Part shown: one piece after another, positions 1 to 64,000 of the stretch
Layout: each line of letters starts with the position of its first letter
Numbering within the stretch: position 1 is the first letter of the stretch
NCBI GenBank assembly: GCA_047602885.1
Contig: JBLKOQ010000001.1
Location: 10,016-74,015, forward strand
Reading direction: 5' to 3'
Source: Candidatus Woesearchaeota archaeon
Lineage (GTDB): Archaea; Nanobdellota; Nanobdellia; Woesearchaeales; WAPJ01
DNA length: 64,000 bases
The notes under the pieces: model-generated
Databases searched by the model: none
The model's input: the letters and a program-made list of their open reading frames with translations, nothing else
What the model was told of the DNA's origin: nothing
Program-made: the position numbers and the translations under genes

Positions 1-1677
1 TTGACAGAAGACTATCATAGCGAGAACAACCATGATACAAGAATACTCACAGTATCAGAAAGACCAAATGTATTGTTGATAAGCTCTAAAAGTCCAAGTC
101 CGTTATCCTTTACGTTGCAGCAGCTATACAATCTTACTACAAGACAAAGCCTTATGGGCATAGACGATGAGAGCCTCGCAGAGCACTATGCGATAATACT
201 GGACGACCAGCCGTTTGCAAGAATAAGAGCATACCAGAATATGATAAGCGATTATGTAATAGATGGCAATGGTCTTGTGGTCGTCGGCGGCAAAGAAAGC
301 TATGAGTTCGGAAGATACAAGGACAGTGTTCTAGAAAAGATACTGCCTGTAAGAGTTGGGGACGCTGAGCCTACAGAACCCACAACTACCAATGTAGCAT
401 TAGTAATAGACATATCAGGAAGCACAGGACTCGCATTCTCTGACGATACAGAGATGACAGTGGTTGAAATGATAAAAAACCTTGCTGTAGGAGTACTAAG
501 AACATTAAGGCCCAATGATTATGTCACTGTAATAGCATTTAACAGGCAATACTTCATGATAGCAGACCTAGCTCAAGTATCTGCGCAGCAAGGACTTGAA
601 GGAAGAATACTGAGACTTCAATTCCACGGAGGCACATCCTTAGCAGTAGGAATGAACAGGGCGATAGACGAGATATCAAGAGCTTCAGGAGACAAGTACG
701 TAATACTGTTTTCTGACGGCATAAGCCAGTCTGAAAGGGCTGACGAGCTCTCAGCATACAGCATGAGAAACGGCGGAATAACACTATACACGGTAGGAGT
801 AGGCGATGGCACCGACGTAGCTCATATGAGAAGACTGGCACAGATTACAGGAGGAACATTCTTCCAGCCCGGAGAAGAGGACAAATTCAAGATACTGTTC
901 AGCCCTCAAGAAGACACTCCTACAGACCCTCAGGCGCCACAAGAGCCCGAAAGATACATGCTATCAGCATGGGACGAGCACCACTTCATATCAAGAGAGC
1001 TTAGGATGCAGAGCTTTGTAGCAGGATACAATAGAGTAGTACCAAAAACAGGAGCTAGAACATTAGTAGTTACAGAACAGAACAATCCCATAGTAACAGC
1101 AGGATTCTTTGGCTTGGGTAGAATAGTTGCCATGAGCACAGACAACGGACAGGAATGGGCAGGAAACATATACGAGAGGAACCCAGAACTAATAGCAAGA
1201 GCAGTAAACTATGCCATAGGAGACCCCGGGGAAAGACAGGAATTATACGTTAAGGCAGAGAATGCGAGGGAAGGGAGGCCTTTTGACATTATGATATTCA
1301 GCAAAGCCCAGATACCATTAAATATCACTATCAGCAATCAGACAGTACAGTTCAGGGAAGAAAGATACGGATTGTACAGGGGAACAGCAATGCTCGAGGC
1401 AGGAGTCCACACCGTATTAGGAAGGAAAATAGCAGTATCATACGATCCGGAATACCAATACAATCCACGAGGAATAAGGAGTGCTGCCATTGCTACGGGA
1501 GGAACAGTATTCGAGATTACAGAGTCAGAAGAAATAATCGAAAAGATAAGACAGGATACGATAAGGACAGAGCAGACTTCAGAATCAGCAGCACACTTCT
1601 TCTTGCTCATAGCAGGAATAATATTCCTGATAGACGTGTGCTGGAGAAGGCTTTCAGAGAACAGGGGGGGAATATGA
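1..1677 (+). CDS. von Willebrand factor A (VWA) domain membrane protein, 5'-partial (BatA-like); MIDAS motif DISGST, C-terminal TM helix
   Basis: ORF runs in from the window edge; VWA fold motifs (DxSxS ... T ... D) around aa 125-300; C-terminal hydrophobic segment; sits with MoxR + DUF58 downstream. Confidence 0.7.
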   Translation: MTEDYHSENNHDTRILTVSERPNVLLISSKSPSPLSFTLQQLYNLTTRQSLMGIDDESLAEHYAIILDDQPFARIRAYQNMISDYVIDGNGLVVVGGKESYEFGRYKDSVLEKILPVRVGDAEPTEPTTTNVALVIDISGSTGLAFSDDTEMTVVEMIKNLAVGVLRTLRPNDYVTVIAFNRQYFMIADLAQVSAQQGLEGRILRLQFHGGTSLAVGMNRAIDEISRASGDKYVILFSDGISQSERADELSAYSMRNGGITLYTVGVGDGTDVAHMRRLAQITGGTFFQPGEEDKFKILFSPQEDTPTDPQAPQEPERYMLSAWDEHHFISRELRMQSFVAGYNRVVPKTGARTLVVTEQNNPIVTAGFFGLGRIVAMSTDNGQEWAGNIYERNPELIARAVNYAIGDPGERQELYVKAENAREGRPFDIMIFSKAQIPLNITISNQTVQFREERYGLYRGTAMLEAGVHTVLGRKIAVSYDPEYQYNPRGIRSAAIATGGTVFEITESEEIIEKIRQDTIRTEQTSESAAHFFLLIAGIIFLIDVCWRRLSENRGGI

Positions 1678-2144
1678 TGCGGTACATAAGGAACAATGTA
1701 AACATACTATTATTGCTCATAATAATCGTAATGGCTGTTACCATGATAGGATACAACAACTACCAGGACAATCTTACAAGGGACATAATGGAAGAGAACA
1801 AGGAGATGAGAAGAGAGCTCACAGAACTAAAAGATGACCTTGGCATGAAAGAAGACAGGCTAAGAGAAACATTCTCGGAACTACAAAGACAGCTCCAGGA
1901 CAGCATACGATTCGAGTCATTATACACTGACATCGCATCAGAGAGAGAGTCTTTGAACAGCAGCCTGTCAGAAATGACAGCAAGATGGCAGGACGAGCAG
2001 AGCAGGAGGCGGGAACTGGAGGTTAGGGCCACATCATTAGAAAACCAGCTTAACAGCAGAACTATAGAACTGCAGGTCGCAGAAGGAGCCCTCGGAGGAT
2101 GCATGGCCTCCCTCACAGCATGCAGAGCCCAGCTCGACAACTAG
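1638..2144 (+). CDS. small membrane-anchored coiled-coil protein (start probably at the internal Met near 1674)
   Basis: N-terminal TM helix then heptad-rich E/R/L sequence; overlaps VWA gene end; native codon usage. Confidence 0.4.
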   Translation: MLEKAFREQGGNMMRYIRNNVNILLLLIIIVMAVTMIGYNNYQDNLTRDIMEENKEMRRELTELKDDLGMKEDRLRETFSELQRQLQDSIRFESLYTDIASERESLNSSLSEMTARWQDEQSRRRELEVRATSLENQLNSRTIELQVAEGALGGCMASLTACRAQLDN

Positions 2145-2171
2145 TGTTAATATTATTAGGATGATGCAATA

Positions 2172-3017
2172 ATGAAAAAGAAGAACAGGCGCGAGGAGAC
2201 AAGAGAACTCCTGATGAGGAATAAGACCAAGAGGAAGGCATTAAGACTTTATGATGAGCTTACTACAGCAAAGAACATGATGATGCTGTTTAGAATAATG
2301 CTTAGTACGTCAGCATGGACTCTTGCAATAATGATAATAGCAAGATTCTTCATGATAAATGCTTGGTATCTCTCGCCCATACCCTTATTATTCATGACTT
2401 TGGGAATAATAAGAATGGCAAGGGTTGACGCTCTAAGAAAGGCCGAAGAAAAGCACAAGGAGTTTAATGAACAACTGACTACGGCAAAAGACAATTTTTT
2501 CAAGGAGAACGAGATGATAGAACAGCTCGAAGAGGACATAGTGATGAGGTCAAGACTATTGACTACAAGCATGTACTTTGAGAGAAAACAAGTATTATTC
2601 TCAATAATAGTCATATGCATAATGCTCTTTGGAACAAGTTACATAGCAGAATATGATGTTAGAGATATACCAAGATTATTCGAGCCAGTAATAGACGCTG
2701 CAGAACAATATTTTCCAAGAACACTAACATGGGCTCAGAGAGTAAGCGTTACGGGAATGGAGGATGCAGGAGACCTTGAAAGTTCAGACGACATATACGG
2801 GGACAGGTCGGAATACATTGAGCGGACAAGAGAAATACCAATAGAACTCCAGACTGCAAGGGACGCACTAGACCTTAGCAGCATCAGGGAAATAGAAGAG
2901 AGGGATTTTGACAATTATGCTCCGAGCGACTTGAGGATAGCAGCAGCAGAGACTTATGAGAATACTATACCATTAGAAAAATACAGCGTGGTAAGAAACT
3001 ATTTTATGATTGACTGA
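2172..3017 (+). CDS. hypothetical membrane protein (2-3 TM helices, acidic C-terminal half)
   Basis: Long ORF with native codon usage, TM segments, between VWA and MoxR genes. Confidence 0.4.
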   Translation: MKKKNRREETRELLMRNKTKRKALRLYDELTTAKNMMMLFRIMLSTSAWTLAIMIIARFFMINAWYLSPIPLLFMTLGIIRMARVDALRKAEEKHKEFNEQLTTAKDNFFKENEMIEQLEEDIVMRSRLLTTSMYFERKQVLFSIIVICIMLFGTSYIAEYDVRDIPRLFEPVIDAAEQYFPRTLTWAQRVSVTGMEDAGDLESSDDIYGDRSEYIERTREIPIELQTARDALDLSSIREIEERDFDNYAPSDLRIAAAETYENTIPLEKYSVVRNYFMID

Positions 3018-3960
3018 GGTGCAAAACAATATGGAAGGATATGACAAGCAATTCGAACCGATATTCAAGGAGATAAGAAAAGTAGTGGTAGGACAGGACG
3101 AAATGATAGAAGGCCTCCTGATAGGGCTTCTAAGCGACGGTAACGTATTATTGGAAGGATACCCTGGACTCGCAAAGACACTAGCGGTGAAGAGTTTTAG
3201 CGAAGCAATGGACTTGGTTTTTAGCAGGATACAGAATACTCCTGACCTAATGCCAACAGACATTACAGGAACACATATAATACAAGAGTCGGGAGGAAAA
3301 AGACAATTTAAGTTTCAGCCAGGCCCAATATTTGCGAACATATTACTGGCGGACGAAATTAACAGGGCGACGCCAAAGACACAGTCAGCACTGCTAGAAG
3401 CGATGCAGGAAAAACAAGTGACAGTAGCAGGAGAGACATTTGCACTGGACCTTCCCTTCTTCGTACTTGCCACACAAAACCCTATAGAACAGGAAGGCAC
3501 TTATCCTTTGCCCGAAGCCCAGGCAGACAGGTTCCTCCTAAAAATAGTATTAGGATATCCGAGCCCTAAAGAAGAGCTAGAGATAGTATCACGGTTTGCT
3601 GAGGAGAGCAAACTGCCAAAGATAAGAAAAGTGGTGAGCAAGAGCGAAATACAAAAAATGCAGGGACAAGCCGAGAAGTTGCCAGTGTCAGAAGAAATCA
3701 AGAAGAAAGCAGTAAAGCTAGCCGCACTAACAAGGATGAGCCAGCACCTCGCATACGGAGCAAGCCCAAGGGCAAGCATAGCACTAGTCAAGACCAGCAA
3801 GGCAAGAGCTCTTATCAGGGGAAGAAAATATGTGAGTACTGAGGATATTGCCGCTATGGCAAAACCAGTATTAAGACATAGAATAATACTCAACTTCGAG
3901 GCTGAAAGACAAGGGCTAACACCCGACACCATAATAGAAGAGATATTAAAGAGCGTTTAA
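3010..3960 (+). CDS. MoxR-family AAA+ ATPase
   Basis: Walker A GYPGLAKT, Walker B LLADEINR, sensor motifs; 316 aa typical MoxR size; followed by DUF58 gene. Confidence 0.85.
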   Translation: MTEVQNNMEGYDKQFEPIFKEIRKVVVGQDEMIEGLLIGLLSDGNVLLEGYPGLAKTLAVKSFSEAMDLVFSRIQNTPDLMPTDITGTHIIQESGGKRQFKFQPGPIFANILLADEINRATPKTQSALLEAMQEKQVTVAGETFALDLPFFVLATQNPIEQEGTYPLPEAQADRFLLKIVLGYPSPKEELEIVSRFAEESKLPKIRKVVSKSEIQKMQGQAEKLPVSEEIKKKAVKLAALTRMSQHLAYGASPRASIALVKTSKARALIRGRKYVSTEDIAAMAKPVLRHRIILNFEAERQGLTPDTIIEEILKSV

Positions 3961-3961
3961 T

Positions 3962-4813
3962 ATGATAAGCACAGAATTCCTAAAGGACCTCGAAAAATTC
4001 TCTCTAATAGTGAGAAAGAAGATATCCTCAAAATACCAGGGTCAGAGGACGAGCAGAGAGCCAGGAAGGGGTATAACATTAAGAGAGCACAGACAATATA
4101 CTTCCCAGGACGATATTAGGACTATAGACTGGAAGGTATATGCGAGGACAGACGACCTCTTCGTAAGAGTGTATGAGGAGGATAAAGACTTATCGGTACA
4201 CTTGATACTAGATGCAACCAAGAGCATGGACTACGGAAATATGATAAGCAAATATGAGTATGCGAGCATGATAGGAGCAGGATTCTTATACCTTGCCATG
4301 AGGAGCAATGAAAGATACAAATACACAATATTGGGTGATGACATGGAAGTTCATCCAATGAAGAGAGGAAGGCATCATTTCGGAGGATACGTGAATACTA
4401 TCAACAAGAGAAAACCCCAAGGTACAATGCAGCTCTCTGATGCCATAGAAGCATACAGGAAGATACTAAAATCTAAGAGCCTAGTCATAATAATAAGCGA
4501 TTTTTTGGAGGACAATGAAAGGATAGATATGATGCTAAGAAGTCTTAGGAAGCATGATGTCAGGATAATACAAGTATTGGACAACGACGAGATAGTGCTG
4601 CCTTTCGAAGGAGACTACAAGTTCGAAGACCCCGAGTCAGGAACGAGGATGAGAACATTCATAGGACAGGGCCCGAGAGCAGAATACATAAGAAAGCTGG
4701 AAAGCCATAATAATAGCATAATGCAGTCATGCGACACCCTAGGATTCGAATACTACCTTGCTAATACGAGCGATCCCATATTCGAGTCTTTCTTTAACAT
4801 AATAAACTATTAA
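3962..4813 (+). CDS. DUF58 domain protein (MoxR/VWA operon partner)
   Basis: DxRxIDWKVYARTDDLFVR signature of DUF58; 2-nt spacing after MoxR gene. Confidence 0.75.
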   Translation: MISTEFLKDLEKFSLIVRKKISSKYQGQRTSREPGRGITLREHRQYTSQDDIRTIDWKVYARTDDLFVRVYEEDKDLSVHLILDATKSMDYGNMISKYEYASMIGAGFLYLAMRSNERYKYTILGDDMEVHPMKRGRHHFGGYVNTINKRKPQGTMQLSDAIEAYRKILKSKSLVIIISDFLEDNERIDMMLRSLRKHDVRIIQVLDNDEIVLPFEGDYKFEDPESGTRMRTFIGQGPRAEYIRKLESHNNSIMQSCDTLGFEYYLANTSDPIFESFFNIINY

Positions 4814-5723
4814 CATAATCATTCACTATGAGAACTGCTTCTTTCTCATTCTCAGCAGTTGTTATTATATGAGAATCATCAGTAACAATAATATTATTGT
4901 GCTTATAGTACTTCTTAGTGTTAATAGAATCATTAATGTAGTTTATTGATAATATTTTATTATAGTGGCTCTTGTCTATTGGTATTCTGTAAGTGTTTCC
5001 TCCGCAATAACGCTCAGGCTTTCCAGACGCAATAATATTGTTGCATTTGCATGAAATTCCAATATTAATACTGTTTATGGTCATGTTTTCTATATTGGTC
5101 CTGTAGAGAGGATTATTGTTATTGCTTTTATCCTTAAGATGCTTCAATAGAAGGTTGCACTGCATCATAGACACTATTCCTGCAATCATAGGATTAATTC
5201 CATTAACAGAACACGATAATGCAGAATGCTTATTATTATGGATGCACTTATAACAGTCATTATCCATGAATAGCTTAGCCTCGCCATAAGAGGATACTGC
5301 AGAGCCGTGAATCCAAGGAACCCTATTCTTTAGAGTGTCATTAACAAAGATTCTTGCGCTAATACTGTCAAGACACTCCATTACAATATCTGAATCTAAT
5401 AATAATATTGGAGTATCATATATATCACTAATATGGTATTGTAGATTAATGCTACTGTTTATCTTTAGAGTTCTATTATAAGCTGCGTGGGCTTTAGGCA
5501 GTCCAATATCAGATTCCAAGTACAATGAGCACCTATGAAGATTAGACTCTTCTACTATGTCACGATCTATAATTACAATGTTATTGCATCCTAGCCTAAC
5601 CAATTGTTCCAATACTCTAGAGCCGAGAGCTCCCAGACCCAGTATTGTTATTCTGGATTCTGACAACAGTCTTTGAACATCCCCGCCTATAACAGGCTCT
5701 TGCCTAATATAACGATTATCCAT
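4794..5723 (-). CDS. ThiF/MoeB/HesA-family E1-like activating enzyme with C-terminal Cys-rich (CxxC...CxC) extension
   Basis: Rossmann motif ILGLGALGS, IIDRDIVEESNLHR; convergent 20-nt overlap with DUF58 gene. Confidence 0.7.
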   Translation of the reverse strand: MDNRYIRQEPVIGGDVQRLLSESRITILGLGALGSRVLEQLVRLGCNNIVIIDRDIVEESNLHRCSLYLESDIGLPKAHAAYNRTLKINSSINLQYHISDIYDTPILLLDSDIVMECLDSISARIFVNDTLKNRVPWIHGSAVSSYGEAKLFMDNDCYKCIHNNKHSALSCSVNGINPMIAGIVSMMQCNLLLKHLKDKSNNNNPLYRTNIENMTINSINIGISCKCNNIIASGKPERYCGGNTYRIPIDKSHYNKILSINYINDSINTKKYYKHNNIIVTDDSHIITTAENEKEAVLIVNDYVNSLLC

Positions 5724-5780
5724 AATTATTTACCCTAATAGGGATATGGGGGTTAGTAAGTCATTATAATAATTAGCCCT

Positions 5781-5921
5781 GGCTCTGTCCTAAATCTCCT
5801 ACTTCGCTTACCAAAACCCTATACTAAAGCATAGGAGCTTGGTAAGCTACGCCGTGCCAGTGCCATTATTGCTGCGCAAAATGACACCAACAATGGCAAC
5901 GACGGAGTCTTAGGACAGAGC
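5781..5921. mobile_element. MITE-like element, copy 4 (same GGCTCTGT termini as the other three copies, different internal sequence), flanked by perfect 10-bp direct repeat AATTAGCCCT
   Basis: 5' end GGCTCTGTCCTAAATCTCC and 3' end reverse-complementary GGAGTCTTAGGACAGAGC; direct repeats at 5771-5780 and 5922-5931; GC-rich and internally hairpinned relative to surroundings. Confidence 0.45.
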
Positions 5922-5970
5922 AATTAGCCCTAAAACGCTTATAAACAATATGGTGTGGTATAGCATCACA

Positions 5971-5977
5971 TTTATAA
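5971..5977 (+). promoter_or_regulatory. archaeal TATA box (TTTATAA) about 27 nt upstream of the crtI start
   Basis: A/T box at canonical archaeal distance from ATG 6001 (leaderless-type spacing). Confidence 0.3.
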
Positions 5978-6000
5978 TATGATTATAGTATTCTCATTCT

Positions 6001-7476
6001 ATGGCAATAAAAGCAATAATAATAGGGGCTGGCTATGGAGGGCTTAGCTGCGCAGCACTCCTGGCTAAGGAAGGATATGACGTTCATGTAATAGACAAGA
6101 TAGAACAAGCAGGAGGAAAAGGAAGCCTGCTCCAAGAGGAAGGATTCTCATTCGATATGGGACCTAGCTGGTACCTAATGCCCGACGTATTCGAAAAGTT
6201 CTTCAGCGAATTTGGGAAGAAGCCTGAAGACTATTATACTATAAAGAGGCTTGACCCGTCATACAGGATATACTTTGGGAAGGATGACAAGATAGACATA
6301 AGCCCGAGAATAGAGGACAATGCAGAACTGTTTGATAAACTGGAAGAGAATGGCAGAAAGAAATTCCTGGATTATTTGGCACAGTCAGAATACCAGTATA
6401 ATGTGGCTATGAAGGACTTCGTATACAAGAGGTACACTAAGATAACCGATTTTTTTAACAAAAGGATGGCTACGGAGGGTATGAAGCTAAAAGTGCTAAA
6501 GAATTTTGATAAGCACGTAAGCACATACTTCAAGAGCGACAAGGCAAAAAAGATACTCGAATACAATATAGTATTTCTTGGAGGAACGCCATACAATACC
6601 CCTGCATTGTACAGCATAATGACTCACGTAGACTTCAACCTTGGAGTATGGTATCCTATAGGAGGACTAAACGCAGTAGCAAAAGGAATAGAAAAACTTG
6701 CTTTAGAGCATAATGCAAAATTCACATATAATCATACTGCAGAAAAGATAATAGTAGAAAACGGCAGAGCAGTAGGAGTGATGACCAACAAGGGGAGGAT
6801 AGATGCTGACATAGTCGTCGTTAATGCTGACATGCCACACGCCGAAATCAGCTTATTGGACAAGAAATACCAGTCTTATAACGAAAAGTATTGGGAGAAG
6901 AAGACTATAGCGCCCTCAGGGTTCATAATGTATCTTGGTGTAAAAAGGAAAGTGAAAGGATTAGAACATCATAATCTATTCCTGGACAATGACTGGATGA
7001 AACACTTCGACCAGATATTCAAGAAGCCCGGATGGCCTGACAATCCATCATACTATGTGTGCGCTCCTACAATAACAGAGCCAGAAACAGCTCCTAACGG
7101 AATGGAAAACCTATTCATACTGGTTCCTGTAGCAGCCGACCTGGAGGACAATAACGACATAAGAGAAGAGTATGCCTCCGACATAATAAGGCATTTGGGA
7201 AGCATAATAGGTGATGATTTCAGCAAAGACATAGTATACAAGAAGATATTCGCCCATAATGATTTCATACAAAGATATAATGCGTATAAAGGTACAGCAC
7301 TAGGATTATCACACACCCTCATGCAGTCAGCACTATTCAGGCCTGACGTTAAGAGCAAGAAAGTAAAATCATTGTATTATACTGGACAATACGTGCATCC
7401 CGGCATAGGAGTGCCCATGGTAATAATAGCATCAGACATACTGCGCGGTGTAATACTAAATGAGCATCCGCTTTGA
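6001..7476 (+). CDS. crtI: phytoene desaturase-family FAD-dependent carotenoid desaturase (CrtI/CrtD)
   Basis: N-terminal dinucleotide-binding motif IIGAGYGGLSCAALLAKEGYDVHVIDK...GG; 491 aa; operon with crtB. Confidence 0.85.
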   Translation: MAIKAIIIGAGYGGLSCAALLAKEGYDVHVIDKIEQAGGKGSLLQEEGFSFDMGPSWYLMPDVFEKFFSEFGKKPEDYYTIKRLDPSYRIYFGKDDKIDISPRIEDNAELFDKLEENGRKKFLDYLAQSEYQYNVAMKDFVYKRYTKITDFFNKRMATEGMKLKVLKNFDKHVSTYFKSDKAKKILEYNIVFLGGTPYNTPALYSIMTHVDFNLGVWYPIGGLNAVAKGIEKLALEHNAKFTYNHTAEKIIVENGRAVGVMTNKGRIDADIVVVNADMPHAEISLLDKKYQSYNEKYWEKKTIAPSGFIMYLGVKRKVKGLEHHNLFLDNDWMKHFDQIFKKPGWPDNPSYYVCAPTITEPETAPNGMENLFILVPVAADLEDNNDIREEYASDIIRHLGSIIGDDFSKDIVYKKIFAHNDFIQRYNAYKGTALGLSHTLMQSALFRPDVKSKKVKSLYYTGQYVHPGIGVPMVIIASDILRGVILNEHPL

Positions 7477-8287
7477 AAAAATATTCAAGAGAGCAAGTAC
7501 AACCTACTATTATAGTAGCATATTCTTTCCTAAAAGAACAAAAATAGATATTTTTGCATTGTATGCTTATGTCAGGACGGCAGACGACTATGTCGATTCC
7601 ACACCGCAAGACAGCAAGGGATTCTTGCAATACAAGAAAGAAACATTCGACATGCTAGACGGAAAAAGAGACTCGGATAATATGATAATAGCCGAGTTTG
7701 TAAGGCTTTCCAAGAGAAAAGGATTTGAGAGGGAATGGATAGTTTCATTCCTTAACGCTATGGAATCAGACCTTACAAAAAAGACTTACGATAATAGTAA
7801 GGAATTGGACTTATACATATACGGCTCTGCCGAAGTAATAGGGCTTATGATATGCAAGATTATAGGAATAAAAAAAGAGTATTATCAAGGCGCAAAAAAA
7901 ATGGGTTATAGCATGCAACTAATCAACTTCATAAGAGACATAGAAGAAGACAATAACCTTGGAAGAACATACATTCCTGAAGAAGAATACAAGAAGCACG
8001 GTTTGAATAGCCTTACAAGAAAGGAAGCTGTAAGAAATGGAGAAGCTTTTGAAAATATCATAAGAGAACAGATAAAAAAGTATAAGAGCATAAAAAAAGA
8101 AGCGCATAAATCATTAAGAGGAATACCTTACAGGCAGAGAATACCTATAAAGACAGCGTCCGACCTTTACAATTGGACTGCAGACCAGATCGATAATAAT
8201 CCCATGATAGTATACAGTAAAAAGGTTAAACCCAAAAAGTCACGAGTAATATTATACATTATAAGAAACGCAATATTTCCATGGTAG
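7460..8287 (+). CDS. crtB: phytoene synthase (squalene/phytoene synthase family)
   Basis: Two Asp-rich motifs YAYVRTADDYVDS and FIRDIEEDNNLGRTYIP; overlaps crtI by 17 nt. Confidence 0.8.
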   Translation: MSIRFEKIFKRASTTYYYSSIFFPKRTKIDIFALYAYVRTADDYVDSTPQDSKGFLQYKKETFDMLDGKRDSDNMIIAEFVRLSKRKGFEREWIVSFLNAMESDLTKKTYDNSKELDLYIYGSAEVIGLMICKIIGIKKEYYQGAKKMGYSMQLINFIRDIEEDNNLGRTYIPEEEYKKHGLNSLTRKEAVRNGEAFENIIREQIKKYKSIKKEAHKSLRGIPYRQRIPIKTASDLYNWTADQIDNNPMIVYSKKVKPKKSRVILYIIRNAIFPW

Positions 8288-8288
8288 A

Positions 8289-9143
8289 TTGATCATAATG
8301 GACATCAAAAGAATAATAAAAATGTCAAGGCCGAGATTCTGGCTATATCTGGCAGGAACATTCATGGTAGGATACGCTTACGGAATAAATGATGTTTCAT
8401 CACTGTTACAACCATCATTCATTATACCATTCCTAATATTCCTGATACCAGCAAACATATTCGTATACGGTATTAATGATATTGCAGACAGGGAGATGGA
8501 CAAGAACAATCCAAAAAAGGATGACAATAAAGAGAGTGCTGTAAGGAAAGGAGAGGAGAAGACTATTGCGATAACAGTATGGGCAAGCCTCATAATAATG
8601 ATAACAGGACTCATGTTTTATACTGACATTACAGGAATGATATTATTGGCTGTATTTATCATATTAGGGGCAGGATATAGCCTAAAACCATTACGTCTTA
8701 AAGAAAAACCTTTCCTGGACTTTCTGTCAAACTCATTCTATATAATCCCAGGAATAATAGGATATTATATAGCATCAAACAGCGTGCCTCCCATGATAAT
8801 ATGGCTTATGGGAATAAGCTGGACGGGAGCAATGCACCTCTACAGTGCAATACCAGACATCATCCCAGACAAGAAGTCAGGAATAATGACCGCTGCAACA
8901 GTACTCGGACACAAGAACAGCCTATTATATTGTTCATTATTATGGAGTCTTTTTGTATTGTCACTCATAATACTTGAGGTACACATAATACTATTATTGG
9001 CAAGCCTTACTTATGTAATAATACCACTAATACTAATGTTCATGCCACAAGAAAGCGTTACGAGAGCATACTGGAAATATCCTTACATCAACGCTTTTAT
9101 AGGGATGCTGTTCTTTCTTAACGCAGTACTAATGATAATATGA
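8289..9143 (+). CDS. UbiA-family prenyltransferase, likely lycopene elongase-type given its carotenoid context
   Basis: NDIADREMD motif (UbiA NDxxDxxxD), about 8 TM helices; immediately after crtB. Confidence 0.6.
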   Translation: MIIMDIKRIIKMSRPRFWLYLAGTFMVGYAYGINDVSSLLQPSFIIPFLIFLIPANIFVYGINDIADREMDKNNPKKDDNKESAVRKGEEKTIAITVWASLIIMITGLMFYTDITGMILLAVFIILGAGYSLKPLRLKEKPFLDFLSNSFYIIPGIIGYYIASNSVPPMIIWLMGISWTGAMHLYSAIPDIIPDKKSGIMTAATVLGHKNSLLYCSLLWSLFVLSLIILEVHIILLLASLTYVIIPLILMFMPQESVTRAYWKYPYINAFIGMLFFLNAVLMII

Positions 9144-9152
9144 GATGATACT

Positions 9153-9932
9153 ATGAACAGGGAAAAGAATGTCATACCAATAATACCCTCATTATTCATA
9201 TTTACCATAATACTAATAGCATTTTCAGGACTTATGACAGGACTAGGATACGAGCTTAGAGGGCATGGCATAATAGCAATGACACTAACATTCCTCATAG
9301 GACTCCCTACCATAATAGCAGTAGGCAAGTATAAGGAAGGAATAAGACTATTGTTAATACTTGGAATATACACTTATATCATAGAATCCATCGGAGTAAT
9401 AACAGGGTATCCTTACGGGAGATTCTATTATGGGGAGATGATGGGATACAACCTATTTGGCATAGTTCCTATAGTACTGCCACTAGCATACATGCCACTA
9501 GCTATAGGCGCATATTATATTGCAGACAAACTATCTCCCAATAAGGCCATGATAATAACACTTAAGATAATGATGCTATTGTTGTTCGATTTAGTTTTGG
9601 ATCCTGGGGCTGCGGCTCTCGGATACTGGATATGGGAAAATTCTGGAGCATACTATGGGATACCACTAACCAATTATATAGGATGGATTATAAGCAGCCT
9701 TATTACAGCACTGATATGCTCATATCATTATAAGAGCATTAGAAAAGCCAATCCTAAACTAATACTTGCAAGCCCATTATTGTTCATGGTATACTGGACA
9801 TTCACAGTAATAGGCCTTGGGATGATAATACCAAGCATTATAGGAATAATAACTATTATAGTATTAGGAGGGTTTATAGTAAGTCCCAAAGCAAGAAGAT
9901 ACCATCATGGCAATACCTTTAAAAGCAAATAA
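9153..9932 (+). CDS. carotenoid-biosynthesis-associated integral membrane protein (CruF-like hydratase candidate)
   Basis: Polytopic membrane protein with TGYPYGRFYYG motif, sited after the UbiA gene as lyeJ-cruF is in haloarchaeal C50 carotenoid clusters; assignment by context. Confidence 0.4.
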   Translation: MNREKNVIPIIPSLFIFTIILIAFSGLMTGLGYELRGHGIIAMTLTFLIGLPTIIAVGKYKEGIRLLLILGIYTYIIESIGVITGYPYGRFYYGEMMGYNLFGIVPIVLPLAYMPLAIGAYYIADKLSPNKAMIITLKIMMLLLFDLVLDPGAAALGYWIWENSGAYYGIPLTNYIGWIISSLITALICSYHYKSIRKANPKLILASPLLFMVYWTFTVIGLGMIIPSIIGIITIIVLGGFIVSPKARRYHHGNTFKSK

Positions 9933-9946
9933 CATATGTTACTATT

Positions 9947-11095
9947 ATGGCATTCAAAGTGACTCCTTGGGAGGTTAAAGGGAACATAAAGTATGACAGG
10001 CTAATAGAACAGTTCGGGCTCTCAAGAATTACAGACAATCATATAGAACGGATAGAGAGAATAGCAGGAGAATCGCATTACATGCTAAGAAGAGGAGTGT
10101 TCATAGCCCACAGAGATTTGGACTGGATACTCGACAATTATGAGAAGGGAAAACCATTCTACTTGTATACTGGGAGGGGACCTTCAGGAGACATTCATAT
10201 AGGGCATGCAATGCCATGGATATTTGTTAAATGGTTACAGGACAAGTTCAATGCAATACTATACTTTCAGTTTACTGATGACGAAAAGTTCCTGTTCAAA
10301 GAAGGATTAGATTTGGCGAAAGTAGAAGAAGCATTATACGAGAACATGCTGGACGTTGCTGCATTCGGCTTTAACCCCGAAAGAACAGTGTTCGTATCAG
10401 ATATTAGGGACATAGAATTATTGTATCCTCACGCGCTAAAAGTATCAAAGAAAATCAATTATAGCACTGCAAAAGCAGTCTTCGGATTCAAGGACGATAC
10501 AAATATTGGACAGTTATTCTTTACGAGCATACAGAGCGTTCCTAGTTTTCTGCACTCGGAGATTACAGGCACTAAAATGCCATGCCTAATACCACACGCT
10601 GTAGACCAGGACCCTCATTTTAGGGTATCACGTGATGTGTTGCCTAAACTCGGGCATTACAAGCCAGCTTCAATACAATGCGTATTCCTCCCGGGACTCG
10701 AAGGGGAAGGGAAGCTGAGCAGCAGCGAAGGCAACATCATAGGATTGCATGATGACGAGAAGACTATAAGAAAAAAAATTAATAAATACGCATATTCGGG
10801 TGGTAGAGACACTGTAGAAGAGCATAGGGCTAAGGGCGGGAGGTCTGAAATGGACATATCATACCAGTATATGAGGATGATGTTCGAGCCAGACGATAAA
10901 GTCTTATCGAGAATAGAGGATGATTATCGCACAGGAAAACTATTGTCTGGAGAGATAAAAAATATGCTGATAGACCGCATAACAAAATACAATAATGCTC
11001 ATAAGGAATCAAGAAAGAAGGCTGAGAAGAACATCAAAGACTATCTTATTACGGAAGAAAAGATAATGCATTTGAAAAGTATAACAAAAAAATAA
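9947..11095 (+). CDS. trpS: tryptophan--tRNA ligase (archaeal/eukaryotic type class I aaRS)
   Basis: HIGH-type motif GDIHIGHAM and KMSKS-type motif KLSSSEG; 382 aa. Confidence 0.75.
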   Translation: MAFKVTPWEVKGNIKYDRLIEQFGLSRITDNHIERIERIAGESHYMLRRGVFIAHRDLDWILDNYEKGKPFYLYTGRGPSGDIHIGHAMPWIFVKWLQDKFNAILYFQFTDDEKFLFKEGLDLAKVEEALYENMLDVAAFGFNPERTVFVSDIRDIELLYPHALKVSKKINYSTAKAVFGFKDDTNIGQLFFTSIQSVPSFLHSEITGTKMPCLIPHAVDQDPHFRVSRDVLPKLGHYKPASIQCVFLPGLEGEGKLSSSEGNIIGLHDDEKTIRKKINKYAYSGGRDTVEEHRAKGGRSEMDISYQYMRMMFEPDDKVLSRIEDDYRTGKLLSGEIKNMLIDRITKYNNAHKESRKKAEKNIKDYLITEEKIMHLKSITKK

Positions 11096-11120
11096 AAGGT
11101 TTTTATCGTACCATACTATA

Positions 11121-13202
11121 TTAGTAGATAGGAATTCCTGCTACAGTTACCTGGTCTAGACTAATCCTATTAACAGTCTCCAAGTCTGATATCCTGTTAA
11201 TCCTCAATAGGTTAGGGCTCTTAGTATACAACAATTCTTCTATATACAAGCTCCTCTCAACACCCATACTCCCACTAGCAGTACCATGGTCTATTAATCC
11301 CCTTAGTCTTATATCGTCACGGCTAATATGGAATACGAGAGCGCCATTATATGACTCTCCTCCAGCCCTATGATCCCAGCTTCTTGCAGGAATAACCAAT
11401 AGGTTCTTGTCTTTAGAGAACAGGAATGCCTTGTGCTCCCACTCTGCAACGCTACTGCTATATCTTCCTTCAAGAGCATAAGTTACTGTTTCTCTAGGAT
11501 TATAAGGATCGGTAACATCGAACAATGATACTTTTAGTCCTAGTATCCTGCCGTCATCAGTACCATCCCTTCCTATTCCTATAATAGTATTCTCGTCATA
11601 AGGATGCAAATATCTGGAGAATCCTGGTATCTTAAGCTCTCCTAACACATTTATGTCATTAGGGTTTGACAGGTCTATAGCAAAGAAAGGGTCAACATCC
11701 CTAAAAGTAACCAGGTATAGCATATCTCCCATGAACCTGCTCGAGAATATTCTTTCCCCGAATGCTATTCCTCTCTCATGGTCCAATATGTCCATATTAT
11801 CGCTGATAGTAAGGACGTGATTCTCTGTATTTATCTGGTCTTGCCATACAATCCTTCTTTCTTCAGGAGTCAGATGAGCAGTCATCATATTAGACGTAGT
11901 AGCTACTCGGAGTATTCCATTATGCTCGTCCATGGCAAACTGGTTGTTAAGCCTTCCAGGAACAGTAACAGTATCTCCAAGGGTTATCCTATTCCTGTCT
12001 ACAGCTACCTTGTGTATTAATGTATAGTCCCTAAACTCATATTTTGAAAGCTCTTCTTTTACAGCGGATTCTATCTTGTCTAGTAGAGCGTCTTGCTCAT
12101 TAGCAGGCAATCCATACAAGTGTCTCATCATTACTTCTCTTCTCTTATGCTCTTTTTCCCATGACGACAGTATTCTGGAATCAACATCGTCTATTAATGA
12201 CAATAGGTTTCTCTCATCTGATGAGAGTCTTGGCATAATCATTTCTACAGTCTTGTCAGTCCTAATATCCCATTCGTTAATATACTGGGTGGTTGCTATA
12301 TAGAGGTTGTCATGAGACATGTATATGGTTTCGCCTCCCTCTACTACTATGGACTTGGAATCTAAATTATGAGAGTCCATGTTAACCATGTGGACAGTAG
12401 CATACTGTGGATTGCGATAAGGCATCCTATAATAGTATATTGAAGAAGGCTCAATCCTAGACTCTATATCGCCAACCCTAATAAAAGGAGTGGGCGTAGG
12501 AAGACTAATATCAGCATGAGACCTTACTATGAGATAAGCATAGTCTCCTATCATCCTCCCTTCAGTATAGTATCCTTCAACCTCATAAGACTCTATAAGA
12601 GCGGGATTACTCCTATCGCTAATATCATATAATTCTATGAAAGTGCTGGTATCATGATAATAACCCCGCCATATGCCAGGACCTCTATCACTATGATGCC
12701 TAAACAATAATAAGGTATCTCCATTAATAAACATTCCTTGGGCACTACTATTCAGTCCTGTTCTTGATATTACTCTAGCATCCTCGCCAGGATAAGCGTC
12801 TATAATGAACAATGTATTCTGAGTTACAGTGTATATATAGTTCCCGTCAGTCTTTATTATGTCCGCTTCATCAACGCCTTCCACCTGTACGTTAGTTTCA
12901 GAAAAATCCCTGGAATCTGAAGCTACAGGAGCCGAGCTTTCCATAACCATGTCCGCTGCTTCACTCCGTAACATAGTGTCAACCCCTGCAATAGAGCCAT
13001 CATCATGCATATATGATGATAAGAATGCAGTGATTTCATCCGAATTCTTAAAAGAGTGTGCCTGAACATTCATTTCAGGCCTAAAAGTCTGTTCATAATC
13101 CACTACTATCCCTGTAGGGGGTTGGCAGGCTGTCGATACGAACAGGAATGCCAGGGCTATAGGAAACAGCCATGTTGTTATACTCTTATTCATAATAATC
13201 AC
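11121..13202 (-). CDS. secreted lipoprotein-like beta-propeller protein
   Basis: N-terminal signal with lipobox-like STAC|Q; long beta-rich sequence with repeated sheet-like segments; 693 aa. Confidence 0.5.
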   Translation of the reverse strand: MIIMNKSITTWLFPIALAFLFVSTACQPPTGIVVDYEQTFRPEMNVQAHSFKNSDEITAFLSSYMHDDGSIAGVDTMLRSEAADMVMESSAPVASDSRDFSETNVQVEGVDEADIIKTDGNYIYTVTQNTLFIIDAYPGEDARVISRTGLNSSAQGMFINGDTLLLFRHHSDRGPGIWRGYYHDTSTFIELYDISDRSNPALIESYEVEGYYTEGRMIGDYAYLIVRSHADISLPTPTPFIRVGDIESRIEPSSIYYYRMPYRNPQYATVHMVNMDSHNLDSKSIVVEGGETIYMSHDNLYIATTQYINEWDIRTDKTVEMIMPRLSSDERNLLSLIDDVDSRILSSWEKEHKRREVMMRHLYGLPANEQDALLDKIESAVKEELSKYEFRDYTLIHKVAVDRNRITLGDTVTVPGRLNNQFAMDEHNGILRVATTSNMMTAHLTPEERRIVWQDQINTENHVLTISDNMDILDHERGIAFGERIFSSRFMGDMLYLVTFRDVDPFFAIDLSNPNDINVLGELKIPGFSRYLHPYDENTIIGIGRDGTDDGRILGLKVSLFDVTDPYNPRETVTYALEGRYSSSVAEWEHKAFLFSKDKNLLVIPARSWDHRAGGESYNGALVFHISRDDIRLRGLIDHGTASGSMGVERSLYIEELLYTKSPNLLRINRISDLETVNRISLDQVTVAGIPIY

Positions 13203-13207
13203 CTTTA

Positions 13208-13903
13208 TTATTCAAAATCCTGAGTATAGACTATAGCCTCATCAATGAATATGTTGACTGAGTCTACTACTGTAGGGATGCTTCCTTCAACCCTCTTTTG
13301 TTCTATGACCTGTATGCATATCATATCATCCTTGGGAGGAATGATTGTTATCATTAGGTCGAGAGTATTACCTGATACTATTTCGTCAACCTCGTAAGAA
13401 TAGCATGGGTTAGGAAGGTTTAGAGTAAAACCATAATCCAGTCCTGAATCATGCCTTGACATCGTAACAGATTCTATTCTCCAGTCATCATTTATTACAG
13501 GGTCCATAATAGCACTATAAGCCTCAGTGTCTTTTAATAGTATCGTAAAGGATGCGGGCTTACTGGAAAGCGGTATGCTTCCTGAAACTTCTACAGAAGT
13601 TACGACTTGAGCGCATACTCCTCCAGTATCCCTCATGACCACATTAACAGCCACTTGCTCGGGGTCTGATTCTAGTATTAATTCTTCTGTCTCAACAGCA
13701 TAACAAGGGGTAGGCGTCTCTACCATGAAAGAATAATGGAAATAGCCATCATCATAATAGTACTCTATGTCCTGGGTCTCGTCAAAATGAGGCGCCAAAA
13801 AATCGTTGCCGTTAGGCTCATCATTTACACAGCTCGCAATAATCAAACTGACCATTACGAGTACGGTTGGCAGCAATATCCTACCTATGTTCATTATCAT
13901 CAT
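13208..13903 (-). CDS. secreted lipoprotein-like hypothetical protein
   Basis: Signal peptide with IIASC|V lipobox-like cysteine; 231 aa; tandem with the upstream secreted protein gene. Confidence 0.45.
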   Translation of the reverse strand: MMIMNIGRILLPTVLVMVSLIIASCVNDEPNGNDFLAPHFDETQDIEYYYDDGYFHYSFMVETPTPCYAVETEELILESDPEQVAVNVVMRDTGGVCAQVVTSVEVSGSIPLSSKPASFTILLKDTEAYSAIMDPVINDDWRIESVTMSRHDSGLDYGFTLNLPNPCYSYEVDEIVSGNTLDLMITIIPPKDDMICIQVIEQKRVEGSIPTVVDSVNIFIDEAIVYTQDFE

Positions 13904-14031
13904 CTCCTTTGTTTTTTGGCATTATGCCATTATAGCTTATGGTATGGTCATATATAAATGGATTTTTTTGTTAAGGCTATAGCCGACATTGGAGCAAATC
14001 ATTTATATAGTAGAGATAGTTTATTACTACT

Positions 14032-14349
14032 GTGAAAACTACAATTTTGATACTATTGGGAGTATTCAGCATATCGATAATATTCTTAATTATTTTAGTA
14101 ATGATGAATCCTGGAATATTCGACTTGGATGATAGATGGGACGCTGGATTGGAAGAAGCCTGCGAGAAGCATGGAGGAGAATGGTCATCATTATATAAAG
14201 AATGTTCAACTTATGATTCTGGAGCAGACATAGAAGGTTTTTGCTTATTATATGGCGGAATGTATAATGGTTGCGCGTCTGCATGCAGGCACGCATTATT
14301 ATCAGTTGGATGCATAGATGTATGCGTACAGGTATGCGAATTGTCATGA
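14032..14349 (+). CDS. small cysteine-rich secreted/membrane-anchored protein (10 Cys in about 75 mature residues)
   Basis: N-terminal hydrophobic signal anchor then Cys-rich domain; no homolog recognised. Confidence 0.3.
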   Translation: MKTTILILLGVFSISIIFLIILVMMNPGIFDLDDRWDAGLEEACEKHGGEWSSLYKECSTYDSGADIEGFCLLYGGMYNGCASACRHALLSVGCIDVCVQVCELS

Positions 14350-14361
14350 TACCTAAACAGA

Positions 14362-14814
14362 TTATTGATTCTTAATCCATTCGATAACATTCTGGGAATG
14401 GGTTTTAGGACTAACATTCTCCCAAACCATCAATATCTTTCCATTGTCAACTGCAAAAGTAGTCCTGGAGACGCCTTTAAACAGCTTTCCATAAAGGCTT
14501 TTTTCCCGAATAACACCAAAAGAATTAGCAGCCAACCTATCAGTATCAGATAATAGCTTATAGGGCAATGAAAGTTTGGAAGCAAAACTATTATGGCTCT
14601 TCCCGCTGTCAGGACTAATGCCCATAATATCCCATCCTAAAGATACTATCTCGGCATAATAGTCGCGCGCATTGCACGCCTGCTGAGTGCATCCAGGAGT
14701 ATTATCCTTAGGATAAAAGAATATAATAGTCTTATTCAATGATGCAAGACTATGATTATTCCCTTCATAGTCCACTATTTTTATGTCAGGAACCTTATCG
14801 TTCTTATTAAGCAC
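14362..14814 (-). CDS. bcp: peroxiredoxin, Bcp/AhpC-TSA family
   Basis: FFYPKDNTPGCTQQAC peroxidatic Cys motif; 150 aa. Confidence 0.8.
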   Translation of the reverse strand: MLNKNDKVPDIKIVDYEGNNHSLASLNKTIIFFYPKDNTPGCTQQACNARDYYAEIVSLGWDIMGISPDSGKSHNSFASKLSLPYKLLSDTDRLAANSFGVIREKSLYGKLFKGVSRTTFAVDNGKILMVWENVSPKTHSQNVIEWIKNQ

Positions 14815-14870
14815 TATATAACACCCCTCGGATAATACACTTCCTAATCATAGAGTTGGGTGTCTCCTTA

Positions 14871-15560
14871 TTAAACTTTATTAGTATTCCCCTTTCGCCT
14901 CTCCATAAAACTCCTGACAACACTGATAATCTGGTCTTCAGAAACTTGCGAAAAACGCTCATAGAACTGTCCTACTGCCATGAACTCTTGAGGAACAAAA
15001 GGGCAATAGACATTAATGTCTCTTTCAGCAAACATTTCTAAAGATTCTTTGGATGATACTGGAGTTGCTATAGAAACCTGCATGGGACCATGACTCCTGC
15101 ATTCAGAAAGAGCGCACAGCATACTAGTGCCGGTAGCAATACCATCATCTACCAATAACACTTTTTTCATGTTCATAACACTATAGTCGAATAGACTGTT
15201 AGCATTATCTCCAATATGGGATATTATATATTCTTTCATCCTATTAATCTTCTTGCGCTCATCCAATACTTTGCTGCCTAAAGTCTCTACTATCACAGAG
15301 TCTTTGGCAGTGATTAGTACATTAGGATTATTCTCTATAATATTCTCTGTAAGGCATGCAATAGCAAACTCCTCATTCTCTACAGGGCCTATCTTTCTTA
15401 CAGGCAATAACAACAGCTTCGCGTTCATACGCTCGGCTATTATGACAGATATTGGCACAGCACCCCTCATTAGGCTTACGACTATGTCAATATCCGCTTT
15501 TTCTCTTTCAAGCATTCCTGCCATGACCTGGCCCGCATGCATTCTGTCAGAGTACATCAT
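14871..15560 (-). CDS. type I phosphoribosyltransferase domain protein
   Basis: PRPP-binding motif VLLVDDGIATGTSM; 229 aa. Confidence 0.7.
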   Translation of the reverse strand: MMYSDRMHAGQVMAGMLEREKADIDIVVSLMRGAVPISVIIAERMNAKLLLLPVRKIGPVENEEFAIACLTENIIENNPNVLITAKDSVIVETLGSKVLDERKKINRMKEYIISHIGDNANSLFDYSVMNMKKVLLVDDGIATGTSMLCALSECRSHGPMQVSIATPVSSKESLEMFAERDINVYCPFVPQEFMAVGQFYERFSQVSEDQIISVVRSFMERRKGNTNKV

Positions 15561-15685
15561 AATATGATGTATGACATACTATTTCATAAATGCTATGCAA
15601 TAATTATTGTTATTTTTATTGTTCCCGAAATATATGCGGTATTATATAGTAAAGGCAGATTAAGAGTGGTTTCATTAATAGTATT

Positions 15686-16324
15686 ATGCAAACCAATATA
15701 AATGATACTATTATAGTATCAATTGATACTAAAATGGAAACGAAATTAAGGATTATAAACAGGATAGACAGGAAAAGCGGCGGAGTGCACATAAGGCAAC
15801 TGGCAAGAGAGGCTAATACAAGCTATAATAATGCAGTAAGAAACATCAGGATACTCGAAAAAGAGAATATTGTAAGAAGAATAAAAGATGCCAACCTCAT
15901 AAAAATATCCCTAAAAGACAATCCTATGACAATAGCATACCTCAAAAAAGTTCATACAGAAAAATACTATAATCTTCCACGAAGAGCAATATTAGCTGTG
16001 AATGAACTAATAAAAGAAATCATCCCAAAACCCCTAATATGCCTAATATTCGGATCATACGCCCGGGGAGATTACCACAAGGATTCGGACATCGACCTGC
16101 TGCTTGTATTCCAGAATGTACAGTCATCAATAAATATAGAAAGACTGGCAAAGGCTATAGGTATGAGAAACAATATAGTTATCAGTCCAATTTACATGAA
16201 CTACAAGGAATATTCTACCAACTTTCTAAACGTAGAACACGATTTCTCTAAAGAAATAAGAAATGACACGATAATAGTTTTAGGACTAGAACACTATTAT
16301 GAGCTATACTGGAGAATATTATAA
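15686..16324 (+). CDS. winged-HTH + minimal nucleotidyltransferase (MNT) domain protein, paralog 1 of 4
   Basis: GSYARGDYHKDSDIDLLLVF polymerase-beta-type NTase motif (GS...DxD) after N-terminal wHTH. Confidence 0.65.
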   Translation: MQTNINDTIIVSIDTKMETKLRIINRIDRKSGGVHIRQLAREANTSYNNAVRNIRILEKENIVRRIKDANLIKISLKDNPMTIAYLKKVHTEKYYNLPRRAILAVNELIKEIIPKPLICLIFGSYARGDYHKDSDIDLLLVFQNVQSSINIERLAKAIGMRNNIVISPIYMNYKEYSTNFLNVEHDFSKEIRNDTIIVLGLEHYYELYWRIL

Positions 16325-16332
16325 TACATTTA

Positions 16333-17187
16333 TTATTTTATCTTAGAATACAGTTTCTTTATCATCACAGCATCGCCCTCAATATTAGGGCTTTCTGATA
16401 TGAAGACGCCTGAAATATTATACTCTTTTAAGACTCCAACCCAGTCCTTATACGCGAAGTCACTCTCTTCCAGCACAAGATGATTCTTCTCTCCTTTAGC
16501 AGTATATTCTATGCCGGAATAATGTACGTGCATATTCTCTAAACCCCTCTTGCCAAGAGACTCTTCTACCATTCCAAAAACCTTCCTGAACTCTTCTATA
16601 GTATTATACGCTCCATTGCTCCTGGCATGAAGATGGGCAAAATCAATACAAGGCATAATCTTCTCTAAACCCTGACTGATATCTAATAATTCTTTTAGAG
16701 TGCCGAACTGTGACTGTTTCCCTGTAGTTTCAGGTCTGATCCAAACATCTAAAGATTCGTCATTAGCAATCCTCTCCATATCAACAATGCTTTTTCTTAT
16801 CTTATCATAAACCCTTGTATGGTCATCCTTAAAATAGTATCCTGGATGATACACTACAGAATATCCTCTAGCATGATTTAGCATCCTGGCAGACTGGAGT
16901 ATCCTATGCTTTGAGGCTTCTATCTTTTCTTGCTCTACAGCATTAAGATTAACATAGTATGGGGCGTGGGCAGTAAGAACAATATCATTATTATCAGCTA
17001 CTAGTCCTGCTTCCATAGCACTACTTTCTTTCAAGAATACGCTATGCACGAATTCCAGTTCCATAGCATCAAGGCCCAATTCTTTTACTTGTATGATTCC
17101 ATTAATCGTATTGGGCTTAACAGTCGATAATGGTATTCCTGCAGTGCCAAACAACAATCCATTAATCTTTTTCATAATCATCCCCAT
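16333..17187 (-). CDS. nfo: endonuclease IV-family AP endonuclease (xylose isomerase-like TIM barrel)
   Basis: TIM-barrel AP-endonuclease 2 family motifs (HAPYYVNL, HxHxS-like metal ligands), 284 aa. Confidence 0.65.
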   Translation of the reverse strand: MGMIMKKINGLLFGTAGIPLSTVKPNTINGIIQVKELGLDAMELEFVHSVFLKESSAMEAGLVADNNDIVLTAHAPYYVNLNAVEQEKIEASKHRILQSARMLNHARGYSVVYHPGYYFKDDHTRVYDKIRKSIVDMERIANDESLDVWIRPETTGKQSQFGTLKELLDISQGLEKIMPCIDFAHLHARSNGAYNTIEEFRKVFGMVEESLGKRGLENMHVHYSGIEYTAKGEKNHLVLEESDFAYKDWVGVLKEYNISGVFISESPNIEGDAVMIKKLYSKIK

Positions 17188-17903
17188 GACTCTGTCTTAA
17201 TCTTATCCATAGGAACGCCCATACCCACCAGTATTTGGACAGACAATGATATGAGTCCTTTAGGCCCGCATATAAAATAGATTTTTTCAGCAGGATTACT
17301 AAACATTCTCATAAAATATTTCTCGTTAATTATGCCCTTAACAATAAAGTCATTAATATCAATATCCTGATTAGTAATAAAATGAGTAACCATCAGATTA
17401 TCCTTATGAGCGCAGTATTCCATAAGCTGTTCTCTATAACAAATATCTCCCATAGTCTTATTGCTAAGTAGCAGGAACATTCTATTATTCTTATTATTGT
17501 CAATATAATATTTTATTAGCGACCTATAAGGCACTACTCCCGAGCCTCCTGCTATCATGACAATATCAGAGTCTATAGACTCATCCCTAATATAGGGGAG
17601 TCCCAACGGTCCTAACACTTCTATCTCATCGCCTACATTAAGCTTGAAGAGGGCATGAGTAAAAGAGCCTACTAGCTTGACACTAATCATAATATTGTCC
17701 TCTGTAGGACTAGTGGCAATGCTATAAGACCTCTTCCCAATATCTTCCTGGCCTTTAATAGTACAATTAATAAAATGCCCCGGCCTATAATCGAATAATG
17801 GAGCGCCATCACTAGGAGAGAGTATGAAACTCTTCATATTATGGGTTTCGTCAACAATACTATTAATAGTATAATATTTTTTGGATACAGGATAGCGTTT
17901 CAC
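17178..17903 (-). CDS. FNR-like FAD/NAD(P)-binding oxidoreductase
   Basis: FAD motif RSYSIATSP and NAD(P) motif MIAGGSGVVP; 241 aa. Confidence 0.65.
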   Translation of the reverse strand: MKRYPVSKKYYTINSIVDETHNMKSFILSPSDGAPLFDYRPGHFINCTIKGQEDIGKRSYSIATSPTEDNIMISVKLVGSFTHALFKLNVGDEIEVLGPLGLPYIRDESIDSDIVMIAGGSGVVPYRSLIKYYIDNNKNNRMFLLLSNKTMGDICYREQLMEYCAHKDNLMVTHFITNQDIDINDFIVKGIINEKYFMRMFSNPAEKIYFICGPKGLISLSVQILVGMGVPMDKIKTESWG

Positions 17904-19744
17904 TAGTCACTCCCTCGCCTAAAAAGGTTCCTGAACCATTCTGCAATCCTGTCAATAAGAGCCCTGGGCCTTTCCCTCTCACGAATGCTTACATCTTTGG
18001 GATCTATTCCTTTGTCATTGACTGCACCATTCCCATTCTCCTCTATGATCTCTATAGGGTCTTCCTCTGCTTCTATTACAGGAGGCGCGGGGGCAACGTA
18101 CTCTACTCCTAATGGAGCAGTCCTTGCTCCAAACCTTACTGTTCCATCTGTTGCAATACTCATGTTTTCCGAGGTCCTAACAGCAGTATAAGAATATAAT
18201 GGTTCATATTGCAGAGCGAATTTGGCAGGCCCAGAAGTAGAGCCTGAAACCCTCTCAGCACCATTAAGCACGTCAGTAATAAGTTCTATGTCTATTCTCG
18301 AATCGACAAGCTTACGACCCCTAACAGTAACAGTGAACTGCTCTCCTATAGCAGGATTCTCAGGATTGATAGTACGGTCAATATCATAAGAGAGCCCTAA
18401 AGGATAAACAGTAACTTTGATATCTCTCTCGTCCCTCTTCGACTCTCTATAGGCTGTCTCATAGTCTATAACAAGTTTAGCAGTAATCTCTGTCTTCTCA
18501 TAGAATGTAGGATAGAATATGCTCTGGGAGAACACGCTGTTGCTCTGGCCTGGAGTAAGAGATTCTATGCTGCTTGTATGAGTATGGAATCCTGACACAT
18601 TAACACGAATGTTTCTGTATGCAAGATCCTTGGTGTTTCTAAGTTCAAGATTAATAAAATCAGTATCTCCTCCAACAACATTCTTCTTGCCTGTCGAGAA
18701 TGACATGTCAATATCAGCAGCGGTAACATCAAGCCTTAAATTCAGAGTCTCATTATACTCTTGATCATTTCTCCTAAAAAAGAACGTCAGGCTGGACTCA
18801 TGGTTGCCTGTATGGTCAGATCTAAGAGTAATAGTGTATTTCTCTTCCTTTCCTGGGGCTAGAGTTAAAGTATTCCCGTCGTTAATAAGCTCATTCATTA
18901 TAGTGCCGCCGTAAGAGACAAGATTATTTCTATCTAACACAGCAGTAATGCTTAGAGGATGAGAACCTACATTTCTTAGTGTAATCTCGCTGTTGACAGT
19001 CTGTCCTACAGAAGCAGGTCTCCTATGATTCAGCCTGATATCATAAGGCTTAATCAGCCTTATTACAGGTCCTGTATATGAAGATGATCCTTCTTGAGAC
19101 CTGTAATGGTAAGTAGAAGACACATTAGTAATAATATCATCTGATGATGCAGCCCTAATCCTAACACTAATTTCTCTTTCCTCATCAACGTTTAGGCTGG
19201 ATAATGTCCATACAAGTCCTGAAGGAACAATCCTGCAGTCAGAACAATACTCTACTATAGTGCCAGGCGTTAACTGAGCAGTAATTCTCACATTCTCGGC
19301 CTGTCTATTGCCGGTATTCTCAACTTTTAGTGTTCCAGTAATTCTGTCATTAATATCCACTCTTGTCGTGTTATAAGCAGTCCTAAAAGTTAACTGTGGG
19401 CCTGTTACATCCATTTCTATACGCATGCCATAGAAAGGATTTCCCATAGTATCAAAACGTATTCTTTTGAAATCCTCCATTTCAACTTCTTTTAAGCATG
19501 TTTGTATGAAATTGTGCTCATGGCATTGTCCAAGGCTGATCAACTGCCTGTAATCGTCAGACTGTACTAATACCCCGTTATTCTGGGTGTTAAGAAAAAA
19601 GAAATAATCGACTTCCTGAAAGTTTACAGAGTCCCCTGAATAAACCCAAGTGTCAATACTGCTTTTGGCCTCAACGGCAACAGTAAGTGCTAATAGTACG
19701 AGCAATCCAAATATTATGATGCGATATCCCATAAGGCTCACCAA
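17903..19744 (-). CDS. large secreted cell-surface protein (repeated beta-sandwich-like domains)
   Basis: Signal peptide MVSLMGYRIIIFGLLVLLALTVAVEA; 613 aa, Thr/Ser/Asn-rich beta-rich sequence. Confidence 0.5.
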   Translation of the reverse strand: MVSLMGYRIIIFGLLVLLALTVAVEAKSSIDTWVYSGDSVNFQEVDYFFFLNTQNNGVLVQSDDYRQLISLGQCHEHNFIQTCLKEVEMEDFKRIRFDTMGNPFYGMRIEMDVTGPQLTFRTAYNTTRVDINDRITGTLKVENTGNRQAENVRITAQLTPGTIVEYCSDCRIVPSGLVWTLSSLNVDEEREISVRIRAASSDDIITNVSSTYHYRSQEGSSSYTGPVIRLIKPYDIRLNHRRPASVGQTVNSEITLRNVGSHPLSITAVLDRNNLVSYGGTIMNELINDGNTLTLAPGKEEKYTITLRSDHTGNHESSLTFFFRRNDQEYNETLNLRLDVTAADIDMSFSTGKKNVVGGDTDFINLELRNTKDLAYRNIRVNVSGFHTHTSSIESLTPGQSNSVFSQSIFYPTFYEKTEITAKLVIDYETAYRESKRDERDIKVTVYPLGLSYDIDRTINPENPAIGEQFTVTVRGRKLVDSRIDIELITDVLNGAERVSGSTSGPAKFALQYEPLYSYTAVRTSENMSIATDGTVRFGARTAPLGVEYVAPAPPVIEAEEDPIEIIEENGNGAVNDKGIDPKDVSIRERERPRALIDRIAEWFRNLFRRGSD

Positions 19745-19787
19745 TACAAAAATATCATAATAGACTTATAAATACTTCTATCAGAAG

Positions 19788-19922
19788 GGCTCTGTTGCAA
19801 ATCTCAGAAAAAGTGTGCTATGCGCCACCCCGCAGGGGGCATCCCCCGGCACATCAGCGTCAAGCGTGAACGTTCGTTCCCGCTCCAGCTGACGGCTGCC
19901 GCACACTATTTGCAACAGAGCC
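19788..19922. mobile_element. MITE-like element copy 1 (GC-rich core, 15-bp inverted termini GGCTCTGTTGCAAAT, TSD TATCAGAAG)
   Basis: Terminal inverted repeats; direct repeats at 19779-19787 and 19923-19931; about 60% GC island in AT-rich DNA; homologous to the copies at 26981 and 52831. Confidence 0.55.
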
Positions 19923-19940
19923 TATCAGAAGATTCAATCC

Positions 19941-22277
19941 ATGCAGAAAAGGTTTATATACCCTAATAATGTTGATTCTGATATGCCTTCAAAAAAGACT
20001 GTACAGGAACAACTAGATTTTCTAAGGCGGGAGGCAGGTAAGAACAACAGATTATTGGAAAAGGTGCTGTCTCAACAAAAAGAGCAGCATAAGAGAATAG
20101 CTGTATTGGAGAAGAAGGTTGGGAGTCCTAATAAGGATACTGTAATAGATGATTCGCCTACAACATTGAATCAGTATGACAATCAGGAAATACCACAATC
20201 AAGCTCTAGCAGCGTTCCTGTCAGCGCAATACTCCTAATAATATTCGGAGCACTATTGACATTAACAGGAATAGGAGCCCTTATAGGAATACCATTAGTA
20301 GTATGGGGCATTATAATAGTATCCAGAAACCAGGAGCAGGAAGGAAGAGCAGAATCTGTTGAAGAAAAGCCAATAAAAGATGATAATCTTAAGATAACTC
20401 CCAAGCCAGTAGAAGAAAAGCCCAAGACTTCATTAGAAGAAGATGTAGGGATAAAATGGTTTGCCAGAATAGGAATAATAGCATTAGTTATAGGAATAGG
20501 ATTCTTCATAAAATATGCTATAGACATGGAATGGATAGGACACTTGACAAGGATACTGCTAGGAGCATTACTGGGCATAGGAATGATTATGGTAGGAAAG
20601 ATATCAAGCATGAAAGAAAGGTATGAGTTATGGGGCAAGACACTCATGGGAGGAGGCATAGCAGTATTATACTTTGCAGTATACGCATCATACCATTTTG
20701 AGGAGTACAGACAAGCGATAGGAATAGGACAATACACCAACATAGTATTGTTAAGCATCATAGTATTAGTGGCAATATGGCTTTCCATAAGAGACAACAG
20801 CCAGATAATAGCGTCAGAATCATTCTTCTTGGGGTTCCTCACAGCACTACTAAGCACAGAATACACTATAATGACTATGATGTATTGCATACTGCTTGCA
20901 TTAGGAATAGTAATAGTTACAGCATACAAGGGATGGATAGGCATAGGAATAGGAGGAGCGATAGCATCATACATATCATATATTGTATGGGCGTATCCAA
21001 GACAAGAATTCATACTCGGAATAATATTCCTGTCAATACTTTACACTGCATTTACGATACAATCAATAATACTGTCCAAGAAAAAAGAGCTGTCCACTTA
21101 TGGGATGATAATATACATTGCAAACAGCATCACCTTCTTCTTCCTGGGGTATTTGAGGGTAGAAGGGTCGTATCCTGAGCATACAGCATTATTACCATTA
21201 GCACTATTCATAATACACTGGATAATAGCATTATACTACAAGATAAAAGACAATAGGCTGATGAGAGATGCCAGCCTATACTTATCAGTATCATACATTG
21301 TAATGACAGTGTTATTGCACTTCAACAATGATTATATTACATTATTATGGGCTATGATAGCAGTAATAACAGCATATGCGTACAAGAGTTCTAAGATACA
21401 TAGTTTAAGATATTCTGCTTACGCATTATCATTATTAGTATTATTAAAGATACTATTATATGACATAATAAACCTGCAGGCCTATACTCCTACAGATATT
21501 ATTGGCAGCATGAGACTGTGGTCTATGCTAGGAGGAATAGGGGCATTATACATTATTAGGAGTATACTGGCGAGCGATAAAAGCATTAGGGAAGGAAAAG
21601 AAAAAAGTATTATAGAAGTGTATTCGTGGACTGCATTATCATTACTTGTAATAATGATACTGCTAGAGTTTTCAAGCCAATACACATTATTCGTTACAAT
21701 AGCGCTAGGAGCACTGTCATTAGCATTGTTGTTCAACAGCAGAGCCAATAATATGATGCTATACCAGGCTACAGCAGTATCAAGTGTTATGATACTAAAA
21801 ATATTATCATACGATACTCTAACGCTAAAAACATATTCTGAACATGTTCTGCTTGCTGAAACTACGCTGTTGGCATATCTTACAGGAATAACAGTATTAT
21901 ACATTCAGAGCAGAATGCTATTAGGCAAGGAGGGCGATGATGCCATAAGGAAATCATTAGGAATAGGATATTCTTACGCTGCAACACTTCTTGGAGTAGT
22001 AATGATAATGATAGAAATGCAGGGTTACTGGATATCTATAGGATGGAGCATATACGCGCTAATACTAATGGCTGTAGGAATAAGCACTGGCGACAAACAA
22101 TTAAGATTCCAAGGAATAATAGTATTTGGCCTTACAATAATCAAAGTGTTCCTATTCGATACGAGGAACTTAGAGACAATATACAGGACCATAAGCTATA
22201 CCGTGCTAGGCGCACTGCTCCTTGCAGTATCATTCCTCTATGCAAGATACAAGGAGAAGCTAAAAGAAATATTGTAG
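19941..22277 (+). CDS. large polytopic membrane protein with N-terminal cytoplasmic coiled-coil (DUF2339-like architecture); start may be 19983
   Basis: About 20 predicted TM helices after a charged N-terminal segment; 778 aa. Confidence 0.5.
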   Translation: MQKRFIYPNNVDSDMPSKKTVQEQLDFLRREAGKNNRLLEKVLSQQKEQHKRIAVLEKKVGSPNKDTVIDDSPTTLNQYDNQEIPQSSSSSVPVSAILLIIFGALLTLTGIGALIGIPLVVWGIIIVSRNQEQEGRAESVEEKPIKDDNLKITPKPVEEKPKTSLEEDVGIKWFARIGIIALVIGIGFFIKYAIDMEWIGHLTRILLGALLGIGMIMVGKISSMKERYELWGKTLMGGGIAVLYFAVYASYHFEEYRQAIGIGQYTNIVLLSIIVLVAIWLSIRDNSQIIASESFFLGFLTALLSTEYTIMTMMYCILLALGIVIVTAYKGWIGIGIGGAIASYISYIVWAYPRQEFILGIIFLSILYTAFTIQSIILSKKKELSTYGMIIYIANSITFFFLGYLRVEGSYPEHTALLPLALFIIHWIIALYYKIKDNRLMRDASLYLSVSYIVMTVLLHFNNDYITLLWAMIAVITAYAYKSSKIHSLRYSAYALSLLVLLKILLYDIINLQAYTPTDIIGSMRLWSMLGGIGALYIIRSILASDKSIREGKEKSIIEVYSWTALSLLVIMILLEFSSQYTLFVTIALGALSLALLFNSRANNMMLYQATAVSSVMILKILSYDTLTLKTYSEHVLLAETTLLAYLTGITVLYIQSRMLLGKEGDDAIRKSLGIGYSYAATLLGVVMIMIEMQGYWISIGWSIYALILMAVGISTGDKQLRFQGIIVFGLTIIKVFLFDTRNLETIYRTISYTVLGALLLAVSFLYARYKEKLKEIL
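19953..19960 (+). promoter_or_regulatory. TATA box (TTTATATA), suggesting the downstream membrane protein gene starts at the Met at 19983
   Basis: Canonical A/T box 23-30 nt upstream of the ATG at 19983. Confidence 0.3.
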
Positions 22278-22363
22278 TAATAATAGCAATATCATCATTT
22301 GTTCTTATAACCGAACTTATTGTTGTAATTTTTGTGGTTGAGTATGTCTAGTATTATTGTTAT

Positions 22364-22654
22364 TTATACTTCCATTCCTTTAGAGATGGCTATTGCAAGC
22401 TTATCGCTGGGATTGTGTATCCATAATATCCCCTTTCTCCCGTCAATAATCTTGCCGCTACTCTCAAGGTATTCGAGTATTAGGTTAAGTGTCTGATGCA
22501 TTATTTTCCGTGGAATCTTCGATTTTAGCTGTTCCCTGGATAAAGGCTTGATAGATTTTTTTAGAACATCTTCTACCATTAATATAGTCTTAAGATTTGG
22601 ATAGTGTATTATATTCTTGTGCTCCATAACAATCAATATTCTATATGTATTCAT
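22364..22654 (-). CDS. small hypothetical protein (possible DNA-binding)
   Basis: 96-aa ORF with basic helix-rich sequence; no overlap conflicts. Confidence 0.3.
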   Translation of the reverse strand: MNTYRILIVMEHKNIIHYPNLKTILMVEDVLKKSIKPLSREQLKSKIPRKIMHQTLNLILEYLESSGKIIDGRKGILWIHNPSDKLAIAISKGMEV

Positions 22655-22743
22655 ATAAGTAATAATATGGATATATATAAATCTTTCTGGGCATTATTGA
22701 TAGGTATTAAAAAATGACTGAGAAAAGCATCTATTATAATAGT

Positions 22744-23562
22744 TCATGGAAATACATATTTCCATGTTAGGCAGTCAAAGAATGGGAGTATCGTCAGCAA
22801 TAGTCCAATAATAAAAAGAGCTATGATCAGATTAATAACTAATGTTCTTTCACTATACTTCTTTTTGCTATGATTGCTTGGCTTAAATTTATCAATGCGA
22901 TTCATAAGCAATGGAACAAAAAACACTTGGATAGCATAGAAAGTACACCATATTGAAGGCGCATCAGTACAGACATTAACACCAAAATAGAAATGACCTA
23001 ATACAACATATATCGTACTTAATATAAAAGAAATGTCAGCGAGCACCAAGAGATATACAAGAATGGTTCTTTTGGAATAATCTTTCAACTCTAAATATAT
23101 CCTGAAGCTCCAAACATGCCAATACACGAATAGGAACATCCATGAAAGAGCCCAAAAGAAAGCTGATTCATGCGACAAGTAGAATGGGCCTTCAGAAAAA
23201 ACCATATTAGAAAACAGTATATGCGCTGATACAATAACTATAATAATTAATGCAATCCAACTATAGACATTCTTTTTAGACAATGATTCTAAAGACCTCA
23301 AAAGAAAATATACAGAGCATATCGATATTATGAGTCCGGTCTTGTAAACCCACTGATTATAAGTTAGCAGTGAGAGGAATTCAAAGAACTGGTGCAGTCC
23401 AATAAAAAAGAATACCATCATACAATAAGCCAAGAACTGGCTCTTCCAAACCTCTTTATCCCTAAACTTATTCTTATAATAGTAGTAGTATGATACTGCA
23501 GAAGCTATAATAATCAGAGAGGTTAGTAACTGGACTTCCAGGCTATAGCACATAAGAGTCAA
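22744..23562 (-). CDS. hypothetical integral membrane protein (7-8 TM)
   Basis: 272-aa ORF rich in aromatic TM segments. Confidence 0.4.
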   Translation of the reverse strand: MTLMCYSLEVQLLTSLIIIASAVSYYYYYKNKFRDKEVWKSQFLAYCMMVFFFIGLHQFFEFLSLLTYNQWVYKTGLIISICSVYFLLRSLESLSKKNVYSWIALIIIVIVSAHILFSNMVFSEGPFYLSHESAFFWALSWMFLFVYWHVWSFRIYLELKDYSKRTILVYLLVLADISFILSTIYVVLGHFYFGVNVCTDAPSIWCTFYAIQVFFVPLLMNRIDKFKPSNHSKKKYSERTLVINLIIALFIIGLLLTILPFFDCLTWKYVFP

Positions 23563-23598
23563 ATGGATGCGCCAATCATAAATCTTTTTCTTTTATAG

Positions 23599-23940
23599 TT
23601 GTTATTCGAAAGGATGTTTAATATGCATGGTCTCAGATGCATTTACCAAAAAATTAATATAGTAGTAAGATTATCTTACTTTATGAATATAACTAAACTT
23701 AGTACCAAAGGACAGGTTGTTATACCTGAAAAGCTGAGAAAAGACTATAATGTCGGAGAATCATTTACAGTATACAAAGTAAAAGAGATGATTGTATTAA
23801 AACCAATAAAAGACCTTACTAAAGAGGAAGAGAAAGAATTGAAAGAGTTAGAGAAGATATGGGCAGAGATAGATCAGGGAAAGGCAAAAAAGTACTCTGA
23901 AAAAGAATTCTTTAAAGCGATGAGCAAATGGCACAAATAA
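23599..23940 (+). CDS. AbrB/SpoVT/MazE-type swapped-hairpin antitoxin
   Basis: LSTKGQVVIPEKLRKDYNVGESF swapped-hairpin motif; overlaps the start of a RelE-like reading frame. Confidence 0.55.
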   Translation: MLFERMFNMHGLRCIYQKINIVVRLSYFMNITKLSTKGQVVIPEKLRKDYNVGESFTVYKVKEMIVLKPIKDLTKEEEKELKELEKIWAEIDQGKAKKYSEKEFFKAMSKWHK

Positions 23941-24175
23941 TTGCTTCAAACTCTTTTATTAAATCCACAAAACGACTAACTAAATCAGAAAATGAGAGGA
24001 TGCAGGCTATATAAAGAGAATAATAGATGACCCTGAATTAGGAAAGCCTCTAAAATACCTGATGGGTGAAAGGGTTGTTAGGATTAAACCGTATAGACTA
24101 GTATACTATTATTCCAAAGATAAAGATATCCTGTACCTTCTCAGATTTGAACACAGAAAAAAAGTTTATGACTAA
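23928..24175 (+). pseudogene. RelE/ParE-family toxin gene interrupted by a frameshift near 24010-24016
   Basis: Frame 1 gives MAQIIASNSFIKSTKRLTKSENERMQAI*. The +2 frame continues KRIIDDPELGKPLKYLMGERVVRIKPYRLVYYYSKDKDILYLLRFEHRKKVYD*, the classic RelE C-terminus. Confidence 0.6.
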
Positions 24176-25078
24176 CTAAATATTTCTTAATCTTCTAATC
24201 CTCTCTTCTATAGGAGGATGGGTTGAGAAAAGGCTGTGGAAGAAGTTCTTTTTTACAGGGTCTTTTATGAACATCTCGCTATTCATGCTCGAAGCGCCTC
24301 TAAGATCAGTCTTGTCATTAGCAATCTTTTCCAGAGCGCTAGCCAATCCTTCAGGATACCTTGTAAGCTGCACCGCAGTGGTGTCAGCCAGATATTCTCT
24401 TTGCCTTGATAATGCGAAACGTGCTATCTGAGCGAATACAGGGGCGAGTATCGCAAATATTATTCCTATGCCAAGCATAGCTAATTTGGCCTGACCACTC
24501 CCACGGCCTCCGCCACCACCAAATATTGCTCCCCTGATTAGAATCTCGGCAAGCATAATAATAACGCCTATCAGTATGGCGGTAATAAGCAATAGCCTAA
24601 TATCATAATTTTTTATATGGGCTACCTCATGAGCCACTACTGCTTTGGTTTCTTCCCTGTTAAGCTTGTCCAAGAGTCCTTGAGTCATGGCTACATGGCC
24701 GTTCTTAGGGTCACGACCAGTAGCAAAAGCATTCATAGCCTGGCTTGGAATAATCCATACTTTAGGCATTGGAATGCCTGCAGATATAACAACTTCTTCT
24801 ACAGTATTATAATATTGTTTTAGCTTTAAGTCCTGAGTATTGGCAGTAACTTCTTTAGCACCTACAGAGCCTAATACCATGCTATGCCCGGCATAATATC
24901 CTATAAAAAAATAGATTATGGATATGAATACAGCGAGGAATATTCCGAAAGAAGGACTGCCAAAAAAGAATCCCAGGACATAACCCATAACAGCTATTAG
25001 CACTACAAAGAAGAACACTATTAAGCCTGAATTCCTCTTGTTCTTCCCTATCTCCGAATGGATATTAAGCCTTGCCAT
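24176..25078 (-). CDS. htpX: HtpX-like M48 zinc metalloprotease
   Basis: HEVAHIKNYD HExxH motif plus downstream EYLADT glutamate; 4 TM helices. Confidence 0.85.
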   Translation of the reverse strand: MARLNIHSEIGKNKRNSGLIVFFFVVLIAVMGYVLGFFFGSPSFGIFLAVFISIIYFFIGYYAGHSMVLGSVGAKEVTANTQDLKLKQYYNTVEEVVISAGIPMPKVWIIPSQAMNAFATGRDPKNGHVAMTQGLLDKLNREETKAVVAHEVAHIKNYDIRLLLITAILIGVIIMLAEILIRGAIFGGGGGRGSGQAKLAMLGIGIIFAILAPVFAQIARFALSRQREYLADTTAVQLTRYPEGLASALEKIANDKTDLRGASSMNSEMFIKDPVKKNFFHSLFSTHPPIEERIRRLRNI

Positions 25079-25101
25079 ACTCTAAACACCTAAAAATGGT
25101 T

Positions 25102-25665
25102 TTAGAATTTTACCTTGACATTCTTCCTCTCTTCAGCAGGGGTCTCTAAAGGCTCCATCCTCCTGGCATTAAACATGCCTGCAAAGACATTATTAGGGAA
25201 TACCTGTATTAGAGTATTGAATTCCATTACCCTATCGTTATAATACTGCCTGGAATGGGCAATCTTATTCTCAGTAGTAGAGAGCTCTTCTTGCAATGAC
25301 AGGAAATTCTGGTTTGCCTTAAGGTCAGGATAATTCTCTGCTACAGCAAAAAGACTCTTTAAGGTTTCCTGCAGTTGATTCCCCGCTCTAGTCTTCTCCT
25401 CTACAGTCTTAGCCGACAAGAACTGCGTCCTAGCCTTAGTCACACTCTCAAGAGTTTCTCTTTCATGCTTAACATATCCTTTGACAGTCTCTATAAGGTT
25501 AGGGATAAGGTCAGCCCTCCTCTTAAGCTGGACATCAATTTGTGCAAAACTATTCTCAACCTGATTCCTAAGTCCTACTATGCGATTGAATATTACTATA
25601 ATCCACAATACCAATACTACAGCAATACCAATACCAATCCACATCCATACCATGATAATCACCAA
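25102..25665 (-). CDS. lemA: LemA family protein
   Basis: N-terminal TM plus conserved LemA helix (NRIVGLRNQVENSFAQIDVQLKRR); commonly paired with HtpX. Confidence 0.8.
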   Translation of the reverse strand: MVIIMVWMWIGIGIAVVLVLWIIVIFNRIVGLRNQVENSFAQIDVQLKRRADLIPNLIETVKGYVKHERETLESVTKARTQFLSAKTVEEKTRAGNQLQETLKSLFAVAENYPDLKANQNFLSLQEELSTTENKIAHSRQYYNDRVMEFNTLIQVFPNNVFAGMFNARRMEPLETPAEERKNVKVKF

Positions 25666-25877
25666 TACAAACGGAGAATAAACCTGTTTTTAAGCCTTTT
25701 GGAAGATAATTATATTTCATATACTGGCCGTAATCCTCTGCATAATAGTCATCCTGCAACAGGATATGATGGAAACTGGGCATATAGTATTTTTCAGTAC
25801 TGATTAGTCAGTAATAATCATTGTAAGCATATCATATTCTAGGAAAACAATATAATACTATCATTAGTCCTAATGCC

Positions 25878-26141
25878 ATGATCAAACTATTAGGGATAAT
25901 GGACTTGTTCGTAGCAGGAGTAATCATAGGAGAGCTGTTCTTGGATATTCCTTGGAGAATAGCATTTGCTGCTGCGATATACTTGTTGATAAAGACATGG
26001 CTGTTCTGGCCTGACATTGCAAGCATACTAGACGGAATAGTAGCAGTAATAATAATCATAGGAATATTCTATACGTGGGATGCCATATCATGGGGAAGCG
26101 CATTCTATATAGGACAAAAAGCTATAGCAGCATTCCTATAA
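25878..26141 (+). CDS. small hypothetical membrane protein (3 TM)
   Basis: 87-aa hydrophobic ORF; weak. Confidence 0.3.
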   Translation: MIKLLGIMDLFVAGVIIGELFLDIPWRIAFAAAIYLLIKTWLFWPDIASILDGIVAVIIIIGIFYTWDAISWGSAFYIGQKAIAAFL

Positions 26142-26164
26142 GAAAAAAATGTTTTTTTTATGAA

Positions 26165-26932
26165 TTATTGCATCTGATACTGCTTTATCAGGTCTTCATA
26201 ATCCATATCCTCATAAGCAGTAGGACTGCTCGGAAGGTCAAAGACTCCTGAAGGAATACTCCTGGAGATGCTTGTAGCTATCATCTCAGACTCTGTAGTC
26301 ATCCCCTCAAACTCCTGCATACTCTTAACATATACGGGAATGCCTTCAGGAGTATAACAATAATCCATAGTACCCATGCCAATAACAGCCCTATAACAAT
26401 TGCTAGTAACCCCTGCTACTGTCTTTGGAGGAAGCCTTGATACTACTCCTTGTTCTATTATGGCTATGCTCTCTTCGTCTACCTGCTCAACACTATCCCC
26501 TACAGGAATACTAGAGTAGTCCATGCAATTCCAAGCGCCCATAATAAGAGTACAAGTATAATAATTATCTCCTAATACGTAAGACCTGGATTCTATGCCC
26601 TGCATAAGAGTATCCACTCTTATCCTGCCATCACTGCTCACATAATAAGTTGCTTTCATATCCTGCTGCACAGGACCAGAGGATATTTTCATATCATATT
26701 CTATATGATAGTTCATAGTCATCTGCCTCCTCATAAGTCCTGCAAGCTCTTGGTTAAGAGCATTGTCTCCACTACTCTCTACCACATTTTGTTCTGGAGT
26801 TTTAGGAACACTATCGTCAATTACTAATTCATTGTCGTCTATAACAATAGGTGCAGGCTGAGTATCATCGTTGCAACCGGCAATAGCCAGTGCAATAACA
26901 GCTAACAATATTATAGCTTTCATAAGATCCAC
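26165..26932 (-). CDS. secreted lipoprotein-like hypothetical protein
   Basis: Signal peptide with IAGC|NDD lipobox-like cysteine; 255 aa. Confidence 0.45.
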   Translation of the reverse strand: MDLMKAIILLAVIALAIAGCNDDTQPAPIVIDDNELVIDDSVPKTPEQNVVESSGDNALNQELAGLMRRQMTMNYHIEYDMKISSGPVQQDMKATYYVSSDGRIRVDTLMQGIESRSYVLGDNYYTCTLIMGAWNCMDYSSIPVGDSVEQVDEESIAIIEQGVVSRLPPKTVAGVTSNCYRAVIGMGTMDYCYTPEGIPVYVKSMQEFEGMTTESEMIATSISRSIPSGVFDLPSSPTAYEDMDYEDLIKQYQMQ

Positions 26933-26980
26933 CCTATACTACAGGCAATAACCATGTTATATATAACTTGTGAATTAAAT

Positions 26981-27115
26981 GGCTCTGTAGAAAATGTCCG
27001 AAAAAATGTGCTATGCGCCACCCCGAAGGGGTCATCCCCCAGCGCATCAGCGTCAAGCAAGAACATATGTTCTTGCTCCAGCTGACGGCTGCCGCACACT
27101 TTTTACTGCAGAATC
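26981..27115. mobile_element. MITE-like element copy 2 (same GC-rich core; TSD GAATTAAAT / GAATCAAAT)
   Basis: GGCTCTGTAGAAAAT ... TTTTACTGCAGAATC inverted termini; imperfect 9-bp direct repeats at 26972-26980 and 27116-27124; core about 85% identical to copies 1 and 3. Confidence 0.55.
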
Positions 27116-27118
27116 GAA

Positions 27119-27871
27119 TCAAATATCTATAATCTTCTCTACTTGGGTAGCAAACACTATCCACAATAACAATCCAGCACTAATCATCAGTCCAATAGCA
27201 TATCCTATAGGAGCATACAGCATGAATATTCCAAACAATCCTACAGCAGCCAGTAATGCCCAGTACATAGGATTATGGTATATAGTATAGAATCCTCCCC
27301 CATTAGGGATTGGAATAACATTAGCAAGACTGGTCCATACCATAGCTACTATAATGGCATTGGTTACAGGATTGCTAAAACCGAATATTATTATGAACAG
27401 CATGGCGATAAAGAGGTTAGAGAGCATACCTGCAAAACCCATCTTGGCATAGTCTGAAAGATTAATGCCGTGCCTGAACTTTCCTGTCCTCTGATACCTC
27501 AATATCTTAGCTTCCATGTCAGGAACGAATATTAACGGTGCAAGGCCTGCAGAGAATATGCCCACAAACAGTCCTGCGGCTATCTTCCAAGGAGAATACA
27601 ATACTTTTACATCAAAACCCTTATGCAAAGCCCAAGCCTTCTGTACCAATACATTAAGATATATTGCTATTCCGGCAGCGATAATTGCAAGCAGCATTGC
27701 CATGGACTGCCTTGCAGGATCAACAGGAAGGAATTCCCTAAAAATATTATAGTCCTCAAAGCCCAATACGAAGCCGCCTACAGCAATAAAAGCTATAATA
27801 ATCTTATTCTCATCCCATCGTGGAATGCAATACTTCTGGTAGTCGTGCCACCATCCTGAAAGGCTGAACAT
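27119..27871 (-). CDS. hypothetical integral membrane protein (6 TM)
   Basis: 250-aa ORF; MITE copy 2 abuts its stop codon. Confidence 0.4.
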   Translation of the reverse strand: MFSLSGWWHDYQKYCIPRWDENKIIIAFIAVGGFVLGFEDYNIFREFLPVDPARQSMAMLLAIIAAGIAIYLNVLVQKAWALHKGFDVKVLYSPWKIAAGLFVGIFSAGLAPLIFVPDMEAKILRYQRTGKFRHGINLSDYAKMGFAGMLSNLFIAMLFIIIFGFSNPVTNAIIVAMVWTSLANVIPIPNGGGFYTIYHNPMYWALLAAVGLFGIFMLYAPIGYAIGLMISAGLLLWIVFATQVEKIIDI

Positions 27872-27954
27872 GAAGATATTATGGTGGTATTGGTTTATAT
27901 GCGTTTTTGTTAATAGCTTAATAATGAATGATTGCTAATGGATAATAAATACAT

Positions 27955-28020
27955 CTGTCTACAGACTGAGAGCAGTTTCGACCATTAACTCCAATAACAC
28001 GTCCTTTAATGCGGTGTTGT
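27955..28020. repeat. short (about 60 bp) repeat, family 2, copy A (AGCAGTTTCGACCATTAACTCCAATAACACGTCCTTTAATGCGGTGTTG)
   Basis: About 80% identical to 53166-53225; preceded by CTACAGAC, which resembles the MITE terminus. Confidence 0.3.
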
Positions 28021-28024
28021 GAAT

Positions 28025-28525
28025 TTACAATAATAATATCTCTTGGGTTTTGTTCATAAATCCTATGACTTTGCTCTCATATTCTAATATCTTATCATTC
28101 CTAAAACCTATATTAGTGTTATAACTCGCTTTATGCCTGTCATATTTTAAGTCATAATACAATTGTGCGTCCTCCCTATTGATAGACAATTCGTATAATA
28201 AGTCCGCTTCATCTCTTGTCACAAGATACTCTTTTATGAGTATGAGCATAGTCGCATAGTGGTTTTTGGAATAATATCTTCTGTTGGTAATTAAGCTCAG
28301 TGCGCAATGGTAGAATGCATAATACAATATTACTATGAGCCAGTCTGCAAAATTGGTATGGATTTTGTTTATACTATAAAACCTCATATTGTGCTTGGCC
28401 TTATTAGCATGCGAAAAAGCAAGTTCCTTATTCTCCTTAATAATCCTAATCTGTTTTTGCGATTGCAGTATGCTTATCTCGGTCTCCAGATAATGTTTGT
28501 CTGCAAATAGTCGTTCGATATTCAT
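28025..28525 (-). CDS. HEPN-like helical protein, putative toxin partner of the upstream MNT gene
   Basis: 166 aa, 4-nt overlap with the NTase gene; Rx4-6H-like RRYYSKNH; homologous to 61571..62074 (YYAxY...S.NH..T.L). Confidence 0.4.
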   Translation of the reverse strand: MNIERLFADKHYLETEISILQSQKQIRIIKENKELAFSHANKAKHNMRFYSINKIHTNFADWLIVILYYAFYHCALSLITNRRYYSKNHYATMLILIKEYLVTRDEADLLYELSINREDAQLYYDLKYDRHKASYNTNIGFRNDKILEYESKVIGFMNKTQEILLL

Positions 28526-29088
28526 TCTATAATCGCCTCATAAAAATTCTGTTCCTTGTGTATTGGAAAACCTGTCTTTTTTGCCTGTATTATTATATCG
28601 TCATTACTTCGAATAAACTGCTCTGCAGAACAATAGAAGAGCGAGAGAGGATATTTTGAGGTTATCTCAGCCTCTTTCCTGCGCTTATCAAGGTCAGTTT
28701 TTTTATAGTACACTATGAGGAGGTCTATATCGCTGTTTTGATTCTGATCTCCGGTCGATGCAGAACCGAACAGAACTATAGTGTATATGCTTATGGGCAA
28801 GTCTTTGAGGAATGTCCTGAGAGGGCTCTTAACACCAATATTTAATGAATTGAATTTGCGTATTGCTATCTCTGAGAACTTGATTGCAATAATCTTTTTA
28901 TCACTAATAGAATAGTATACGTTTTGCCTGGTCTTTTCAGTTTTTAGTATGCCTTGCCTACTCATTCTGGCAAGAGTGTTCTGCAAAGAACTATGTGATA
29001 GCATAGTAGTTTCCTTAATCTGGTTATAGTACATCTTTTCTCCCTTCTGCACAAAGTATGCGTTGTATATTCTGTCTTCCGGTTTCAT
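28522..29088 (-). CDS. winged-HTH + minimal nucleotidyltransferase (MNT) protein, paralog 2
   Basis: LFGSASTGDQNQNSDIDLLIVY NTase motif, N-terminal wHTH. Confidence 0.65.
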   Translation of the reverse strand: MKPEDRIYNAYFVQKGEKMYYNQIKETTMLSHSSLQNTLARMSRQGILKTEKTRQNVYYSISDKKIIAIKFSEIAIRKFNSLNIGVKSPLRTFLKDLPISIYTIVLFGSASTGDQNQNSDIDLLIVYYKKTDLDKRRKEAEITSKYPLSLFYCSAEQFIRSNDDIIIQAKKTGFPIHKEQNFYEAIIE

Positions 29089-29184
29089 GAAAACGGTGTT
29101 GTTATATTGCCTTAAATAGTTTACCTTTTTTTGGTAATATTTTACCTATTTTTGGTATATTGTGATTGTTTTGTTAATAATCTT

Positions 29185-31230
29185 TTAATGTACCATTCCC
29201 ATGGCCCTGTCAAAAGCATCCTTGGCCAGAGAATATCCTCCCTGAGGATGGTTAAAAGAGCCCCATGACAAGGAATAGACATTGTTGGGAGTGGAAAGTA
29301 TTCTCGCATGACTGGTACATTGATCCCTACATCCCTTGTCAATAATATCAAGTGTTATCCTATTCGCATTATTATCATAATATAATAATGCATCATAATT
29401 GTCTAATTCCAACAATAATTCAATATCACTATTATTATTTCCAAGGTATCCTAACAGTCTTAATGCGCTATTATCATAAGTATCATTGTTGTTAATGCTG
29501 ACATTGTTTTCATACCCCCTAATTATTCCTTCAAGCCTTGCAATCTCATTTTCATTATCCCTAATTATGGACTCGTAAGAGCTAATCAAATTATCTTGGT
29601 CTTCTAAAGCACTGGTAAGATTGTTTAATCCTGAAAGCTGGACTTCTAAAGACGTTATAGTGGATTGCTGGTCTCTTATGATAGTACGGTATTCTGATAA
29701 TTGGCCTGCATTATCATTATTTTGAGTCCTCTCATGATTAAGCGCCTGTTCCAGCTCTTCTATAGTATTGTCTTTCTCGCTTATCGTGGATTCGTAAGAA
29801 GCAATCATTTTTTCCTGTTCTTCAACAATCACAATAATCTCGCCCATAGTAGAAAACAGTCCTTCGTAATATGCTATGCTGGCAGCCTGGTCATTAATAA
29901 TAACAGAATACTCTGAAAGTCGCCTAGCACTATCATTATTATGGGCTTTCTCATTATTGAGGGCTTGTTCGAGTCCTTCTATAGTATTATTTCTCTGTGA
30001 TATTATCCTTTCATATTCCGAGATAGTATCATCACCAATACTGCTTGTTAGTATATTGTCAATATCATCTTCAAGCCTACTAATAATATCATCCTTCTCT
30101 CTTATCATAGACTCATAGGAAATAATGAGGCTATTTTTCTCTTCTAAGACATCAGTCATGCCCGATAATGACGATAGCTGTATTTCAAGAGATGATATTG
30201 TAGACTGCTGATCAGTTATTATAGCGTTATATTCTGACATTTGAACAGAATAGTCATGATTATTTCTTCTCTTACTTTCAAGAGCCTGCTCGAGACTTAG
30301 AATAGTACTATCATAATCGCCTAGTTGGCTCCTAAGATTATGAACAGAAGCCTCTAATGAAACTATCCTAGTGTTCTTTGATGCTATTATACCCTCATAA
30401 TGAGACACAATATTAGTAGTGTCAGAATCCTCTAATAATGATGCAATATCGTTTTCTAGCCTGCTAATAGTATTATCCCTATCCCATACCATGGAATTGT
30501 ACTGATCTAGCAAAGACTCATTATCACTGATTATTGCATTAAGATTGTGCACAGTATTCTCAAGCGATGATATAGTAATATTATGCTCATTAATAATCCT
30601 CTCATAATCAGTGGTTGAAGATGACATCCTTACAATCATATCATTATGCTCTGCAATAACACTTTCATAGTCAGCTATAGTAGCTTTTAAGGAATCATTC
30701 TCTGCTGTCAAAGCATCTATTCTTGACAATGATTCGGAATGGCTGGAGCGCAGCGATATTAGTTCGTTACTCCTCCTAGTATCAATCTGCTGGGCATTAA
30801 TAATCCTAGCATTAAGAGATTCGTTTTCAATAGACAAAACATTAATCCTATCAAGAGCATTCTCATAATCAGACAATGCAGTCTTTACAACATGGGACTC
30901 TCCAGCCCTTTCCATACCAATCCTATAATGATGAATGCCCTCAAGAGCCATAGTCAAAGCCCCTATGCCTACAGCCAATGTTATAGAGCCTCCTAATAAT
31001 GTTTTTTTATGCCTCGCATAAGCCTTAGACAATCTCCTACCAAATCCCATGCCCTTATTATCATTAGGAGACATCTCTTTAATCCTGCGCTCATAATCCG
31101 TATCAAATATATTGTCATCCATAAAGAACAGAATATCATCAGTATTAATAAGAAAAACGTGGAATAATCCGAAAATATCACGATGGAGTACTAGAAGATT
31201 TCTTGAATATTTCTTTAAGACCGGGAGCAT
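29185..31230 (-). CDS. membrane-anchored long coiled-coil protein with about 115-aa tandem repeats and a Cys-containing C-terminal globular domain
   Basis: TM helix near aa 85-105; about 450 aa of repeated ...LSEYxxIIxDQQSTIxSLExQLSxL...YESxIxEKDxxIxxLE... units. Confidence 0.55.
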   Translation of the reverse strand: MLPVLKKYSRNLLVLHRDIFGLFHVFLINTDDILFFMDDNIFDTDYERRIKEMSPNDNKGMGFGRRLSKAYARHKKTLLGGSITLAVGIGALTMALEGIHHYRIGMERAGESHVVKTALSDYENALDRINVLSIENESLNARIINAQQIDTRRSNELISLRSSHSESLSRIDALTAENDSLKATIADYESVIAEHNDMIVRMSSSTTDYERIINEHNITISSLENTVHNLNAIISDNESLLDQYNSMVWDRDNTISRLENDIASLLEDSDTTNIVSHYEGIIASKNTRIVSLEASVHNLRSQLGDYDSTILSLEQALESKRRNNHDYSVQMSEYNAIITDQQSTISSLEIQLSSLSGMTDVLEEKNSLIISYESMIREKDDIISRLEDDIDNILTSSIGDDTISEYERIISQRNNTIEGLEQALNNEKAHNNDSARRLSEYSVIINDQAASIAYYEGLFSTMGEIIVIVEEQEKMIASYESTISEKDNTIEELEQALNHERTQNNDNAGQLSEYRTIIRDQQSTITSLEVQLSGLNNLTSALEDQDNLISSYESIIRDNENEIARLEGIIRGYENNVSINNNDTYDNSALRLLGYLGNNNSDIELLLELDNYDALLYYDNNANRITLDIIDKGCRDQCTSHARILSTPNNVYSLSWGSFNHPQGGYSLAKDAFDRAMGMVH

Positions 31231-31897
31231 GCCCTTTTCCTACTACTACGAGTATCCTGTCATAATGCTTAGAGAGCCTTTTGACATTGGATGCCATTAC
31301 ATGATTCCTCTCATCTACTAATATGCTATAGAATGCAGGATACCTATCCTTCATAATGCCAAGCACCATATCAACCAGTTCATCAGCAGGAACTTTTCTT
31401 AAGTCAATCTTTTTCATCTTCTTGTCAGCCATTCTCCCAGTAATAATATCAAAAAAGAACCTCCACTTTTCCCTCGTAGGAATCCTCTTGAGCCTTGCAA
31501 GAGTAATCCTGATATCACGATCTATTAGGGCGATAGGAATATTATTGGACTTGGCAATATTCATAGCATGAATCATGTCAGAGCCAGGCTTTATTCCAAG
31601 ACTGTCCCCTATCCTTTCCTGCAATATCCTGCCAATACTATAGAAGAGTCCTGCAAACAGTCCTGCATGCCTTGCAACCTCCCAAAAAGAAGCTTTTTTG
31701 CTGGAGTTAAGAGAGTCTACACGCCCCTTGTCAAGCTCTATAGCAATAACGTCAGGATTAAACTTGTTTACGGCTTCACTGACCATCATTAAAGACTCTT
31801 CAGCAACATGACTGGTTCCTACGAGCATTACAGCACTAGGACTCTTCCTTACATGAGAATTGCCTGTTTTGACATCAATATTGTCAGCCATAACCAT
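31178..31897 (-). CDS. TraB/PrgY family protein
   Basis: VMLVGTSHVAEESL ... IAIELD motifs typical of TraB/GumN; overlaps the start of the coiled-coil gene. Confidence 0.6.
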   Translation of the reverse strand: MVMADNIDVKTGNSHVRKSPSAVMLVGTSHVAEESLMMVSEAVNKFNPDVIAIELDKGRVDSLNSSKKASFWEVARHAGLFAGLFYSIGRILQERIGDSLGIKPGSDMIHAMNIAKSNNIPIALIDRDIRITLARLKRIPTREKWRFFFDIITGRMADKKMKKIDLRKVPADELVDMVLGIMKDRYPAFYSILVDERNHVMASNVKRLSKHYDRILVVVGKGHAPGLKEIFKKSSSTPS

Positions 31898-31963
31898 TGG
31901 TGCAAAGAAAACTTTAAATAGTTAATCAGACTTTACATGGTGTAATCATGGAGGGGTTACGAA

Positions 31964-32227
31964 ATGCTTAGGATGAAGAAGATAACAGAAACATATAGTA
32001 TGAAGGTATACACTGACGAAGGAGATTTCTTTGGAGAAGTAGAAGAATCGGTTATGAGCTCCACAAAAGTATTCTCTTGGAAGATAAAAGCTTCTAGAGG
32101 AAGCTATCTTGGCAAGGTATTGGGAGGGGCAAAAGGAGTGATAGTGCCTCATGGACTCGTAAAGAGCATAGGAGACGTTATGATAATATCAAGGAATGCC
32201 GCTCCGGCACTCCCTGACGATGAATAA
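31964..32227 (+). CDS. PRC-barrel domain protein
   Basis: 87-aa archaeal PRC-barrel-like pattern (VYTDEGDFFGEVEE ... GKV ... IISRNA). Confidence 0.5.
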   Translation: MLRMKKITETYSMKVYTDEGDFFGEVEESVMSSTKVFSWKIKASRGSYLGKVLGGAKGVIVPHGLVKSIGDVMIISRNAAPALPDDE

Positions 32228-32321
32228 CTGATAAGCTCATTAGTGTCTTGTCCTGTACAGTTTCTATTATTATAGAAGCGTCTATCGCCATATATTACGA
32301 TGAATGATATTCTTTAATAGG

Positions 32322-32903
32322 CTATCTTATCATCTCATAGAAATATTCCGTTCCGTGCAATATAATATTATTATTAATCGCTTCTGAGCCCACAGTAAAT
32401 TCTTTAGACATACTCATAGACTTGAATTCTGTTTCATTAAAAACGTTGATATGTAGAGGCAGTGGTATAGTGGATGATATGCTCATTATTTCTTTATTCA
32501 TAATTTCTTCTAGACCATCGGGTATGATGAACAATAGATCAATATCAGAATGTCTTGTTGGGTTTCTTTTAGCATAACTTCCAAAAAGCAACAATACGAA
32601 GAATACAGTACTCATATTATTATAATAGCTTAAAACTGCTCTTATCGTCTTATTTCTTAGGATATCTTCTCTTCTATTATGCTCTGCTTCAAATATGTAG
32701 GGGTGCGGTTTTTTTACTAGTGTGACTTTGTGGGCATTTCCAAAAGGCTCTAATACTACTATGTTATTGTTTGCTAATCTCATAATTATATTATGCATGT
32801 TCTTATAATCCTTTTTTAGTATCTTGGCCAGTCCTCTAATGCTCAATCTCAGGTTATTGTAGTCCAATAATGCCTGGATAACTTTTACATCTGCTTTTTG
32901 CAT
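32322..32903 (-). CDS. winged-HTH + minimal nucleotidyltransferase (MNT) protein, paralog 3 (no HEPN partner)
   Basis: LFGSYAKRNPTRHSDIDLLFII NTase motif. Confidence 0.6.
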   Translation of the reverse strand: MQKADVKVIQALLDYNNLRLSIRGLAKILKKDYKNMHNIIMRLANNNIVVLEPFGNAHKVTLVKKPHPYIFEAEHNRREDILRNKTIRAVLSYYNNMSTVFFVLLLFGSYAKRNPTRHSDIDLLFIIPDGLEEIMNKEIMSISSTIPLPLHINVFNETEFKSMSMSKEFTVGSEAINNNIILHGTEYFYEMIR

Positions 32904-33149
32904 GTAAATATCACCATAATTTTATGTATATAATTACATATTTATATTTTTTTTTGTATGCTTAAGCGCACAATACCAGATTGTTAGTGTTTTATGGTAT
33001 GATACATTAGCAAAATAATGATTAATAGGAGTGCACAGAAACCTATACAAGATAACGGTCTATAGGCTATACATAGATAATAATCTCTTTATATATGTCA
33101 TTATAAACCATTATAAATCCGTAGCGTATTCATAGGTTAGTGATACTAT

Positions 33150-34559
33150 ATGCACATAAGCGTTGTTTCCAGAAAGACTCATGAAAAGAAAGATACATTG
33201 TTCATACCATATACTCATAACATGACACAACTACTCGAGAGATTCAACGACAAGGACGCTAAGTATATAGAAGAATATGCCAAGGATACCGGCTTTGGAA
33301 TGGAAGACTGCGAGTTAATAAAACTGCCTGAGATGGGCAATACAGTGTTATTATGCGGCATTAAAGAAATGATGCACAGCATAGCATCAGGAATAAGAAA
33401 ATATCATCATAGGATTACTACTATAGTATATGACATGGAAATACTCAAGGCAATGAATATCGACGATGAGATGCTCGCAAGAATAATAACCAATGCTACT
33501 GTACTAGGATCATATGATGCTCAAGAGACTGAAGGATACGAAGAATCAAGCGGACTCACAAAGATGATAATAAACGTGGCTGACGACAAGATAGAATGGT
33601 ACAGGAAACTATATGACATAGCGTACGAGAACGCCAAGTCAACACTCGATGCAAGGATATTAAGTAATAGTAGCATAGTCTTAGAAGGAACCGATAAGAT
33701 AATGGAAGCTGTAAGAAAGGCTTTAGGAAGAAAGTTCAAAACCAAAATATACAGGGCCAAAGACTTTAAGTTATACAAGTACAGGGGGATAGCAGAGCTT
33801 TCAGAATATTCTAAAGAAGAGCCTGTCATGATAATAGCAGAGCACAAGGCAGAAAGAGGCAAGACCATAGCATTATGCGCCTCGTTACTATTGCATCCTT
33901 TTCAGACGACAAGCTCATTAAAAAAACAGATGCTGCCATTAGGAATAGCAACCGCTATAGCCAATATTCATACGAATACAGAAAAAGACACTAGCCTATT
34001 AATAGTAATATCAATAGCCAACCTTAAAGAGACATCATCACTAATACAAAAGCCTATAAGACTTGGATGCGGGAGCTCTTACGAGCTAGAAAGCAGGGAT
34101 ACTATCAGTTTAATACCATTATCAGACACAATATACGCTGCCTCGAAATACAAGCCGAGACAGATAATAAGCCTTAACAGCGATACCATAGGATTTAGCA
34201 GTTTTCTTGGTACAGGAAGAGCAGCATACCTCTCAAACAGTGATGTAAGCACACAATTATTGGATGATGCTGGAAAGAACGCCTTAGAAAAAGTGTATAG
34301 GCTGCCATTAGAATATTCTGAAGAAGTGCATACAGGCATTAGAAAGAACTATAGGCTTATAGGAAGCGATAATATGGAAAGCTGGATACACAATGCGAGG
34401 ATGCTAGAAGTTAACAGTTCAGGATACCCGTGGATGCATATAGATTTATCTGCATGCAATCATACCACAAGTTCTTACGGGATAATGAGCAGGGGCAGTA
34501 CAGGATACGGCGCAGCACTAATAAATGAGTACTTAAAGATACTGGAAAATAAGGGATGA
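33150..34559 (+). CDS. M17 leucyl-aminopeptidase-like protein with divergent active-site motifs
   Basis: C-terminal half aligns to M17 landmarks: HTNTEKDT (cf. NTDAEGRL), YRLPLEY (cf. WRLPL), WMHIDLSA (cf. WAHLDIAG). Confidence 0.4.
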   Translation: MHISVVSRKTHEKKDTLFIPYTHNMTQLLERFNDKDAKYIEEYAKDTGFGMEDCELIKLPEMGNTVLLCGIKEMMHSIASGIRKYHHRITTIVYDMEILKAMNIDDEMLARIITNATVLGSYDAQETEGYEESSGLTKMIINVADDKIEWYRKLYDIAYENAKSTLDARILSNSSIVLEGTDKIMEAVRKALGRKFKTKIYRAKDFKLYKYRGIAELSEYSKEEPVMIIAEHKAERGKTIALCASLLLHPFQTTSSLKKQMLPLGIATAIANIHTNTEKDTSLLIVISIANLKETSSLIQKPIRLGCGSSYELESRDTISLIPLSDTIYAASKYKPRQIISLNSDTIGFSSFLGTGRAAYLSNSDVSTQLLDDAGKNALEKVYRLPLEYSEEVHTGIRKNYRLIGSDNMESWIHNARMLEVNSSGYPWMHIDLSACNHTTSSYGIMSRGSTGYGAALINEYLKILENKG

Positions 34560-34563
34560 TACG

Positions 34564-35142
34564 CTATTTAGCTTTTTTACGCACTACAAATATCTTATAA
34601 GCAATATAGAATGGGAGGAGTATAATGATTCCTAATCCAAATAGTCCATATCTTATATTAGGATGAACTTCAGAGACATTAAATATCCCTGTAACACCTG
34701 ATACTATAAAGAATAAACCAAGATAGAGACATGAAATACCAACTATACCTATTCTAGGAATCATTCTTGGCAATATAAGACCTTGAACAATGTCGCCTTT
34801 AGCGGTTTTGTCAAAATCGAAAACATATGCTGTCATCATCCATCCAAAGAAGTTATTATTAATCTCGGGTACTATCCTTTCTGAGCTCATTATCATCCTA
34901 TCATTAGGACGAAACGAGCCAAGGATAAATGATGCGATAAGGCTTATGAATATCAGAGGGAGTGATACCATTAATACTGGTAATAGCAGCAAAGCAATAG
35001 AGATAATAATAAGACCTTCTCCAAACAATAAGAAAGCAATACCAAGCAATATTGTAGATGAGAGATATGTGATACTGGCATAAAGTAATATCCGGGTTGC
35101 TATAACAAAATATTTGTATTGCTTATCATCCATAGACAACAA
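34564..35142 (-). CDS. hypothetical integral membrane protein (5-6 TM)
   Basis: 192-aa hydrophobic ORF divergent from the giant gene. Confidence 0.4.
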   Translation of the reverse strand: MLSMDDKQYKYFVIATRILLYASITYLSSTILLGIAFLLFGEGLIIISIALLLLPVLMVSLPLIFISLIASFILGSFRPNDRMIMSSERIVPEINNNFFGWMMTAYVFDFDKTAKGDIVQGLILPRMIPRIGIVGISCLYLGLFFIVSGVTGIFNVSEVHPNIRYGLFGLGIIILLPFYIAYKIFVVRKKAK

Positions 35143-35421
35143 TTAAAGTCTATGATTTATAATCTTTTTCTAATATTATTGGCAGTGGATCATGTTATTT
35201 ATTGAATATATTAGTTGTTAAGATGATAAACATTGTTTTATGATGGGAATATCGGCTAACTCATAAGAGACAATTTTACAGGGCTTATAATACATAAAGT
35301 CATAGTGACTAGAAAAAGGAGCTGTATAATCCTTTCGATAATAGTGCTAAGCATAGTCTTTATAGTCGTTACATTTATAAAGGACTCTTGTTTAAAAATT
35401 ATGATATAAACATATCGGGGT

Positions 35422-38400
35422 TTGGGCTTGAAACAAGTTGTAGTGCAAGTAACGATAGTAGTAGTTATAATAGCTGCGCTTATATTCACATTCTTTAGTA
35501 TTGGAGAGCCTACAATTACAGGTTATGCTGTATTTGAGAGCAGTGTTAGTAATGTCAGTTATGACGTGGAAAGGGTAGTGTTGCCACAAGAAACTTATAC
35601 TATTCAGTTGGAAGATAATGTTGTTGTAAGAGGAATAGTAATTAATGGTTATTATATTGCAAGCAAAGATTCTAGTATTATTGCAAGGCTTGATGAAGGG
35701 ACTATTAGTCATGAATTGAGGTTGAGAAGCAATGTTATTACTGGCATGGCTATCGGTGCTGGAGAAGTTGAGAGTGGTATGATAGAAGAAGACTTGGCTA
35801 ATAGGACTTTGTTGAGGTATGGTGATGGTCCTTATGATATCGATAATGATGGAATGGTAGGGAGACAAGGAGCAGTAGACTATTATGTTGAAACTAATGC
35901 TTCTTGTGTATTATGGAGTATTGTAGGGGATGATGTTGACCTATTCTGTCAGGGAACAATAGAATGCTGTGACAGTTATCTATTGGAGAGCATGGATGAC
36001 AATCCCAATTATTTAGTGTTGGATAGGCAAAGAGCAGGTGCTGACAGAGGAGAAGTATTGGCCAAAGCTGACGGTTATGATTTTAGTAGAATGTTGCCTT
36101 ATGATTTTACTGGTGCTGAGGAGAGACTGGTAAGATTGGATGATGTTTGTTTGGGAAGTTGTAATGTTAGGATGCAGAGCAGTAGTATAAGGATAGAGAG
36201 CAGTGCTTATTTGCATATAGACAGGATTATAGTATATTATGATGATTTGCCAGACGATGAGATATTTGATACAGAGGATGGCAACATAATAGAAGAAGTA
36301 TTACCAGAAAAAAGAGTCATAAGAGAAGAGATGATAGAATATATAGTGTATGAGTCAGAAGGAGGTATTATTGGAAGAACCGTCTCAGAACTAAAAAGTC
36401 ATTATGGTCTTAGCAGGGCATCTGAACGTTCAGCAAAGATATTTTCAATGGATTATGAGCATATCAGTGAAGAGGAAGAAACAGAGTATACCGAAGGGAT
36501 TAATGCTCATATAATTAGAGTATCATCAGAGCTTCTAAATCTAGTAACAGAAGAAAGCGTAAGAATCATAATATTAAATGAATCAGGAATATACTCAGAA
36601 TACGCCAATAATTTATCAGAGCTAAACGAAATACTACACTCTAAAGAAGTTATAACAGCTAGTATCGACAGACAAATAGAATTGTTAACACAAGATACTC
36701 TTAATGCATCAGGGTTTATATCAGTATATAATGAGTATGAGGTTTCTGGTTCTGGTGTTCGTGTATGTATTGTAGATACGGGTGTATCGGGTCATGTGGT
36801 TGAGAATATATCATATACTGGTGTCAATGTTCTTGATGGTACCGATGACATAATGGATTACCATGGCCATGGTACTCTTGTTTCGTACCCTTTGATTCGT
36901 GCATTACCTGATGCCCATTATGTGATTGTAAAGGCTTTGGATGATACTGGGATAGGATATGAGTCTGATGTTATTTCTGGATTGGATGCGTGTGCTGAAC
37001 ATGATGTTGATGTTGTTTCTCTTTCTATAGGAGCTGGATTGTATGATGGGTACTGTGATACTAACCTTGTATCAGAGCGTGTGAATGAACTTGTGTCTGA
37101 AGGAGTCTTGGTAGTTTCTGCTGCAGGTAATGAGGCTGGTCCTTATTTGAAGGCTCCTTCATGCGCTTCCTCTGCTCTTGCAGTTATTGCTTACACTGAT
37201 GATTCGTTATGGTATCAGTCTTCATACTTGGAAGGTCATGCAGTATTTGCCGCTCCTGGTGTTGTTGAGACTATTGGTCCTGATGGTTCTGTGGTTTTAT
37301 CTTCTGGTACGTCTATGAGTGTTCCTTTTGTTAGTGCAGCTGCTGGTTTATTGGTTGAGTATACTAATGACACGGGACTAGTGTTACGTAACAGACTGGT
37401 TGGCACAGGTGATCTGCTTGGTGATGAGTTCTTGTTTTCTCGTCTGAATGTTTCGAGGGCTTTTTCGGGTGAGATTACGAATGAGTTGTTGTATAATATT
37501 AGCGAGGGCGTTGAGGTAGAGGGGACTGTATATTATCGTGGTACGAGTTTTATTGCAGGAACTATCACCACAGGAAATGGGCATTCGTGTGGTATTCGTG
37601 CTGTTGATGGTCGTGTTTTGTGCTGGGGTAGGAATAACGTGGGTCAAATTGGCGATGGTACAACTGCAGGTCCTCGTACGAATCCTACTTTAACTACTGA
37701 TACTTCTGCATATACTTTTATTTCATCAGGCGAACAACATTCGTGTGGTATTCGTGCTAATGATTCTCGTGTTTTGTGCTGGGGTAGTAACGGGAATGGT
37801 GTGCTTGGTGATGGTACTACTGTTCAGCGTGAAAATCCTACTTTGATTAATGATTCTTCAGCGTATCTTACACTTGGGTTAGGTCAAGGTCATTCGTGTG
37901 GTATTCGTGCTAATGATTCTCGTGTTTTGTGCTGGGGTTGGAATGGGAATGGTCGACTTGGTGACGGTACGGATGAAGCTCGTTGGAATCCTACATTGAC
38001 TTCTGATACTTCTGCATACAGCGGAATAACTGCAGGTGCCCACTACTCGTGTGGTATTCGTGCTAATGATTCTCGTGTTTTGTGCTGGGGCACTAATAAT
38101 TATGGTCAGCTTGGTGATGGTACAGATGTTGTTCGTTGGAATCCTACATTGACTTCTGATACTTCCGCTTACCTACATGTTTCTGGAGGAGGTTGGCATT
38201 CGTGTGGTATTCGTGCTAGTGATTCTCGTGTTTTGTGCTGGGGTAGGAATAACGTGGGTCAGATTGGCGATGGTACTACCACCACTCCTCGATTGAATCC
38301 CACTTTAACTACTAACACGTCTGCGCATGGTACTGTTTCTGCTGGAAACGATTATTCGTGTGGTATTCGTGTCAATGATTCTCGTGTTTTGTGCTGGGGT

Positions 38401-41400
38401 GCTAATGATTATGGTCGGCTTGGTGATGGTACTACTACAGGTCCTCGTACAAATCCCACTTTGACTGCAGACTCTTCTGCATATGTAGCCGTTTCAGCGG
38501 GGGATTGGCACACTTGTGGTATAAGATCTTACGATGGTCGTGTGTTGTGTTGGGGGTATAACGAGTTCGGTCAGATTGGCGATGGTACCACTACGACTCC
38601 ACGTCAAAATCCAACGCTTACAAGCAACATGGCTCCATTCGCCGAAATTCCTTGGGTCTTTACAACATGCGAAGCAACTGGTCGCACTGGTCCTACTCAA
38701 GGTATGTGTGACGATGCATACGAATACTCTTATCTGAACAATAGTGTAACTGTATCTTCAGGCATACAATCATGGACTGTTCCTGAGACGGGATGGTATA
38801 ATGTTACTGCAGTTGGAGCTCAAGGAGGATACGGTGGGAGAACGGGTGTTGGGGGATACGGCGCTCTCATTTCAGGTGCTTTCTACTTCGAAGAGGGAGA
38901 GACAATCAATGTTCTCGTTGGTCAGAAAGGTGGAGATAACTCGTTTCGACCGGCAGGTGGTGGTGGAAGTGCAGTGTGGAAGGATACTGGAACCGAACTC
39001 CTCATCGTCGCTGGAGGTGGAGGAGCGTATGCAGTTGGAACAACGACCACCTACCAGGACCGAGCACACGCGAGCAACACAACAAGTGGGAAGGATGGAT
39101 TTGGTGCCACGGCTCAGAGCGTGGGTGGAACCGGAGGTCTTGGAGGTGCCGGAACAGGTAACCGAGCCTCTGGTGGTGGAGGATGGTTTACTGATGGTGG
39201 ACAGGGCACGACGGCTGACAGTCGTGGCCGATCCCTCTCAGGAGGGGGTCTTGGAGGTGGTGGTGCTGTAGCTGACGGTGGATTTGGTGGTGGCGGAGCG
39301 ACCGATAGCACGACGACATGGGGTGCTGCTTCTGGTGGTGGTGGGTACTCTGGTGGTGGGGGTGGGTATTCTAACACAAACGATGCTGAAGGAGCTGGGG
39401 GCGGTGGAGGATCATACAATTCTGGGTTGTTCCAGTATAACGTCGGAGGAGAGAACGCTGATCATGGCTTGGTCATTATCGAGCCATACGGTGATGTCTC
39501 ATTACTCACCGTGGGAGTTACTCCTTCTCCCGAAGCGAACGCTACCGATGATCTTCTTGGATATTGTACGAGTGATGTCATCGATGGATTCGACCGGATC
39601 GACTATGAGTGGAGACGTGACGGCATAGTCGAGTACATGGGAACGTACTTTAGAGCAGATACGATCACAGCGCATGAAGCTCACACTTGTGGTATTCGTG
39701 CTAATGATTCTCGTGTGTTATGTTGGGGACGCGCGGGTAGTGGTGAGATTGGGAATGGAAGCAAGCTACCACAAGTGCTTAATCCAACACTCACCTCTGA
39801 TACTGATCCTTACCTTCAAGTGAGCGTCGGATTCACTCATTCGTGTGGTATCCGCTATGACGGAAGAGTGCTCTGCTGGGGAAACAACGCTGAAGGGCAG
39901 TTGGGAACAAACGATACGACTGAACGACTCGTTCCTACTTTGATTGCGGATGATGCTGCCTACCATTCCCTCAGCGCAGGATACCGGATGAATTGTGCGA
40001 TACGTGCTAATGATTCTCGTGTGTTATGTTGGGGTGACAATGTATTCTCTCAACTCGGCAGTGGAGGTGGATCGGTGAGCGTTCCGAGGCTCATCAATGA
40101 TACCGCTTCCTACCTGATGGTTTCCACTTACAAGTACCACGCGTGTGGTATTCGTGCTAATGATTCTCGTGTGTTGTGCTGGGGGATGAACTGGTACGGT
40201 CAGGGTGGTAATGGAACAACTGACGAGTTCGTGTCATCCGAGACTCCGACCCTCACGACCGATAGTTCACCATATGTAATGGTAACAACAGGTGCCTCTC
40301 ATACGTGTGGTATTCGTGCTAGTGATTCTCGCGTGTTGTGCTGGGGTCGTAATAATAATGGGCAGCTTGGAATCGGTTCGAGCGGTACAAATGTCGGTAA
40401 CCCCACAACGACTTCAGATTCATCTGCATATCACTACATAGATGCTGGTTGGCAGTTCTCATGTGGCATCAGATCGTCTGATAATAGAGGTCTTTGTTGG
40501 GGGGATAATGGTGAGGATAAACTTGGTATCGGAACGACCGGTAATCGTGAAAACCCTACACTTATATCTGCTTCGTTTGCGATATCGTTGATTACTGCTG
40601 GTGAACGCCATGGGTGTGTGGTTCGCTCTTCGAATGGGCGTGTGTACTGCTGGGGACAAACTGCTGAAGGACGTACAGGAGATGGGGTAGGTATTGGTAC
40701 TGAGCACACACCGACGCTCACAACAGACACTTCCTCGTATGCGTACTTACCTGCTATTGCCTCTGGCGTGCAGTATAACCTCTCAACACTTGACTCAACG
40801 ATAACGAATGGTGGAGACTCATGGACGTTCTCATGCCGGATTACAGACGGTCGAACGACCTATCCATACGAGGAGAGTGCTACGATAACGATTGCAAACA
40901 TTATTCCGATTTATTCAAAGTTTGATGGTTCAACAACGAACTTTTCTGATGCTAGTGTTGTTCCTGACCTTTCAAGCGTGAGCAATCCGATTCTTGAGAT
41001 ATCCACGTTCGGACGCATCACATGGAAAGGTATGGTAAACGTTCCTAGTTCAGATTATGATTCTCATGTGCATATTGGTTATCGGTACATTTTTGTTAAT
41101 AGTAGCGCGTTGCATTCATCTCATGATTCGGGTTCGAATTTGAGCTTTTATGATACGGGCTTCGTGCATGCTCCTGTCATCCTCAAAGATAGTTCTGTGT
41201 GTGAACAACCCTTGTGTAACATGACTGGATTTGTTGATGGTTACGTGAATTACTCAGTGGCTGGTTTCTCAAACTACACGCTTGATTCTAATAGTCGATT
41301 GGAGATCTGGGATGGTACTGATCCTCAAGGAGGAAATAATTCGTATGAGGTTGGTGAATCGGTGCCTTTCTATGCAAATTATTCGAATCTGACTTCTGGT

Positions 41401-44400
41401 GAACCGATTTCGGGTTCGGGGAACGATTGTGAGATCCAATTTGATACTGGGAGCGGGTATGGGAGTTTTATAGAGATGGAATTTAACGCAACAAGTAACT
41501 TGTACGAGTACAACACCACATTTGGATCTGCAGGGACGTTCAGTTATAACGTGAGTTGCACTAGCACCCAAGGATATGAGAACCTGAGCGTGACTAATGA
41601 GTTCACATACAATCCTGCAAACTGTTTTGACAATTCGACGAGTCCTATACCAATTTGTACATGTACTGATCTTAGCAGGATGTGGGAGAACCTTACAGCA
41701 AACTATGAATTGCAGAATAATATAGACTGTAGTGATACTATTAATTGGAATGATGATGAGGGATGGCTGCCTGTAGGGACAACAGGTACGGGTTTTAGTG
41801 GTACGCTGGATGGGCAGGGATATAATATTACTGACTTGTTCATTGCTCGAAATAATGTTGGTTATCAAGGTTTGTTTGGTCAGTTAACTACAGGAGGAAG
41901 CATTACTGATTTAGGTTTGGTGAATGCGAATATCACCATAAAAGACACACTCAGTATAGTGACTCCATATATTGGGATTCTTGTAGGATATATCGATGGA
42001 GGCAGTGTCTCTGGATCTTATGTCACAAATAGTATTCTCTATAGTGATTTTCCCTCTACTGGTGGTCTTATAGGAGAAATGAGTGGTGGTAGTGTTGTCT
42101 CATCTTCTTTTGTTAGTGGTTCTAGTGTTTCTTCTTCTACTAGTAATGTTGGTGGTCTTATAGGAAGAATGAGTGGTGGTAGTGTGTCATCTTCTTATAC
42201 GGTGGATTCTAGTGTTTCTTCTACTGGTAGTAGTGTTGGTGGTCTTGTAGGATATATGCTGAGTGGTAGTGTTGTTTCATCGTCTTATACTATTGGTTCT
42301 AATGTTTCTTCTACTAGTACTCGGGTTGGTGGTCTCGTAGGAAGAATGTGGAGTGGTTCTAGTATTGTTGATTCTTACAGTACTAGTAATGTTTATGCTC
42401 TTGCAGGAGAAAACTTACAATATCATGGTGGACTAGTAGGACAAAACTATAGGGGAGTGATAAACAATTCTTATAGTACAGGAATAGTTAATAGTACACA
42501 TGATGATAGTGGTGGTTTTGTAGGAAGCGTAGATACAGGAGCTGCGACTTATGGTATGTATGGTAACTTCTGGGATAACCAGACAAGCGGTCGTAGTACT
42601 AGTGCTGGTGATAATGTAACAGGACTTACTACAGCGCAGATGTATAATATCAGTCAGTTCTTAGCGGCAGATTGGAATATTAGTGAGATTAGCGGTTATA
42701 ATAATGAGACTTGGTTTATTGATGATGGTAATGATTATCCTAGATTATGGTTTGAGTTTGATCTTGCTTTATTGGATATTGAGTCTGTAGGCATTATTCC
42801 AAGTCCTTTTGCTTTGGATGATGAGAATCTCGTAGGGTATTGTAGTGCTACTGGTAGTGAGAATTTTACGAGGTTGGATTATTTGTGGTATAAGGATGAT
42901 GTAGTGGAGTATGGGGGTGCTTATTTCAAGGAAGGAAGTATTAGTGCTGGTGGGGAGTTTTCTTGTGGTGTTCGTGCTAATGATTCTCGTTTGTTGTGTT
43001 GGGGTGCTAATTTTGTTGGTAAGTTGGGTATTGGTAATACTACTCATATGTATAGTCCTGTTTTGGTTGATTCTTCTGATGCTTTTTTGAGTGTTTCTGT
43101 GGGTGTTTCTCATTCTTGTGGTGTTCGTGCTAATGATTCTCGTGTTTTGTGTTGGGGGCTAAATAGTGAGGGGCAGTTGGGTATTGGTAATACTACTGAT
43201 ATGTTTAGTCCTGTTTTGGTTGATTCTTCTGATGCTTTTTTGAGTGTTTCTTTAGGTAGTTTTCATTCTTGTGGTGTTCGTGCTAATGATTCTCGTGTTT
43301 TGTGCTGGGGTGGTAATATTTATGGTCAGTTGGGTGTTGGTAATACTACTGATATGTTTAGTCCTGTTTTGGTTGATTCTTCTGATGCTTTTTTGAGTGT
43401 TTCTTTAGGTAGTTTTCATTCTTGTGGTGTTCGTGCTAATGATTCTCGTGTTTTGTGTTGGGGTGGTAATTGGGTTGGTCAGTTGGGTGTTGGTAGCGCT
43501 GTTTATGATTCGTGTTTTGATGGTTATGAATATTACGATTGTAGTTTGAATCCTGTTTTGGTTGATTCTTCTGATGCTTTTTTGAGTGTTATGGTGGGTG
43601 TTTCTCATTCTTGTGGTGTTAGGGCGAGTGATTCTCGTTTGTTGTGTTGGGGTGCTAATGCTAATGGTCAGTTGGGTGTTGGTAATACTACTGATATGTT
43701 TAGTCCTGTTTTGGTTGATTCTTCTGATGCTTTTTTGAGTGTTGGTCTTGGTTTTGGACATTCTTGTGGTGTTAGGGCGAGTGATTCTCGTGTTTTGTGT
43801 TGGGGACGTAATTTTGGAGGTCAGTTGGGTGTTGGTAATACTACTAGTCCTATTATGGTTCCTGTTTTGGTTGATTCTTCTGATGCTTTTTTGAGTGTTG
43901 ATGGTGGTTTTGGTGGTGGTTTTGGTGAGCAGCATACGTGTGGTGTTCGTGCTGTTGATGGTCGTGTTTTGTGTTGGGGTGATGGTTCTTTTGGTGCTTT
44001 GGGAACAGGCAATACTAGTTCTCAGTTGAGTCCGACTCTTACTATTGATTCGAGCAGTTATCTTAGGGGGCTTTCTCCGCAGACGACTTATAATGTTTCT
44101 TTGATAGGGAGTGGGTTGACTAGTTTGGGGGAGGAGTGGAAGCTTAGTTGTCGCGCTGTAAATGTTACTAGTGCGGGGGATTTTGTTAATTCTACTGTTA
44201 CTACGATTGATGAGGGTGAAGAGGGTTTGGATTGTGGTGTTATCGATGAGCCTGGAGAGTATATTATGAATGGCGACCTTGCGGCTACCGGAACTTGTAT
44301 TACTATTAATGTTAGTGATGTTTCATTAGATTGTCAGGGTCATACGATCAACTACTCTACAAACGATGACGAGGGCTACGGTATCCTGATATGGAGCCAG

Positions 44401-47400
44401 AGCGGGACGGTCGAAAACGTGAGTATCGCGAACTGTAACATCATCAAAGAGAGTCCTGGAGGGAGCTCAGGGAGTAGGCGCCCAGCTATCCTCGGATACG
44501 GCTACTCAGGTACTCCTTCAGGAGGTTTCACAAAATCAGGTGATGAGCATACTGTTGAGCAAGTAAATATATCGAACGTTACTATCACGACCGAGGGAGA
44601 TTATGCTCGAGGCATATTTGTCTTAAGTGGTCATACTTGGAGTGTCGAAGATGTCTCTATCACAACGTATGGAGATGATGCCCGAGGAATCTACAGCGAG
44701 AACTCTGATCATTGGAGTCTCAGGAGAGTTGATATCACGACCTTTGGAACTGTAGGGATAGGACTGTATACGATCGATGCAAACCACTACTATCTCAAGG
44801 ACATCGATATCACTGCTGCGAGCGCAGGCATGTGGATCCGCACGGGAAGTTCGAACTGGCGGGCAGAGAACATTTCGATAAATGCTACGCTTCAAGGTAT
44901 CGCGACATCGGACGGAGGTATGGCTCACATGAGTTTTTACAACTCTACGATCCACTCATCAGGAAGCCGGGGATTAGATACCAATCAAGGTACAGATAAC
45001 ATCAGCTTCTACGATTCTATTATCACCGCTCCATCAAGTGACGATGTATACATGCGTCTTGGTGATGCGAGTCGGCGTGTTACGTTCGTCAACGTGACTT
45101 TCAACCCTTCCAGTGTCACGTTCCATGACTCGACCTCAGGATTCCTCGACGTTGGATGGTACGTCGACTTTCTCGTAAACGATACTCTAAGTTATCGAGT
45201 TGAGAATGCTAATATTAGTTGGCAGGATTCTGGTGTTATGAGCAGTTTGAACCCTAACAGTACTGGTTGGAAATTAACTGATAGTGGTGGATTGTCTCTA
45301 AGAAATATATTGTATGAGTACTCGCAGAACCAAACTGCTAGGTACTATCATACTAACTATAGCTTCGACATAAGTAGCCCATCATACGCTTCCCTTGTTG
45401 GAGCGTCTAGGAACTTCACTACAAATACACAATTGGATTTTACTATAGAGCCATTGTCGTTGGAGTGTGGTGTTATTAGCGAGCCTGGCTCTTATGTTAT
45501 GACTACTAATCTTACTGCTACAGGCACGTGTTTCACTATTAATGTTAGTGATGTAATACTGGATTGTCAGGATTATACTATTAATTATTCGACTGCTGAT
45601 GAGGGTTATGGTATTTTGATTTGGAGTCAGTCTTCTAATGTGGATAATGTTACGATACAGAACTGTGTTGTTGTGCAGGGTTCTGGTGAGGGTGATGTGA
45701 ATAGTGCGCGTCCTGGTATTTTGGGTTGGGGTGTTAATAATGGTCCGAGTGGTGGTTTGTCGAGTGTTAGTGGTATTTTTTATGAGGTTACTAATGTTTT
45801 GGTTGTGGATTCTAGTATAGTAACATTGGGTGATCGTTCGGATGCTATTAGGGGTGCGGTTTCGTATGACTGGGATGTTGTGGGTGTGAATGTTTCTACT
45901 GCTGGTCAGCTTGCTTCGGGTGTTTTTGGTACTTTTACGGGGGGTTGGTTGTTGTCTGGTGTTGATTCTTTTACTACCGGTGATAATTCTAGGGGTTTTG
46001 CTAGTTGGGATTCTGTTGATTGGGAGATTGTGGATTCTCGTTCTGAGGTTACTACTTTTTATTCTTATCCTATTCGTGCTGAGGAGGGTTCTCATGGATG
46101 GGTTCTGTCCAATGTTTCTCTTATCTCTGATGGTTTTGAGTCTGATGGGCTTCATGTGATTGATTCGGATAATTGGATGGTTGAGGGTCTTTTTGTTTCA
46201 TCATCGGGCACTCAGGCTGATGCTTTTTATTTAGAGGATTCTGATGGTTGGATGGTTTATGATTCTGATTTGTCTAGTGGGTCTGCGTTTGATGTTGTTC
46301 TTAATCTTAGTGATTCTTCGTATCGTGTTGGTTTTGTGAATACGAGTTTTGATCATTCTAGCGTGTCTCTTCTTACTCCGGGCTGGCTTGATAGGGGTTG
46401 GTGGGTGGATGCGTATGTGAATGATAGTCTTGGCAGTCCTGTAGAGGATGCTAATGTCTCTTGGAATGATGCTGGTATTATTAGTGGGAATCCTAGTAGT
46501 AGTGGTTGGAATGTTACTGATGATAGTGGACTTAGTGTTAGGAATGTCTTGTTTGAATATTCTGAGAATCAAACTGCGAGATATTATAATACTAATTATA
46601 CTATTAATGTTAGTCATGAGGATTATGATGATCTTATAGGAGAGTCAAGGAATTTTACGGGTAATACGCAGTTGAACTTTACTTTTTTGGGTGAGTCTTT
46701 AGAGTGCGGTGTTATTAGTGAGCCTGGCGAGTATGTTATGACTTCTGACTTGTCTGCTGCTGGTACTTGTTTTACTATTAATGTTTCTGATGTTAGTTTG
46801 GATTGTGGGGGTCATACGATTAACTATAGTACTGGTGAGGAGGGTTATGGTATTTTGATTTGGAGCCAGGGTGGGTTGGTTGAGAATGTGAATGTTAGTA
46901 ATTGTAATATTGTTAAGGATAGTGAGGAAGGTAATAGTTCGAGTCTTAGGCCTGCCTTACTTGTTTATGGTCGTAGTGCTGTTCCTAGTGGTTCTATTAG
47001 TGGTATTGCGGGTACTGCTCATTATGTAGATAATGTGTCTATTAATAATGTTAATGCTAGTAGTAAGGGAAATTATAGTAGTGGGATTTTTATAGTGCGA
47101 GGATGGTATTCTTCTATTAGTAATGTTATGGTTGATACTGATGGTAATTGGAGTTTTGGGATATGGGGCGATTACTCTTCTTATTGGAATATTTATAATA
47201 CTAGTATTTTTTCGTTAGGGCTGTTTAATGTTGGTCTGTATGGGGTGGATTCTAATTTTTGGGTTTTAGATAGTTTAAATGTAGATGTTGAGTTCAATGA
47301 TGGTCATGGTATTATTGGTTTTCGGTCAAATTCTTGGATTCTTTATAATGTTACTGTTATTGCTGACGGTTCTACAGTTAGGGGAATATCTCTATGGGAT

Positions 47401-48882
47401 CTTAATAACTGGACTGTTATAGACTCTTTTATTGATAGTACTTTTTATGATATTAATATGGAGTTAGATCATAGTACTCGTCAAGCTTTTTTTATTAATA
47501 CAAGCTTTAATAAGAGTAGTGTGTATTTTACTAATGCTAATGCTGGTTGGCTTAATCGTGGTTGGTGGGTTGATTCGTATGTTAATGATACTATAGGGAA
47601 TCCAATTAGTGGTGCTAATGTGAGTTGGGTGGATAATGGTAGTCTTGCAAGCAATCCTTCTGCTAGTGGTTATAGTTTGACTTTGGTTGATGGGACGGTG
47701 AGGAATGCCATATTCGAATATTCTCAGAACCAGACTCATACGTTTGAGCATAATAATTATACTTTTAATGCGAGCAAGGAAGGATTCTTACATAGTGATA
47801 TTGTTCAAAATATAACTGATAATGCCTTCATTTACTTTACATTAGAAACCGATGACATTGATCCTCCGACATGGTCTGATCCTTGGGATAACAGTACTGA
47901 TACTAGCCCTAGGATTAATGAGAATATAAGGATGAACTTAACACTAAACGATGATGTTGACTTGTTCAGCTATACTTTTAGTTGGAATGGTACTGGTTCA
48001 TGGACTAATGATAGTATACAGTTAATATCAGGCACAGAGCATATTTTAAGCGTTATTAAGCAAGTAGGATTGCCTAGAGACAATACTATAGGATGGAGAG
48101 TATACTTTAATGACAGTGCAGAAAAGACAAACATCTCTGATATATTCACATTCACTGTAAAGAACACTCCTCCTGATGTTCCTATACTAAATTATCCTCT
48201 AAACGACAGTGATATTTACAATAGAACGCCATTATTCAACTGGACGGGATTCGATGCAGACTCTGATGAATTAACATACAACCTCACGATATACTGCATA
48301 GGAGGATGCAGTGCTGACAACAGGCATTATCAAGGAATAACAACTAACGAATTCCAGCTTGAAGAAGAACTCCAGTTCCTATACGATGACGGATACTCAT
48401 ACTTGTGGAGCGTTAATGCATGCGACCAATATGAATGCTCAGAATACTCCCAAAACAACACGTTCACTCTCTCAAGCCTCTTATCAGTCAGATTCACACA
48501 AAACGATTCGGACTTCGGCATGATGCAGCTCGGACAAACCAATAGTACTGAGGATAACAGCCCAAACCCTCTTGTACTGGTAAACGAAGGAAACGTAAAA
48601 GTAAATATTAGCTTCTACGCCCAAACCCCGTTATTTGAAAGAGCTGCACTGCCAAGCCCATTCTTTGAGGCAAGAATAAGGCCATTAATAGGAAATTATG
48701 GCATAGACACTAATACGAGCTGGTTTGACCTGGACGATTCAGAAAACCCTGCTCACATGCTAAGAAAACTAAATTATACAACAGACAATAATGCCACTAT
48801 AGACTTAAGAGTAACAGTTCCTATAGACGAGCCTCCAGCAGAGAGGAGCAGTACTATTACAGCAATGGTGGTGATGTCATGA
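35422..48882 (+). CDS. giant secreted multidomain surface protein (4486 aa): signal anchor, S8 subtilase, RCC1 block 1, ALK-like glycine-rich domain, RCC1 block 2, GLUG repeats, RCC1 block 3, three tandem beta-helix modules, fn3-like C-terminus
   Basis: Uninterrupted 13.46-kb ORF; apparent TTG start (in-frame stop just upstream). Catalytic triad motifs IVDTG / HGHGT / GTSMSVPFVSAAAG. More than 20 copies of an HSCG(I/V)RANDSRVLCWG...G.LG.G motif. Three about 410-aa modules each starting L(D/E)CGVI(D/S)EPG.Y(I/V)M. Confidence 0.85.
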   Translation: MGLKQVVVQVTIVVVIIAALIFTFFSIGEPTITGYAVFESSVSNVSYDVERVVLPQETYTIQLEDNVVVRGIVINGYYIASKDSSIIARLDEGTISHELRLRSNVITGMAIGAGEVESGMIEEDLANRTLLRYGDGPYDIDNDGMVGRQGAVDYYVETNASCVLWSIVGDDVDLFCQGTIECCDSYLLESMDDNPNYLVLDRQRAGADRGEVLAKADGYDFSRMLPYDFTGAEERLVRLDDVCLGSCNVRMQSSSIRIESSAYLHIDRIIVYYDDLPDDEIFDTEDGNIIEEVLPEKRVIREEMIEYIVYESEGGIIGRTVSELKSHYGLSRASERSAKIFSMDYEHISEEEETEYTEGINAHIIRVSSELLNLVTEESVRIIILNESGIYSEYANNLSELNEILHSKEVITASIDRQIELLTQDTLNASGFISVYNEYEVSGSGVRVCIVDTGVSGHVVENISYTGVNVLDGTDDIMDYHGHGTLVSYPLIRALPDAHYVIVKALDDTGIGYESDVISGLDACAEHDVDVVSLSIGAGLYDGYCDTNLVSERVNELVSEGVLVVSAAGNEAGPYLKAPSCASSALAVIAYTDDSLWYQSSYLEGHAVFAAPGVVETIGPDGSVVLSSGTSMSVPFVSAAAGLLVEYTNDTGLVLRNRLVGTGDLLGDEFLFSRLNVSRAFSGEITNELLYNISEGVEVEGTVYYRGTSFIAGTITTGNGHSCGIRAVDGRVLCWGRNNVGQIGDGTTAGPRTNPTLTTDTSAYTFISSGEQHSCGIRANDSRVLCWGSNGNGVLGDGTTVQRENPTLINDSSAYLTLGLGQGHSCGIRANDSRVLCWGWNGNGRLGDGTDEARWNPTLTSDTSAYSGITAGAHYSCGIRANDSRVLCWGTNNYGQLGDGTDVVRWNPTLTSDTSAYLHVSGGGWHSCGIRASDSRVLCWGRNNVGQIGDGTTTTPRLNPTLTTNTSAHGTVSAGNDYSCGIRVNDSRVLCWGANDYGRLGDGTTTGPRTNPTLTADSSAYVAVSAGDWHTCGIRSYDGRVLCWGYNEFGQIGDGTTTTPRQNPTLTSNMAPFAEIPWVFTTCEATGRTGPTQGMCDDAYEYSYLNNSVTVSSGIQSWTVPETGWYNVTAVGAQGGYGGRTGVGGYGALISGAFYFEEGETINVLVGQKGGDNSFRPAGGGGSAVWKDTGTELLIVAGGGGAYAVGTTTTYQDRAHASNTTSGKDGFGATAQSVGGTGGLGGAGTGNRASGGGGWFTDGGQGTTADSRGRSLSGGGLGGGGAVADGGFGGGGATDSTTTWGAASGGGGYSGGGGGYSNTNDAEGAGGGGGSYNSGLFQYNVGGENADHGLVIIEPYGDVSLLTVGVTPSPEANATDDLLGYCTSDVIDGFDRIDYEWRRDGIVEYMGTYFRADTITAHEAHTCGIRANDSRVLCWGRAGSGEIGNGSKLPQVLNPTLTSDTDPYLQVSVGFTHSCGIRYDGRVLCWGNNAEGQLGTNDTTERLVPTLIADDAAYHSLSAGYRMNCAIRANDSRVLCWGDNVFSQLGSGGGSVSVPRLINDTASYLMVSTYKYHACGIRANDSRVLCWGMNWYGQGGNGTTDEFVSSETPTLTTDSSPYVMVTTGASHTCGIRASDSRVLCWGRNNNGQLGIGSSGTNVGNPTTTSDSSAYHYIDAGWQFSCGIRSSDNRGLCWGDNGEDKLGIGTTGNRENPTLISASFAISLITAGERHGCVVRSSNGRVYCWGQTAEGRTGDGVGIGTEHTPTLTTDTSSYAYLPAIASGVQYNLSTLDSTITNGGDSWTFSCRITDGRTTYPYEESATITIANIIPIYSKFDGSTTNFSDASVVPDLSSVSNPILEISTFGRITWKGMVNVPSSDYDSHVHIGYRYIFVNSSALHSSHDSGSNLSFYDTGFVHAPVILKDSSVCEQPLCNMTGFVDGYVNYSVAGFSNYTLDSNSRLEIWDGTDPQGGNNSYEVGESVPFYANYSNLTSGEPISGSGNDCEIQFDTGSGYGSFIEMEFNATSNLYEYNTTFGSAGTFSYNVSCTSTQGYENLSVTNEFTYNPANCFDNSTSPIPICTCTDLSRMWENLTANYELQNNIDCSDTINWNDDEGWLPVGTTGTGFSGTLDGQGYNITDLFIARNNVGYQGLFGQLTTGGSITDLGLVNANITIKDTLSIVTPYIGILVGYIDGGSVSGSYVTNSILYSDFPSTGGLIGEMSGGSVVSSSFVSGSSVSSSTSNVGGLIGRMSGGSVSSSYTVDSSVSSTGSSVGGLVGYMLSGSVVSSSYTIGSNVSSTSTRVGGLVGRMWSGSSIVDSYSTSNVYALAGENLQYHGGLVGQNYRGVINNSYSTGIVNSTHDDSGGFVGSVDTGAATYGMYGNFWDNQTSGRSTSAGDNVTGLTTAQMYNISQFLAADWNISEISGYNNETWFIDDGNDYPRLWFEFDLALLDIESVGIIPSPFALDDENLVGYCSATGSENFTRLDYLWYKDDVVEYGGAYFKEGSISAGGEFSCGVRANDSRLLCWGANFVGKLGIGNTTHMYSPVLVDSSDAFLSVSVGVSHSCGVRANDSRVLCWGLNSEGQLGIGNTTDMFSPVLVDSSDAFLSVSLGSFHSCGVRANDSRVLCWGGNIYGQLGVGNTTDMFSPVLVDSSDAFLSVSLGSFHSCGVRANDSRVLCWGGNWVGQLGVGSAVYDSCFDGYEYYDCSLNPVLVDSSDAFLSVMVGVSHSCGVRASDSRLLCWGANANGQLGVGNTTDMFSPVLVDSSDAFLSVGLGFGHSCGVRASDSRVLCWGRNFGGQLGVGNTTSPIMVPVLVDSSDAFLSVDGGFGGGFGEQHTCGVRAVDGRVLCWGDGSFGALGTGNTSSQLSPTLTIDSSSYLRGLSPQTTYNVSLIGSGLTSLGEEWKLSCRAVNVTSAGDFVNSTVTTIDEGEEGLDCGVIDEPGEYIMNGDLAATGTCITINVSDVSLDCQGHTINYSTNDDEGYGILIWSQSGTVENVSIANCNIIKESPGGSSGSRRPAILGYGYSGTPSGGFTKSGDEHTVEQVNISNVTITTEGDYARGIFVLSGHTWSVEDVSITTYGDDARGIYSENSDHWSLRRVDITTFGTVGIGLYTIDANHYYLKDIDITAASAGMWIRTGSSNWRAENISINATLQGIATSDGGMAHMSFYNSTIHSSGSRGLDTNQGTDNISFYDSIITAPSSDDVYMRLGDASRRVTFVNVTFNPSSVTFHDSTSGFLDVGWYVDFLVNDTLSYRVENANISWQDSGVMSSLNPNSTGWKLTDSGGLSLRNILYEYSQNQTARYYHTNYSFDISSPSYASLVGASRNFTTNTQLDFTIEPLSLECGVISEPGSYVMTTNLTATGTCFTINVSDVILDCQDYTINYSTADEGYGILIWSQSSNVDNVTIQNCVVVQGSGEGDVNSARPGILGWGVNNGPSGGLSSVSGIFYEVTNVLVVDSSIVTLGDRSDAIRGAVSYDWDVVGVNVSTAGQLASGVFGTFTGGWLLSGVDSFTTGDNSRGFASWDSVDWEIVDSRSEVTTFYSYPIRAEEGSHGWVLSNVSLISDGFESDGLHVIDSDNWMVEGLFVSSSGTQADAFYLEDSDGWMVYDSDLSSGSAFDVVLNLSDSSYRVGFVNTSFDHSSVSLLTPGWLDRGWWVDAYVNDSLGSPVEDANVSWNDAGIISGNPSSSGWNVTDDSGLSVRNVLFEYSENQTARYYNTNYTINVSHEDYDDLIGESRNFTGNTQLNFTFLGESLECGVISEPGEYVMTSDLSAAGTCFTINVSDVSLDCGGHTINYSTGEEGYGILIWSQGGLVENVNVSNCNIVKDSEEGNSSSLRPALLVYGRSAVPSGSISGIAGTAHYVDNVSINNVNASSKGNYSSGIFIVRGWYSSISNVMVDTDGNWSFGIWGDYSSYWNIYNTSIFSLGLFNVGLYGVDSNFWVLDSLNVDVEFNDGHGIIGFRSNSWILYNVTVIADGSTVRGISLWDLNNWTVIDSFIDSTFYDINMELDHSTRQAFFINTSFNKSSVYFTNANAGWLNRGWWVDSYVNDTIGNPISGANVSWVDNGSLASNPSASGYSLTLVDGTVRNAIFEYSQNQTHTFEHNNYTFNASKEGFLHSDIVQNITDNAFIYFTLETDDIDPPTWSDPWDNSTDTSPRINENIRMNLTLNDDVDLFSYTFSWNGTGSWTNDSIQLISGTEHILSVIKQVGLPRDNTIGWRVYFNDSAEKTNISDIFTFTVKNTPPDVPILNYPLNDSDIYNRTPLFNWTGFDADSDELTYNLTIYCIGGCSADNRHYQGITTNEFQLEEELQFLYDDGYSYLWSVNACDQYECSEYSQNNTFTLSSLLSVRFTQNDSDFGMMQLGQTNSTEDNSPNPLVLVNEGNVKVNISFYAQTPLFERAALPSPFFEARIRPLIGNYGIDTNTSWFDLDDSENPAHMLRKLNYTTDNNATIDLRVTVPIDEPPAERSSTITAMVVMS
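36700..37450 (+). other. subtilisin-like S8 peptidase domain within the giant protein
   Basis: Asp near 36775 (CIVDTG), His at 36868-36870 (HGHGT), Ser at 37312-37314 (GTSMS). Confidence 0.7.
37560..38620 (+). repeat. RCC1 block 1: seven tandem about 150-156-bp repeats (CATTCGTGTGGTATTCGTGCTAATGATTCTCGTGTTTTGTGCTGGGGT core), CGT/GGT/GTT codon regime
   Basis: Core recurs at 37582, 37738, 37891, 38041, 38206, 38352, 38509. Confidence 0.75.
38740..39500 (+). other. glycine-rich domain resembling the ALK/LTK-type glycine-rich domain (Pfam Gly_rich-like): VLVGQKGG ... LLIVAGGGGAY plus poly-Gly tracts
   Basis: Motifs INVLVGQKGGD, GGGGSAVW, LLIVAGGGGAYA, multiple GGGG(Y/S); GC-richer codon regime. 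Confidence 0.45.
39530..40740 (+). other. RCC1 block 2 (about 8 repeats) preceded by a linker homologous to the one before block 3; GC-richer codon regime
   Basis: Repeats HTCGIRANDSRVLCWG ...; linker VTPSPEANATDDLLGYCTSD ... parallels IIPSPFALDDENLVGYCSAT ... at 42790. Confidence 0.6.
41790..42750 (+). other. GLUG-motif repeat region (GGL(I/V)G(R/E/Y)M(S/L/W)GGSV ... x6)
   Basis: Repeated VGGLIGRMSGGSVSSS-type units about 25 aa long; opening GTLDGQGYNITDLF is typical of GLUG domains. Confidence 0.5.
42950..44010 (+). repeat. RCC1 block 3: seven tandem about 153-180-bp repeats; units at 43216-43371 and 43372-43527 are nearly identical
   Basis: CATTCTTGTGGTGTTCGTGC core at 42958, 43111, 43264, 43426, 43606, 43759, 43934; GATTCTTCTGATGCTTTTTTGAGTGTT recurs 6 times. 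Confidence 0.75.
44200..47830 (+). other. three tandem about 1.2-kb homologous modules (A 44200-45430, B 45430-46690, C 46690-47830) with right-handed beta-helix (pectate-lyase-like) character
   Basis: Each begins L(D/E)CGVI(D/S)EPG(E/S)Y(I/V)M ... TINVSDV(S/I)LDC(Q/G)(G/D)(H/Y)TINYST ... EGYGILIWSQ and ends ... ARYY(H/N)TNY. Module A is in the GC-richer regime, B and C in the GT-rich regime. Confidence 0.55.
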
Positions 48883-50057
48883 AAAAAGCACTGCTATTGC
48901 TGATAATACTATTAACTGCAATCATGATAATAGAAGAATCAGTAGCATTCGGAGTGAGTCCAGGCAGAAAACAGTATGACTACCAGCCACAACTAGACGG
49001 TTACATAAACATCATAAACAGCCATAAGGAATCAGGAGAACTCATAATAGTCGCTAGAGGAGAATTATCAGAATACGTAATATTCAGCGAAAGGACAATA
49101 AAACTGGATCCCAACGTCCACGAAAATAGGGTTCATTATACTGTAAGAGTGCCCCAAGACAAGTTAGAGCCAGGCTCCAACGAAATAGATGTTTATATAA
49201 TGCCGATGACATTCGATACAGACCAGTCCACAGTATCAGCGCAGGCAGGAATAATCTTTAGAATAATAGTAAACCTTCCTTACGACGGGGCTCATGCTAC
49301 AGGAAGAATAGACTATAACAGCAGAACTAACACCATAATAATACCCGTAACAAATGTAGGAACACAAAGAATAGAAGATGCAAGAGCATCAGTAAGCATT
49401 ATAGGGCCTACAGGAGATATCATATCATCAAAATCGTCATCATCCAAAACCATAGGAATAAGAGAAACCATAGAATACAACATACCTTTAGATGGCATTA
49501 GCAACGGGCATTATCTTGCAAGAGCAACCATAGAATATGACAATAAAATACTAGTAATAGAAAGGAATATAGCGGTGGGAACAGCATTAATAGCAGTGCA
49601 ATCGATAGAAATGCCTGAATTCAGGTATGGTCATATAAATAGGATAGACATTAACGTAAAGAGCGAGTGGAACCAAGTAATAGAGGACGCTTATGCCATG
49701 ATAGAAATAATAGGACCTGCAGGAACACTAATAGAAAGGATAAAAACACCAGGAGAAAGAATAGAGCCTTACAGGACAAGCATACTAAGAGGATACTGGG
49801 ACACTGCAGGAATAACTCCAGGAGACCACCAGATAATAGCCACAGCAGTAGGAGAAGGAGGAAATGATACCAAAAGAACCATGGTTACCATAACCCCTAC
49901 AGGAATAGTAATGCAACAGCCTACAGGAAGAGTCGCAGGAGAAGGGGGGATGGGAATACTAGGAGTAGCACTCGCATTCCTGATAATAGCAAACATTATA
50001 CTGTTTGCGATAATACTATCAGGAAGAAACAAAAACAAAAAGAATAAAAAGCAGTAA
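48879..50057 (+). CDS. secreted protein with C-terminal TM anchor and basic tail, translationally coupled to the giant gene
   Basis: ATGA overlap with the giant ORF stop; N-terminal signal; C-terminal GMGILGVALAFLIIANIILFAIILSGRNKNKKNKKQ. Confidence 0.55.
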   Translation: MKKALLLLIILLTAIMIIEESVAFGVSPGRKQYDYQPQLDGYINIINSHKESGELIIVARGELSEYVIFSERTIKLDPNVHENRVHYTVRVPQDKLEPGSNEIDVYIMPMTFDTDQSTVSAQAGIIFRIIVNLPYDGAHATGRIDYNSRTNTIIIPVTNVGTQRIEDARASVSIIGPTGDIISSKSSSSKTIGIRETIEYNIPLDGISNGHYLARATIEYDNKILVIERNIAVGTALIAVQSIEMPEFRYGHINRIDINVKSEWNQVIEDAYAMIEIIGPAGTLIERIKTPGERIEPYRTSILRGYWDTAGITPGDHQIIATAVGEGGNDTKRTMVTITPTGIVMQQPTGRVAGEGGMGILGVALAFLIIANIILFAIILSGRNKNKKNKKQ

Positions 50058-50073
50058 CCAAAAAGGCATTATA

Positions 50074-50346
50074 ATGGTAGCAAATAAGACTACTAAAGCA
50101 AAAAAAACAACCAAAAAGAAGGTAGTGCATCCTAAGCCATATTCCGACCTCACGTTCTACCAGAAGAAGATGAGAGAAGAAATAAGAAAACTGCATGACG
50201 CTACAGAAACATTCGTAAGAATAGCAGTAAACAAGACGGCAAAAGAAAACAAGATACACGAGATAGAAGAACACATACTAGAGATAGGAAGAAATATTGA
50301 CGAACTAGAAGACCTACTGCATGATATTAGCAAGGGGAAAGTATGA
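50074..50346 (+). CDS. small lysine-rich helical protein (paralog A)
   Basis: 90 aa, KKTTKKK N-terminus, shares an (I/L)RKLH(D/K) core with the next ORF. Confidence 0.4.
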   Translation: MVANKTTKAKKTTKKKVVHPKPYSDLTFYQKKMREEIRKLHDATETFVRIAVNKTAKENKIHEIEEHILEIGRNIDELEDLLHDISKGKV

Positions 50347-50606
50347 TGACAACAAGAAAGAAAAGCAGGACAATAAGCAAGACTAAGAGCAGAAAAAGAA
50401 CTGTTGCTAATAAGAAGGATCAGGACATTACTATAGCATTAAGAAAGCTCCATAAGGACATGGAAGACAGTCTAAAAAGGATGGAGTCACTAATAGGAAA
50501 GATAGAGGATGACAAAGCCAAGCCAAAAATAAAGAAAGCCATAACAAGGTTTCATAAGAAACAAAAAGAACAATTAACAAAAGTAGTGAAAACAACAAAA
50601 AAATGA
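50343..50606 (+). CDS. small lysine-rich helical protein (paralog B)
   Basis: 87 aa, 4-nt overlap with paralog A, LRKLHKDMEDSL core, K-rich both ends. Confidence 0.4.
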   Translation: MMTTRKKSRTISKTKSRKRTVANKKDQDITIALRKLHKDMEDSLKRMESLIGKIEDDKAKPKIKKAITRFHKKQKEQLTKVVKTTKK

Positions 50607-50987
50607 TTATTCATTCCGAAGTATACCATCCATAACAGTTCTTAAGTCCTCGCCATTATAGATAAATGCTCCTTCTCTCAAGCCCATATTAGCATCTCTT
50701 GCGAGCTTCTTAGCTGTTATCATATCGCCAGTATTGTAATGGCTAATAGCCTTTAATCCCATAATGCACGAGCGATGGTCCTCCAAAGAGCGTATCTTCT
50801 CTACGAGAGCATTACCAACCCTTGGGGGAAGATCGATATCACTAGCAGCATCCCTTAAAGTCTCTATAGCCCTATAATAATCGTCAGGCGTTCTTCTCAT
50901 CTCGAAACCAATAGATTGGCTGTACCTGTCCCCAAAATCAACATCCTTAACGGCATACGTCCTTAATATGTTCTCATATTCTTTCAT
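50607..50987 (-). CDS. hypothetical protein
   Basis: 126-aa ORF with native composition; no motif recognised. Confidence 0.35.
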   Translation of the reverse strand: MKEYENILRTYAVKDVDFGDRYSQSIGFEMRRTPDDYYRAIETLRDAASDIDLPPRVGNALVEKIRSLEDHRSCIMGLKAISHYNTGDMITAKKLARDANMGLREGAFIYNGEDLRTVMDGILRNE

Positions 50988-51073
50988 AATACCACCTTAT
51001 AATAGCAATGAGATACTAGTATAAATTAGTAACGCTTATAAAACCGTTCTGCCGAATAATAGTAGATGATAAT

Positions 51074-51568
51074 ATGACCAAAATAATAGTAATGCTAGCA
51101 ATAATATTATTGGCTGTAGGGGCATGCCAGTCAGAAGAGCCCCCAACACAGGACACTACAGTGCCAGTAGACACTACTAATGATAATGACCTGCAAGAAG
51201 AACATGATGATAGTGATGAATATTATGACTGGGATGATTATGAAGACTGGGAAGAATACGACAATTACTGGGATGACGATTGGGATGACGAATACGAATA
51301 CTATGACTACGATGAATATGATTATGAGGATTACATCACAATAGAAGAGCTCTCAACACATAATACCCTTGATGATTGCTGGATAGCATACGAAGGAGAA
51401 GTCTATGACATAACACTATACTTATCAAGACATCCTGGAGGGGCAGGGGCAATAATCCCATACTGCGGGACAGCAGGAGAGTTTGAAGAAGCCTTTGACG
51501 GCCAGCATGGTCCAACTCAGTACCAAACACTATTAAGAGAAGCAGTATTTGTAGGAATGCTAGTATGA
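51074..51568 (+). CDS. secreted cytochrome b5-like heme-binding domain protein with an extreme Asp/Glu/Tyr/Trp-rich tract
   Basis: Signal peptide; acidic-aromatic tract DDSDEYYDWDDYEDWEEYDNYWDDDWDDEYEYYDYDEYDYEDY; cyt-b5 motif AYEGEVYDITLYLSRHPGG. Confidence 0.55.
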   Translation: MTKIIVMLAIILLAVGACQSEEPPTQDTTVPVDTTNDNDLQEEHDDSDEYYDWDDYEDWEEYDNYWDDDWDDEYEYYDYDEYDYEDYITIEELSTHNTLDDCWIAYEGEVYDITLYLSRHPGGAGAIIPYCGTAGEFEEAFDGQHGPTQYQTLLREAVFVGMLV

Positions 51569-51999
51569 TAATACTAAGAACATTAGGCGAAAAACTGGAA
51601 TACTATTCCAAAGCAGTATTAAGGATAGGAATATCAATAGTATTCTTATGGTTGGGAGTATTGCAGTTAACTGACAGCCAATTATGGAAAGAATATGTTC
51701 CTGACATAATAATAGGAATAATCGCCAATCCAGAATTACTAGTGGTCATTAACGGAACAGTCCACATAGTACTAGGCACACTATTATTGGCAGGAGGATT
51801 CACTAGAATAACAGCGTGGGCATTATCAGCAAACCTAATAATAATATTATTAGGGATAGGATATGACATTATAGGAATACTAACACTCGGAATGCTCGCA
51901 GGAACAATAAGCATAGCAATGACAAGTAACGATCCTCTAAGAATAGACAATAGGATAAGACTATTCAGAAAAAAGAAAGATCCTATAAGCTTCGACTAG
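51565..51999 (+). CDS. DoxX-like small membrane protein (4 TM)
   Basis: 144 aa, 4 TM topology; 4-nt overlap with the cyt b5-like gene. Confidence 0.4.
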   Translation: MIILRTLGEKLEYYSKAVLRIGISIVFLWLGVLQLTDSQLWKEYVPDIIIGIIANPELLVVINGTVHIVLGTLLLAGGFTRITAWALSANLIIILLGIGYDIIGILTLGMLAGTISIAMTSNDPLRIDNRIRLFRKKKDPISFD

Positions 52000-52784
52000 T
52001 ATGATATATCAAAGAGTATAGGATAATGGTCTGACGCCCAGTTGGTATGCTTGTCTTTAGGAACAATCCCAGATAATACTTTAATATCCTTGGATACAAA
52101 CAAGTGGTCTATCCTAATCCCAGACTTCTTATTAATACTAGCATAATCTGTAGGAATAGTATAAGTCCTATTCATCCTGGGCATGGCATCCCTAAGACCA
52201 TAACGCCTAAGCATAGGAATAAGCTTAGGACTTAACAGCTCTTCAGCCTTCCTCTCAGGCTCATGATTGGCAAGAGAATAAAAAGCATCTATAATAGCAT
52301 TAATATCGTACTTGTCATGGTCTGAAACGGCATTAAAATCTCCCGTAATAATATAAGGATGTTTCTTAGCCTTCATAAGAGGTCTTACACTCTCGGCTCT
52401 CACAGACTCACTGATATTAGGAGAGGCATGATATACGTCAACATACAACTTCTTCCTCCCAGTCCTAACCATCCCAGTAATAGCAGTCCTGTCAACAAGC
52501 TTGATTACACGAGCATCTATAGGATAACGAGACAATAAGCAAGAGCCCCACTCATGGTCCCCCCAAAAGCCAAAAAAACCATGTTCGTAACCAAATATCC
52601 TCTGATAGTCCACATATATTCCAGTATGATTATAACCTCCATAACAAGCCTCGCATAATACCAGTATGTCAGGATTATGTATTCTTACAGCTTTTTTGGC
52701 ATGGTTAAGCCTAGCCCTGTCAAGAATATGCTCATTAGAATGAAACCCGTGCAGTATATTATAAGTCATTATCCTAATCTTCAT
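51996..52784 (-). CDS. endonuclease/exonuclease/phosphatase (EEP) family protein
   Basis: N-terminal IMTYNILHGF, C-terminal SDHYPILFDI motifs. Confidence 0.7.
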   Translation of the reverse strand: MKIRIMTYNILHGFHSNEHILDRARLNHAKKAVRIHNPDILVLCEACYGGYNHTGIYVDYQRIFGYEHGFFGFWGDHEWGSCLLSRYPIDARVIKLVDRTAITGMVRTGRKKLYVDVYHASPNISESVRAESVRPLMKAKKHPYIITGDFNAVSDHDKYDINAIIDAFYSLANHEPERKAEELLSPKLIPMLRRYGLRDAMPRMNRTYTIPTDYASINKKSGIRIDHLFVSKDIKVLSGIVPKDKHTNWASDHYPILFDISY

Positions 52785-52830
52785 AAACAGCCATGATAGA
52801 ATGATATTATTTAATACTATCCCTTAGATT

Positions 52831-52966
52831 GGCTCTCTAGTAAATGTCTGTAAAAGTGTGCTATGCGCCACCCCGTAGGGGCCATCCCCCGGCGGCATCA
52901 GCGTCAAGCAAGAACAGGTGTTCTTGCTCCAGCTGACGGCTGTCGCACACTTTTACTACAATGCCT
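52831..52966. mobile_element. MITE-like element copy 3 (same GC-rich core) 47 bp upstream of the EEP gene start
   Basis: GGCTCTCTAGTAAAT ... TTTTACTACAATGCC termini; imperfect direct repeats CTTAGATT / TTCAGATT at the flanks. Confidence 0.5.
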
Positions 52967-53111
52967 TCAGATTACATAATAGTCATCGTGGTATAATGAG
53001 GATAGAGATCCAATTCTGAGCTTGTCTATAATCCTAGTAGGGTCTTTAGGCCTAAGAATATTGTCATACATCAGCATCTCGATAATACTCGATAATGGTG
53101 TGCTAGGATAG

Positions 53112-53225
53112 ACAGGCTCTATGCCACTATTATGATTGTTAATGGGTCGGGTACATACCTCGGTCTTTAGGTCGATAGCAGTTTAACCATTAACTCCAAC
53201 ATACCGCGCCCTTTAGGGCGGGGTT
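53112..53225. repeat. family-2 short repeat copy B, preceded by a GGCTCTATGCC MITE-terminus-like sequence
   Basis: AGCAGTTTAACCATTAACTCCAACATACCGCGCCCTTTAGGGCGGGGTTG is about 80% identical to 27964-28017. Confidence 0.25.
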
Positions 53226-53463
53226 GTTGATTATGATAATAGAAATAGTATGCGTAGGGCGCATTATCATCATCACAATCCTTGATAAAAAAGAATGTAG
53301 GAAAATCCCCAATATTACTGCATACTTCATGATACTTGTATCCTGCCTCGCTAATCAGCCTGACATTGCCAAGAGCATCATAATACATTCTATTGAGGAT
53401 GCGTTTCTCATCCAATCCAATGCGATTAGAGTAGTCTACGGGTTGCATGATAATGATTGACAA
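53167..53463 (-). CDS. hypothetical protein
   Basis: 98-aa ORF; its 3' end overlaps the family-2 repeat; weak. Confidence 0.3.
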   Translation of the reverse strand: MSIIIMQPVDYSNRIGLDEKRILNRMYYDALGNVRLISEAGYKYHEVCSNIGDFPTFFFIKDCDDDNAPYAYYFYYHNQQPRPKGRGMLELMVKLLST

Positions 53464-53874
53464 TCATATAGGATATGGTCCCCTGTGAAGCCTTTCATAA
53501 GGCAAAGCGCCCCTAACCCTCTCTTCAAGGAAGGACGGCATATCATCTAAAGGCTTATGCTTAAGATCACTTTCCTTAATCATATTATAAATGCTCTCTG
53601 CCTCAGGACTATAAGCTGGTATGGGGTGCAATCCTCCCTGTTTGCCGTCAAAAGCAATGTATACTGCTACAGGATGGCCGTTAGGACTCATAAGAAAATC
53701 GTGATTCACCAAGTAGAATGATGGTTCATCCCCTTTAGGATTAATCTTGTCATAAAGATTATAGCCATTATCCCTTAACAGTGCAATCTGCTCAAGGACA
53801 GATACAACCCTGCTCTCTACAATCTTATCGTCTTTAGGGTTCTTTTTTCCGTTATTCTGTTTCTTTGATGCCAT
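53464..53874 (-). CDS. hypothetical protein
   Basis: 136-aa ORF with native codon usage, adjacent to 53167..53463. Confidence 0.4.
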   Translation of the reverse strand: MASKKQNNGKKNPKDDKIVESRVVSVLEQIALLRDNGYNLYDKINPKGDEPSFYLVNHDFLMSPNGHPVAVYIAFDGKQGGLHPIPAYSPEAESIYNMIKESDLKHKPLDDMPSFLEERVRGALPYERLHRGPYPI

Positions 53875-53987
53875 ACCAATCCCTCATAAATACACATTGT
53901 TATCACTATGGAGTGATATTAGTGTATTTAAACTTATCTAAGTAGATTTCTTTTACACGATGACATTTATAAAGGTAATGTTTAGAA

Positions 53988-54737
53988 TCAGTTATCCTGA
54001 GGATTATTAATCTCATTAGCATAACGCTGATGAGCGGCAATAGCCATCCTTTCATACTTGTCACGCTCGTCACTAGTCTCAGCATTCTGCATCCTATAAT
54101 TATAATAGTCAATCTGCATCCTAAAAACATCCTCTTCAGAATCAATATAAGCTGAATGTGCTTTCTCATGGTCGTATACGAACTCCACTGCTTCATCATC
54201 ATAAAGCCCATGAGCACGGGCAAAATATGGGATTATAGCATCATAATTCTCGTTAGCAATAATAATGCCTTCACGCTCATTCCTCCTAATAGCAGCCACT
54301 ACTTTAGGACCGAGAGTAGCGGATGATACGCCCTTAATCTCCACAGTATCCAATCCTTTACTGTCAAGATATTCTTCAAAAATCCTGCCAGGACCACTCA
54401 TATAATCATTATAAGAGGTTGATACTGCTTCTACTTCATTGTCTCTCTCAACAATATCATCAACACTTACAGTACCACTACTATAATACTCTTTGGTACC
54501 ATCATTATACTTTATTGCTTCAGCATAAGGAATAGTACTGTTAGTAAAATAATGATTTATTGTATCATCATTATTAGGAACAACATAAACAGAATATCTT
54601 CCCAAAACATTATCAATATTCTCTTTGGTACTCATAATATATGATTCCATACTTGAAATCACACTGATAATCCGCTCTAACATGAAACATGTCGATACAA
54701 TGTTATTAAAAAACTTTACGATATTAGGATTAGTCAC
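53988..54737 (-). CDS. hypothetical protein with a C-terminal HExxH (HEKAH) motif, a possible minimal zincin-like hydrolase; true start probably an internal Met
   Basis: 249-aa ORF; FVYDHEKAHSAYIDSEED near the C-terminus; 4-nt overlap with the P-type ATPase gene. Confidence 0.3.
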   Translation of the reverse strand: MTNPNIVKFFNNIVSTCFMLERIISVISSMESYIMSTKENIDNVLGRYSVYVVPNNDDTINHYFTNSTIPYAEAIKYNDGTKEYYSSGTVSVDDIVERDNEVEAVSTSYNDYMSGPGRIFEEYLDSKGLDTVEIKGVSSATLGPKVVAAIRRNEREGIIIANENYDAIIPYFARAHGLYDDEAVEFVYDHEKAHSAYIDSEEDVFRMQIDYYNYRMQNAETSDERDKYERMAIAAHQRYANEINNPQDN

Positions 54738-57361
54738 TCATCAAAGTCTAAATAGCGATACTTGTTATTGAGATACTTTATGATATCAAATATGAGTATC
54801 ATCATCATAGCAAGACCTATAGGAACAAGCCAGTATAATATTGGTACTGGCAGCGTTTCAAAAACGGGGTTAAGAGCAGGAATATATACTATTGATATGA
54901 GCAACAACAATGACAGAGTACTAGTGCCTACAAGGTAAGGGTTTACGAAAGGACTCCTGTTAAGCACTCCCTTCCTAAAACTCCTAAAGATAAATGCTTT
55001 TCCAAGGCCCATTATTACTATGGTCATAAGAGCCATTGTTCTTGCAAACTCTAAAGAGGCTCCACGCTCATTAATAAGATAGTTGAACACTAATAGAGGG
55101 CCTACAGTCATAATAATACCCGCAACTAATATCAGTATAATAAGATCCTTATTTAATATAAAACTCTTCTTTCTCGGCTTTACCTTCATAATATCATCAG
55201 ACGACTTGTTAAAACCAAGAGTAATAGCATTAACCTCATCAGACAATAAGTTCATGAACAGTATCTGGAGTGCAATAAGAGGCAAAGGAAGATTAAGCAT
55301 TACAGAAACAAATATTAATGATAGCTGTGCAATATTGGTTGATATCTGGAAAGAAGTAAACTTACGAATATTATTAAATATTGTCCGTCCTTCCTCTACA
55401 CTGCATACTATAGTAGCAAAATTATCATCCTTAAGAGTAATATCCGCTACTTCTCTAGTAACATCAGTGCCATTCTTTCCCATAGCAATACCAATATGGG
55501 ACTCTTTTAGTGCAGGAGCATCATTAACACCATCACCAGTCATAGCCACTATCTCACCAGTACTCTTAAGATTCTTAACAATCCTAAGCTTATGCTCTGG
55601 TTTGACACGTGCAAAAACGCCTGCCTTAACTAATACTTTAGACAATTCCTCTTCAGTCATGTCATCAATCTCAAAGCCCTCAAGCACATTGCCCTTAATC
55701 CCAATCTCCCTTGCTATTGCCTTAGCAGTCTCCTTATTATCACCTGTAAGCATTATTACTCTGATGCCCGCAGTATCGCACTGCTTAATACTATTCTTAA
55801 CCTCTGGCCTGGGAGGGTCTTCAAGACCCAATATTCCTATTAATACTAGTTTTTCTTCAAAAGAAGCCTTCGTTTTGGACACTGATTTTTTATATGCTAC
55901 TGCAATAGTCCTATAGCCCTGAGTAGTAAGGGATTCATTGGCTTTCATAATAGCCTTCCTCTCAGCCTGAGATAATTTATCAATCCTGCTACCCTTATAA
56001 TGATGAGTACAATGAGGAAGTACAAATTCCAATGCTCCTTTAGTATAAACATAATAATCGGACTTTTCTTTAGTCAATACTGACATCATCTTCCTATGGC
56101 TGTTGAAAGGAATTTCTTCTTTGCGAACAGCATTAATATCCTCCAAATATATGTTGGCTTTAGCTCCCAGTATCATCAATGCTCCTTCAGTAGGAGAGCC
56201 TATAACATGATATTCGTCAATATCTTCACTGCGCTCTATTTTGGAATCATTGCATAATACTGATGCTTTGATAAGAAGATGAAGGTGACTGGTAGGCTTA
56301 ATATCAACATTCTTCCTGTTATGCAAGAATCTTCCTTCAGAAGAAAACCCTGCTCCTTCCACATCATAAAACTTATAGTCGCTCCAAATCTTCTTGACAG
56401 TCATCTCACCCCTGGTAAGAGTGCCTGTCTTATCAGTGCATATAACTGTAGCTTCTCCTAAAGCCTCTATTACAGACATCCTATTAACTATGGCATTCTT
56501 TACAGCCATCCTACGAGCGCCAGCAGCAAGAGTCGTAATAAGCACCACAGGAAGGCCTTCAGGAATGCTCGCTACGCTAATAGCAATAACCACTATTAAT
56601 ATTTCTATAAGTTCGGGTGCAATCCACTCTACCCTGGTAAGCATAGTTATACCTGTAAGAAATGATACTGATAGCGCTATAATAGCAAGATATTTAGTTA
56701 ATAAGTTGACCTTCTTTTGCAACGGAAGCTCTTTCTCGGCAGTTCCTATAAGATCAGCTATTTTTCCGAACTCTGTATCCATACCAGTCTTTAGAACTCT
56801 GGCTGTAGCCCTACCATTAACAATATAAGTGCCCATAAAAATATGGTTTTCTGGCTTTTCCTTCTTCTTATAAGCAGTCTTCCTAATCTCCTTAGACTCC
56901 CCTGTAAGAACAGCCTCATTAAGCCTCAATTCCTTCTCATCCAATACTACGCAGTCGGCAGGAACCCTCTCGCCGGTCCTCAACATTACAATATCACCAG
57001 GAACTAATAGTCTGGATTCTACCTCTTTTTGCTTACCATCCCTAAGCACTACAGTCTTGGGCATAATCATGCTCTTTAACGCTTTAATAGACTGCTCAGC
57101 CCTATACTCCTGAAAGAATCCCACACCAATAACTATTAGTATCACAACGACCAAAGCCCATCCTGTAAGCTGCTTTTCAGGAACAAGAAAAGATATTATC
57201 ATAGCAAAAGTAAGAAGGTAGACCATGCTGTTCTTCTTAACCTGCCTAAATAGTATTTTTAGGGGGCTTACCTTCAATACTTCCTGCAACTCATTAGGAC
57301 CATGCTCTTCTAAGAGCTTATCAGCCTCTCTACTAGTAAGACCCCGTAACACCATTAACAA
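54734..57361 (-). CDS. P-type cation-transporting ATPase, P2 (SERCA/PMCA-like, Ca2+/Mg2+-type)
   Basis: DKTGTLT phosphorylation site, PEGLP, TGDNKETAKAIA, GDGVNDAPAL, 10 TM; 875 aa. Confidence 0.9.
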   Translation of the reverse strand: MLMVLRGLTSREADKLLEEHGPNELQEVLKVSPLKILFRQVKKNSMVYLLTFAMIISFLVPEKQLTGWALVVVILIVIGVGFFQEYRAEQSIKALKSMIMPKTVVLRDGKQKEVESRLLVPGDIVMLRTGERVPADCVVLDEKELRLNEAVLTGESKEIRKTAYKKKEKPENHIFMGTYIVNGRATARVLKTGMDTEFGKIADLIGTAEKELPLQKKVNLLTKYLAIIALSVSFLTGITMLTRVEWIAPELIEILIVVIAISVASIPEGLPVVLITTLAAGARRMAVKNAIVNRMSVIEALGEATVICTDKTGTLTRGEMTVKKIWSDYKFYDVEGAGFSSEGRFLHNRKNVDIKPTSHLHLLIKASVLCNDSKIERSEDIDEYHVIGSPTEGALMILGAKANIYLEDINAVRKEEIPFNSHRKMMSVLTKEKSDYYVYTKGALEFVLPHCTHHYKGSRIDKLSQAERKAIMKANESLTTQGYRTIAVAYKKSVSKTKASFEEKLVLIGILGLEDPPRPEVKNSIKQCDTAGIRVIMLTGDNKETAKAIAREIGIKGNVLEGFEIDDMTEEELSKVLVKAGVFARVKPEHKLRIVKNLKSTGEIVAMTGDGVNDAPALKESHIGIAMGKNGTDVTREVADITLKDDNFATIVCSVEEGRTIFNNIRKFTSFQISTNIAQLSLIFVSVMLNLPLPLIALQILFMNLLSDEVNAITLGFNKSSDDIMKVKPRKKSFILNKDLIILILVAGIIMTVGPLLVFNYLINERGASLEFARTMALMTIVIMGLGKAFIFRSFRKGVLNRSPFVNPYLVGTSTLSLLLLISIVYIPALNPVFETLPVPILYWLVPIGLAMMMILIFDIIKYLNNKYRYLDFDE

Positions 57362-57400
57362 ATCTTAAGGCAATGCATTTTTAAATATTACGCTAAACTA

Positions 57401-57757
57401 ATGAGTATTATGAGAGAAGAACAAGAACTAGCAGAGCTTATAGAAGAACTGATGGAATATTCTGCTGATTATCCTATAATAGTAGAAGGGCCCAAAGACG
57501 TTAAAGCATTGGATAGAGCAGGAATAAAAAGCATTCCATACGAAGGATCGATAATAGAATACTCTGAAAAGATAAAAGAAAAGCATCCTAACACTAATAG
57601 AGTGCTGATACTAACAGATTATGATAAGGCAGGAGAAGAACTCAGAATAATGCTAAAGAACGCATTATCAAGACTAGGAATAGAAGAGGATATCAAACTG
57701 AGACTAAAATTCAAGAGAATCACAAGGCTCAGCCACATAGAAGGGTTTAGGATATGA
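57401..57757 (+). CDS. small Toprim-domain protein
   Basis: E...DxD pattern: PIIVEGPKD ... VLILTDYDKAGEEL, typical of standalone archaeal Toprim proteins. Confidence 0.5.
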   Translation: MSIMREEQELAELIEELMEYSADYPIIVEGPKDVKALDRAGIKSIPYEGSIIEYSEKIKEKHPNTNRVLILTDYDKAGEELRIMLKNALSRLGIEEDIKLRLKFKRITRLSHIEGFRI

Positions 57758-57759
57758 GA

Positions 57760-58041
57760 CTAGTCCATACTATCGATATTAGATTGTGTCTTGGATATAT
57801 TATTCATCTCTTCATTTGACAACTCATGTTTTCTAACCCAATAGACTCCCTTATAAGAGTCTTTGTATAAATAATTAAAGTTTACAAGCTCTCTTCTGAT
57901 AAGAACATAATCATCCACATCAAAACTTATGATTATATCATTAACCTCTGACTCTTGGTATATCCTTCCTACATTAAACTTTCTGGATATCATAGAGAGT
58001 ATTTTCTGCTTATCCAGGTCATCACGAGGCAATTTTATCAT
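57760..58041 (-). CDS. hypothetical protein
   Basis: 93-aa ORF overlapping the kinase gene start by 4 nt. Confidence 0.3.
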   Translation of the reverse strand: MIKLPRDDLDKQKILSMISRKFNVGRIYQESEVNDIIISFDVDDYVLIRRELVNFNYLYKDSYKGVYWVRKHELSNEEMNNISKTQSNIDSMD

Positions 58042-59009
58042 AATAGACCCTCAAATAAAGATACTTTTTTGTTAGAAACTAAGCCTAGTTTCCTGCATTC
58101 ATTCAGGCAATGATAAGCATAGTCAGTATGATGCTTTATGGGCTCTTTGTCTTGAATATCTTTAGAAACAATCCCTTTCTTAATCTCATATACATGCATA
58201 ACACTCCAACAAAAAGTCTCAAACATTTTCAATGGAATGAATGCCTCAACCCTTTTTTTTAGAGTGGTATCGCTCCTGTGCTTTAGGTATTCATCATAAA
58301 AGATTTCCTGATGATTCTTATACAATCTCTTTCCAAAACCAGTAAAAACATCAGCAATATCGTAGGCAGGATCAGATACTCCACAACTCTCAAAATCGAT
58401 AAACTTTAACTCATTATTAGTATCATAAATCATGTTTTGCTCACAAATATCACCATGCGTAATAGAAACTACATTATCCGGTCCACTTATTATTAGTCTT
58501 GGTAGGCATTCTAATAAGAACACACTGTCTTTTGCTCCACCATATTTCTTGGCAAGCCTAATATATCTTACTATGCTTTTTTTGACATCAGAATAAGTCA
58601 TCCTAAAAAAAGGGATATTCTTGCCTATAGGAATAGAATGCAGTGTAGCGGTTACTCTGGCAATATCCCTTATCATACTGCTTGATAATCTCATCCTTTT
58701 AAGGTCCTGTCCAGGAATGTATTCTATAATCAGATAGTCTTGTGGAATAATTCTCTTAGTAGTGTCCTTAGTGTAAGGAGTGGGGCTAATGTTATATGGC
58801 TGCAGGTATTTCAACACTCTGTATTCTTTACTGATCTTGTGTTTTTCTTTGAGATCAGCGTTTACCCTAACAATGTATTTATCATCTACCAAAAAGTTAG
58901 TATTGCTCTCACCTGAACCTAACTTCTTAATTATAGGTCTAGTCAAGTGCAAATGAGTCTTTACTGCCTTTCTGACATCAGACACCTTGATATTCATAGT
59001 ATAAACCAC
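58038..59009 (-). CDS. aminoglycoside/choline-kinase-like phosphotransferase (APH fold)
   Basis: Brenner motif HGDICEQNMIYD and DFE metal-binding motif. Confidence 0.6.
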   Translation of the reverse strand: MVYTMNIKVSDVRKAVKTHLHLTRPIIKKLGSGESNTNFLVDDKYIVRVNADLKEKHKISKEYRVLKYLQPYNISPTPYTKDTTKRIIPQDYLIIEYIPGQDLKRMRLSSSMIRDIARVTATLHSIPIGKNIPFFRMTYSDVKKSIVRYIRLAKKYGGAKDSVFLLECLPRLIISGPDNVVSITHGDICEQNMIYDTNNELKFIDFESCGVSDPAYDIADVFTGFGKRLYKNHQEIFYDEYLKHRSDTTLKKRVEAFIPLKMFETFCWSVMHVYEIKKGIVSKDIQDKEPIKHHTDYAYHCLNECRKLGLVSNKKVSLFEGLL

Positions 59010-59091
59010 TAACTTAAACGTGTTTATAAATAGTATGCATATTATTTTGTCAGTAACTAATAAACATTAGAAGAACTATCTATTACACGCA

Positions 59092-59220
59092 TTATAAAAG
59101 ATTTATGAATTCCTCTCTCGTAAGCCCTGCCTGTCTTATTATTGCTCTTAGAGTTCCTATTCCTATTAATTTATGATTCTCATAATCTTCATTAGTTTTT
59201 TCCCAGAAATAATAGGAAGT
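59092..59220 (-). pseudogene. HicA-family toxin remnant (C-terminal about 35 codons only), immediately 3' of hicB
   Basis: Reverse-strand translation ...EKTNEDYENHKLIGIGTLRAIIRQAGLTREEFINLL* matches the HicA C-terminal GTL..I.KQAGL motif; no start codon or N-terminal half. Confidence 0.35.
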
Positions 59221-59433
59221 TTAGGCATTAATCTCCACCACTTCCTCATCAATAGAAGGGGGTATAGGCTCATTATGCTTATCTAAGCTTGCGATATATC
59301 CTTTAATAGCATCCTTAATATTAGTGATAGCTTCACTTCTGCTCTTTCCTTGGGAAATGCAGCCAGGAAGTGCAGGACATTCTGCTATAAATGCTCCGCT
59401 CTCGTCAACCTCTATAACAATACGGTATTTCAT
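59221..59433 (-). CDS. hicB: HicB-family (UPF0150) antitoxin
   Basis: MKYRIVIEVDESGAFIAECPALPGCISQGKSRSEAITNIKDAI, the characteristic HicB N-terminal fold. Confidence 0.6.
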   Translation of the reverse strand: MKYRIVIEVDESGAFIAECPALPGCISQGKSRSEAITNIKDAIKGYIASLDKHNEPIPPSIDEEVVEINA

Positions 59434-59507
59434 AATTATCCCAACATAAAGATAATAACCATTGTATATAAATTAAATTTAATAAGAGCCGATCTTTTAA
59501 TAGAGTC

Positions 59508-59786
59508 CTAAGACACAACAATACTATTAGTATCATCATCATTTTCATTCCATTCGAACTCTAATTCAAGCTCATGCTTGCCCTTATCATTAACCTCATA
59601 CTTTATCTCTAATGATATACTGCCTTTGGGTGTTACACGCACATCATTATTATTATTGGTTACGAGATTAAAATATCCTTGTGACTTGAGCTTATTGCCT
59701 AACTCCAATAATAGATCGCCTACTTCTCCTACAGTCTTAATGTCATTGCCTTTATACAATATTTTGTCCATAATATCATCCCCCAT
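59508..59786 (-). CDS. small acidic protein resembling amphi-Trp domain proteins
   Basis: ...SISLEIKYEVNDKGKHELELEFEWNEND; recalled family pattern, not verified. Confidence 0.3.
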   Translation of the reverse strand: MGDDIMDKILYKGNDIKTVGEVGDLLLELGNKLKSQGYFNLVTNNNNDVRVTPKGSISLEIKYEVNDKGKHELELEFEWNENDDDTNSIVVS

Positions 59787-59841
59787 GAATGATAGGGATT
59801 AGAATTTCATTAATAAATGGTTATGAATCATTATTGTATTA

Positions 59842-60918
59842 TCATACCCATTCGCGCCTCCTAAAATAGTATAGCATTCCGATCATAATCATAGCCATAA
59901 TCCCGAGTATCATAAAATAGCCGTACTGCCATTCGAGTTCAGGCATATTAACAAAATTCATTCCGTAAACACCTGCAATAAAAGTTAAAGGGATAAAAAT
60001 GGTTGCTATAACAGTTAGCACTTTCATAACCTCTCCCATCCTATTACTTATAGTAGTAAGGTATATGTCATGAAGGCTTGATAATATGTCCCTATAAGAT
60101 TCTATAGCATCAATAACCTGTACGCAATGATCATAAGCATCCCTAATATAAACTCTGGTATCATCACTGATAATACTGCCTTCTAACTTAGACAACCTGC
60201 TAATAACCTCTCTTGCAGGCCATACACTCCTCCTAATCATAATAATCTCTCTTTTAAGAGAATGCATATCAGACAACGCTTTCTTAGTAGGATTGTCAGA
60301 TATCATTTCCTCCAATAATTCGAGCCTATCACCATAATCCTCTAATACCACGAAATATTCGTCTATAATAATGTCTATCATCCTATAAGCAAGATAGTCT
60401 GCCTTCCTCCTCCTAAGCCTACTGTCAGGCTTTTGCAGACCATTGCTAAGCACACTAAAAATATCATAGTCCTCTTCCTGAAATGACAATACGAATCCAT
60501 TGCCCATAATAATGCTTACCTGCATAGGATTATGATTATTGGATATGCCTCTCAATACAATATAAGAGTATCCTTCATACTCTTCTATTTTGGGCCTCTG
60601 AGAAGTATTCATAATATCCTCCAATACTAGAGGATGGATATTAAACAGGGATCCTATCCTCGATAATACATCCTTATCATGAACGCCTCTAACATCAAGC
60701 CAATACTGTTTCTTCTTGCGAGGTTTATACTCTAATTTTGTTATGTCATCAACATGCAAAGTATCAATATTCTTATCAGAATATTCTGTTACAATAATGC
60801 TGACAGGCTTATTAGTCTTAGTTCCGGTATGAACCAGTGAGCCTGGAGGCAGCCCTTTCTTAGAACCCGTAACAATCCTATACTTAGGCTTCCTGACAAT
60901 ACTCCTGATACTAACCAT
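59842..60918 (-). CDS. corA: CorA-family Mg2+/Co2+ transporter
   Basis: C-terminal two TM helices with YGMNF (GMN) signature; 358 aa. Confidence 0.85.
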   Translation of the reverse strand: MVSIRSIVRKPKYRIVTGSKKGLPPGSLVHTGTKTNKPVSIIVTEYSDKNIDTLHVDDITKLEYKPRKKKQYWLDVRGVHDKDVLSRIGSLFNIHPLVLEDIMNTSQRPKIEEYEGYSYIVLRGISNNHNPMQVSIIMGNGFVLSFQEEDYDIFSVLSNGLQKPDSRLRRRKADYLAYRMIDIIIDEYFVVLEDYGDRLELLEEMISDNPTKKALSDMHSLKREIIMIRRSVWPAREVISRLSKLEGSIISDDTRVYIRDAYDHCVQVIDAIESYRDILSSLHDIYLTTISNRMGEVMKVLTVIATIFIPLTFIAGVYGMNFVNMPELEWQYGYFMILGIMAMIMIGMLYYFRRREWV

Positions 60919-61041
60919 AAAATGGTAGTATTAACAGTAATTATAAACTATTACTCAAACTCTGCAAACCAAGGCTGGTTCTTATAAGAGTTCCTTACAA
61001 GTATAGAAAGACATATAAACATTGTTTTATTTTCAGAACAT

Positions 61042-61662
61042 ATGTTGCAAAAATCGAACAATATTGCGCTTGATATCATAGAATTATTGGTTGTAAAAGA
61101 CTTACACCTAAGAGCAATATCAAGAACACTATCATATAATCCAAGCACAGTACTAAGCAAACTGAATAGCCTGATGGAAGACAACATATTAGACTATAGG
61201 AGAGAAGGCAAAAACAAGATATTCTTCCTCAAAAAGAACCAATGGACAAAAAACTATCTTGTCCAAATGGAATGCCACAAAGCACTCAAATTTTTCCGAA
61301 AAAAACAGGAATTCAGCGTAATTTTTGAGGAAATACTAATGAAAACTGATGCGCAATTAGTATTATTGTTCGGAAGCTATGCGAAAGGCACAGAAAAAGG
61401 CAACAGTGACATAGACATATACGCAAATACCAAAAACATCCGAGATGTCAAGGAGATAAGAAGCATCCATGCCAGAATAAGGGCTACTATAGGAGAACTA
61501 CAAAAGGATACGGAACTATTCAATGAGATCATGAACAACCATATTGTCATAAGAGGAGCTGAAAAACTGTATGAGGAATACTGGTTTCCTGAAAAAACTG
61601 GCAAGAGAACACAAAATAAGCATCTTAGAACCCTCAAAAAACCTAACAAGAGCATACCTTAA
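61042..61662 (+). CDS. winged-HTH + minimal nucleotidyltransferase (MNT) protein, paralog 4
   Basis: LLFGSYAKGTEKGNSDIDIY NTase motif. Confidence 0.65.
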   Translation: MLQKSNNIALDIIELLVVKDLHLRAISRTLSYNPSTVLSKLNSLMEDNILDYRREGKNKIFFLKKNQWTKNYLVQMECHKALKFFRKKQEFSVIFEEILMKTDAQLVLLFGSYAKGTEKGNSDIDIYANTKNIRDVKEIRSIHARIRATIGELQKDTELFNEIMNNHIVIRGAEKLYEEYWFPEKTGKRTQNKHLRTLKKPNKSIP

Positions 61663-62074
61663 CAAGGCGCAAGACTGCTATGAGAGCGCAGCACTGCTAA
61701 GAACGAATCGTCACTATCAAAACTCAATAATAATGTCATACTATGCAATGTACAACAGCATAACCTCAATATTATATATGAACGGAATAAAATCGTCAAA
61801 CCATTCCGGCACCATAATGTTATTTGACCTATTATATGAGGAGAAAGAGATATGCGATATTATAATAGGAGCAAAAAAGAGCAGGGTAGAAAACCAGTAC
61901 AGTCCAAATAAACATAATGAGGAAGTAATGAGCGAGCTCTCAGAAGAATTAATAATGGCTTCGGGTATGATAATAAGACGGATAAAAACACTAATACAGG
62001 CAAACAAGCAGGATGATACAGAACAAAGAAGAAAAACCCTCTTAAAAGTCCTAAATGTGAGCAATGACAAATGA
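61571..62074 (+). CDS. HEPN-like helical protein, homolog of 28025..28525, partner of the MNT gene
   Basis: Shares YYAMY...SSNHSGTIML with the other HEPN-like ORF; overlaps the NTase gene (the start codon may be non-ATG). Confidence 0.4.
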   Translation: MRNTGFLKKLAREHKISILEPSKNLTRAYLNKAQDCYESAALLRTNRHYQNSIIMSYYAMYNSITSILYMNGIKSSNHSGTIMLFDLLYEEKEICDIIIGAKKSRVENQYSPNKHNEEVMSELSEELIMASGMIIRRIKTLIQANKQDDTEQRRKTLLKVLNVSNDK

Positions 62075-62100
62075 TGCCTCTGCCCATACTGCCTAAACCA

Positions 62101-62107
62101 ATATAAA
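62101..62107 (+). promoter_or_regulatory. TATA box (ATATAAA) about 26 nt upstream of the primase start
   Basis: Canonical spacing to ATG 62130. Confidence 0.3.
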
Positions 62108-62129
62108 CAAGACAATAATACACTGTAGC

Positions 62130-63734
62130 ATGCACCCAATATTACTAAAGAGCATAGCTGTAAAGCATTATTTTAGGAGTATAATCAGCGATGCGATTGC
62201 AGAAGAATGTATGAATAGAGAAGTAGCAGTAAAATATTCTTATGGGTTCGGCAAGAGGCCTGAAATGATAGAGACAGGCGCAGAAATAAGGCAATTGGCA
62301 CTCCAAGGATCTACAAGCTATCATATAAGCGAAGAACTATGGGAAAACCCGTTAGACATTAAGACTGGGATGACAGAAAAAGAATACAACAATATAAGGA
62401 TAGGATGGGACCTCATAATAGACATAGACGCTCCCGACTGGAGGTTCTGCAAGGTAGTATGCGCTACTATGATAAGAGTACTAAAAGACCTGGGAATAAA
62501 AACTATAAGAGTGAAGTTTTCGGGCAACAAAGGATTCCACATAGGAGTGCCATGGGAATCATTTCCTAAAGAAGCATCATACAACAATAATACTGCAGAA
62601 CTATCATCATTATTCCCTCAACTTCCTAGAGAGATAGCAAGAATCATGATAGCAGAAGCTGACAAAAACCATATAAGAATAGACGACCAAGGAAAAATAA
62701 TATTTTTGGAAGAACACTATTTTGAAAGAGAAGAAATAAAAGAGATACTCGGAATAGAAGACAACGAACTCCTAGTAAAAAAGTGCGAGTCATGCAACAA
62801 TATCTATGAAGAGGACAAGACTAGAGTATACGAGTGCCCGAACTGCATGGCAAGAAGAGTATCAGAAGAAGAATACCTAAAATGCACAAACTGCAATATA
62901 GACATGAACATAATAACAAAAGTTCCGAGATGCGAATGCGGCAACACCACTTTTTATACAGCACTAAATGTAGAGAGAATACTCCATTTAGACACGCTCC
63001 TAATAAGTCCCAGGCACTTATATAGAAGTCCGTACAGCATCCACGAGAAATCAGGACTATGCAGCATACCTATAGACAAGGATACAGTACTGGGATTTGA
63101 GAAGCATTATGCAAGACCAGAATACATAGCAAAAATAATACCTTTCATTAATAGTGAGATAAGAGAGGGTGCTAACAGCAAAGAAGGAGTAAGACTCATA
63201 AGAATGGCACTGGACAATATACAAGAGCCTCTAAAAGAAACATCCTACGAAGAAATAGATGTTCCTAAAGAAGCCCTAGGAGAAGAACATTATCCTCCGT
63301 GCATAAAGAATGCATTGCAGGGAATAAAAGACGGCAAGAAGAGAACAGTACTGATAATGTCAAGCTATCTTAGGAGCATAGGATGGGATAAGAGCAGCGC
63401 AGAAAAGATAATATACTCGTGGAACAATAAGAACGAAGAGCCTCTAAGAGAAGTGTACATTAAAGGACAATTAAGACATGCATTCCAAGGAAAACCTATG
63501 CTGCCGCCGAACTGCGACCACAAGGACTATATGAAAGACATAGGACTATGCACTCCCGACGAGTTCTGCATGACCATAAGAAATCCCGCCCAATACTCAA
63601 AGAAGAAGCACGAGATGAAAAAGACTATAAGAAAGGGAAGGAAAAAGAAGGATGCCAACAAAGAAAAAAAGAAAGAAAAGAAAGAGGAAAAGACTCATAA
63701 TAAAGAGGAAAACAATAATGAGAATAACACCTGA
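62130..63734 (+). CDS. archaeo-eukaryotic DNA primase with fused domains: PriS catalytic domain with Zn-ribbon insert plus C-terminal 4-Cys PriL-CTD-like domain
   Basis: AEP motif I LIIDIDAPD, motif II FSGNKGFHIGVPW, motif III DTLLISPRHLYRSPYSIHEKSG; CxxC...CxxC ... CxC zinc ribbon; C-terminal Cys in PPCIKNAL, PNCDHKDY, LCTPDEFC; K/E-rich tail. Confidence 0.65.
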   Translation: MHPILLKSIAVKHYFRSIISDAIAEECMNREVAVKYSYGFGKRPEMIETGAEIRQLALQGSTSYHISEELWENPLDIKTGMTEKEYNNIRIGWDLIIDIDAPDWRFCKVVCATMIRVLKDLGIKTIRVKFSGNKGFHIGVPWESFPKEASYNNNTAELSSLFPQLPREIARIMIAEADKNHIRIDDQGKIIFLEEHYFEREEIKEILGIEDNELLVKKCESCNNIYEEDKTRVYECPNCMARRVSEEEYLKCTNCNIDMNIITKVPRCECGNTTFYTALNVERILHLDTLLISPRHLYRSPYSIHEKSGLCSIPIDKDTVLGFEKHYARPEYIAKIIPFINSEIREGANSKEGVRLIRMALDNIQEPLKETSYEEIDVPKEALGEEHYPPCIKNALQGIKDGKKRTVLIMSSYLRSIGWDKSSAEKIIYSWNNKNEEPLREVYIKGQLRHAFQGKPMLPPNCDHKDYMKDIGLCTPDEFCMTIRNPAQYSKKKHEMKKTIRKGRKKKDANKEKKKEKKEEKTHNKEENNNENNT

Positions 63735-64000
63735 AGAATTATCACAATTCTTTCAAGATAAAGACCTGTTAGTGCTAATGGAATCCTTATTGGAAGGAGA
63801 GGATATTGGAAATGATAATGAGCAACACATAGTCGATGCTCTAAGAGATGGTGTCAGAGAATCTGTTAAGGAAGGAGAAAAGCCATTATTCACAACCAAA
63901 GAGACGTACAGGTATAGCACGAGAGAATCATACATTAAAGAACTAATAGGACTATTAAGAGAAAAAATAGAAGGAAGCATAATAACAGACGCTACATGTG
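63718..64000 (+). CDS. hypothetical protein, 3'-partial (runs off the window), translationally coupled to the primase gene
   Basis: ATG at 63718 inside the primase stop region (ATGA-type overlap); open frame to the window end with native codon usage. Confidence 0.35.
   Translation, partial: MRITPEELSQFFQDKDLLVLMESLLEGEDIGNDNEQHIVDALRDGVRESVKEGEKPLFTTKETYRYSTRESYIKELIGLLREKIEGSIITDATC

Follow-up and report, generated by a model that had tools for sequence, protein, structure and literature searches.

Gene organization and products of pair 1

The DNA examined here, hereafter the window, is a stretch of 64,000 nt from a Candidatus Woesearchaeota archaeon (DPANN; GCA_047602885.1, contig JBLKOQ010000001.1, positions 10,016–74,015). 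Two overlapping genes on its minus strand, hereafter pair 1, encode a wHTH-MNT protein (upstream) and a HEPN protein (downstream). Their features are as follows.

28522..29088, minus strand: wHTH-MNT gene (188 aa; wHTH plus minimal nucleotidyltransferase, MNT)
28025..28525, minus strand: HEPN-domain partner gene (166 aa; UPF0332/PF05168, 'HEPN-T', type; N-terminal extension of ~30 aa)
28522..28525, minus strand: ATGA stop/start overlap of 4 nt, in the sequence ...GAATGAAT...
28957..28995, minus strand: predicted wHTH recognition helix, residues 32–44, HSSLQNTLARMSR (helix 32–44 in the AF2 model)
28723..28767, minus strand: NTase catalytic motif G108-S109-X10-D120-I-D122 (GSX10DXD; sequence motif)
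28256..28282, minus strand: candidate RNase motif R82-R83-Y-Y-S86-K87-N88-H89-Y90, aligned to RDSKTH (Rx4H) of AF0298
28121..28138, minus strand: second conserved motif R130-H131-x-A-S134-Y135 in the C-terminal region (120-homolog alignment)

All of the coordinates and open reading frames given in a preliminary description of the window were present in the sequence, including the 4-nt overlap. In this overlap, the stop codon TGA of the NTase gene (28522–28524) and the ATG of the partner gene (28523–28525) share nucleotides, implying translational coupling of the two genes.

The wHTH-MNT protein is composed of the wHTH (residues ~1–62), a linker or dimerisation helix (64–80), and the MNT domain (~97–188). 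It matched the Pfam profiles NTP_transf_2 (3.1e-10) and Polbeta (1.3e-8) above the curated cut-offs, and the PADLOC model PDC-M05A (PDLC04368), whose matches are given here without a curated cut-off, at 1.2e-16 over residues 5–126, spanning both the wHTH and the NTase regions. The score of the NCBIfam model MntA_antitoxin was 30.3 bits, below the cut-off of 60. The pLDDT of the AF2 model was 92, and a Foldseek comparison matched the N-terminal half with Sso10a-2, ArsR/SqrR/HlyU, and MarR, and the C-terminal half with MntA (7bxo_A, 24% identity), the MNT antitoxin 8xeo, and HI0073. G108, S109, S119, D120, and D122 were invariant in all of the 120 homologs. The upstream protein is thus supported as an MNT that is fused to a wHTH and whose catalytic motif is intact.

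Only the alignment of its family and its predicted structure identified the partner as HEPN. The window protein by itself showed no Pfam match at E <= 1, and NCBIfam, PADLOC, and PDB sequence searches with it gave nothing useful. Among 31 orthologs, 26 matched PF05168 (best 7e-6), and the orthologs carry the source labels UPF0332 or HEPN; no match of the partner to DUF86 (PF01934) or PF08780 was found. The AF2 model (pLDDT 88) displayed an all-alpha HEPN helical-bundle fold, and the PDB entries at Foldseek ranks 1–13 were HEPN proteins throughout. AF0298/UPF0332 (PDB 2hsb; probability 1.00, TMt 0.75) was at the top and was also the sole PDB match of the family profile; sacsin HEPN, TT1696, the HepT chains of MntA-HepT complexes, and ST0689 were matched as well. 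The predicted fold and the family profile support the assignment of the partner as a HEPN protein, the similarity for which the preliminary description had proposed a comparison with HEPN profiles.

The sequence RRYYSKNH, already pointed out in that description, corresponds to residues 82–89 of the partner (28259..28282), where the Rx4H of AF0298 aligns. The family consensus is [KR]-N-Y-S-S-K-N-H-Y: S86, K87, N88, and H89 were invariant in 120 of 120 homologs, Y90 was found in 119, and position 82 was always basic (lysine in 87/120, 72%; arginine in 33/120). In the window protein, R82/R83-x5/6-H89 fits the Rx4-6H motif. AF0298, whose Rx4H is aligned with K.YSSKNH of the pair 1 family, shares 16% identity and differs in that the pair 1 family possesses the ~30-aa N-terminal extension and a two-residue insertion in the motif. 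The second motif was conserved to a similar degree (R130 in 119/120, H131 in 118/120, S134 and Y135 in 120/120 homologs). A conserved C-terminal tyrosine is known in MNT-associated HEPN proteins (PMC3710099; PMC7641770), and by analogy Y90 or Y135 is a candidate nucleotidylation site.

Promoter and predicted double operator

The region upstream of the wHTH-MNT gene contains the following elements.

29143..29157, minus strand: predicted operator copy 1, palindrome TACC-AAAAATA-GGTA (15 nt)
29122..29136, minus strand: predicted operator copy 2, palindrome TACC-AAAAAAA-GGTA (15 nt); 21-nt direct repeat D1
29112..29118, minus strand: TATA box TATTTAA, ~30 nt upstream of the ATG at 29088

The two palindromes are spaced 21 nt, and the proximal copy stops 3 nt short of the TATA box; copy 2 therefore lies over the expected BRE position. 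Exact matches to the operator pattern occurred in the 64-kb window only at these two sites. Among the orthologous loci, the paired palindromes were present in 45 of 56 NTase upstream regions, compared to 3 of 901 upstream regions of other genes and 0 of 11,200 shuffles. The distance from the operator end to the TATA box was 2–3 nt in 38 of the 45 loci, and that from the TATA start to the ATG was 29–32 nt in 35 of them. The spacing from the TATA box to the start site is established in archaea, and a TATA box ~30 nt before the ATG therefore predicts a leaderless mRNA.

In 44 of the 45 loci, the operator arm pair L2/R3 and recognition-helix residue 32 of the wHTH varied together. The arm pair was T/A with aspartate (21/21), A/T with histidine (14/14), and of the G/C type with asparagine (9/10); residue 32 of the window protein is histidine. 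These classes were dispersed over a neighbour-joining tree, and the pattern suggests several independent concerted switches of the operator arm and residue 32. It appears that one residue (D, H, or N) determines whether the operator base pair is T·A, A·T, or G·C, and residue 32 is a candidate determinant of operator specificity. The paired palindromes at the TATA box, together with the arm co-variation, strongly support autoregulation of pair 1 by its own wHTH-MNT. The direction of control, repression as opposed to activation, is what we infer from the position of the proximal operator: it covers the BRE beside the TATA box, and binding there should repress the operon promoter. Pair 1 is thus predicted to share with classical autoregulated (type II-like) TA operons a DNA-binding domain and palindromic operators in its own promoter.

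RNA explanations of the palindromes were rejected. The elements are located on the upstream side of the TATA box, and neither the Rfam nor the tRNA scan of the 64-kb window gave a match. A hairpin or terminator would have a stem of 4 bp and an A-rich loop of 7 nt, which is too weak.

Conservation, genomic context, and paralogs in the window

The orthologs of pair 1 form a tight family spanning at least 58 Woesearchaeota/Nanoarchaeota species, with ~60% identity to the window copy. Orthologs at this conservation level were found in ~64–77 of 185,579 species genomes, with one copy per genome. The NTase-then-HEPN order and the overlap were kept in ~55 species-level loci; in the orthologous loci the overlap measured 11 nt in 38 cases and 14 nt in 8. 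The mean column identity was 79–81%, the protein lengths were uniform, and the divergences of the NTase and HEPN proteins were correlated (r = 0.79). The identity of the pair was 67–69%, compared to 50% for shared flanking proteins of uncertain orthology, in all 94 comparisons, 11 of which, with 100% identity, come from one duplicate locus pair. For a TA module, the conservation of pair 1 is unusually strong.

The neighbours of pair 1 were variable, and each flanking family was found in at most 6 of ~60 loci. Synteny with the window near the pair was almost nil, with only LemA and an M48 peptidase recurring, in 2 loci. A housekeeping operon context was rejected, since no neighbour was recurrent among the loci. 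In the window, pair 1 is flanked by ordinary chromosomal genes with no known defence genes, and neither an integrase nor a transposase was present among the neighbours tested. No relative of pair 1 was found in 2.9 million viral contigs (IMG/VR). For one ortholog, the same context was observed in 24 contigs, indicating a stable position within that population. The evidence for mobility is therefore mixed: the neighbours vary between species, yet the position is stable in one population.

The preliminary description assigned the pair 1 NTase to a family of four wHTH-NTase paralogs in the window. The other members and the second partner are as follows.

61042..61662, plus strand: second wHTH-MNT gene (206 aa; Pfam Polbeta 5.7e-9, NTP_transf_2 1.1e-5; PDC-M05A 3.1e-8)
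61571..62074, plus strand: second HEPN partner gene (167 aa; Pfam HEPN 2.9e-10)
15686..16324, plus strand: partner-less wHTH-MNT paralog (212 aa as called; Pfam NTP_transf_2 3e-9)
32322..32903, minus strand: partner-less wHTH-MNT paralog (193 aa; Pfam Polbeta 2.7e-6, NTP_transf_2 1.7e-5, HVO_A0114 wHTH 1.6e-5)

The four-member family was borne out. All four NTases exceeded the curated cut-offs of Pfam NTP_transf_2/Polbeta, the N-terminal wHTH giving weak matches, and all four possess GSX10DXD. A local HMM of the pair 1 NTase found exactly four matches in the window, and the HEPN HMM found exactly the two partners. The PDC-M05A scores of the other three paralogs ranged from 3e-8 to 4e-11. The two paralogs at 15686..16324 and 32322..32903 indeed lack partners, as there is no space for a partner gene downstream of either; relatives of the former in other genomes (24–39% identity) do carry a HEPN partner. 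The true start of this paralog is perhaps the ATG at 15734. Palindromes were also present in the promoters of the other window paralogs.

The second pair (61042..62074, hereafter pair 2), described earlier as homologous to pair 1, is real, and its partner has a Pfam HEPN match; the two HEPN partners are only weakly alike (BLASTP 24% identity, E = 2e-5; hhalign E = 6e-5, probability 65%). The pair 2 genes as called overlap by 92 nt, in contrast to 4 nt in pair 1, owing to a C-terminal extension of ~25 aa in the NTase that is absent from the paralogs. The HEPN motif of pair 2 is GIKSSNHSGT, without arginine, and SRVENQY is the equivalent of the R130-H131-x-A-S134-Y135 motif of pair 1. Among 5.8 billion proteins, the pair 2 HEPN had one other relative only (44% identity), whose gene likewise has an NTase gene as its partner and overlaps it by 32 nt. 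The two pairs thus behave very differently: pair 1 is highly conserved, whereas pair 2 is nearly unique.

The earlier view that four copies in the window indicate an expansion is misleading. The four NTases are mutually only 15–17% identical, and they therefore belong to distinct old subfamilies; a recent local gene amplification was rejected for the same reason. The density of wHTH-MNT/partner modules near the orthologous pair in other genomes was similar to that in the window, and such modules are abundant across the lineage.

Relationship to known systems and possible function

Among the TA-like modules of archaea, HEPN/MNT pairs are said to be the most abundant. Pair 1 consists of a PF05168 HEPN beside a PF01909 MNT with GSX10DXD and has no RX4HXY, and it is accordingly a Class II HEPN/MNT pair in the definition of Yao et al. 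2020 (PMC7641770). It belongs to a class common in archaea; what is new is the conserved ortholog family and the double operator with arm co-variation. [quoted passage not shown] Class II pairs, which are without the RX4HXY motif, have shown no TA activity biochemically and their TA status needs testing (Yao et al. 2020, PMC7641770); the literature searched yielded no report in which a Class II (PF05168) HEPN/MNT pair had been validated biochemically as a TA system. Pair 1 shares with this archaeal-rich class the downstream PF05168-type HEPN, the overlapping GSX10DXD MNT, and the conserved tyrosine in HEPN. It differs in that the MNT carries its own N-terminal wHTH along with a defined, predicted double operator, that the family keeps [KR]x6H with an invariant histidine, and that it is far more conserved than typical members. 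The pair 1 family offers a clean, testable case in which a DNA-binding domain is fused to the MNT and the operator can be read from comparative data, and the predicted double dyad operator over the BRE bears on the question of how the archaeal-dominant Class II pairs are regulated.

The type VII HepT/MntA systems (Class I), exemplified by Shewanella SO_3166/SO_3165, Aphanizomenon HEPN/MNT, and Legionella HEPN-MNT (PDB 5yep, 7bxo, 7ae6, 8xeh), have in common with pair 1 the gene order, the gene overlap, GSX10DXD, the MNT and HEPN folds, two promoter palindromes, and a tyrosine adjoining the catalytic histidine. The validated MntA acts on two palindromes to repress its own promoter (PMC4621449) and AMPylates a tyrosine beside the HEPN active site (PMC7641770). 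On the other hand, the pair 1 HEPN belongs to PF05168 and not to DUF86 (PF01934) or PF08780; its motif is [KR]x6HY, with the tyrosine adjacent to the histidine and not at +2 as in RX4HXY; and MntA has no recognisable DNA-binding domain, whereas the pair 1 MNT has a dedicated wHTH. The preliminary label of an MNT-HEPN-like TA or defence module was therefore right as to HEPN, MNT, and gene order, but its TA/defence part is an analogy and not validated type VII membership.

We consider it reasonably probable that the two genes of pair 1 form an operon that is self-contained and autoregulated, is of the Class II HEPN/MNT type, and has a wHTH fused to the NTase. The wHTH-MNT probably shuts off its own promoter and probably restrains an RNase-like HEPN partner. 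A bicistronic and probably leaderless mRNA would start ~30 nt downstream of the TATA box; the wHTH-MNT would be translated first and the HEPN gene then, via the overlapping stop and start codons. Dimers of the wHTH-MNT would bind the two identical dyad operators two helical turns apart, and occupation of the proximal operator, over the BRE beside the TATA box, would repress the operon. By analogy with type VII HepT/MntA, the MNT domain may bind HEPN and nucleotidylate Y90 or Y135, which would silence the [KR]x6H RNase site. Upon loss of the MNT or a fall in ATP, a HEPN dimer may cleave RNA and arrest growth, with an outcome that could be addiction, stress-response, or abortive-infection behaviour. 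Of this scheme, the analysis shows computationally which domains are present, how the genes are ordered and overlap, that the catalytic residues are conserved, and how the operator is built and co-varies with the recognition helix; repression, nucleotidylation of HEPN, its RNase activity, and its toxicity are inferred. We counted against this explanation that the canonical arginine is lysine in 72% of the orthologs, that the MntA_antitoxin score is 30 bits and the HEPN partners are without a PADLOC match, and that the pair is highly conserved and lies among ordinary chromosomal neighbours with no mobility signal.

A domesticated, lineage-conserved regulatory module is an alternative that we regard as possible but rather unlikely. 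Such a module would not be a TA system: its HEPN would be non-toxic and would serve the NTase as a substrate-binding or regulatory subunit, in the manner of kanamycin NTase or GlnE-type enzymes. The complex would then act by modifying a different cellular target (a protein, an RNA, or a small molecule), and the wHTH would couple the enzyme level or other genes to that signal. Very strong purifying selection and uniform lengths across at least 58 species, the single copy per genome, and a pair more conserved than the shared flanking proteins (67–69% vs 50%, 94 comparisons) are consistent with it, as are the stable position in a population, the absence from viral contigs, the ordinary neighbours, and the replacement of the catalytic arginine by lysine in most members. 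Precedents exist in the NEQ050 cluster (PMC6393860) and in the proposal that MNT-HEPN was domesticated into regulatory enzymes (PMC3710099). However, no conserved neighbourhood ties the pair to any pathway, the invariant S-K-N-H, along with the basic residue where the HEPN active site lies, speaks for catalysis having been kept, and tight autoregulation with translational coupling is typical of TA operons. Moreover, with ~64–77 of 185,579 species genomes carrying it, the pair is not demonstrably universal in the lineage, and no wider regulon is visible, the operator pattern occurring nowhere else in the 64-kb window.

The NEQ050 cluster (cls.004259) resembles pair 1, by description, in that its MNT and HEPN domains are unusually conserved in DPANN; it is a single fused polypeptide, whereas pair 1 has two genes and a wHTH. 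A housekeeping context and a suspected important cellular role have been reported for this fusion (Makarova et al. 2019, PMC6393860). No MNT-HEPN fusions were found among the best 150 of 266 profile hits, the profile matching from the N-terminal end of full-length hits. Pair 1 might be a two-gene counterpart of the NEQ050 fusion, that is, a vertically inherited switch of Woesearchaeota/Pacearchaeota in which a self-repressing wHTH-NTase reversibly nucleotidylates a HEPN RNase and controls RNA turnover or translation in reduced-genome symbionts, with no addiction or defence function; we hold this to be unlikely. The unusual conservation of pair 1 in Woesearchaeota also bears on whether some TA-like modules in reduced DPANN genomes became cellular regulators.

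A dedicated antiviral defence by abortive infection, in which a virus disturbs the MNT or the ATP pool and thereby releases the HEPN RNase, appears decidedly unlikely. PDC-M05 is an archaeal-enriched combination of NTase and HEPN, thought to be of archaeal origin, whose own antiviral role is unconfirmed (PMC12988326). Its M05A HMM spans the wHTH and NTase of all four window paralogs (best 1.2e-16), and in several genomes extra NTase/partner modules cluster, island-like, near the conserved pair. However, neither of the two window HEPN partners matched any PADLOC model at E <= 1, M05B (the HEPN component) included, no known defence genes lie beside the pair in the window, and the conservation level is atypical of fast-evolving defence genes.

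It is very improbable that the wHTH-NTase is mainly a transcription factor with the NTase domain as a ligand sensor and the HEPN gene as a merely co-transcribed target without enzymatic interplay: two of the four window paralogs have no partner and the other paralogs' promoters also contain palindromes, but the invariant GSX10DXD argues for a working transferase, and the strict pairing, the gene overlap, and the correlated divergence (r = 0.79) point to physical and functional coupling.

Architecture of the wHTH-NTase and its HEPN partner

The window belongs to a chromosomal contig of Woesearchaeota (DPANN). HMMs built from the pair-1 families, run against its ORFs, picked out four NTases and two HEPN partners and nothing else:

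28522..29088, minus strand, NTase gene of pair 1 (188 aa)
28025..28525, minus strand, partner gene of pair 1 (166 aa; RRYYSKNH is residues 82–89)
61042..61662, plus strand, NTase gene of pair 2 (real ORF)
61571..62074, plus strand, HEPN gene of pair 2 (real ORF)
15686..16324, plus strand, partner-less NTase paralog (real ORF)
32322..32903, minus strand, partner-less NTase paralog (real ORF)

The ORFs, the pair-1 overlap, the RRYYSKNH motif, the second pair, and the two extra NTases are all present as the preliminary description had given them, and the pair-1 genes are joined via an ATGA stop/start overlap. All four NTases pass the curated thresholds of Pfam NTP_transf_2 and/or Polbeta and share FGS-X10-DIDL; matches to N-terminal wHTH models (MarR, ArsR, TrmB, and HVO_A0114) are weak in all of them. 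The AlphaFold2 model of the pair-1 NTase (pLDDT 92) consists of two domains: the N-terminal half resembles wHTH DNA-binding proteins (Sso10a-2, ArsR-family SqrR, HlyU, and MarR), and the C-terminal half resembles MNT antitoxins (MntA 7bxo_A, 24% identity; Legionella MNT 8xeo; HI0073). The residues G108-S109-X10-D120-x-D122 are invariant (120/120 homologs); GSX10DXD is required for AMPylation of HepT (Yao et al., PMC7641770). The PADLOC PDC-M05A model covers residues 5–126 (1.2e-16), that is, both the wHTH and NTase regions, and the fused architecture is therefore already in the candidate-defence catalogue.

The 166-aa partner by itself gave nothing useful in Pfam, NCBIfam, PADLOC, or the PDB sequences. 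Three independent lines, from sequence comparison and a predicted fold, identify it as a HEPN protein, as had been proposed. First, it shows weak but significant similarity to partner 2 (BLASTP E = 2e-5, hhalign E = 6e-5), which matches Pfam HEPN at 2.9e-10. Second, 26 of 31 orthologs individually match PF05168, and the database labels on orthologs are UPF0332 or HEPN. Third, the AlphaFold2 model (pLDDT 88), which was based on the family alignment, drew exclusively HEPN structures as top matches in a Foldseek PDB search, the best being AF0298/2hsb (probability 1.00, TMt 0.75), with sacsin HEPN, TT1696, HepT chains of MntA-HepT complexes, and ST0689 among the others. The family profile aligns ...VTLYYALYHSALALITNKKYSSKNHYATILILI... 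to AF0298 ...STAYYAMFHAAKAMLLGYGRDSKTHRGTIYLIW..., and RRYYSKNH therefore lies at the exact position of Rx4H in a solved HEPN protein. Among 120 homologs, S86, K87, N88, and H89 are invariant, Y90 is found in 119, position 82 is always basic (K in 87, R in 33), and a second motif, R130-H131-x-A-S134-Y135, is essentially invariant. The window copy retains every putative catalytic residue and forms a long branch in the tree; it departs from the family alignment (A2) at several otherwise nearly invariant positions (e.g., FF19-20 to SI, K41 to N, E48 to R, N60 to A, and D132 to K), reflecting either a deep-branching host or accelerated evolution.

Distribution and relation to known HEPN/MNT systems

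Homologs of both pair-1 proteins number in the hundreds and, wherever the organism is named, come from Woesearchaeota, Nanoarchaeota, or related MAGs. They are ~57–64% identical to the window copy, with nearly uniform lengths (165–168 aa for HEPN and 190 aa for NTase), and the orthologs are closely alike among themselves (mean column identity 79% and 81%). When 1.84 billion 50%-identity representatives were searched exhaustively with the profile, only 266 matched at E <= 1e-3, 13 of them at E <= 1e-30; among the best 150 of the 266, no MNT-HEPN fusion was found, and the full-length ones aligned from the N-terminal end. On these sequence comparisons, the HEPN family of pair 1 forms its own small clade inside the HEPN superfamily.

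Scanning one genome per GTDB species yielded 64 loci, essentially one per genome. The order NTase-then-HEPN holds without exception in the ~55 loci with both genes intact, the overlap is 11 nt in 38 loci and 14 nt in 8, and the divergences of the two proteins are tightly correlated (r = 0.79). The flanks vary: no flanking family is found in more than 6 of ~60 loci, and almost none of the window's own neighbours (LemA, M48 peptidase, a coiled-coil protein, a TraB-family protein, and M17 aminopeptidase), which are ordinary chromosomal genes, were matched around orthologous loci. For one ortholog (P0057; loci L066–L070), the context RecQ, NTase, HEPN, HerA-like is identical in all 24 contigs. Pair 1 thus stands as an autonomous unit of two genes under a promoter of its own, unusually well conserved and with no direct sign of recent mobility; no relatives were found in 2.9 million viral contigs.

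P0057 comes from a single Woesearchaeal population, in which the pair is flanked by a RecQ-family helicase gene and a gene for a HerA/DUF87-like ATPase, and ORF6N-domain genes lie upstream. In the window, a 681-aa protein (29185..31230, minus strand) is encoded directly upstream of the pair-1 promoter; it is a long coiled coil with internal repeats (...SEY..II.DQ.STI.SLE.QLS.L...) and has weak, coiled-coil-only Pfam matches. A single giant ORF (35422..48882, plus strand; 4,486 aa) spans 13.5 kb of raised GC content (up to 0.51) and strongly positive GC skew, and its product is probably a giant surface or adhesin-like protein, a type often found in DPANN genomes. Across the whole 64-kb window there were no tRNA genes, and no Rfam family reached the gathering threshold.

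The view of pair 1 as a toxin-antitoxin-type module is partly supported. By architecture it is an MNT-HEPN module of Class II (PF05168 HEPN beside PF01909 MNT with GSX10DXD, lacking RX4HXY), a type with "no biochemical studies" and a TA status in need of validation (Yao et al. 2020, PMC7641770), and it is unusually conserved; our literature search found no later validation of Class II as TA. It is not a member of Class I (type VII HepT/MntA), which has a different HEPN family and RX4HXY; the NCBIfam MntA model gave the NTase 30 bits against a cut-off of 60. Pair 1 matches component A but not component B of PADLOC PDC-M05, whose antiviral role is itself unconfirmed (PMC12988326). The NEQ050 cluster is an unusually conserved DPANN MNT-HEPN fusion in a housekeeping context (Makarova et al. 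2019, PMC6393860); pair 1, in contrast, consists of two genes, but raises the same question of domestication.

Candidate operators and the predicted recognition helix

The main new result is an operator and recognition code inferred by comparison, a useful and directly testable addition. Under a strict pattern, 45 of 56 orthologous upstream regions contain two palindromes of 15 nt, each with 4-nt arms around an A-rich 7-nt spacer, at a distance of exactly 21 nt; the pattern was also seen upstream of 3 of 901 other genes at these loci and in 0 of 11,200 shuffles. The proximal palindrome ends 2–3 nt before the TATA box in 38 of the 45 loci, and the TATA box begins 29–32 nt before the ATG in 35. 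From what is established about archaeal promoters, the BRE would fall under the proximal operator and the mRNA would be leaderless. The pair-1 elements are as follows, and no exact matches to the operator pattern occur elsewhere in the 64-kb window:

29157..29143, minus strand, operator copy 1, TACCAAAAATAGGTA
29136..29122, minus strand, operator copy 2, TACCAAAAAAAGGTA
29118..29112, minus strand, TATA box TATTTAA
29088, minus strand, start codon ATG

The arms occur in three symmetric variants, CT(C/T)C...G(A/G)AG, TACC...GGTA, and TGCC...GGCA, and the variable base pair follows residue 32, the first position of the predicted recognition helix.

Table. Arm base pair L2/R3 and residue 32 of the wHTH-NTase
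T/A; Asp; helix LSDSSL; 21/21 loci
A/T; His; helix LSHSSLQN; 14/14 loci
G/C-type; Asn; helix LSNSSLQN; 9/10 loci

In a neighbour-joining tree built from the two members of the pair in concatenation, these classes are intermingled; the sister of loci L051 and L052 (H, TACC), for example, is L055 (D, CTCC). This pattern points to several concerted switches that arose independently, and not to a single clade effect, although the tree is crude and leaves the number of events uncertain. That protein and DNA co-vary in this way argues strongly, on comparative grounds, for binding of the operator dyads by a wHTH dimer. The spacing of 21 nt equals two helical turns, which suggests that two dimers bind cooperatively along the same DNA face. 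Occupation of the BRE by the wHTH-MNT predicts repression. The validated Shewanella MntA represses its own promoter via two palindromes, yet has no recognisable DNA-binding domain (PMC4621449).

The most likely reading of pair 1 is a HEPN/MNT operon with autoregulation and translational coupling. On the model of type VII HepT/MntA, its MNT would nucleotidylate HEPN near the active site, silencing a putative RNase. Candidate sites are Y90, the near-invariant tyrosine right after the catalytic-position histidine, and Y135, the invariant tyrosine in the C-terminal R-x4-Y motif; a conserved C-terminal tyrosine is described in MNT-associated HEPN proteins (Anantharaman et al. 2013, PMC3710099; Yao et al. 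2020, PMC7641770).

Paralogs and the second pair

The four copies had been read as an expansion of a defence or addiction-type module, which the comparison does not bear out. The four wHTH-MNTs are 15–17% identical and fall in different subfamilies, which recur in other genomes; recent local amplification is rejected since the paralogs are old and divergent. The ~20-kb flanks of 60 orthologous loci contain 27 additional NTase paralogs, ~19 of them with an overlapping small downstream gene, and another NTase-module cluster surrounds the pair-2 relative. Many old, divergent HEPN/MNT-type modules per genome are normal for this lineage, as for archaea generally (PMC2701414). Relatives of the 15686 paralog stand beside a HEPN partner elsewhere (loci L032, L034, L054, L057, and L064), and the window copy therefore probably lost its partner.

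The second pair is real and homologous, differing in detail from the first: its genes overlap by 92 nt as called, because the NTase has ~25 extra C-terminal residues. These run past the end of the three paralogs (...YEEYW; 61586..61662), perhaps through loss of a stop codon or because the HEPN start was called wrongly. In contrast to pair-1 HEPN, with its hundreds of homologs, only one distant relative of pair-2 HEPN turned up among 5.8 billion proteins; its gene overlaps that of the NTase by 32 nt. Directly downstream, a 534-aa protein (62130..63734, plus strand) matches the Pfam models of both DNA primase subunits, small and large, which points to a PriS-PriL fusion.

The 15686 paralog carries three GATACTA/TAGTATC half-sites (15704–15710, 15714–15720, and 15725–15731), two of them 21 nt apart. 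A TATA-like ATATAAA (15696–15702) precedes them, and an in-frame ATG follows at 15734; the true start may therefore be 15734 (196 aa), and the repeats may be its own operator. Short palindromes also mark other wHTH-NTase paralogs, either immediately past the TATA box or spanning the start codon: ATGTA-N6-TACAT (32924..32939) before 32903, AACATATGTT (61037..61046) across the ATG at 61042, and similar ones in other genomes (loci L034, L038, L043, L054, L057, L065, and L012). Found by eye, these palindromes suggest a separate operator for each paralog, at a position unlike that in pair 1.

Follow-up and report, generated by a model that had tools for sequence, protein, structure and literature searches.

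The window analyzed here, a stretch of 64,000 nucleotides (64 kb) from a Candidatus Woesearchaeota MAG, encodes a giant modular protein whose C-terminal tail belongs to a type that is nearly always encoded beside an anchored partner protein. This linkage between the genes for tail and partner is the new point of the present analysis, and the locus in the window is a "tail-partner" cluster as defined in it. Because the tail is nearly always encoded beside the anchored partner, the pair makes a good candidate for the device with which small-genome archaea hold other cells. All coordinates given below refer to the forward strand of the window.

The preliminary description, made from the sequence alone, had claimed a 13.46-kb reading frame, which is present with the start and stop given there: 35422..48882 is a single uninterrupted ORF of 4486 aa, which starts with TTG and remains open through 4,486 codons. 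The NCBI record MFT4308908.1 ("hypothetical protein", Candidatus Woesearchaeota MAG) has the same start and length. The attribution of the DNA to a DPANN-type archaeon also agrees with the origin of the MAG and with a fused PriS-PriL primase within the window, across which searches for tRNA and Rfam features returned none. Two A/T-rich TATA-like boxes, TTTATAAA at 35374-35381 and TTTAAAAA at 35391-35398, can be read 5' of the TTG start and may form a putative promoter. A GGGG run lies at 35417-35420, just before the start codon.

The product has a calculated mass of 480 kDa and a pI of 4.25, with 515 D+E residues against 206 K+R residues, and its sole hydrophobic segment in the hydropathy scan is aa 1-32. 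The number of N-x-S/T sequons is 136, where 59.6 ± 6.8 are expected from 1000 shuffles, which corresponds to a 2.3-fold enrichment. The single leader, the acidity and the sequon enrichment together indicate that the giant is extracellular in style. Judged from its sequence, the ORF is a genuine gene for an acidic protein of about 480 kDa, and heavy N-glycosylation is predicted from the sequons.

All nine domain calls made beforehand, from the leader through the fn3-like tail, were borne out by profile, structure-library and repeat searches. The leader (aa 1-38, 35422..35535) was identified by hydropathy and is followed by the motif T-G-Y-A-V, which is common to the relatives of the giant and to small tail-only proteins of related clusters, and which is absent from the other secreted proteins of the window. 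The N-terminal "head" domain (aa 39-290, 35536..36291) contains the sequence YDIDNDG and six Cys residues and has no match in Pfam or NCBIfam; it is kept in the related proteins P0001 (85%), P0002 and P0041 and in the syntenic ortholog from JGI, in all of which it recurs together with the S8 domain. The acidic linker that follows (aa 291-440, 36292..36741) gave no match in any profile library and no BLAST match among the relatives, and it may, at a guess, be a propeptide.

The S8 subtilase domain (aa 441-690, 36742..37491) was assigned by Pfam and by alignment with Savinase. The score for Peptidase_S8 is 77.1 bits against a cut-off of 21.8 (E=1.9e-21), and the match to subtilisin structures reaches E~1e-19. 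The residues D451, H483, N570 and S630 align with the DTG, HGT, GN and GTSM motifs of Savinase, which means that the catalytic residue set is intact and that proteolytic activity is predicted.

The first seven-bladed RCC1 propeller (aa 700-1075, 37519..38646) was recognized by Pfam and has seven blade motifs at aa 723-1032. The RCC1 region scores 6e-160 with WD40_RLD and 1.5e-121 with RCC1, and the blades of the whole protein total 21, seven in each of three sets, and repeat every 153-189 nt. The other two propellers are each nested in an Ig-like domain that they split: propeller 2 (seven blades at aa 1423-1732) within aa 1361-1850 (39502..40971), and propeller 3 (seven blades at aa 2515-2840) within aa 2453-2934 (42778..44223). 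For both, the split Ig-like halves align to a contiguous domain of about 100 aa in the related protein P0057. Propeller 3 holds DNA repeats of 153 nt whose copies are 87-91% identical and are regarded as young.

Between propellers 1 and 2 lies an ALK/LTK-like domain, consisting of a TNFL part and a glycine-rich part (aa 1076-1360, 38647..39501; 28.8% Gly). In a phmmer search of the PDB, aa 1080-1172 matched the ectodomains of human ALK (E=2.5e-15) and LTK (8.8e-13) over 93 residues. The Pfam profile ALK_LTK_GRD gave 22.0 bits on the trimmed segment, which is under its cut-off of 24.5, and gave no match on the untrimmed segment, probably because of the compositional filter. The 93 residues shared with ALK/LTK (PDB 7LRZ, 7N00, 7NX0) include the start FTTCGA(S/T)G...PTQ..C..AY, and a glycine-rich stretch of comparable length and a comparable ending follow in the giant. 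However, the ORF contains no EGF-like module, receptor TM segment or kinase.

Propeller 2 is followed by a beta-rich, sequon-dense "mid" region (aa 1851-2095, 40972..41706), which is common to nine related giants and has no match in Pfam. It precedes the GLUG repeat region (aa 2096-2452, 41707..42777), where Pfam Glug matches in four stretches with 46.9 bits against a cut-off of 20.5 (E=2.3e-12). The GLUG region also bears a weak NCBIfam resemblance to the middle regions of ZmpC/ZmpA.

Three modules follow propeller 3, each built of a right-handed beta-helix and a C-terminal part resembling a beta-sandwich: module 1 (aa 2935-3346, 44224..45459), module 2 (aa 3347-3759, 45460..46698; 47% identical to module 1, HMM E=2.6e-218) and module 3 (aa 3760-4145, 46699..47856; 46% identical to module 1, also matched by the HMM), with identities of 46-47% among them. 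AF2 modelled residues 1-300 of module 1 as all-beta, in blocks mostly with pLDDT >80, and the last ~110 residues poorly. The Foldseek matches of this model (probability 1.0, E down to 5e-5, TM-scores 0.3-0.5) are all beta-helix proteins, namely, AlgE epimerases, phage tailspikes, NosD, polygalacturonases and a fucoidan lyase. The likeness to the tailspike and NosD/AlgE beta-helices thus concerns the fold of the first ~300 residues per module, as modelled for module 1; the identity is only 11-14%, and the modules of the giant end in the extra, poorly modelled beta-rich part. The Pfam profiles Beta_helix and NosD gave no match above threshold on the three modules. Relatives of the module do carry PF13229/PF05048, and the N-terminal start of the modules of the giant, CG.I..PG.Y.L..DL, resembles proteins with Pfam Beta_helix/NosD.

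The C-terminal tail (aa 4146-4486, 47857..48882) comprises an Ig/fn3-like domain, an fn3-like domain and a terminal beta-sandwich, and its fold is tandem fn3-like. The tail HMM matches the giant in the window with E=3.4e-99, and the tail was found in at least 10 giants, invariably at the extreme C-terminus. The fimbrial tip protein FocH appeared as one low-ranking Foldseek match.

The start of the partner gene (48879..50057) overlaps the stop of the giant by 4 nt. Its product of 392 aa has a signal peptide, an Ig-like ectodomain, a C-terminal transmembrane helix and a KNKKNKK tail, and is matched by the partner HMM with E=6e-162. A profile search of the partner against the PDB gave no more than spurious repeat matches to TAL effectors, none of which passed the per-domain thresholds. 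The anchored neighbor noted in the preliminary description is a real and conserved companion: a tail-bearing ORF lies directly upstream of a partner of ~390 aa, on the same strand, in 22 of the 23 informative loci from Woesearchaeota, Pacearchaeota and "Nanoarchaeota". This count is composed of the loci found through the giant, where the partner is immediately downstream in 4/4 (the window, L004, L005 and L032), and of those found through the partner, where the tail-bearing ORF lies upstream on the same strand at L006 and L010 and at 16 of the 17 GTDB loci whose upstream sequence is long enough. The partners may be as little as 23% identical, and their architecture is unchanged. From the 4-nt overlap and the conserved gene order, co-transcription of giant and partner is inferred.

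Nine loci also encode one or two small tail-only proteins and a second partner. These small proteins, which consist of a leader, a TG[YF]A motif and a tail-like domain, are encoded between the two partner paralogs, and searches of the PDB and Pfam with them gave no match and no homology to pilins. The 64-kb window contains neither a small tail-only gene nor a second partner.

Two lysine-rich mini-proteins of 90 and 87 aa (50074-50346 and 50343-50606; 18% and 26% Lys, no signal peptide) had been described as co-transcribed with the giant. They are kept solely in the syntenic JGI locus, that of the nearest ortholog (68% identity); the L005, L006 and L032 clusters lack them. Because they are conserved only in the nearest ortholog, they were rejected as components and are probably outside the tail-partner system. 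An M17 aminopeptidase gene lies just upstream of the giant in both syntenic loci.

An exhaustive search with a profile of the three modules gave 1,440 proteins at E<=1e-3, many of them with 3,000-7,200 aa, where a word-index search with the module profile had given two weak matches only. A scan of GTDB genomes and JGI metagenomes with an alignment of the N-terminal region found no relatives. The related modular giants share the beta-helix module, the N-terminal head and the C-terminal tail, and the literature search found no description of this giant-protein family. The earlier statement that the combination of domains was unrecognized stands for the exact domain order, which is unique among the relatives, and not for the protein as a whole, which belongs to a large modular family. 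The ALK-like TNFL/glycine-rich domain is likewise unique to the giant, with a BLAST match in 0/187 retrieved relatives.

The search for syntenic giants in related genomes, which had been suggested at the outset, yielded the JGI ortholog of ~8,989 aa. It is spread over three adjacent ORFs, has 21 modules where the giant in the window has 3, also uses a TTG start (reading GLKS), and carries a different glycine-rich domain (Pfam Gly_rich_2) following the S8 domain. The JGI ortholog and a second giant in the same MAG are built from the same modules, which differ in number and order, and the identity of the latter paralog to the giant is a mosaic ranging from 30% to 100%. Module number and order may thus change quickly through duplication and recombination between paralogs, and such turnover would retune the binding specificity.

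The reading that we regard, on balance, as probable is that the giant is a large "cargo" of a conserved surface-protein cluster, which docks by its tail on the partner and binds another cell through its modules. The giant would be exported through its single N-terminal leader, and the fn3-like tail would dock on the partner, with its Ig-like domains and C-terminal TM helix, so that a long chain of beta-rich binding modules is tethered to the cell. The distal modules, that is, the three RCC1 propellers, the ALK-like domain, the GLUG repeats and the three tailspike-like beta-helices, would then bind glycans or proteins in the envelope of another cell, presumably that of a host, and the S8 protease may trim this envelope or process the giant itself. 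Host attachment by the giant is plausible, and the role of a partner-docked adhesin or hydrolase is inferred. If the N-terminal leader remained uncleaved as an anchor, tethering by the partner would be unnecessary, and secreted degradative enzymes have beta-helix, S8 and GLUG domains just as typically.

The layout of the locus resembles the WxL clusters of Firmicutes, also called Csc clusters, which combine a small WxL protein, a large WxL protein and a WxLIP protein with the arrangement DUF916-DUF3324-TM (PMC10599100, PMC9772566, PMC1534035). In both cases, a large secreted protein joins binding domains on its N-terminal side to a conserved domain at its C-terminus, and the adjoining protein runs from a signal peptide through Ig-like domains to a C-terminal TM helix followed by a basic tail. 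Furthermore, the nine related loci with small tail-only proteins hold the set of a large protein, a small protein with the C-terminal domain only and a partner, as in the layout of PMC10599100. WxLIP_HBD matches 5 of 10 members of the partner family (best 28.8 bits, cut-off 28.9) and WxLIP_PGBD matches one of the 10 (17.9 bits, cut-off 27.3); these sub-threshold matches occur along the protein in the same order as in WxLIP, with PGBD preceding HBD. Members of the family also match CARDB, and the partner in the window has no WxLIP match in Pfam.

On the other hand, the organism is an archaeon and has no peptidoglycan, the tail of the giant is tandem fn3-like with no match to Pfam WxL, the archaeal partner has a third Ig-like domain, and the archaeal cargo is 5-10 times larger and bears a protease. 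The published definition of a WxL cluster requires at least one WxLIP and at least two WxL proteins within four genes, whereas the window contains a single tail-bearing protein and a single partner. Membership in the WxL system was not accepted because Pfam WxL matched none of the 10 tails and 10 small proteins searched at E<=10 and the WxLIP scores are sub-threshold. The literature search found no paper that ties DPANN archaea to WxL/WxLIP. Only tentatively, and with less than even confidence, do we put forward a wider interpretation, in which giant and partner make up, in its most reduced version, a surface apparatus that has not been described before and that Woesearchaeota, Pacearchaeota and "Nanoarchaeota" share. 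This apparatus would be either an archaeal counterpart of WxL/WxLIP, by distant homology or convergence, or possibly a strand-complemented fibre; its fn3-like tail would dock a variable cargo of 480 to >8,000 aa, rapidly reshuffled between paralogs, on an Ig-like anchor, and it could be the main device by which these episymbionts recognize and hold their hosts.

A role as a secreted scavenging enzyme appears unlikely but deserves consideration. In this case, the S8 domain and the beta-helices resembling polysaccharide lyases or hydrolases, aided by carbohydrate-binding propellers and Ig domains, would break down polymers from the environment on behalf of a cell whose metabolism is minimal, and the partner would retain the enzyme at the surface. 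The intact catalytic residues of the S8 domain agree with this role, as does the fact that module 1 is structurally most similar to carbohydrate-active beta-helix enzymes, including tailspike depolymerases, and the M17 aminopeptidase gene immediately upstream in both syntenic loci points in the same direction. However, no catalytic residues can be assigned in the beta-helices, for which the Pfam profiles stay below threshold, and fast shuffling of binding-type modules with paralog mosaicism is what one would more typically expect of adhesins that face diversifying pressure. The scavenging and adhesin roles are compatible with each other and not mutually exclusive.

That the 13.5-kb ORF is partly an assembly chimera, in which short reads joined two paralogous giants across near-identical stretches, is improbable; it retains some weight because the paralog in the same MAG shares stretches of 95-100% identity. 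This second giant is represented by the fragments P0001 and P0042, whose 60-aa windows are 83-90% identical to the giant at aa 61-240, 95-100% at aa 3001-3240 and 96% at aa 4141-4200, and only 30-65% identical outside these stretches. The independent short-read contigs L001 and L002 end ~808 nt before the stop, beside such a stretch, and the third RCC1 block holds the young 153-nt repeats. Against a chimera stand the open frame, the exact number of seven blades in every RCC1 block, and the syntenic ortholog, which keeps the order of N-domain and S8 as well as that of last module and tail, and whose identity is even (72-85%) over aa 4141-4486. A chimera, if real, would still comprise two giants of the same kind.

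It is highly doubtful that the giant is the tip adhesin of a pilus-like fibre, in which small tail-only subunits polymerize, possibly by strand complementation via the T-G-Y-A segment, and the giant joins by its tail with the partner as membrane base: the small proteins between partner paralogs at nine related loci, the shared motif after the leader of the giant and the low-ranking match to FocH favor it, but the window lacks such a small gene and a second partner, no homology to known pilins was found, and the T-G-Y-A motif is also compatible with an ordinary signal-peptidase site, given its small residues at -3 and -1.

Among known giant proteins, the SPEARE proteins of Nanohaloarchaeota (PMC10266531) are also DPANN giants; they too start with a secretion signal and string together Ig/fn3/LamG-type domains in long runs, and both they and the window giant are genome-specific, variable and proposed to act in host interaction. 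SPEARE proteins have 5,000-9,400 aa and a VirB4/TraG-like ATPase domain, are followed by a second such ATPase, and carry a serine-protease call that is disputed (PMC10266531). In contrast, the S8 domain of the giant in the window is bona fide, its conserved neighbor is an Ig-like anchored protein, and no ATPase domain was found in the giant or in the genes downstream; membership in SPEARE was rejected for this absence. No sequence relationship between SPEARE and the window giant was found. In some giants of Omnitrophota, an S8 domain follows the signal near the N-terminus, and the giants of Omnitrophota and Oscillospiraceae use beta-helix filaments and RCC1 propellers as repeated extracellular modules (bioRxiv 10.1101/2023.11.21.568195). 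These are bacterial proteins of 10,000-85,000 aa that carry numerous TM segments, glycosyltransferases and SecA-like parts, or else RCC1-only arrays (10.1101/2023.11.21.568195), whereas the giant described here is archaeal and combines a single leader, mixed modules and a tail-partner cassette.

If the function of the giant were merely generic extracellular degradation, its interest would be modest. The occurrence of an ALK/LTK-type domain and of nested Ig-RCC1 domains in an archaeal surface protein helps to trace such modules outside eukaryotes. Woesearchaeota and Pacearchaeota are among the most abundant uncultured small-genome archaea, and for Pacearchaeota a strong attachment to hosts is indicated by size-fraction data (PMC7906910). 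The locus, with its conserved pair of proteins and its variable binding modules, provides a concrete candidate for the means by which they attach to other cells.

The giant protein is encoded by a single ORF on the + strand (35422 to 48882; 4,486 codons, TTG start). The NCBI entry MFT4308908.1 has the same start and length; it is named a "hypothetical protein" and lies on an 85-kb contig of a Candidatus Woesearchaeota MAG. The Pfam scan of the whole product returned RCC1 families only, and the remaining domains were recovered by a segment-wise scan. The Peptidase_S8 domain was matched with E = 1.9e-21, where D451, H483, N570 and S630 align with the catalytic residues of Savinase. The RCC1 propellers comprise 21 blades in three sets of seven, and the GLUG repeats gave E = 2.3e-12. 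The ALK-like domain (aa 1080-1172) matches the solved ectodomains of ALK (E = 2.5e-15) and LTK (8.8e-13), with a Pfam ALK_LTK_GRD score slightly under the threshold. The three beta-helix modules of ~410 aa are 46-47% identical to one another; the first ~300 residues of a module give a confident all-beta solenoid model, which matches the right-handed beta-helices of AlgE epimerases, phage tailspikes, NosD and polygalacturonases. The final 245 residues are modeled as a tandem fn3-like pair (pLDDT 87.5). The domain calls made in the preliminary description from S8 to the fn3-like tail were therefore borne out by Pfam, solved-structure matches and models. Profile-library scans left three stretches without a family: aa 39-290 (N-terminal domain), aa 291-440 (linker) and aa 1851-2095 ("mid" region).

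The coding strand of the giant (36000-48000) strongly favours G over C and T over A (maximum GC skew +0.46, minimum AT skew −0.39); the GC content reaches 0.51 over the glycine-rich domain, against ~0.37 in the surrounding sequence. RCC1 block 3 (42903-43998) includes young tandem DNA repeats of 153 nt, whose copies are 87-91% identical, and a 12-codon insertion in one blade extends the spacing to 189 nt. An Ig-like domain of ~100 aa, contiguous in the related protein P0057, is split in two in the giant (39502-40971 and 42778-44223), where a complete seven-bladed RCC1 propeller is nested within one of its loops. The same composite is found in the related proteins P0038 and P0001/P0042, and in a 1,477-aa protein at locus L006.

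The giant (480 kDa) is very acidic, with 515 D+E against 206 K+R and a pI of 4.25, and its only hydrophobic segment is at aa 1-32. It contains 136 N-x-S/T sequons, compared to 59.6 ± 6.8 in shuffled sequences (n = 1,000; maximum 84). The leader, the acidity and the sequon count are features that would be expected for a secreted, N-glycosylated archaeal surface protein. The leader is followed by a T-G-Y-A-V motif (aa 34-38; 35521-35535), in which a cut after T-G-Y-A would have small residues at −3 and −1; the motif returns ~70 aa further on as ITGMAIGAG (aa 103-113; 35728-35760). The T-G-Y-A-V motif is common to related giants and small tail-only proteins; T-G-Y-A was found neither in the partner family nor in the other secreted proteins of the window. 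A cleavage site, a sorting signal and a donor strand are its candidate roles.

Exhaustive searching with a profile of the three modules detected 1,440 proteins at E ≤ 1e-3, of which 46 reached E ≤ 1e-30; many have a length of 3,000-7,200 aa. When segments of the giant were mapped by BLAST onto 187 retrieved relatives, the head (N-domain and S8) was found again in several of them, including P0001, P0002 and P0041, and a small number of close relatives share the RCC1, GLUG and "mid" units. The tail (aa 4146-4486) forms the extreme C-terminus of at least 10 giants, and none of the relatives has a BLAST-detectable copy of the ALK-like domain. Because these parts are shared by the relatives, each is common currency in the lineage, and the giant belongs to a large family of shuffled proteins. 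The claim that the combination is unfamiliar holds for the exact order, which is unmatched among the relatives; what is unique to the giant is the exact combination together with the TNFL-type glycine-rich domain.

A search for syntenic giants, as the preliminary description had proposed, revealed an orthologous gene at a JGI locus, flanked as in the window by genes for TraB, M17 peptidase, DoxX, Exo_endo_phos, P-type ATPase and CorA. The ortholog consists of three adjacent ORFs of 949, 4,679 and 3,361 aa (L031, 7135-34040), with 16 nt between one pair and a 22-nt overlap between the other; the split could be due to frameshifts, sequencing errors or a decaying gene. It has 21 module domains against three in the giant, and a different glycine-rich domain (Pfam Gly_rich_2) after S8. 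Between the giant and the M17 peptidase, the window has a 192-aa ORF (34564-35142, − strand) whose N-terminal region is hydrophobic and which matches no family; it is missing from the JGI locus, where the M17-to-giant distance is 74 nt.

The window appears archaeal and DPANN-like in its P-type ATPase, CorA and fused PriS-PriL primase (62130-63734, + strand), a single 534-aa protein with small- and large-subunit domains that is consistent with a DPANN archaeon. No tRNA or Rfam features were found in the 64 kb. Surface or secretion-related genes encode a VWA and MoxR-type AAA set at the window start (1-3960, + strand), a 693-aa Beta_propel (PF09826) protein (11121-13202, − strand) and a 613-aa DUF11/CARDB/HYDIN-Ig protein (17903-19744, − strand).

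The start of the partner gene (392 aa; 48879-50057) overlaps the stop of the giant by 4 nt. In its product, a signal peptide precedes an Ig-like ectodomain, which is followed by a C-terminal transmembrane helix and a basic tail; if the leader of the giant is cleaved after T-G-Y-A, the partner would be its sole membrane link. The giant-first search covered four loci (the window, L004, L005 and L032), each with a partner homolog directly downstream of the giant. The partner-first search found a same-strand tail-bearing ORF upstream in L006 and L010 as well as in 16 of the 17 GTDB species-representative loci with sufficient upstream sequence. The anchored partner adjoining the giant is thus real and conserved. 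The shortest tail-bearing protein has 479 aa and the longest exceed 3,100 aa, a lower bound because these run into the flank limit. The genomes of the partner-first loci are labelled Woesearchaeota, Pacearchaeota or Nanoarchaeota, except for an unclassified 'archaeon' MAG (L028) and two short contigs, L016 and L022, from 'uncultured Methanosarcinales' bins; these two may be mis-binned DPANN sequence or may point to the host. Nine loci add a second partner paralog and one or two small proteins of ~200-250 aa, in which a leader and a T-G-[YF]-A motif precede a tail-like domain; neither addition was found in the window. In such extended clusters (L006, 11306-12941; L032, 13610-14486), a 60-66-aa ORF precedes each small tail-only protein, and in L006 Polbeta/HEPN and Bro-N genes are inserted between the tail-bearing protein and the partner.

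The two lysine-rich mini-proteins (50074-50606; 18% and 26% Lys), which had been grouped with the giant, have no signal peptide. They are conserved in the syntenic ortholog locus only, and therefore are most likely unrelated neighbours of the giant-partner pair.

Among ten partner-family members, five matched Pfam WxLIP_HBD (best 28.8 bits against a cut-off of 28.9), one matched WxLIP_PGBD in the domain preceding its WxLIP_HBD match, and four matched CARDB. In Firmicutes, WxLIP (DUF916-DUF3324-TM) is encoded together with a small and a large WxL protein (PMC10599100), and is proposed to hold the C-terminal WxL domain of the large protein through strand insertion (PMC10599100; PMC9772566). The archaeal clusters follow the same plan, in which one conserved domain forms the C-terminus of a large cargo and the whole of the small proteins, together with an Ig-like anchored protein; by this analogy, the tail-partner cluster may work like WxL/WxLIP, through either distant homology or convergence. 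However, membership in the WxL clusters is not established because Pfam gave no WxL match for the tail and the small tail-only proteins, the tail fold is tandem fn3-like, and the partner in the window has no WxLIP match.

The earlier interpretation is partly supported: the domain calls and the conserved partner hold, the mini-proteins are probably not part of the system, and attachment to a host is plausible. The giant would be exported via its leader and, judging from the sequon excess, heavily glycosylated, and gene linkage and the WxLIP analogy suggest that its tail docks on the partner and so tethers it. The envelope of another cell may be bound by the beta-helix, propeller, TNFL/GlyR and GLUG modules, as suggested by the roles of these folds elsewhere, and the active-looking S8 protease may then cut that envelope or act on the giant itself. 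A purely degradative, nutrient-scavenging enzyme is less likely but also consistent with the S8 and beta-helix folds.

The giant ORF could also be partly chimeric, since the assembler could have switched paralog copies. The MAG carries pieces of a second giant, P0001 (C-truncated) and P0042 (N-truncated), with an identity to the giant of 83-90% at aa 61-240, 95-100% at aa 3001-3240 and 96% at aa 4141-4200 (about 35602-36141, 44422-45141 and 47842-48021, + strand), against 30-65% elsewhere, and independent short-read contigs end about 808 nt ahead of the stop codon. On the other hand, the frame is open throughout, every RCC1 propeller has seven blades, and the ortholog matches the order of head and tail with even identity; the identity mosaic may instead reflect real recombination or gene conversion between paralogs. 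A tip adhesin of a pilus-like fibre is consistent with the extended clusters but inconsistent with this window.

The nearest described DPANN analogues are the SPEARE giants of Nanohaloarchaeota, whose defining features, a VirB4/TraG-like ATPase and a neighbouring ATPase gene, are both absent from the giant locus. Giant DPANN surface proteins are a loosely known class, to which the giant adds a new variant. No paper on the tail-partner cluster was found in the searchable literature. This cluster, sometimes with small subunits, is conserved across Woesearchaeota and Pacearchaeota, and is a more valuable result than the giant itself.

Follow-up and report, generated by a model that had tools for sequence, protein, structure and literature searches.

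Why should one uninterrupted archaeal gene change its codon usage several times along its length? This question is raised by a 64,000-nucleotide stretch of a Candidatus Woesearchaeota contig (JBLKOQ010000001.1, positions 10,016 to 74,015), called the window below and used for all coordinates, in which a single + strand ORF runs for 13.5 kb and 4486 aa. Its product is a predicted cell-surface protein, with a hydrophobic segment at the N-terminus that may serve as an anchor or signal, and with many NxS/T sequons. The domains follow one another from a membrane anchor through a conserved N-domain, a subtilase (Pfam Peptidase_S8, E 3e-20, aa ~437-650), three RCC1 propellers (R1 to R3) and a Gly-rich domain to GLUG repeats, three beta-helix-like modules (M1 to M3) and a conserved C-terminal domain. 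This list groups the three propellers, whereas in the block map (Table 1) the Gly-rich domain lies with R2 and the GLUG repeats precede R3. An NCBIfam search gave no name for any of the unassigned domains, no record of the exact protein was found with either of two alternative start codons, and a metagenome scan with an alignment of the module heads returned chance pattern matches only. The downstream partner gene ACMXYL_00270 is kept in the same cluster, 3' of the C-terminal domain and usually directly so, in ~50 related loci, and it uses codons in the manner usual for the + strand (A3, the fraction of A at third positions, 0.52). The window itself is strongly strand-skewed, with A3.43 and T3.18 in + genes and T3.40 and A3.25 in - genes; no tRNA genes were found in it.

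Giant multidomain surface proteins have been described in DPANN archaea as the SPEARE proteins of Nanohaloarchaeota (PMC6642349). The protein studied here resembles them in its very large size, its DPANN origin, its N-terminal anchor, its serine-protease domain and its many adhesion-type repeats. It differs in its domain set of RCC1 propellers, GLUG repeats, beta-helix-like modules and conserved C-domain, and in lacking a restriction-endonuclease domain, for which neither Pfam nor NCBIfam gave a match anywhere along its length.

An earlier note, made from the sequence alone, had proposed that the gene is a mosaic of codon-usage regimes. Recursive Jensen-Shannon segmentation of the third-position bases, with 50 shuffles as the null, divided the ORF at seven change points (36727, 38449, 42010, 42670, 44242, 45433 and 48016), with G values of 49-176 against a shuffled maximum of 19.4; local refinement placed change points at 36727, 38599, 42103, 44347, 45559 and 48016. 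Synonymous-codon tests agreed (p 1e-31 to 1e-76), usage being far from uniform: homogeneity between the T-ending (GT) and the balanced or C-enriched (GC) blocks was rejected with G=485 (df 41, p ~1e-76), and with p ~1e-41 when only non-repetitive domains were used. The giant gene is therefore composed of blocks with distinct synonymous-codon regimes and sharp junctions, independent of the encoded protein sequence. Among the borders that the note had put at 36750, 38600, 41640, 44300/44340, 45430 and 47820, four fall within 0-25 nt of computed change points, whereas 41640 (~370-460 nt early) and 47820 (~200 nt early) are offset, both transitions being gradual. Their proposed identity with domain boundaries holds approximately: the change points lie at such boundaries or within ~55 codons of them, and exact coincidence is not general. 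The one at aa 436 matches the start of the subtilase at aa 437, and the others fall at the end of propeller R1, at the start of the GLUG repeats (42060), at conserved module motifs, and ~55 codons into the C-terminal domain.

Table 1. Codon-usage blocks of the giant gene, and its downstream neighbour, in window coordinates; the last four columns give the third-position base fractions of the corresponding segment.
Feature	Position	Strand	Content	A3	C3	G3	T3
Giant ORF	35422..48882	+	predicted cell-surface protein
N-terminal block	35422..36726	+	TM segment, conserved N-domain (aa ~40-280), acidic linker	.36	.10	.16	.38
GT1, T-ending	36727..38598	+	subtilase S8 domain (from aa 437), RCC1 propeller R1	.13	.09	.17	.61
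GC1, balanced	38599..42009	+	Gly-rich domain, RCC1 propeller R2, unassigned region	.20	.20	.20	.41
GT2a, T-ending	42010..42669	+	GLUG-motif repeats, 90-nt period from 42060	.20	.07	.10	.63
GT2b, most extreme T-ending	42670..44346	+	RCC1 propeller R3 supermodule, first 40 codons of M1	.04	.02	.21	.73
GC2, C-enriched patch	44347..45432	+	body of beta-helix-like module M1	.18	.28	.18	.36
GT3, T-ending	45433..48015	+	M2 (aa 3347-3759), M3 (aa 3760 to ~4140), first ~55 codons of C-terminal domain	.07	.05	.21	.66
C-terminal block, host-like	48016..48879	+	end of conserved C-terminal domain (domain start ~47848)	.35	.27	.13	.25
ACMXYL_00270	48879..50057	+	partner gene, 392 aa; overlaps giant gene stop (ATGA)

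Both termini had been described as genome-typical. This is true of the C-terminus, whose codon usage is indistinguishable from that of + strand genes (p ~0.6), and less so of the N-terminal block, which lies between + and - strand genes and encodes Arg by AGR in 24 of 25 codons. The T-ending blocks are more strongly biased than even the - strand genes of the window (p ~1e-147), GT2b reaching local values of T3 up to 0.82 and A3 of 0.02-0.04. In this regime T is preferred over C by ~15:1 in two-fold codons, and G over A in Glu, Gln and Lys codons. CGT, which makes up a fraction of 0.75 of the Arg codons in GT1, is rare elsewhere in the window rather than essentially absent as had been proposed (34 of 723 Arg codons, 32 of the 34 in - strand genes). 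About half of the gene's CGT codons sit within the 42-nt RCC1 core motif, and since this core is repeated 21 times they are not independent observations; outside the cores CGT is enriched in GT1 (11/16) and GT3 (8/21) and not in GT2b (0/4). The remaining two blocks had been called GC-richer, with ACG, CTC, GGC and CGA as their codons. ACG, CTC and CGA are indeed enriched, whereas GGC is not (0.07 and 0.13 vs 0.17-0.26 in other genes); the GC peak at 38800-39400 comes mostly from positions 1-2 of Gly codons, and the GC3 of GC1 is only 0.40. These balanced blocks look like partly re-equilibrated T-type sequence, with pyrimidine-ending codons at.61-.64 (vs.38 in + strand genes; T-type.70-.75) and Arg still mostly CGN, spread in GC1 over all four codons; the R2 blades have kept the T-type 42-nt core in 4 of 7 cases. 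As the whole story of M1, simple mixing or amelioration was rejected, because its ATC (0.72) and AAC (0.83) frequencies exceed those of both the T-type blocks and the host.

The bias extends beyond synonymous sites. Amino-acid usage follows the G/T shift in the modules, in the RCC1 blocks and, when compared with its ortholog in the related locus L001, also in the subtilase. Differences at first and second positions are likewise biased to G/T in the T-rich subtilase (91 vs 39) and between M2 and M1 (151 vs 94), and are balanced in the C-terminal domain. These shifts in amino-acid usage and at codon positions 1-2 suggest that the pressure was directional and acted on the DNA, not through codon selection at the tRNA level.

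The three beta-helix-like modules are equidistant in protein sequence (~44% aa identity), so that their synonymous sites are saturated. M2 and M3 share the T-ending regime (M2 vs M3 not significant), whereas M1 is without it (M1 vs M2+M3, p ~1e-31): its body (44347 to 45432) has third positions of A.19, C.30, G.18 and T.34. At columns with identical amino acids, the A- and C-ending codons of M1 are T-ending in M2 and M3; for INYST..EGYGILIWSQ, M1 reads ATC AAC TAC..GGC TAC GGT ATC CTG ATA, and M2 and M3 read ATT AAT TAT..GGT TAT GGT ATT TTG ATT. It is not possible that modules so diverged evolved next to each other under a single pressure. The regime of the M1 body sets in at 44347, inside the conserved module-start motif, between VSDVSLDCQGHT and INYST, directly after a 20-mer common to M1 and M2, and this position is what a homologous crossover would leave. 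Since the end of the patch falls between 45433 and 45559, it is about one module period long. Like the junction at 44347, that at 45559 may lie in the conserved module motif, beside a shared 20-mer; the other junctions are without shared sequence. In the propellers, built of 153-nt units in R1 (blades 1-6, 37571-38484) and of near-identical 153-nt tandem units in R3, the T-type 42-nt core is identical across all three separate propellers, which suggests gene conversion.

Related loci hold similar genes of 2000-4600 aa, in which the same domains are distributed differently. In L001 the N-domain and subtilase stand at the front of one gene (ORF 16873-20289, homologous at its N-terminus to the N-terminal block), where beta-helix modules follow them directly. 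The C-terminal domain has a gene of its own (~500 aa) there and in L004 and L010, and is fused to the giant gene in the window and in L009. Compared at the protein level, P0017 from another Woesearchaeota MAG is 82-95% identical to the giant protein over aa 41-240 and 10-54% identical downstream, and has an R3-like propeller directly after its subtilase. The best matches for every block are proteins of Woesearchaeota and other DPANN archaea, at 30-55% identity. No donor was found for any block: DNA comparison with the fetched loci gave nothing above ~70-72% identity, and recent transfer among these loci was rejected on this ground. A viral origin was rejected (no relatives of M2-M3 or R3 in IMG/VR), as were silent donor cassettes nearby, no copy of any giant-gene segment being present elsewhere in the window.

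In our judgement the chances are about even that the codon mosaic is the historical footprint of a recombinational patchwork. The suggestion in the earlier note of modular acquisition or replacement is favored by the codon regime of M1, the switch inside a motif, the drop in identity to P0017 and the shuffled architectures, and is weakened by the missing donor. Its "compositionally different donors" were not identified, all best hits per segment being within Woesearchaeota and DPANN, and the wording may be too simple, because the T-ending regime recurs in L009 and L010 despite their different genome composition. In such a patchwork the conserved C-terminal end would have been inherited vertically and have reached equilibrium with the A-rich + strand around it, and the conserved N-terminal end would be nearer to host usage yet intermediate. 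The variable middle would be built of blocks that evolved under a different directional pressure, one that yields a G+T-rich coding strand; homologous recombination at conserved module motifs would first have joined these blocks and afterwards patched them. Their composition would resemble the T-rich strand of strongly skewed genomes in the group, and the most skewed of these could supply it: in L058 all genes have T3 ~.58, A3.12 and C3.06, and in L038 G+T at third positions is.75 on one strand vs.30 on the other. That the blocks arose through recombination or horizontal exchange and not through a local process is an inference, as are the order of events and the sources of the blocks.

Mosaic surface or cell-wall genes that arise by intragenic homologous recombination are known from pneumococcal pbp genes and from surface-protein genes of Neisseria and streptococci. 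The giant gene is like them in its in-frame blocks of different histories, its abrupt drop in identity to a close relative, its switch at 44347 within conserved sequence and its variable middle between conserved ends. It is unlike them in that extreme synonymous composition, and not a set of identified donor alleles, is what reveals its blocks, and in that this composition recurs in distant relatives. Compositional asymmetry between strands, as in G+T-rich leading strands or the H-strand bias of animal mitochondria, offers a second parallel: the T-ending blocks are T-dominant with moderate G and little A or C, amino-acid usage is shifted too, and strong skew exists in the window and in relatives. 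The polarity of these blocks, however, is opposite to the local + strand, which is A-rich in genes of both orientations, and they exceed - strand genes, are confined to parts of one gene and have sharp internal borders. Diversity-generating retroelements, widespread among DPANN archaea, share with our case the loss of adenine in variable regions of a surface protein. The tracts here are 0.5-3 kb long vs ~0.1 kb, C is depleted too and T specifically enriched, and no template repeat was found in the window; such an element, or mobile-element machinery, was rejected, since Pfam scanning of the 41 window ORFs of at least 150 aa besides the giant gene revealed no reverse transcriptase, integrase or transposase.

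The relatives also give grounds for a different origin, in which a local force enriches G and T on the coding strand of variable modules in giant surface-protein genes. This could be strand-asymmetric mutation, for instance where R-loops or recombination intermediates leave the coding strand single-stranded for prolonged periods or where hypermutation is targeted. It could also be selection or drive at the DNA level, for instance by recombinases favoring G+T-rich strands. Blocks without the signature, such as the M1 body and GC1, would on this view have arrived recently. Giant genes of other, independent DPANN lineages repeatedly contain sharp T3-rich, A3-poor islands: in L001 (T3.57-.72 and A3 0.00 vs a background T3 of.09), L004 (.62 vs.15), L076 (.72 vs.22), L091 (.65), L009 (.69) and L010 (T3.43, A3.03). 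Their hosts span background GC3 values from 0.2 to 0.8, and island GC3 tracks host GC3. The islands cover subtilase, RCC1, GLUG, beta-helix modules, Ig-like repeats and fibre-like repeats, and thus unrelated domain types. Windows with third-position G+T of at least 0.85 numbered 60 of 2092 in giant ORFs vs 1 of 1353 in small ORFs, and all flagged windows, the uniformly skewed contig L058 aside, lay in very long surface-protein ORFs (at least 957 aa). With A3 of 0.00-0.04 the islands go beyond any genome-wide background seen (A3 of at least 0.10, in L058). In the ortholog pair of L004 and L001 the island is present in L004 only and is the most diverged part of that protein. The shift in amino-acid usage in the same direction and the identical T-type RCC1 core of the three propellers also fit a force acting in place.

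The window, L009 and L010 add a further observation. On the independent contigs L009 and L010, as in the window, T-rich modules are followed by host-like usage at the C-terminal domain, so that the T-ending state occupies an equivalent place (the last modules before this domain) in all three despite differing genome composition. Because their protein identity is only 35-54%, the T-ending state must have persisted or been repeatedly renewed. The T-ending state of these three lineages, the islands beyond any background and the confinement to giant ORFs agree no less well with a process tied to such genes than with repeated import. It is possible that the variable region is under a process or selection of its own, with the composition travelling with, or imposed on, the variable modules.

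Several findings speak against a force acting in place. A simple transcription-coupled effect is ruled out by the unbiased N- and C-terminal parts of the transcript, and M1 is untouched between two extreme blocks, with its switch inside a motif. Deamination-type transitions alone cannot bring pyrimidine-ending codons from.38 to.70-.75, for which massive A>T change would be needed. Among the 41 scanned ORFs (giant gene aside) there was no deaminase-like gene either, silent cassettes are lacking in the window, and the island of L004 does not exceed the rest of its gene in the bias at codon positions 1-2. On balance we regard this origin as possible but doubtful. Its more specific form seems rather unlikely to us, namely a previously undescribed, targeted strand-asymmetric mechanism in variable regions of DPANN giant surface genes, either hypermutation of a coding strand that stays persistently single-stranded, or gene conversion or recombinational drive with a bias to G+T. 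Literature searches yielded no description of T-rich islands, or of codon mosaics, in the giant genes of DPANN archaea.

Much less credible is translational selection, by which T-ending codons would tune decoding speed or tRNA use in beta-rich secreted modules. The bias is domain-specific, as this would predict, and is also found in homologous modules of relatives and in P0009, a second module-bearing gene of the same MAG (T3.52 vs ~.30 in its neighbours). In archaea, NNT and NNC codons are normally read by the same G34 tRNA, and the ~15:1 ratio of T over C would be hard to reconcile with such decoding. The preference for G over A in Glu, Gln and Lys codons indicates that the pattern is avoidance of A and C, not a match to tRNAs. 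The paralogous M1 and propeller R2 are moreover without the bias, amino-acid composition is shifted too, and the homologous modules of L001 use C-ending codons throughout. We therefore hold this explanation to be very unlikely. Three other selective forces were considered and rejected: selection for G+U-rich unstructured mRNA (with mean folding energies of -28 to -35 kcal per 150 nt, T-ending blocks fold at least as strongly as other genes, at -25 to -31), selection against archaeal oligo-T terminators or for G-runs (both are as frequent as in synonymous shuffles), and avoidance of palindromes or restriction sites (GT2b alone is depleted; GT1, GT2a and GT3 are not).

The earlier note had also raised a collapsed multi-strain assembly, in which contigs of different strains or species would have been joined within a repetitive gene. 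Exact repeats of at least 60 nt do occur in propeller R3, so that its number of blades may be unreliable, and two independent Logan assemblies of the same population break at window position 48072, 56 nt past the last change point. No repeat explains that break, however, and all 4486 codons are uninterrupted, with the seven junctions in frame. At five of the seven junctions no k-mer of at least 17 nt recurs elsewhere, and the two M1 junctions share a 20-mer at most. T-rich modules followed by a host-like C-domain are found in the unrelated assemblies L009 (JGI) and L010 (NCBI MAG), and mosaics also in L004, L076 and L091. A chimeric assembly thus appears unlikely from the sequence, and we assign it hardly more than a token probability. 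As for the view that G+T richness merely reflects a Gly-, Val-, Ser- and Phe-rich protein, Gly codons do cause the GC peak noted above and the purine-ending "islands" of L053 and L039 proved to be an amino-acid artefact of Lys/Glu-rich coiled coils, but for the T-ending and C-enriched blocks it is refuted by the overwhelming synonymous-only tests and by identical residues coded differently in paralogs, and its probability is practically nil.

Contact with host cells is essential to DPANN archaea, and their giant surface proteins are prime candidates for mediating it. Codon composition labels the blocks of such a gene, which gives a cheap readout of how its variable region is built and renewed, and helps to find equivalent regions in other genomes. 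T-ending blocks can also mislead composition-based binning, the detection of horizontal transfer, and gene callers, because the depletion of A3 opens long antisense ORFs. If a targeted mechanism were at work, A- and C-ending codons would be erased and module divergence would be faster, and the mosaic would mark which modules had been exposed and for how long. Should the blocks prove to stem from such a mutational or recombinational process rather than from repeated exchange, this would add a new way in which archaea diversify their surfaces.

A single unbroken ORF (35422-48882, + strand, 4486 aa) contains the whole codon mosaic of the giant gene, a predicted cell-surface protein whose domain layout was obtained from Pfam and local comparisons (see table). 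Along this ORF the base composition at third codon positions (A3, C3, G3, T3) changed abruptly seven times (G 49-176, against a shuffle maximum of 19), close to the boundaries proposed in an earlier note on this sequence. The T-ending (T-type) blocks had T3 of 0.61-0.73 (0.82 locally), A3 of 0.02-0.13 and C3 of 0.02-0.09, and two further blocks were balanced or C-enriched. The final 288 codons did not differ statistically from other + strand genes and the first 435 were intermediate, so that of the genome-typical gene ends claimed earlier only the C-terminal one held.

Domain layout of the giant protein
Feature	Position (aa)	Placement
Hydrophobic segment and conserved N-domain	1 to ~280	precedes an acidic linker
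Subtilase S8 domain	from 437	
RCC1 propeller R1		after subtilase
Gly-rich domain		between R1 and R2
RCC1 propeller R2		after Gly-rich domain
Unassigned region		between R2 and GLUG repeats
GLUG repeats		before R3
RCC1 propeller R3 supermodule		between GLUG repeats and M1
Beta-helix-like module M1	2936-3346	
Beta-helix-like module M2	3347-3759	
Beta-helix-like module M3	3760 to ~4140	
Conserved C-terminal domain		protein end, after M3

When only synonymous choices were compared, T-type and balanced blocks differed with p of about 1e-76 (about 1e-41 within non-repetitive domains), and M1 differed from M2 plus M3 with p of about 1e-31; with the change points, this bears out the sharp multi-regime mosaic described earlier. 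In T-type blocks, T made up more than 0.9 of pyrimidine-ending and G 0.75-0.88 of purine-ending two-fold codons, while four-fold codons preferred T over G; in sum, the pattern is one of avoidance of A and C. The balanced blocks retained pyrimidine-ending usage of 0.61-0.64 and spread their CGN Arg codons across all four, as would be expected of partly re-equilibrated T-type sequence, but the strong ATC and AAC usage of M1 is not explained by that alone. The proposed marker codons fared less well: CGT is rare elsewhere but present there in a strand-dependent manner, and about half of the giant gene's CGT codons sit in a 42-nt RCC1 core (21 repeats); the GC rise near 39 kb was seen but is largely due to glycine codons, and GGC was not enriched in the "GC" blocks.

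The mosaic does not follow from the encoded protein sequence. M1, M2 and M3 are equidistant (about 44% pairwise identity), and in columns with the same residue A- or C-ending codons of M1 are T-ending in M2 and M3; for instance, INYST..EGYGILIWSQ is encoded by ATC AAC TAC..GGC TAC GGT ATC CTG ATA in M1 and by ATT AAT TAT..GGT TAT GGT ATT TTG ATT in M2 and M3. The switch into the M1 body, at 44347, falls within the conserved module-start motif, just past a 20-mer common to M2, and the patch ends about one module period beyond its start. The RCC1 core (TGT GGT ATT/GTT CGT GCT AAT GAT TCT CGT GTN TTG TGY TGG GG) shows almost no synonymous variation between three propellers kilobases apart (21 blades, 37580-44003) and occurs in four of the seven blades of R2, a propeller otherwise not T-type, which points to gene conversion over short tracts or to one blade type having spread very recently. 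Host-type ATA and AGA codons appear in the closing blades. In R3 (43184-43740) exact repeats of at least 60 nt occur three times and 153-nt units are up to 91% identical; its blade number may be unreliable in a short-read assembly.

We then compared 84 related loci from Woesearchaeota, Pacearchaeota and Nanoarchaeota MAGs and metagenomes, found with the conserved C-terminal domain as probe. Since most of their giant genes are compositionally homogeneous, the seven change points of the window are unusual. Sharp T3-rich, A3-poor islands nevertheless recurred in five loci (L001, L004, L076, L091 and L084), in unrelated domain types. In L001, a GC-rich genome with background T3 of about 0.09, T3 reached 0.72 and A3 0.00; about 150 codons (17773-18250) had T3 of 0.5-0.72, with about 125 consecutive codons lacking an A-ending one, across the N-domain/subtilase junction that is homologous to the start of the window's first T-type block. 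T3 was 0.62 in the L004 island (background 0.15), 0.72 in L076 and 0.65 in L091. Windows with third-position G+T of at least 0.85 numbered 60 of 2092 in giant ORFs vs 1 of 1353 in small ORFs, and P0009, a second module-bearing gene of the window's MAG, was T3-enriched relative to its neighbours. Purine-ending "islands" in relatives were Lys/Glu-rich artefacts. The giant genes of L032/L075 (2027-10771) and L034 (2-1678) had C3 of 0.62-0.74 and G3 of 0.01-0.07 (neighbours, C3 about 0.25), another third-position regime dominated by one nucleotide.

The most economical account of the mosaic is a recombinational patchwork, although we do not hold it with high confidence. Over aa 41-240, identity to P0017 (a protein of another Woesearchaeota MAG) is 82-95%, but from there on it is 10-54%, and in P0017 an R3-like propeller comes immediately after the subtilase. 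In L001, one gene opens with the N-domain and subtilase and runs straight into beta-helix modules, and the C-terminal domain has a gene of its own (~500 aa) overlapping the end of another giant gene. Between the orthologs of L004 and L001 the island is present in L004 only, and protein identity there drops from about 0.45-0.5 to 0.2-0.35. The modular acquisition suggested earlier is thereby partly supported. No donor was found for any block. The absent donor leaves real room for a less likely alternative, in which the variable modules are themselves the target of a process or drive, as do the T-type state in the corresponding place in three distant relatives, island compositions beyond any genome-wide background seen, and the near confinement of islands to giant surface-protein genes.

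As for the underlying force, codons carrying G or T in each of the first two positions became more frequent as third-position G+T increased, both inside the module and RCC1 families and in the subtilase when set against its L001 ortholog. First- and second-position differences went towards G/T in 91 vs 39 cases for the T-type subtilase against that ortholog and in 151 vs 94 for M2 against M1, and were balanced in the C-terminal domain. Because amino-acid usage thus moves in the same direction as synonymous sites, the data favour a directional pressure on the DNA, whether from mutation or from selection at that level, and speak against codon selection at the tRNA level, with which the 15:1 preference of T over C is also hard to reconcile. 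Transitions alone cannot make T-type from host-like sequence, since pyrimidine-ending codons must go from 0.38 to 0.70-0.75. Local strand bias runs the other way: + strand genes of the window have A3 of about 0.43 and T3 of about 0.18, - strand genes T3 of about 0.40 and A3 of about 0.25 (synonymous usage differs, p about 1e-197), so the + strand is A-rich regardless of gene orientation and T-type blocks oppose this bias; they differ from the - strand genes too. Several related DPANN loci exceeded the window in strand skew: third-position G+T was.75 vs.30 in L038, and L041 and L058 were likewise extreme.

An assembly chimera, or the collapsed assembly raised earlier, is unlikely on indirect evidence: every regime junction keeps the reading frame, repeated k-mers of at least 17 nt are absent from five of the seven and limited to a shared 20-mer at the remaining two, and, above all, independent assemblies of relatives show the same pattern. 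In L009 (a JGI metagenome), modules with T3 of 0.60-0.83 are followed by a fused C-terminal domain whose usage turns A-rich, like that of its A-rich neighbours; in L010, from another MAG and with a C3-rich background, A3 is 0.03 and T3 0.43 at the end of the modules, and codon usage in the C-domain gene resembles that of the host. Logan assemblies of two runs (SRR32456880 and SRR32456869; L006 and L007) carry the window's population with identical sequence, but both contigs begin at window position 48072, 56 nt downstream of the last change point. No repeated k-mer accounting for this break was found; differences between strains in the variable region upstream may be responsible.

Several further ideas were tested and dropped: a viral origin, silent cassettes close by, a retroelement, selection in favour of unstructured mRNA, and avoidance of palindromes or terminators. 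T-runs can serve as archaeal termination signals; the ten coding-strand runs of at least six T in T-type blocks (42670-48015; six in block GT2b, four in GT3) equal the synonymous-shuffle prediction, so nothing indicates avoidance. Antisense (- strand) ORFs of 176-257 aa within the giant gene (41269-41868, 43405-43935, 45382-46155) all use the frame that sets its first codon position opposite the third position of the sense codons, and are open because A3 depletion removes antisense T at position 1 and hence stop codons; we rejected them as genes.

The genes around the giant gene are ordinary chromosomal genes, among them a fused primase with PriS (small-subunit) and PriL (large-subunit) domains in one ORF (62130-63734), a fusion reported in Nanoarchaeota-type DPANN archaea. 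The primase and the downstream gene match proteins with ACMXYL_ locus tags (an NCBI Candidatus Woesearchaeota MAG). Together with the next protein (~390 aa, of unknown function; joint span 47848-50057), the C-terminal domain forms a gene pair conserved in about 50 related loci of Woesearchaeota, Pacearchaeota and Nanoarchaeota, where it lies downstream of giant surface-protein genes. The domain is fused to the giant gene in the window and L009; in L001, L004 and L010 it is encoded separately (~500 aa), with a signal of its own and a Cys-rich region.

Under the recombinational patchwork, the C-terminal one of the two conserved ends would have equilibrated with the local strand and the N-terminal one only in part, while the middle of the gene would have been assembled and patched, by crossovers at conserved module motifs, from blocks that evolved under G+T-enriching pressure; T-type sequence could have come from members of this group whose genomes are extremely strand-skewed, such as L058 and L038.
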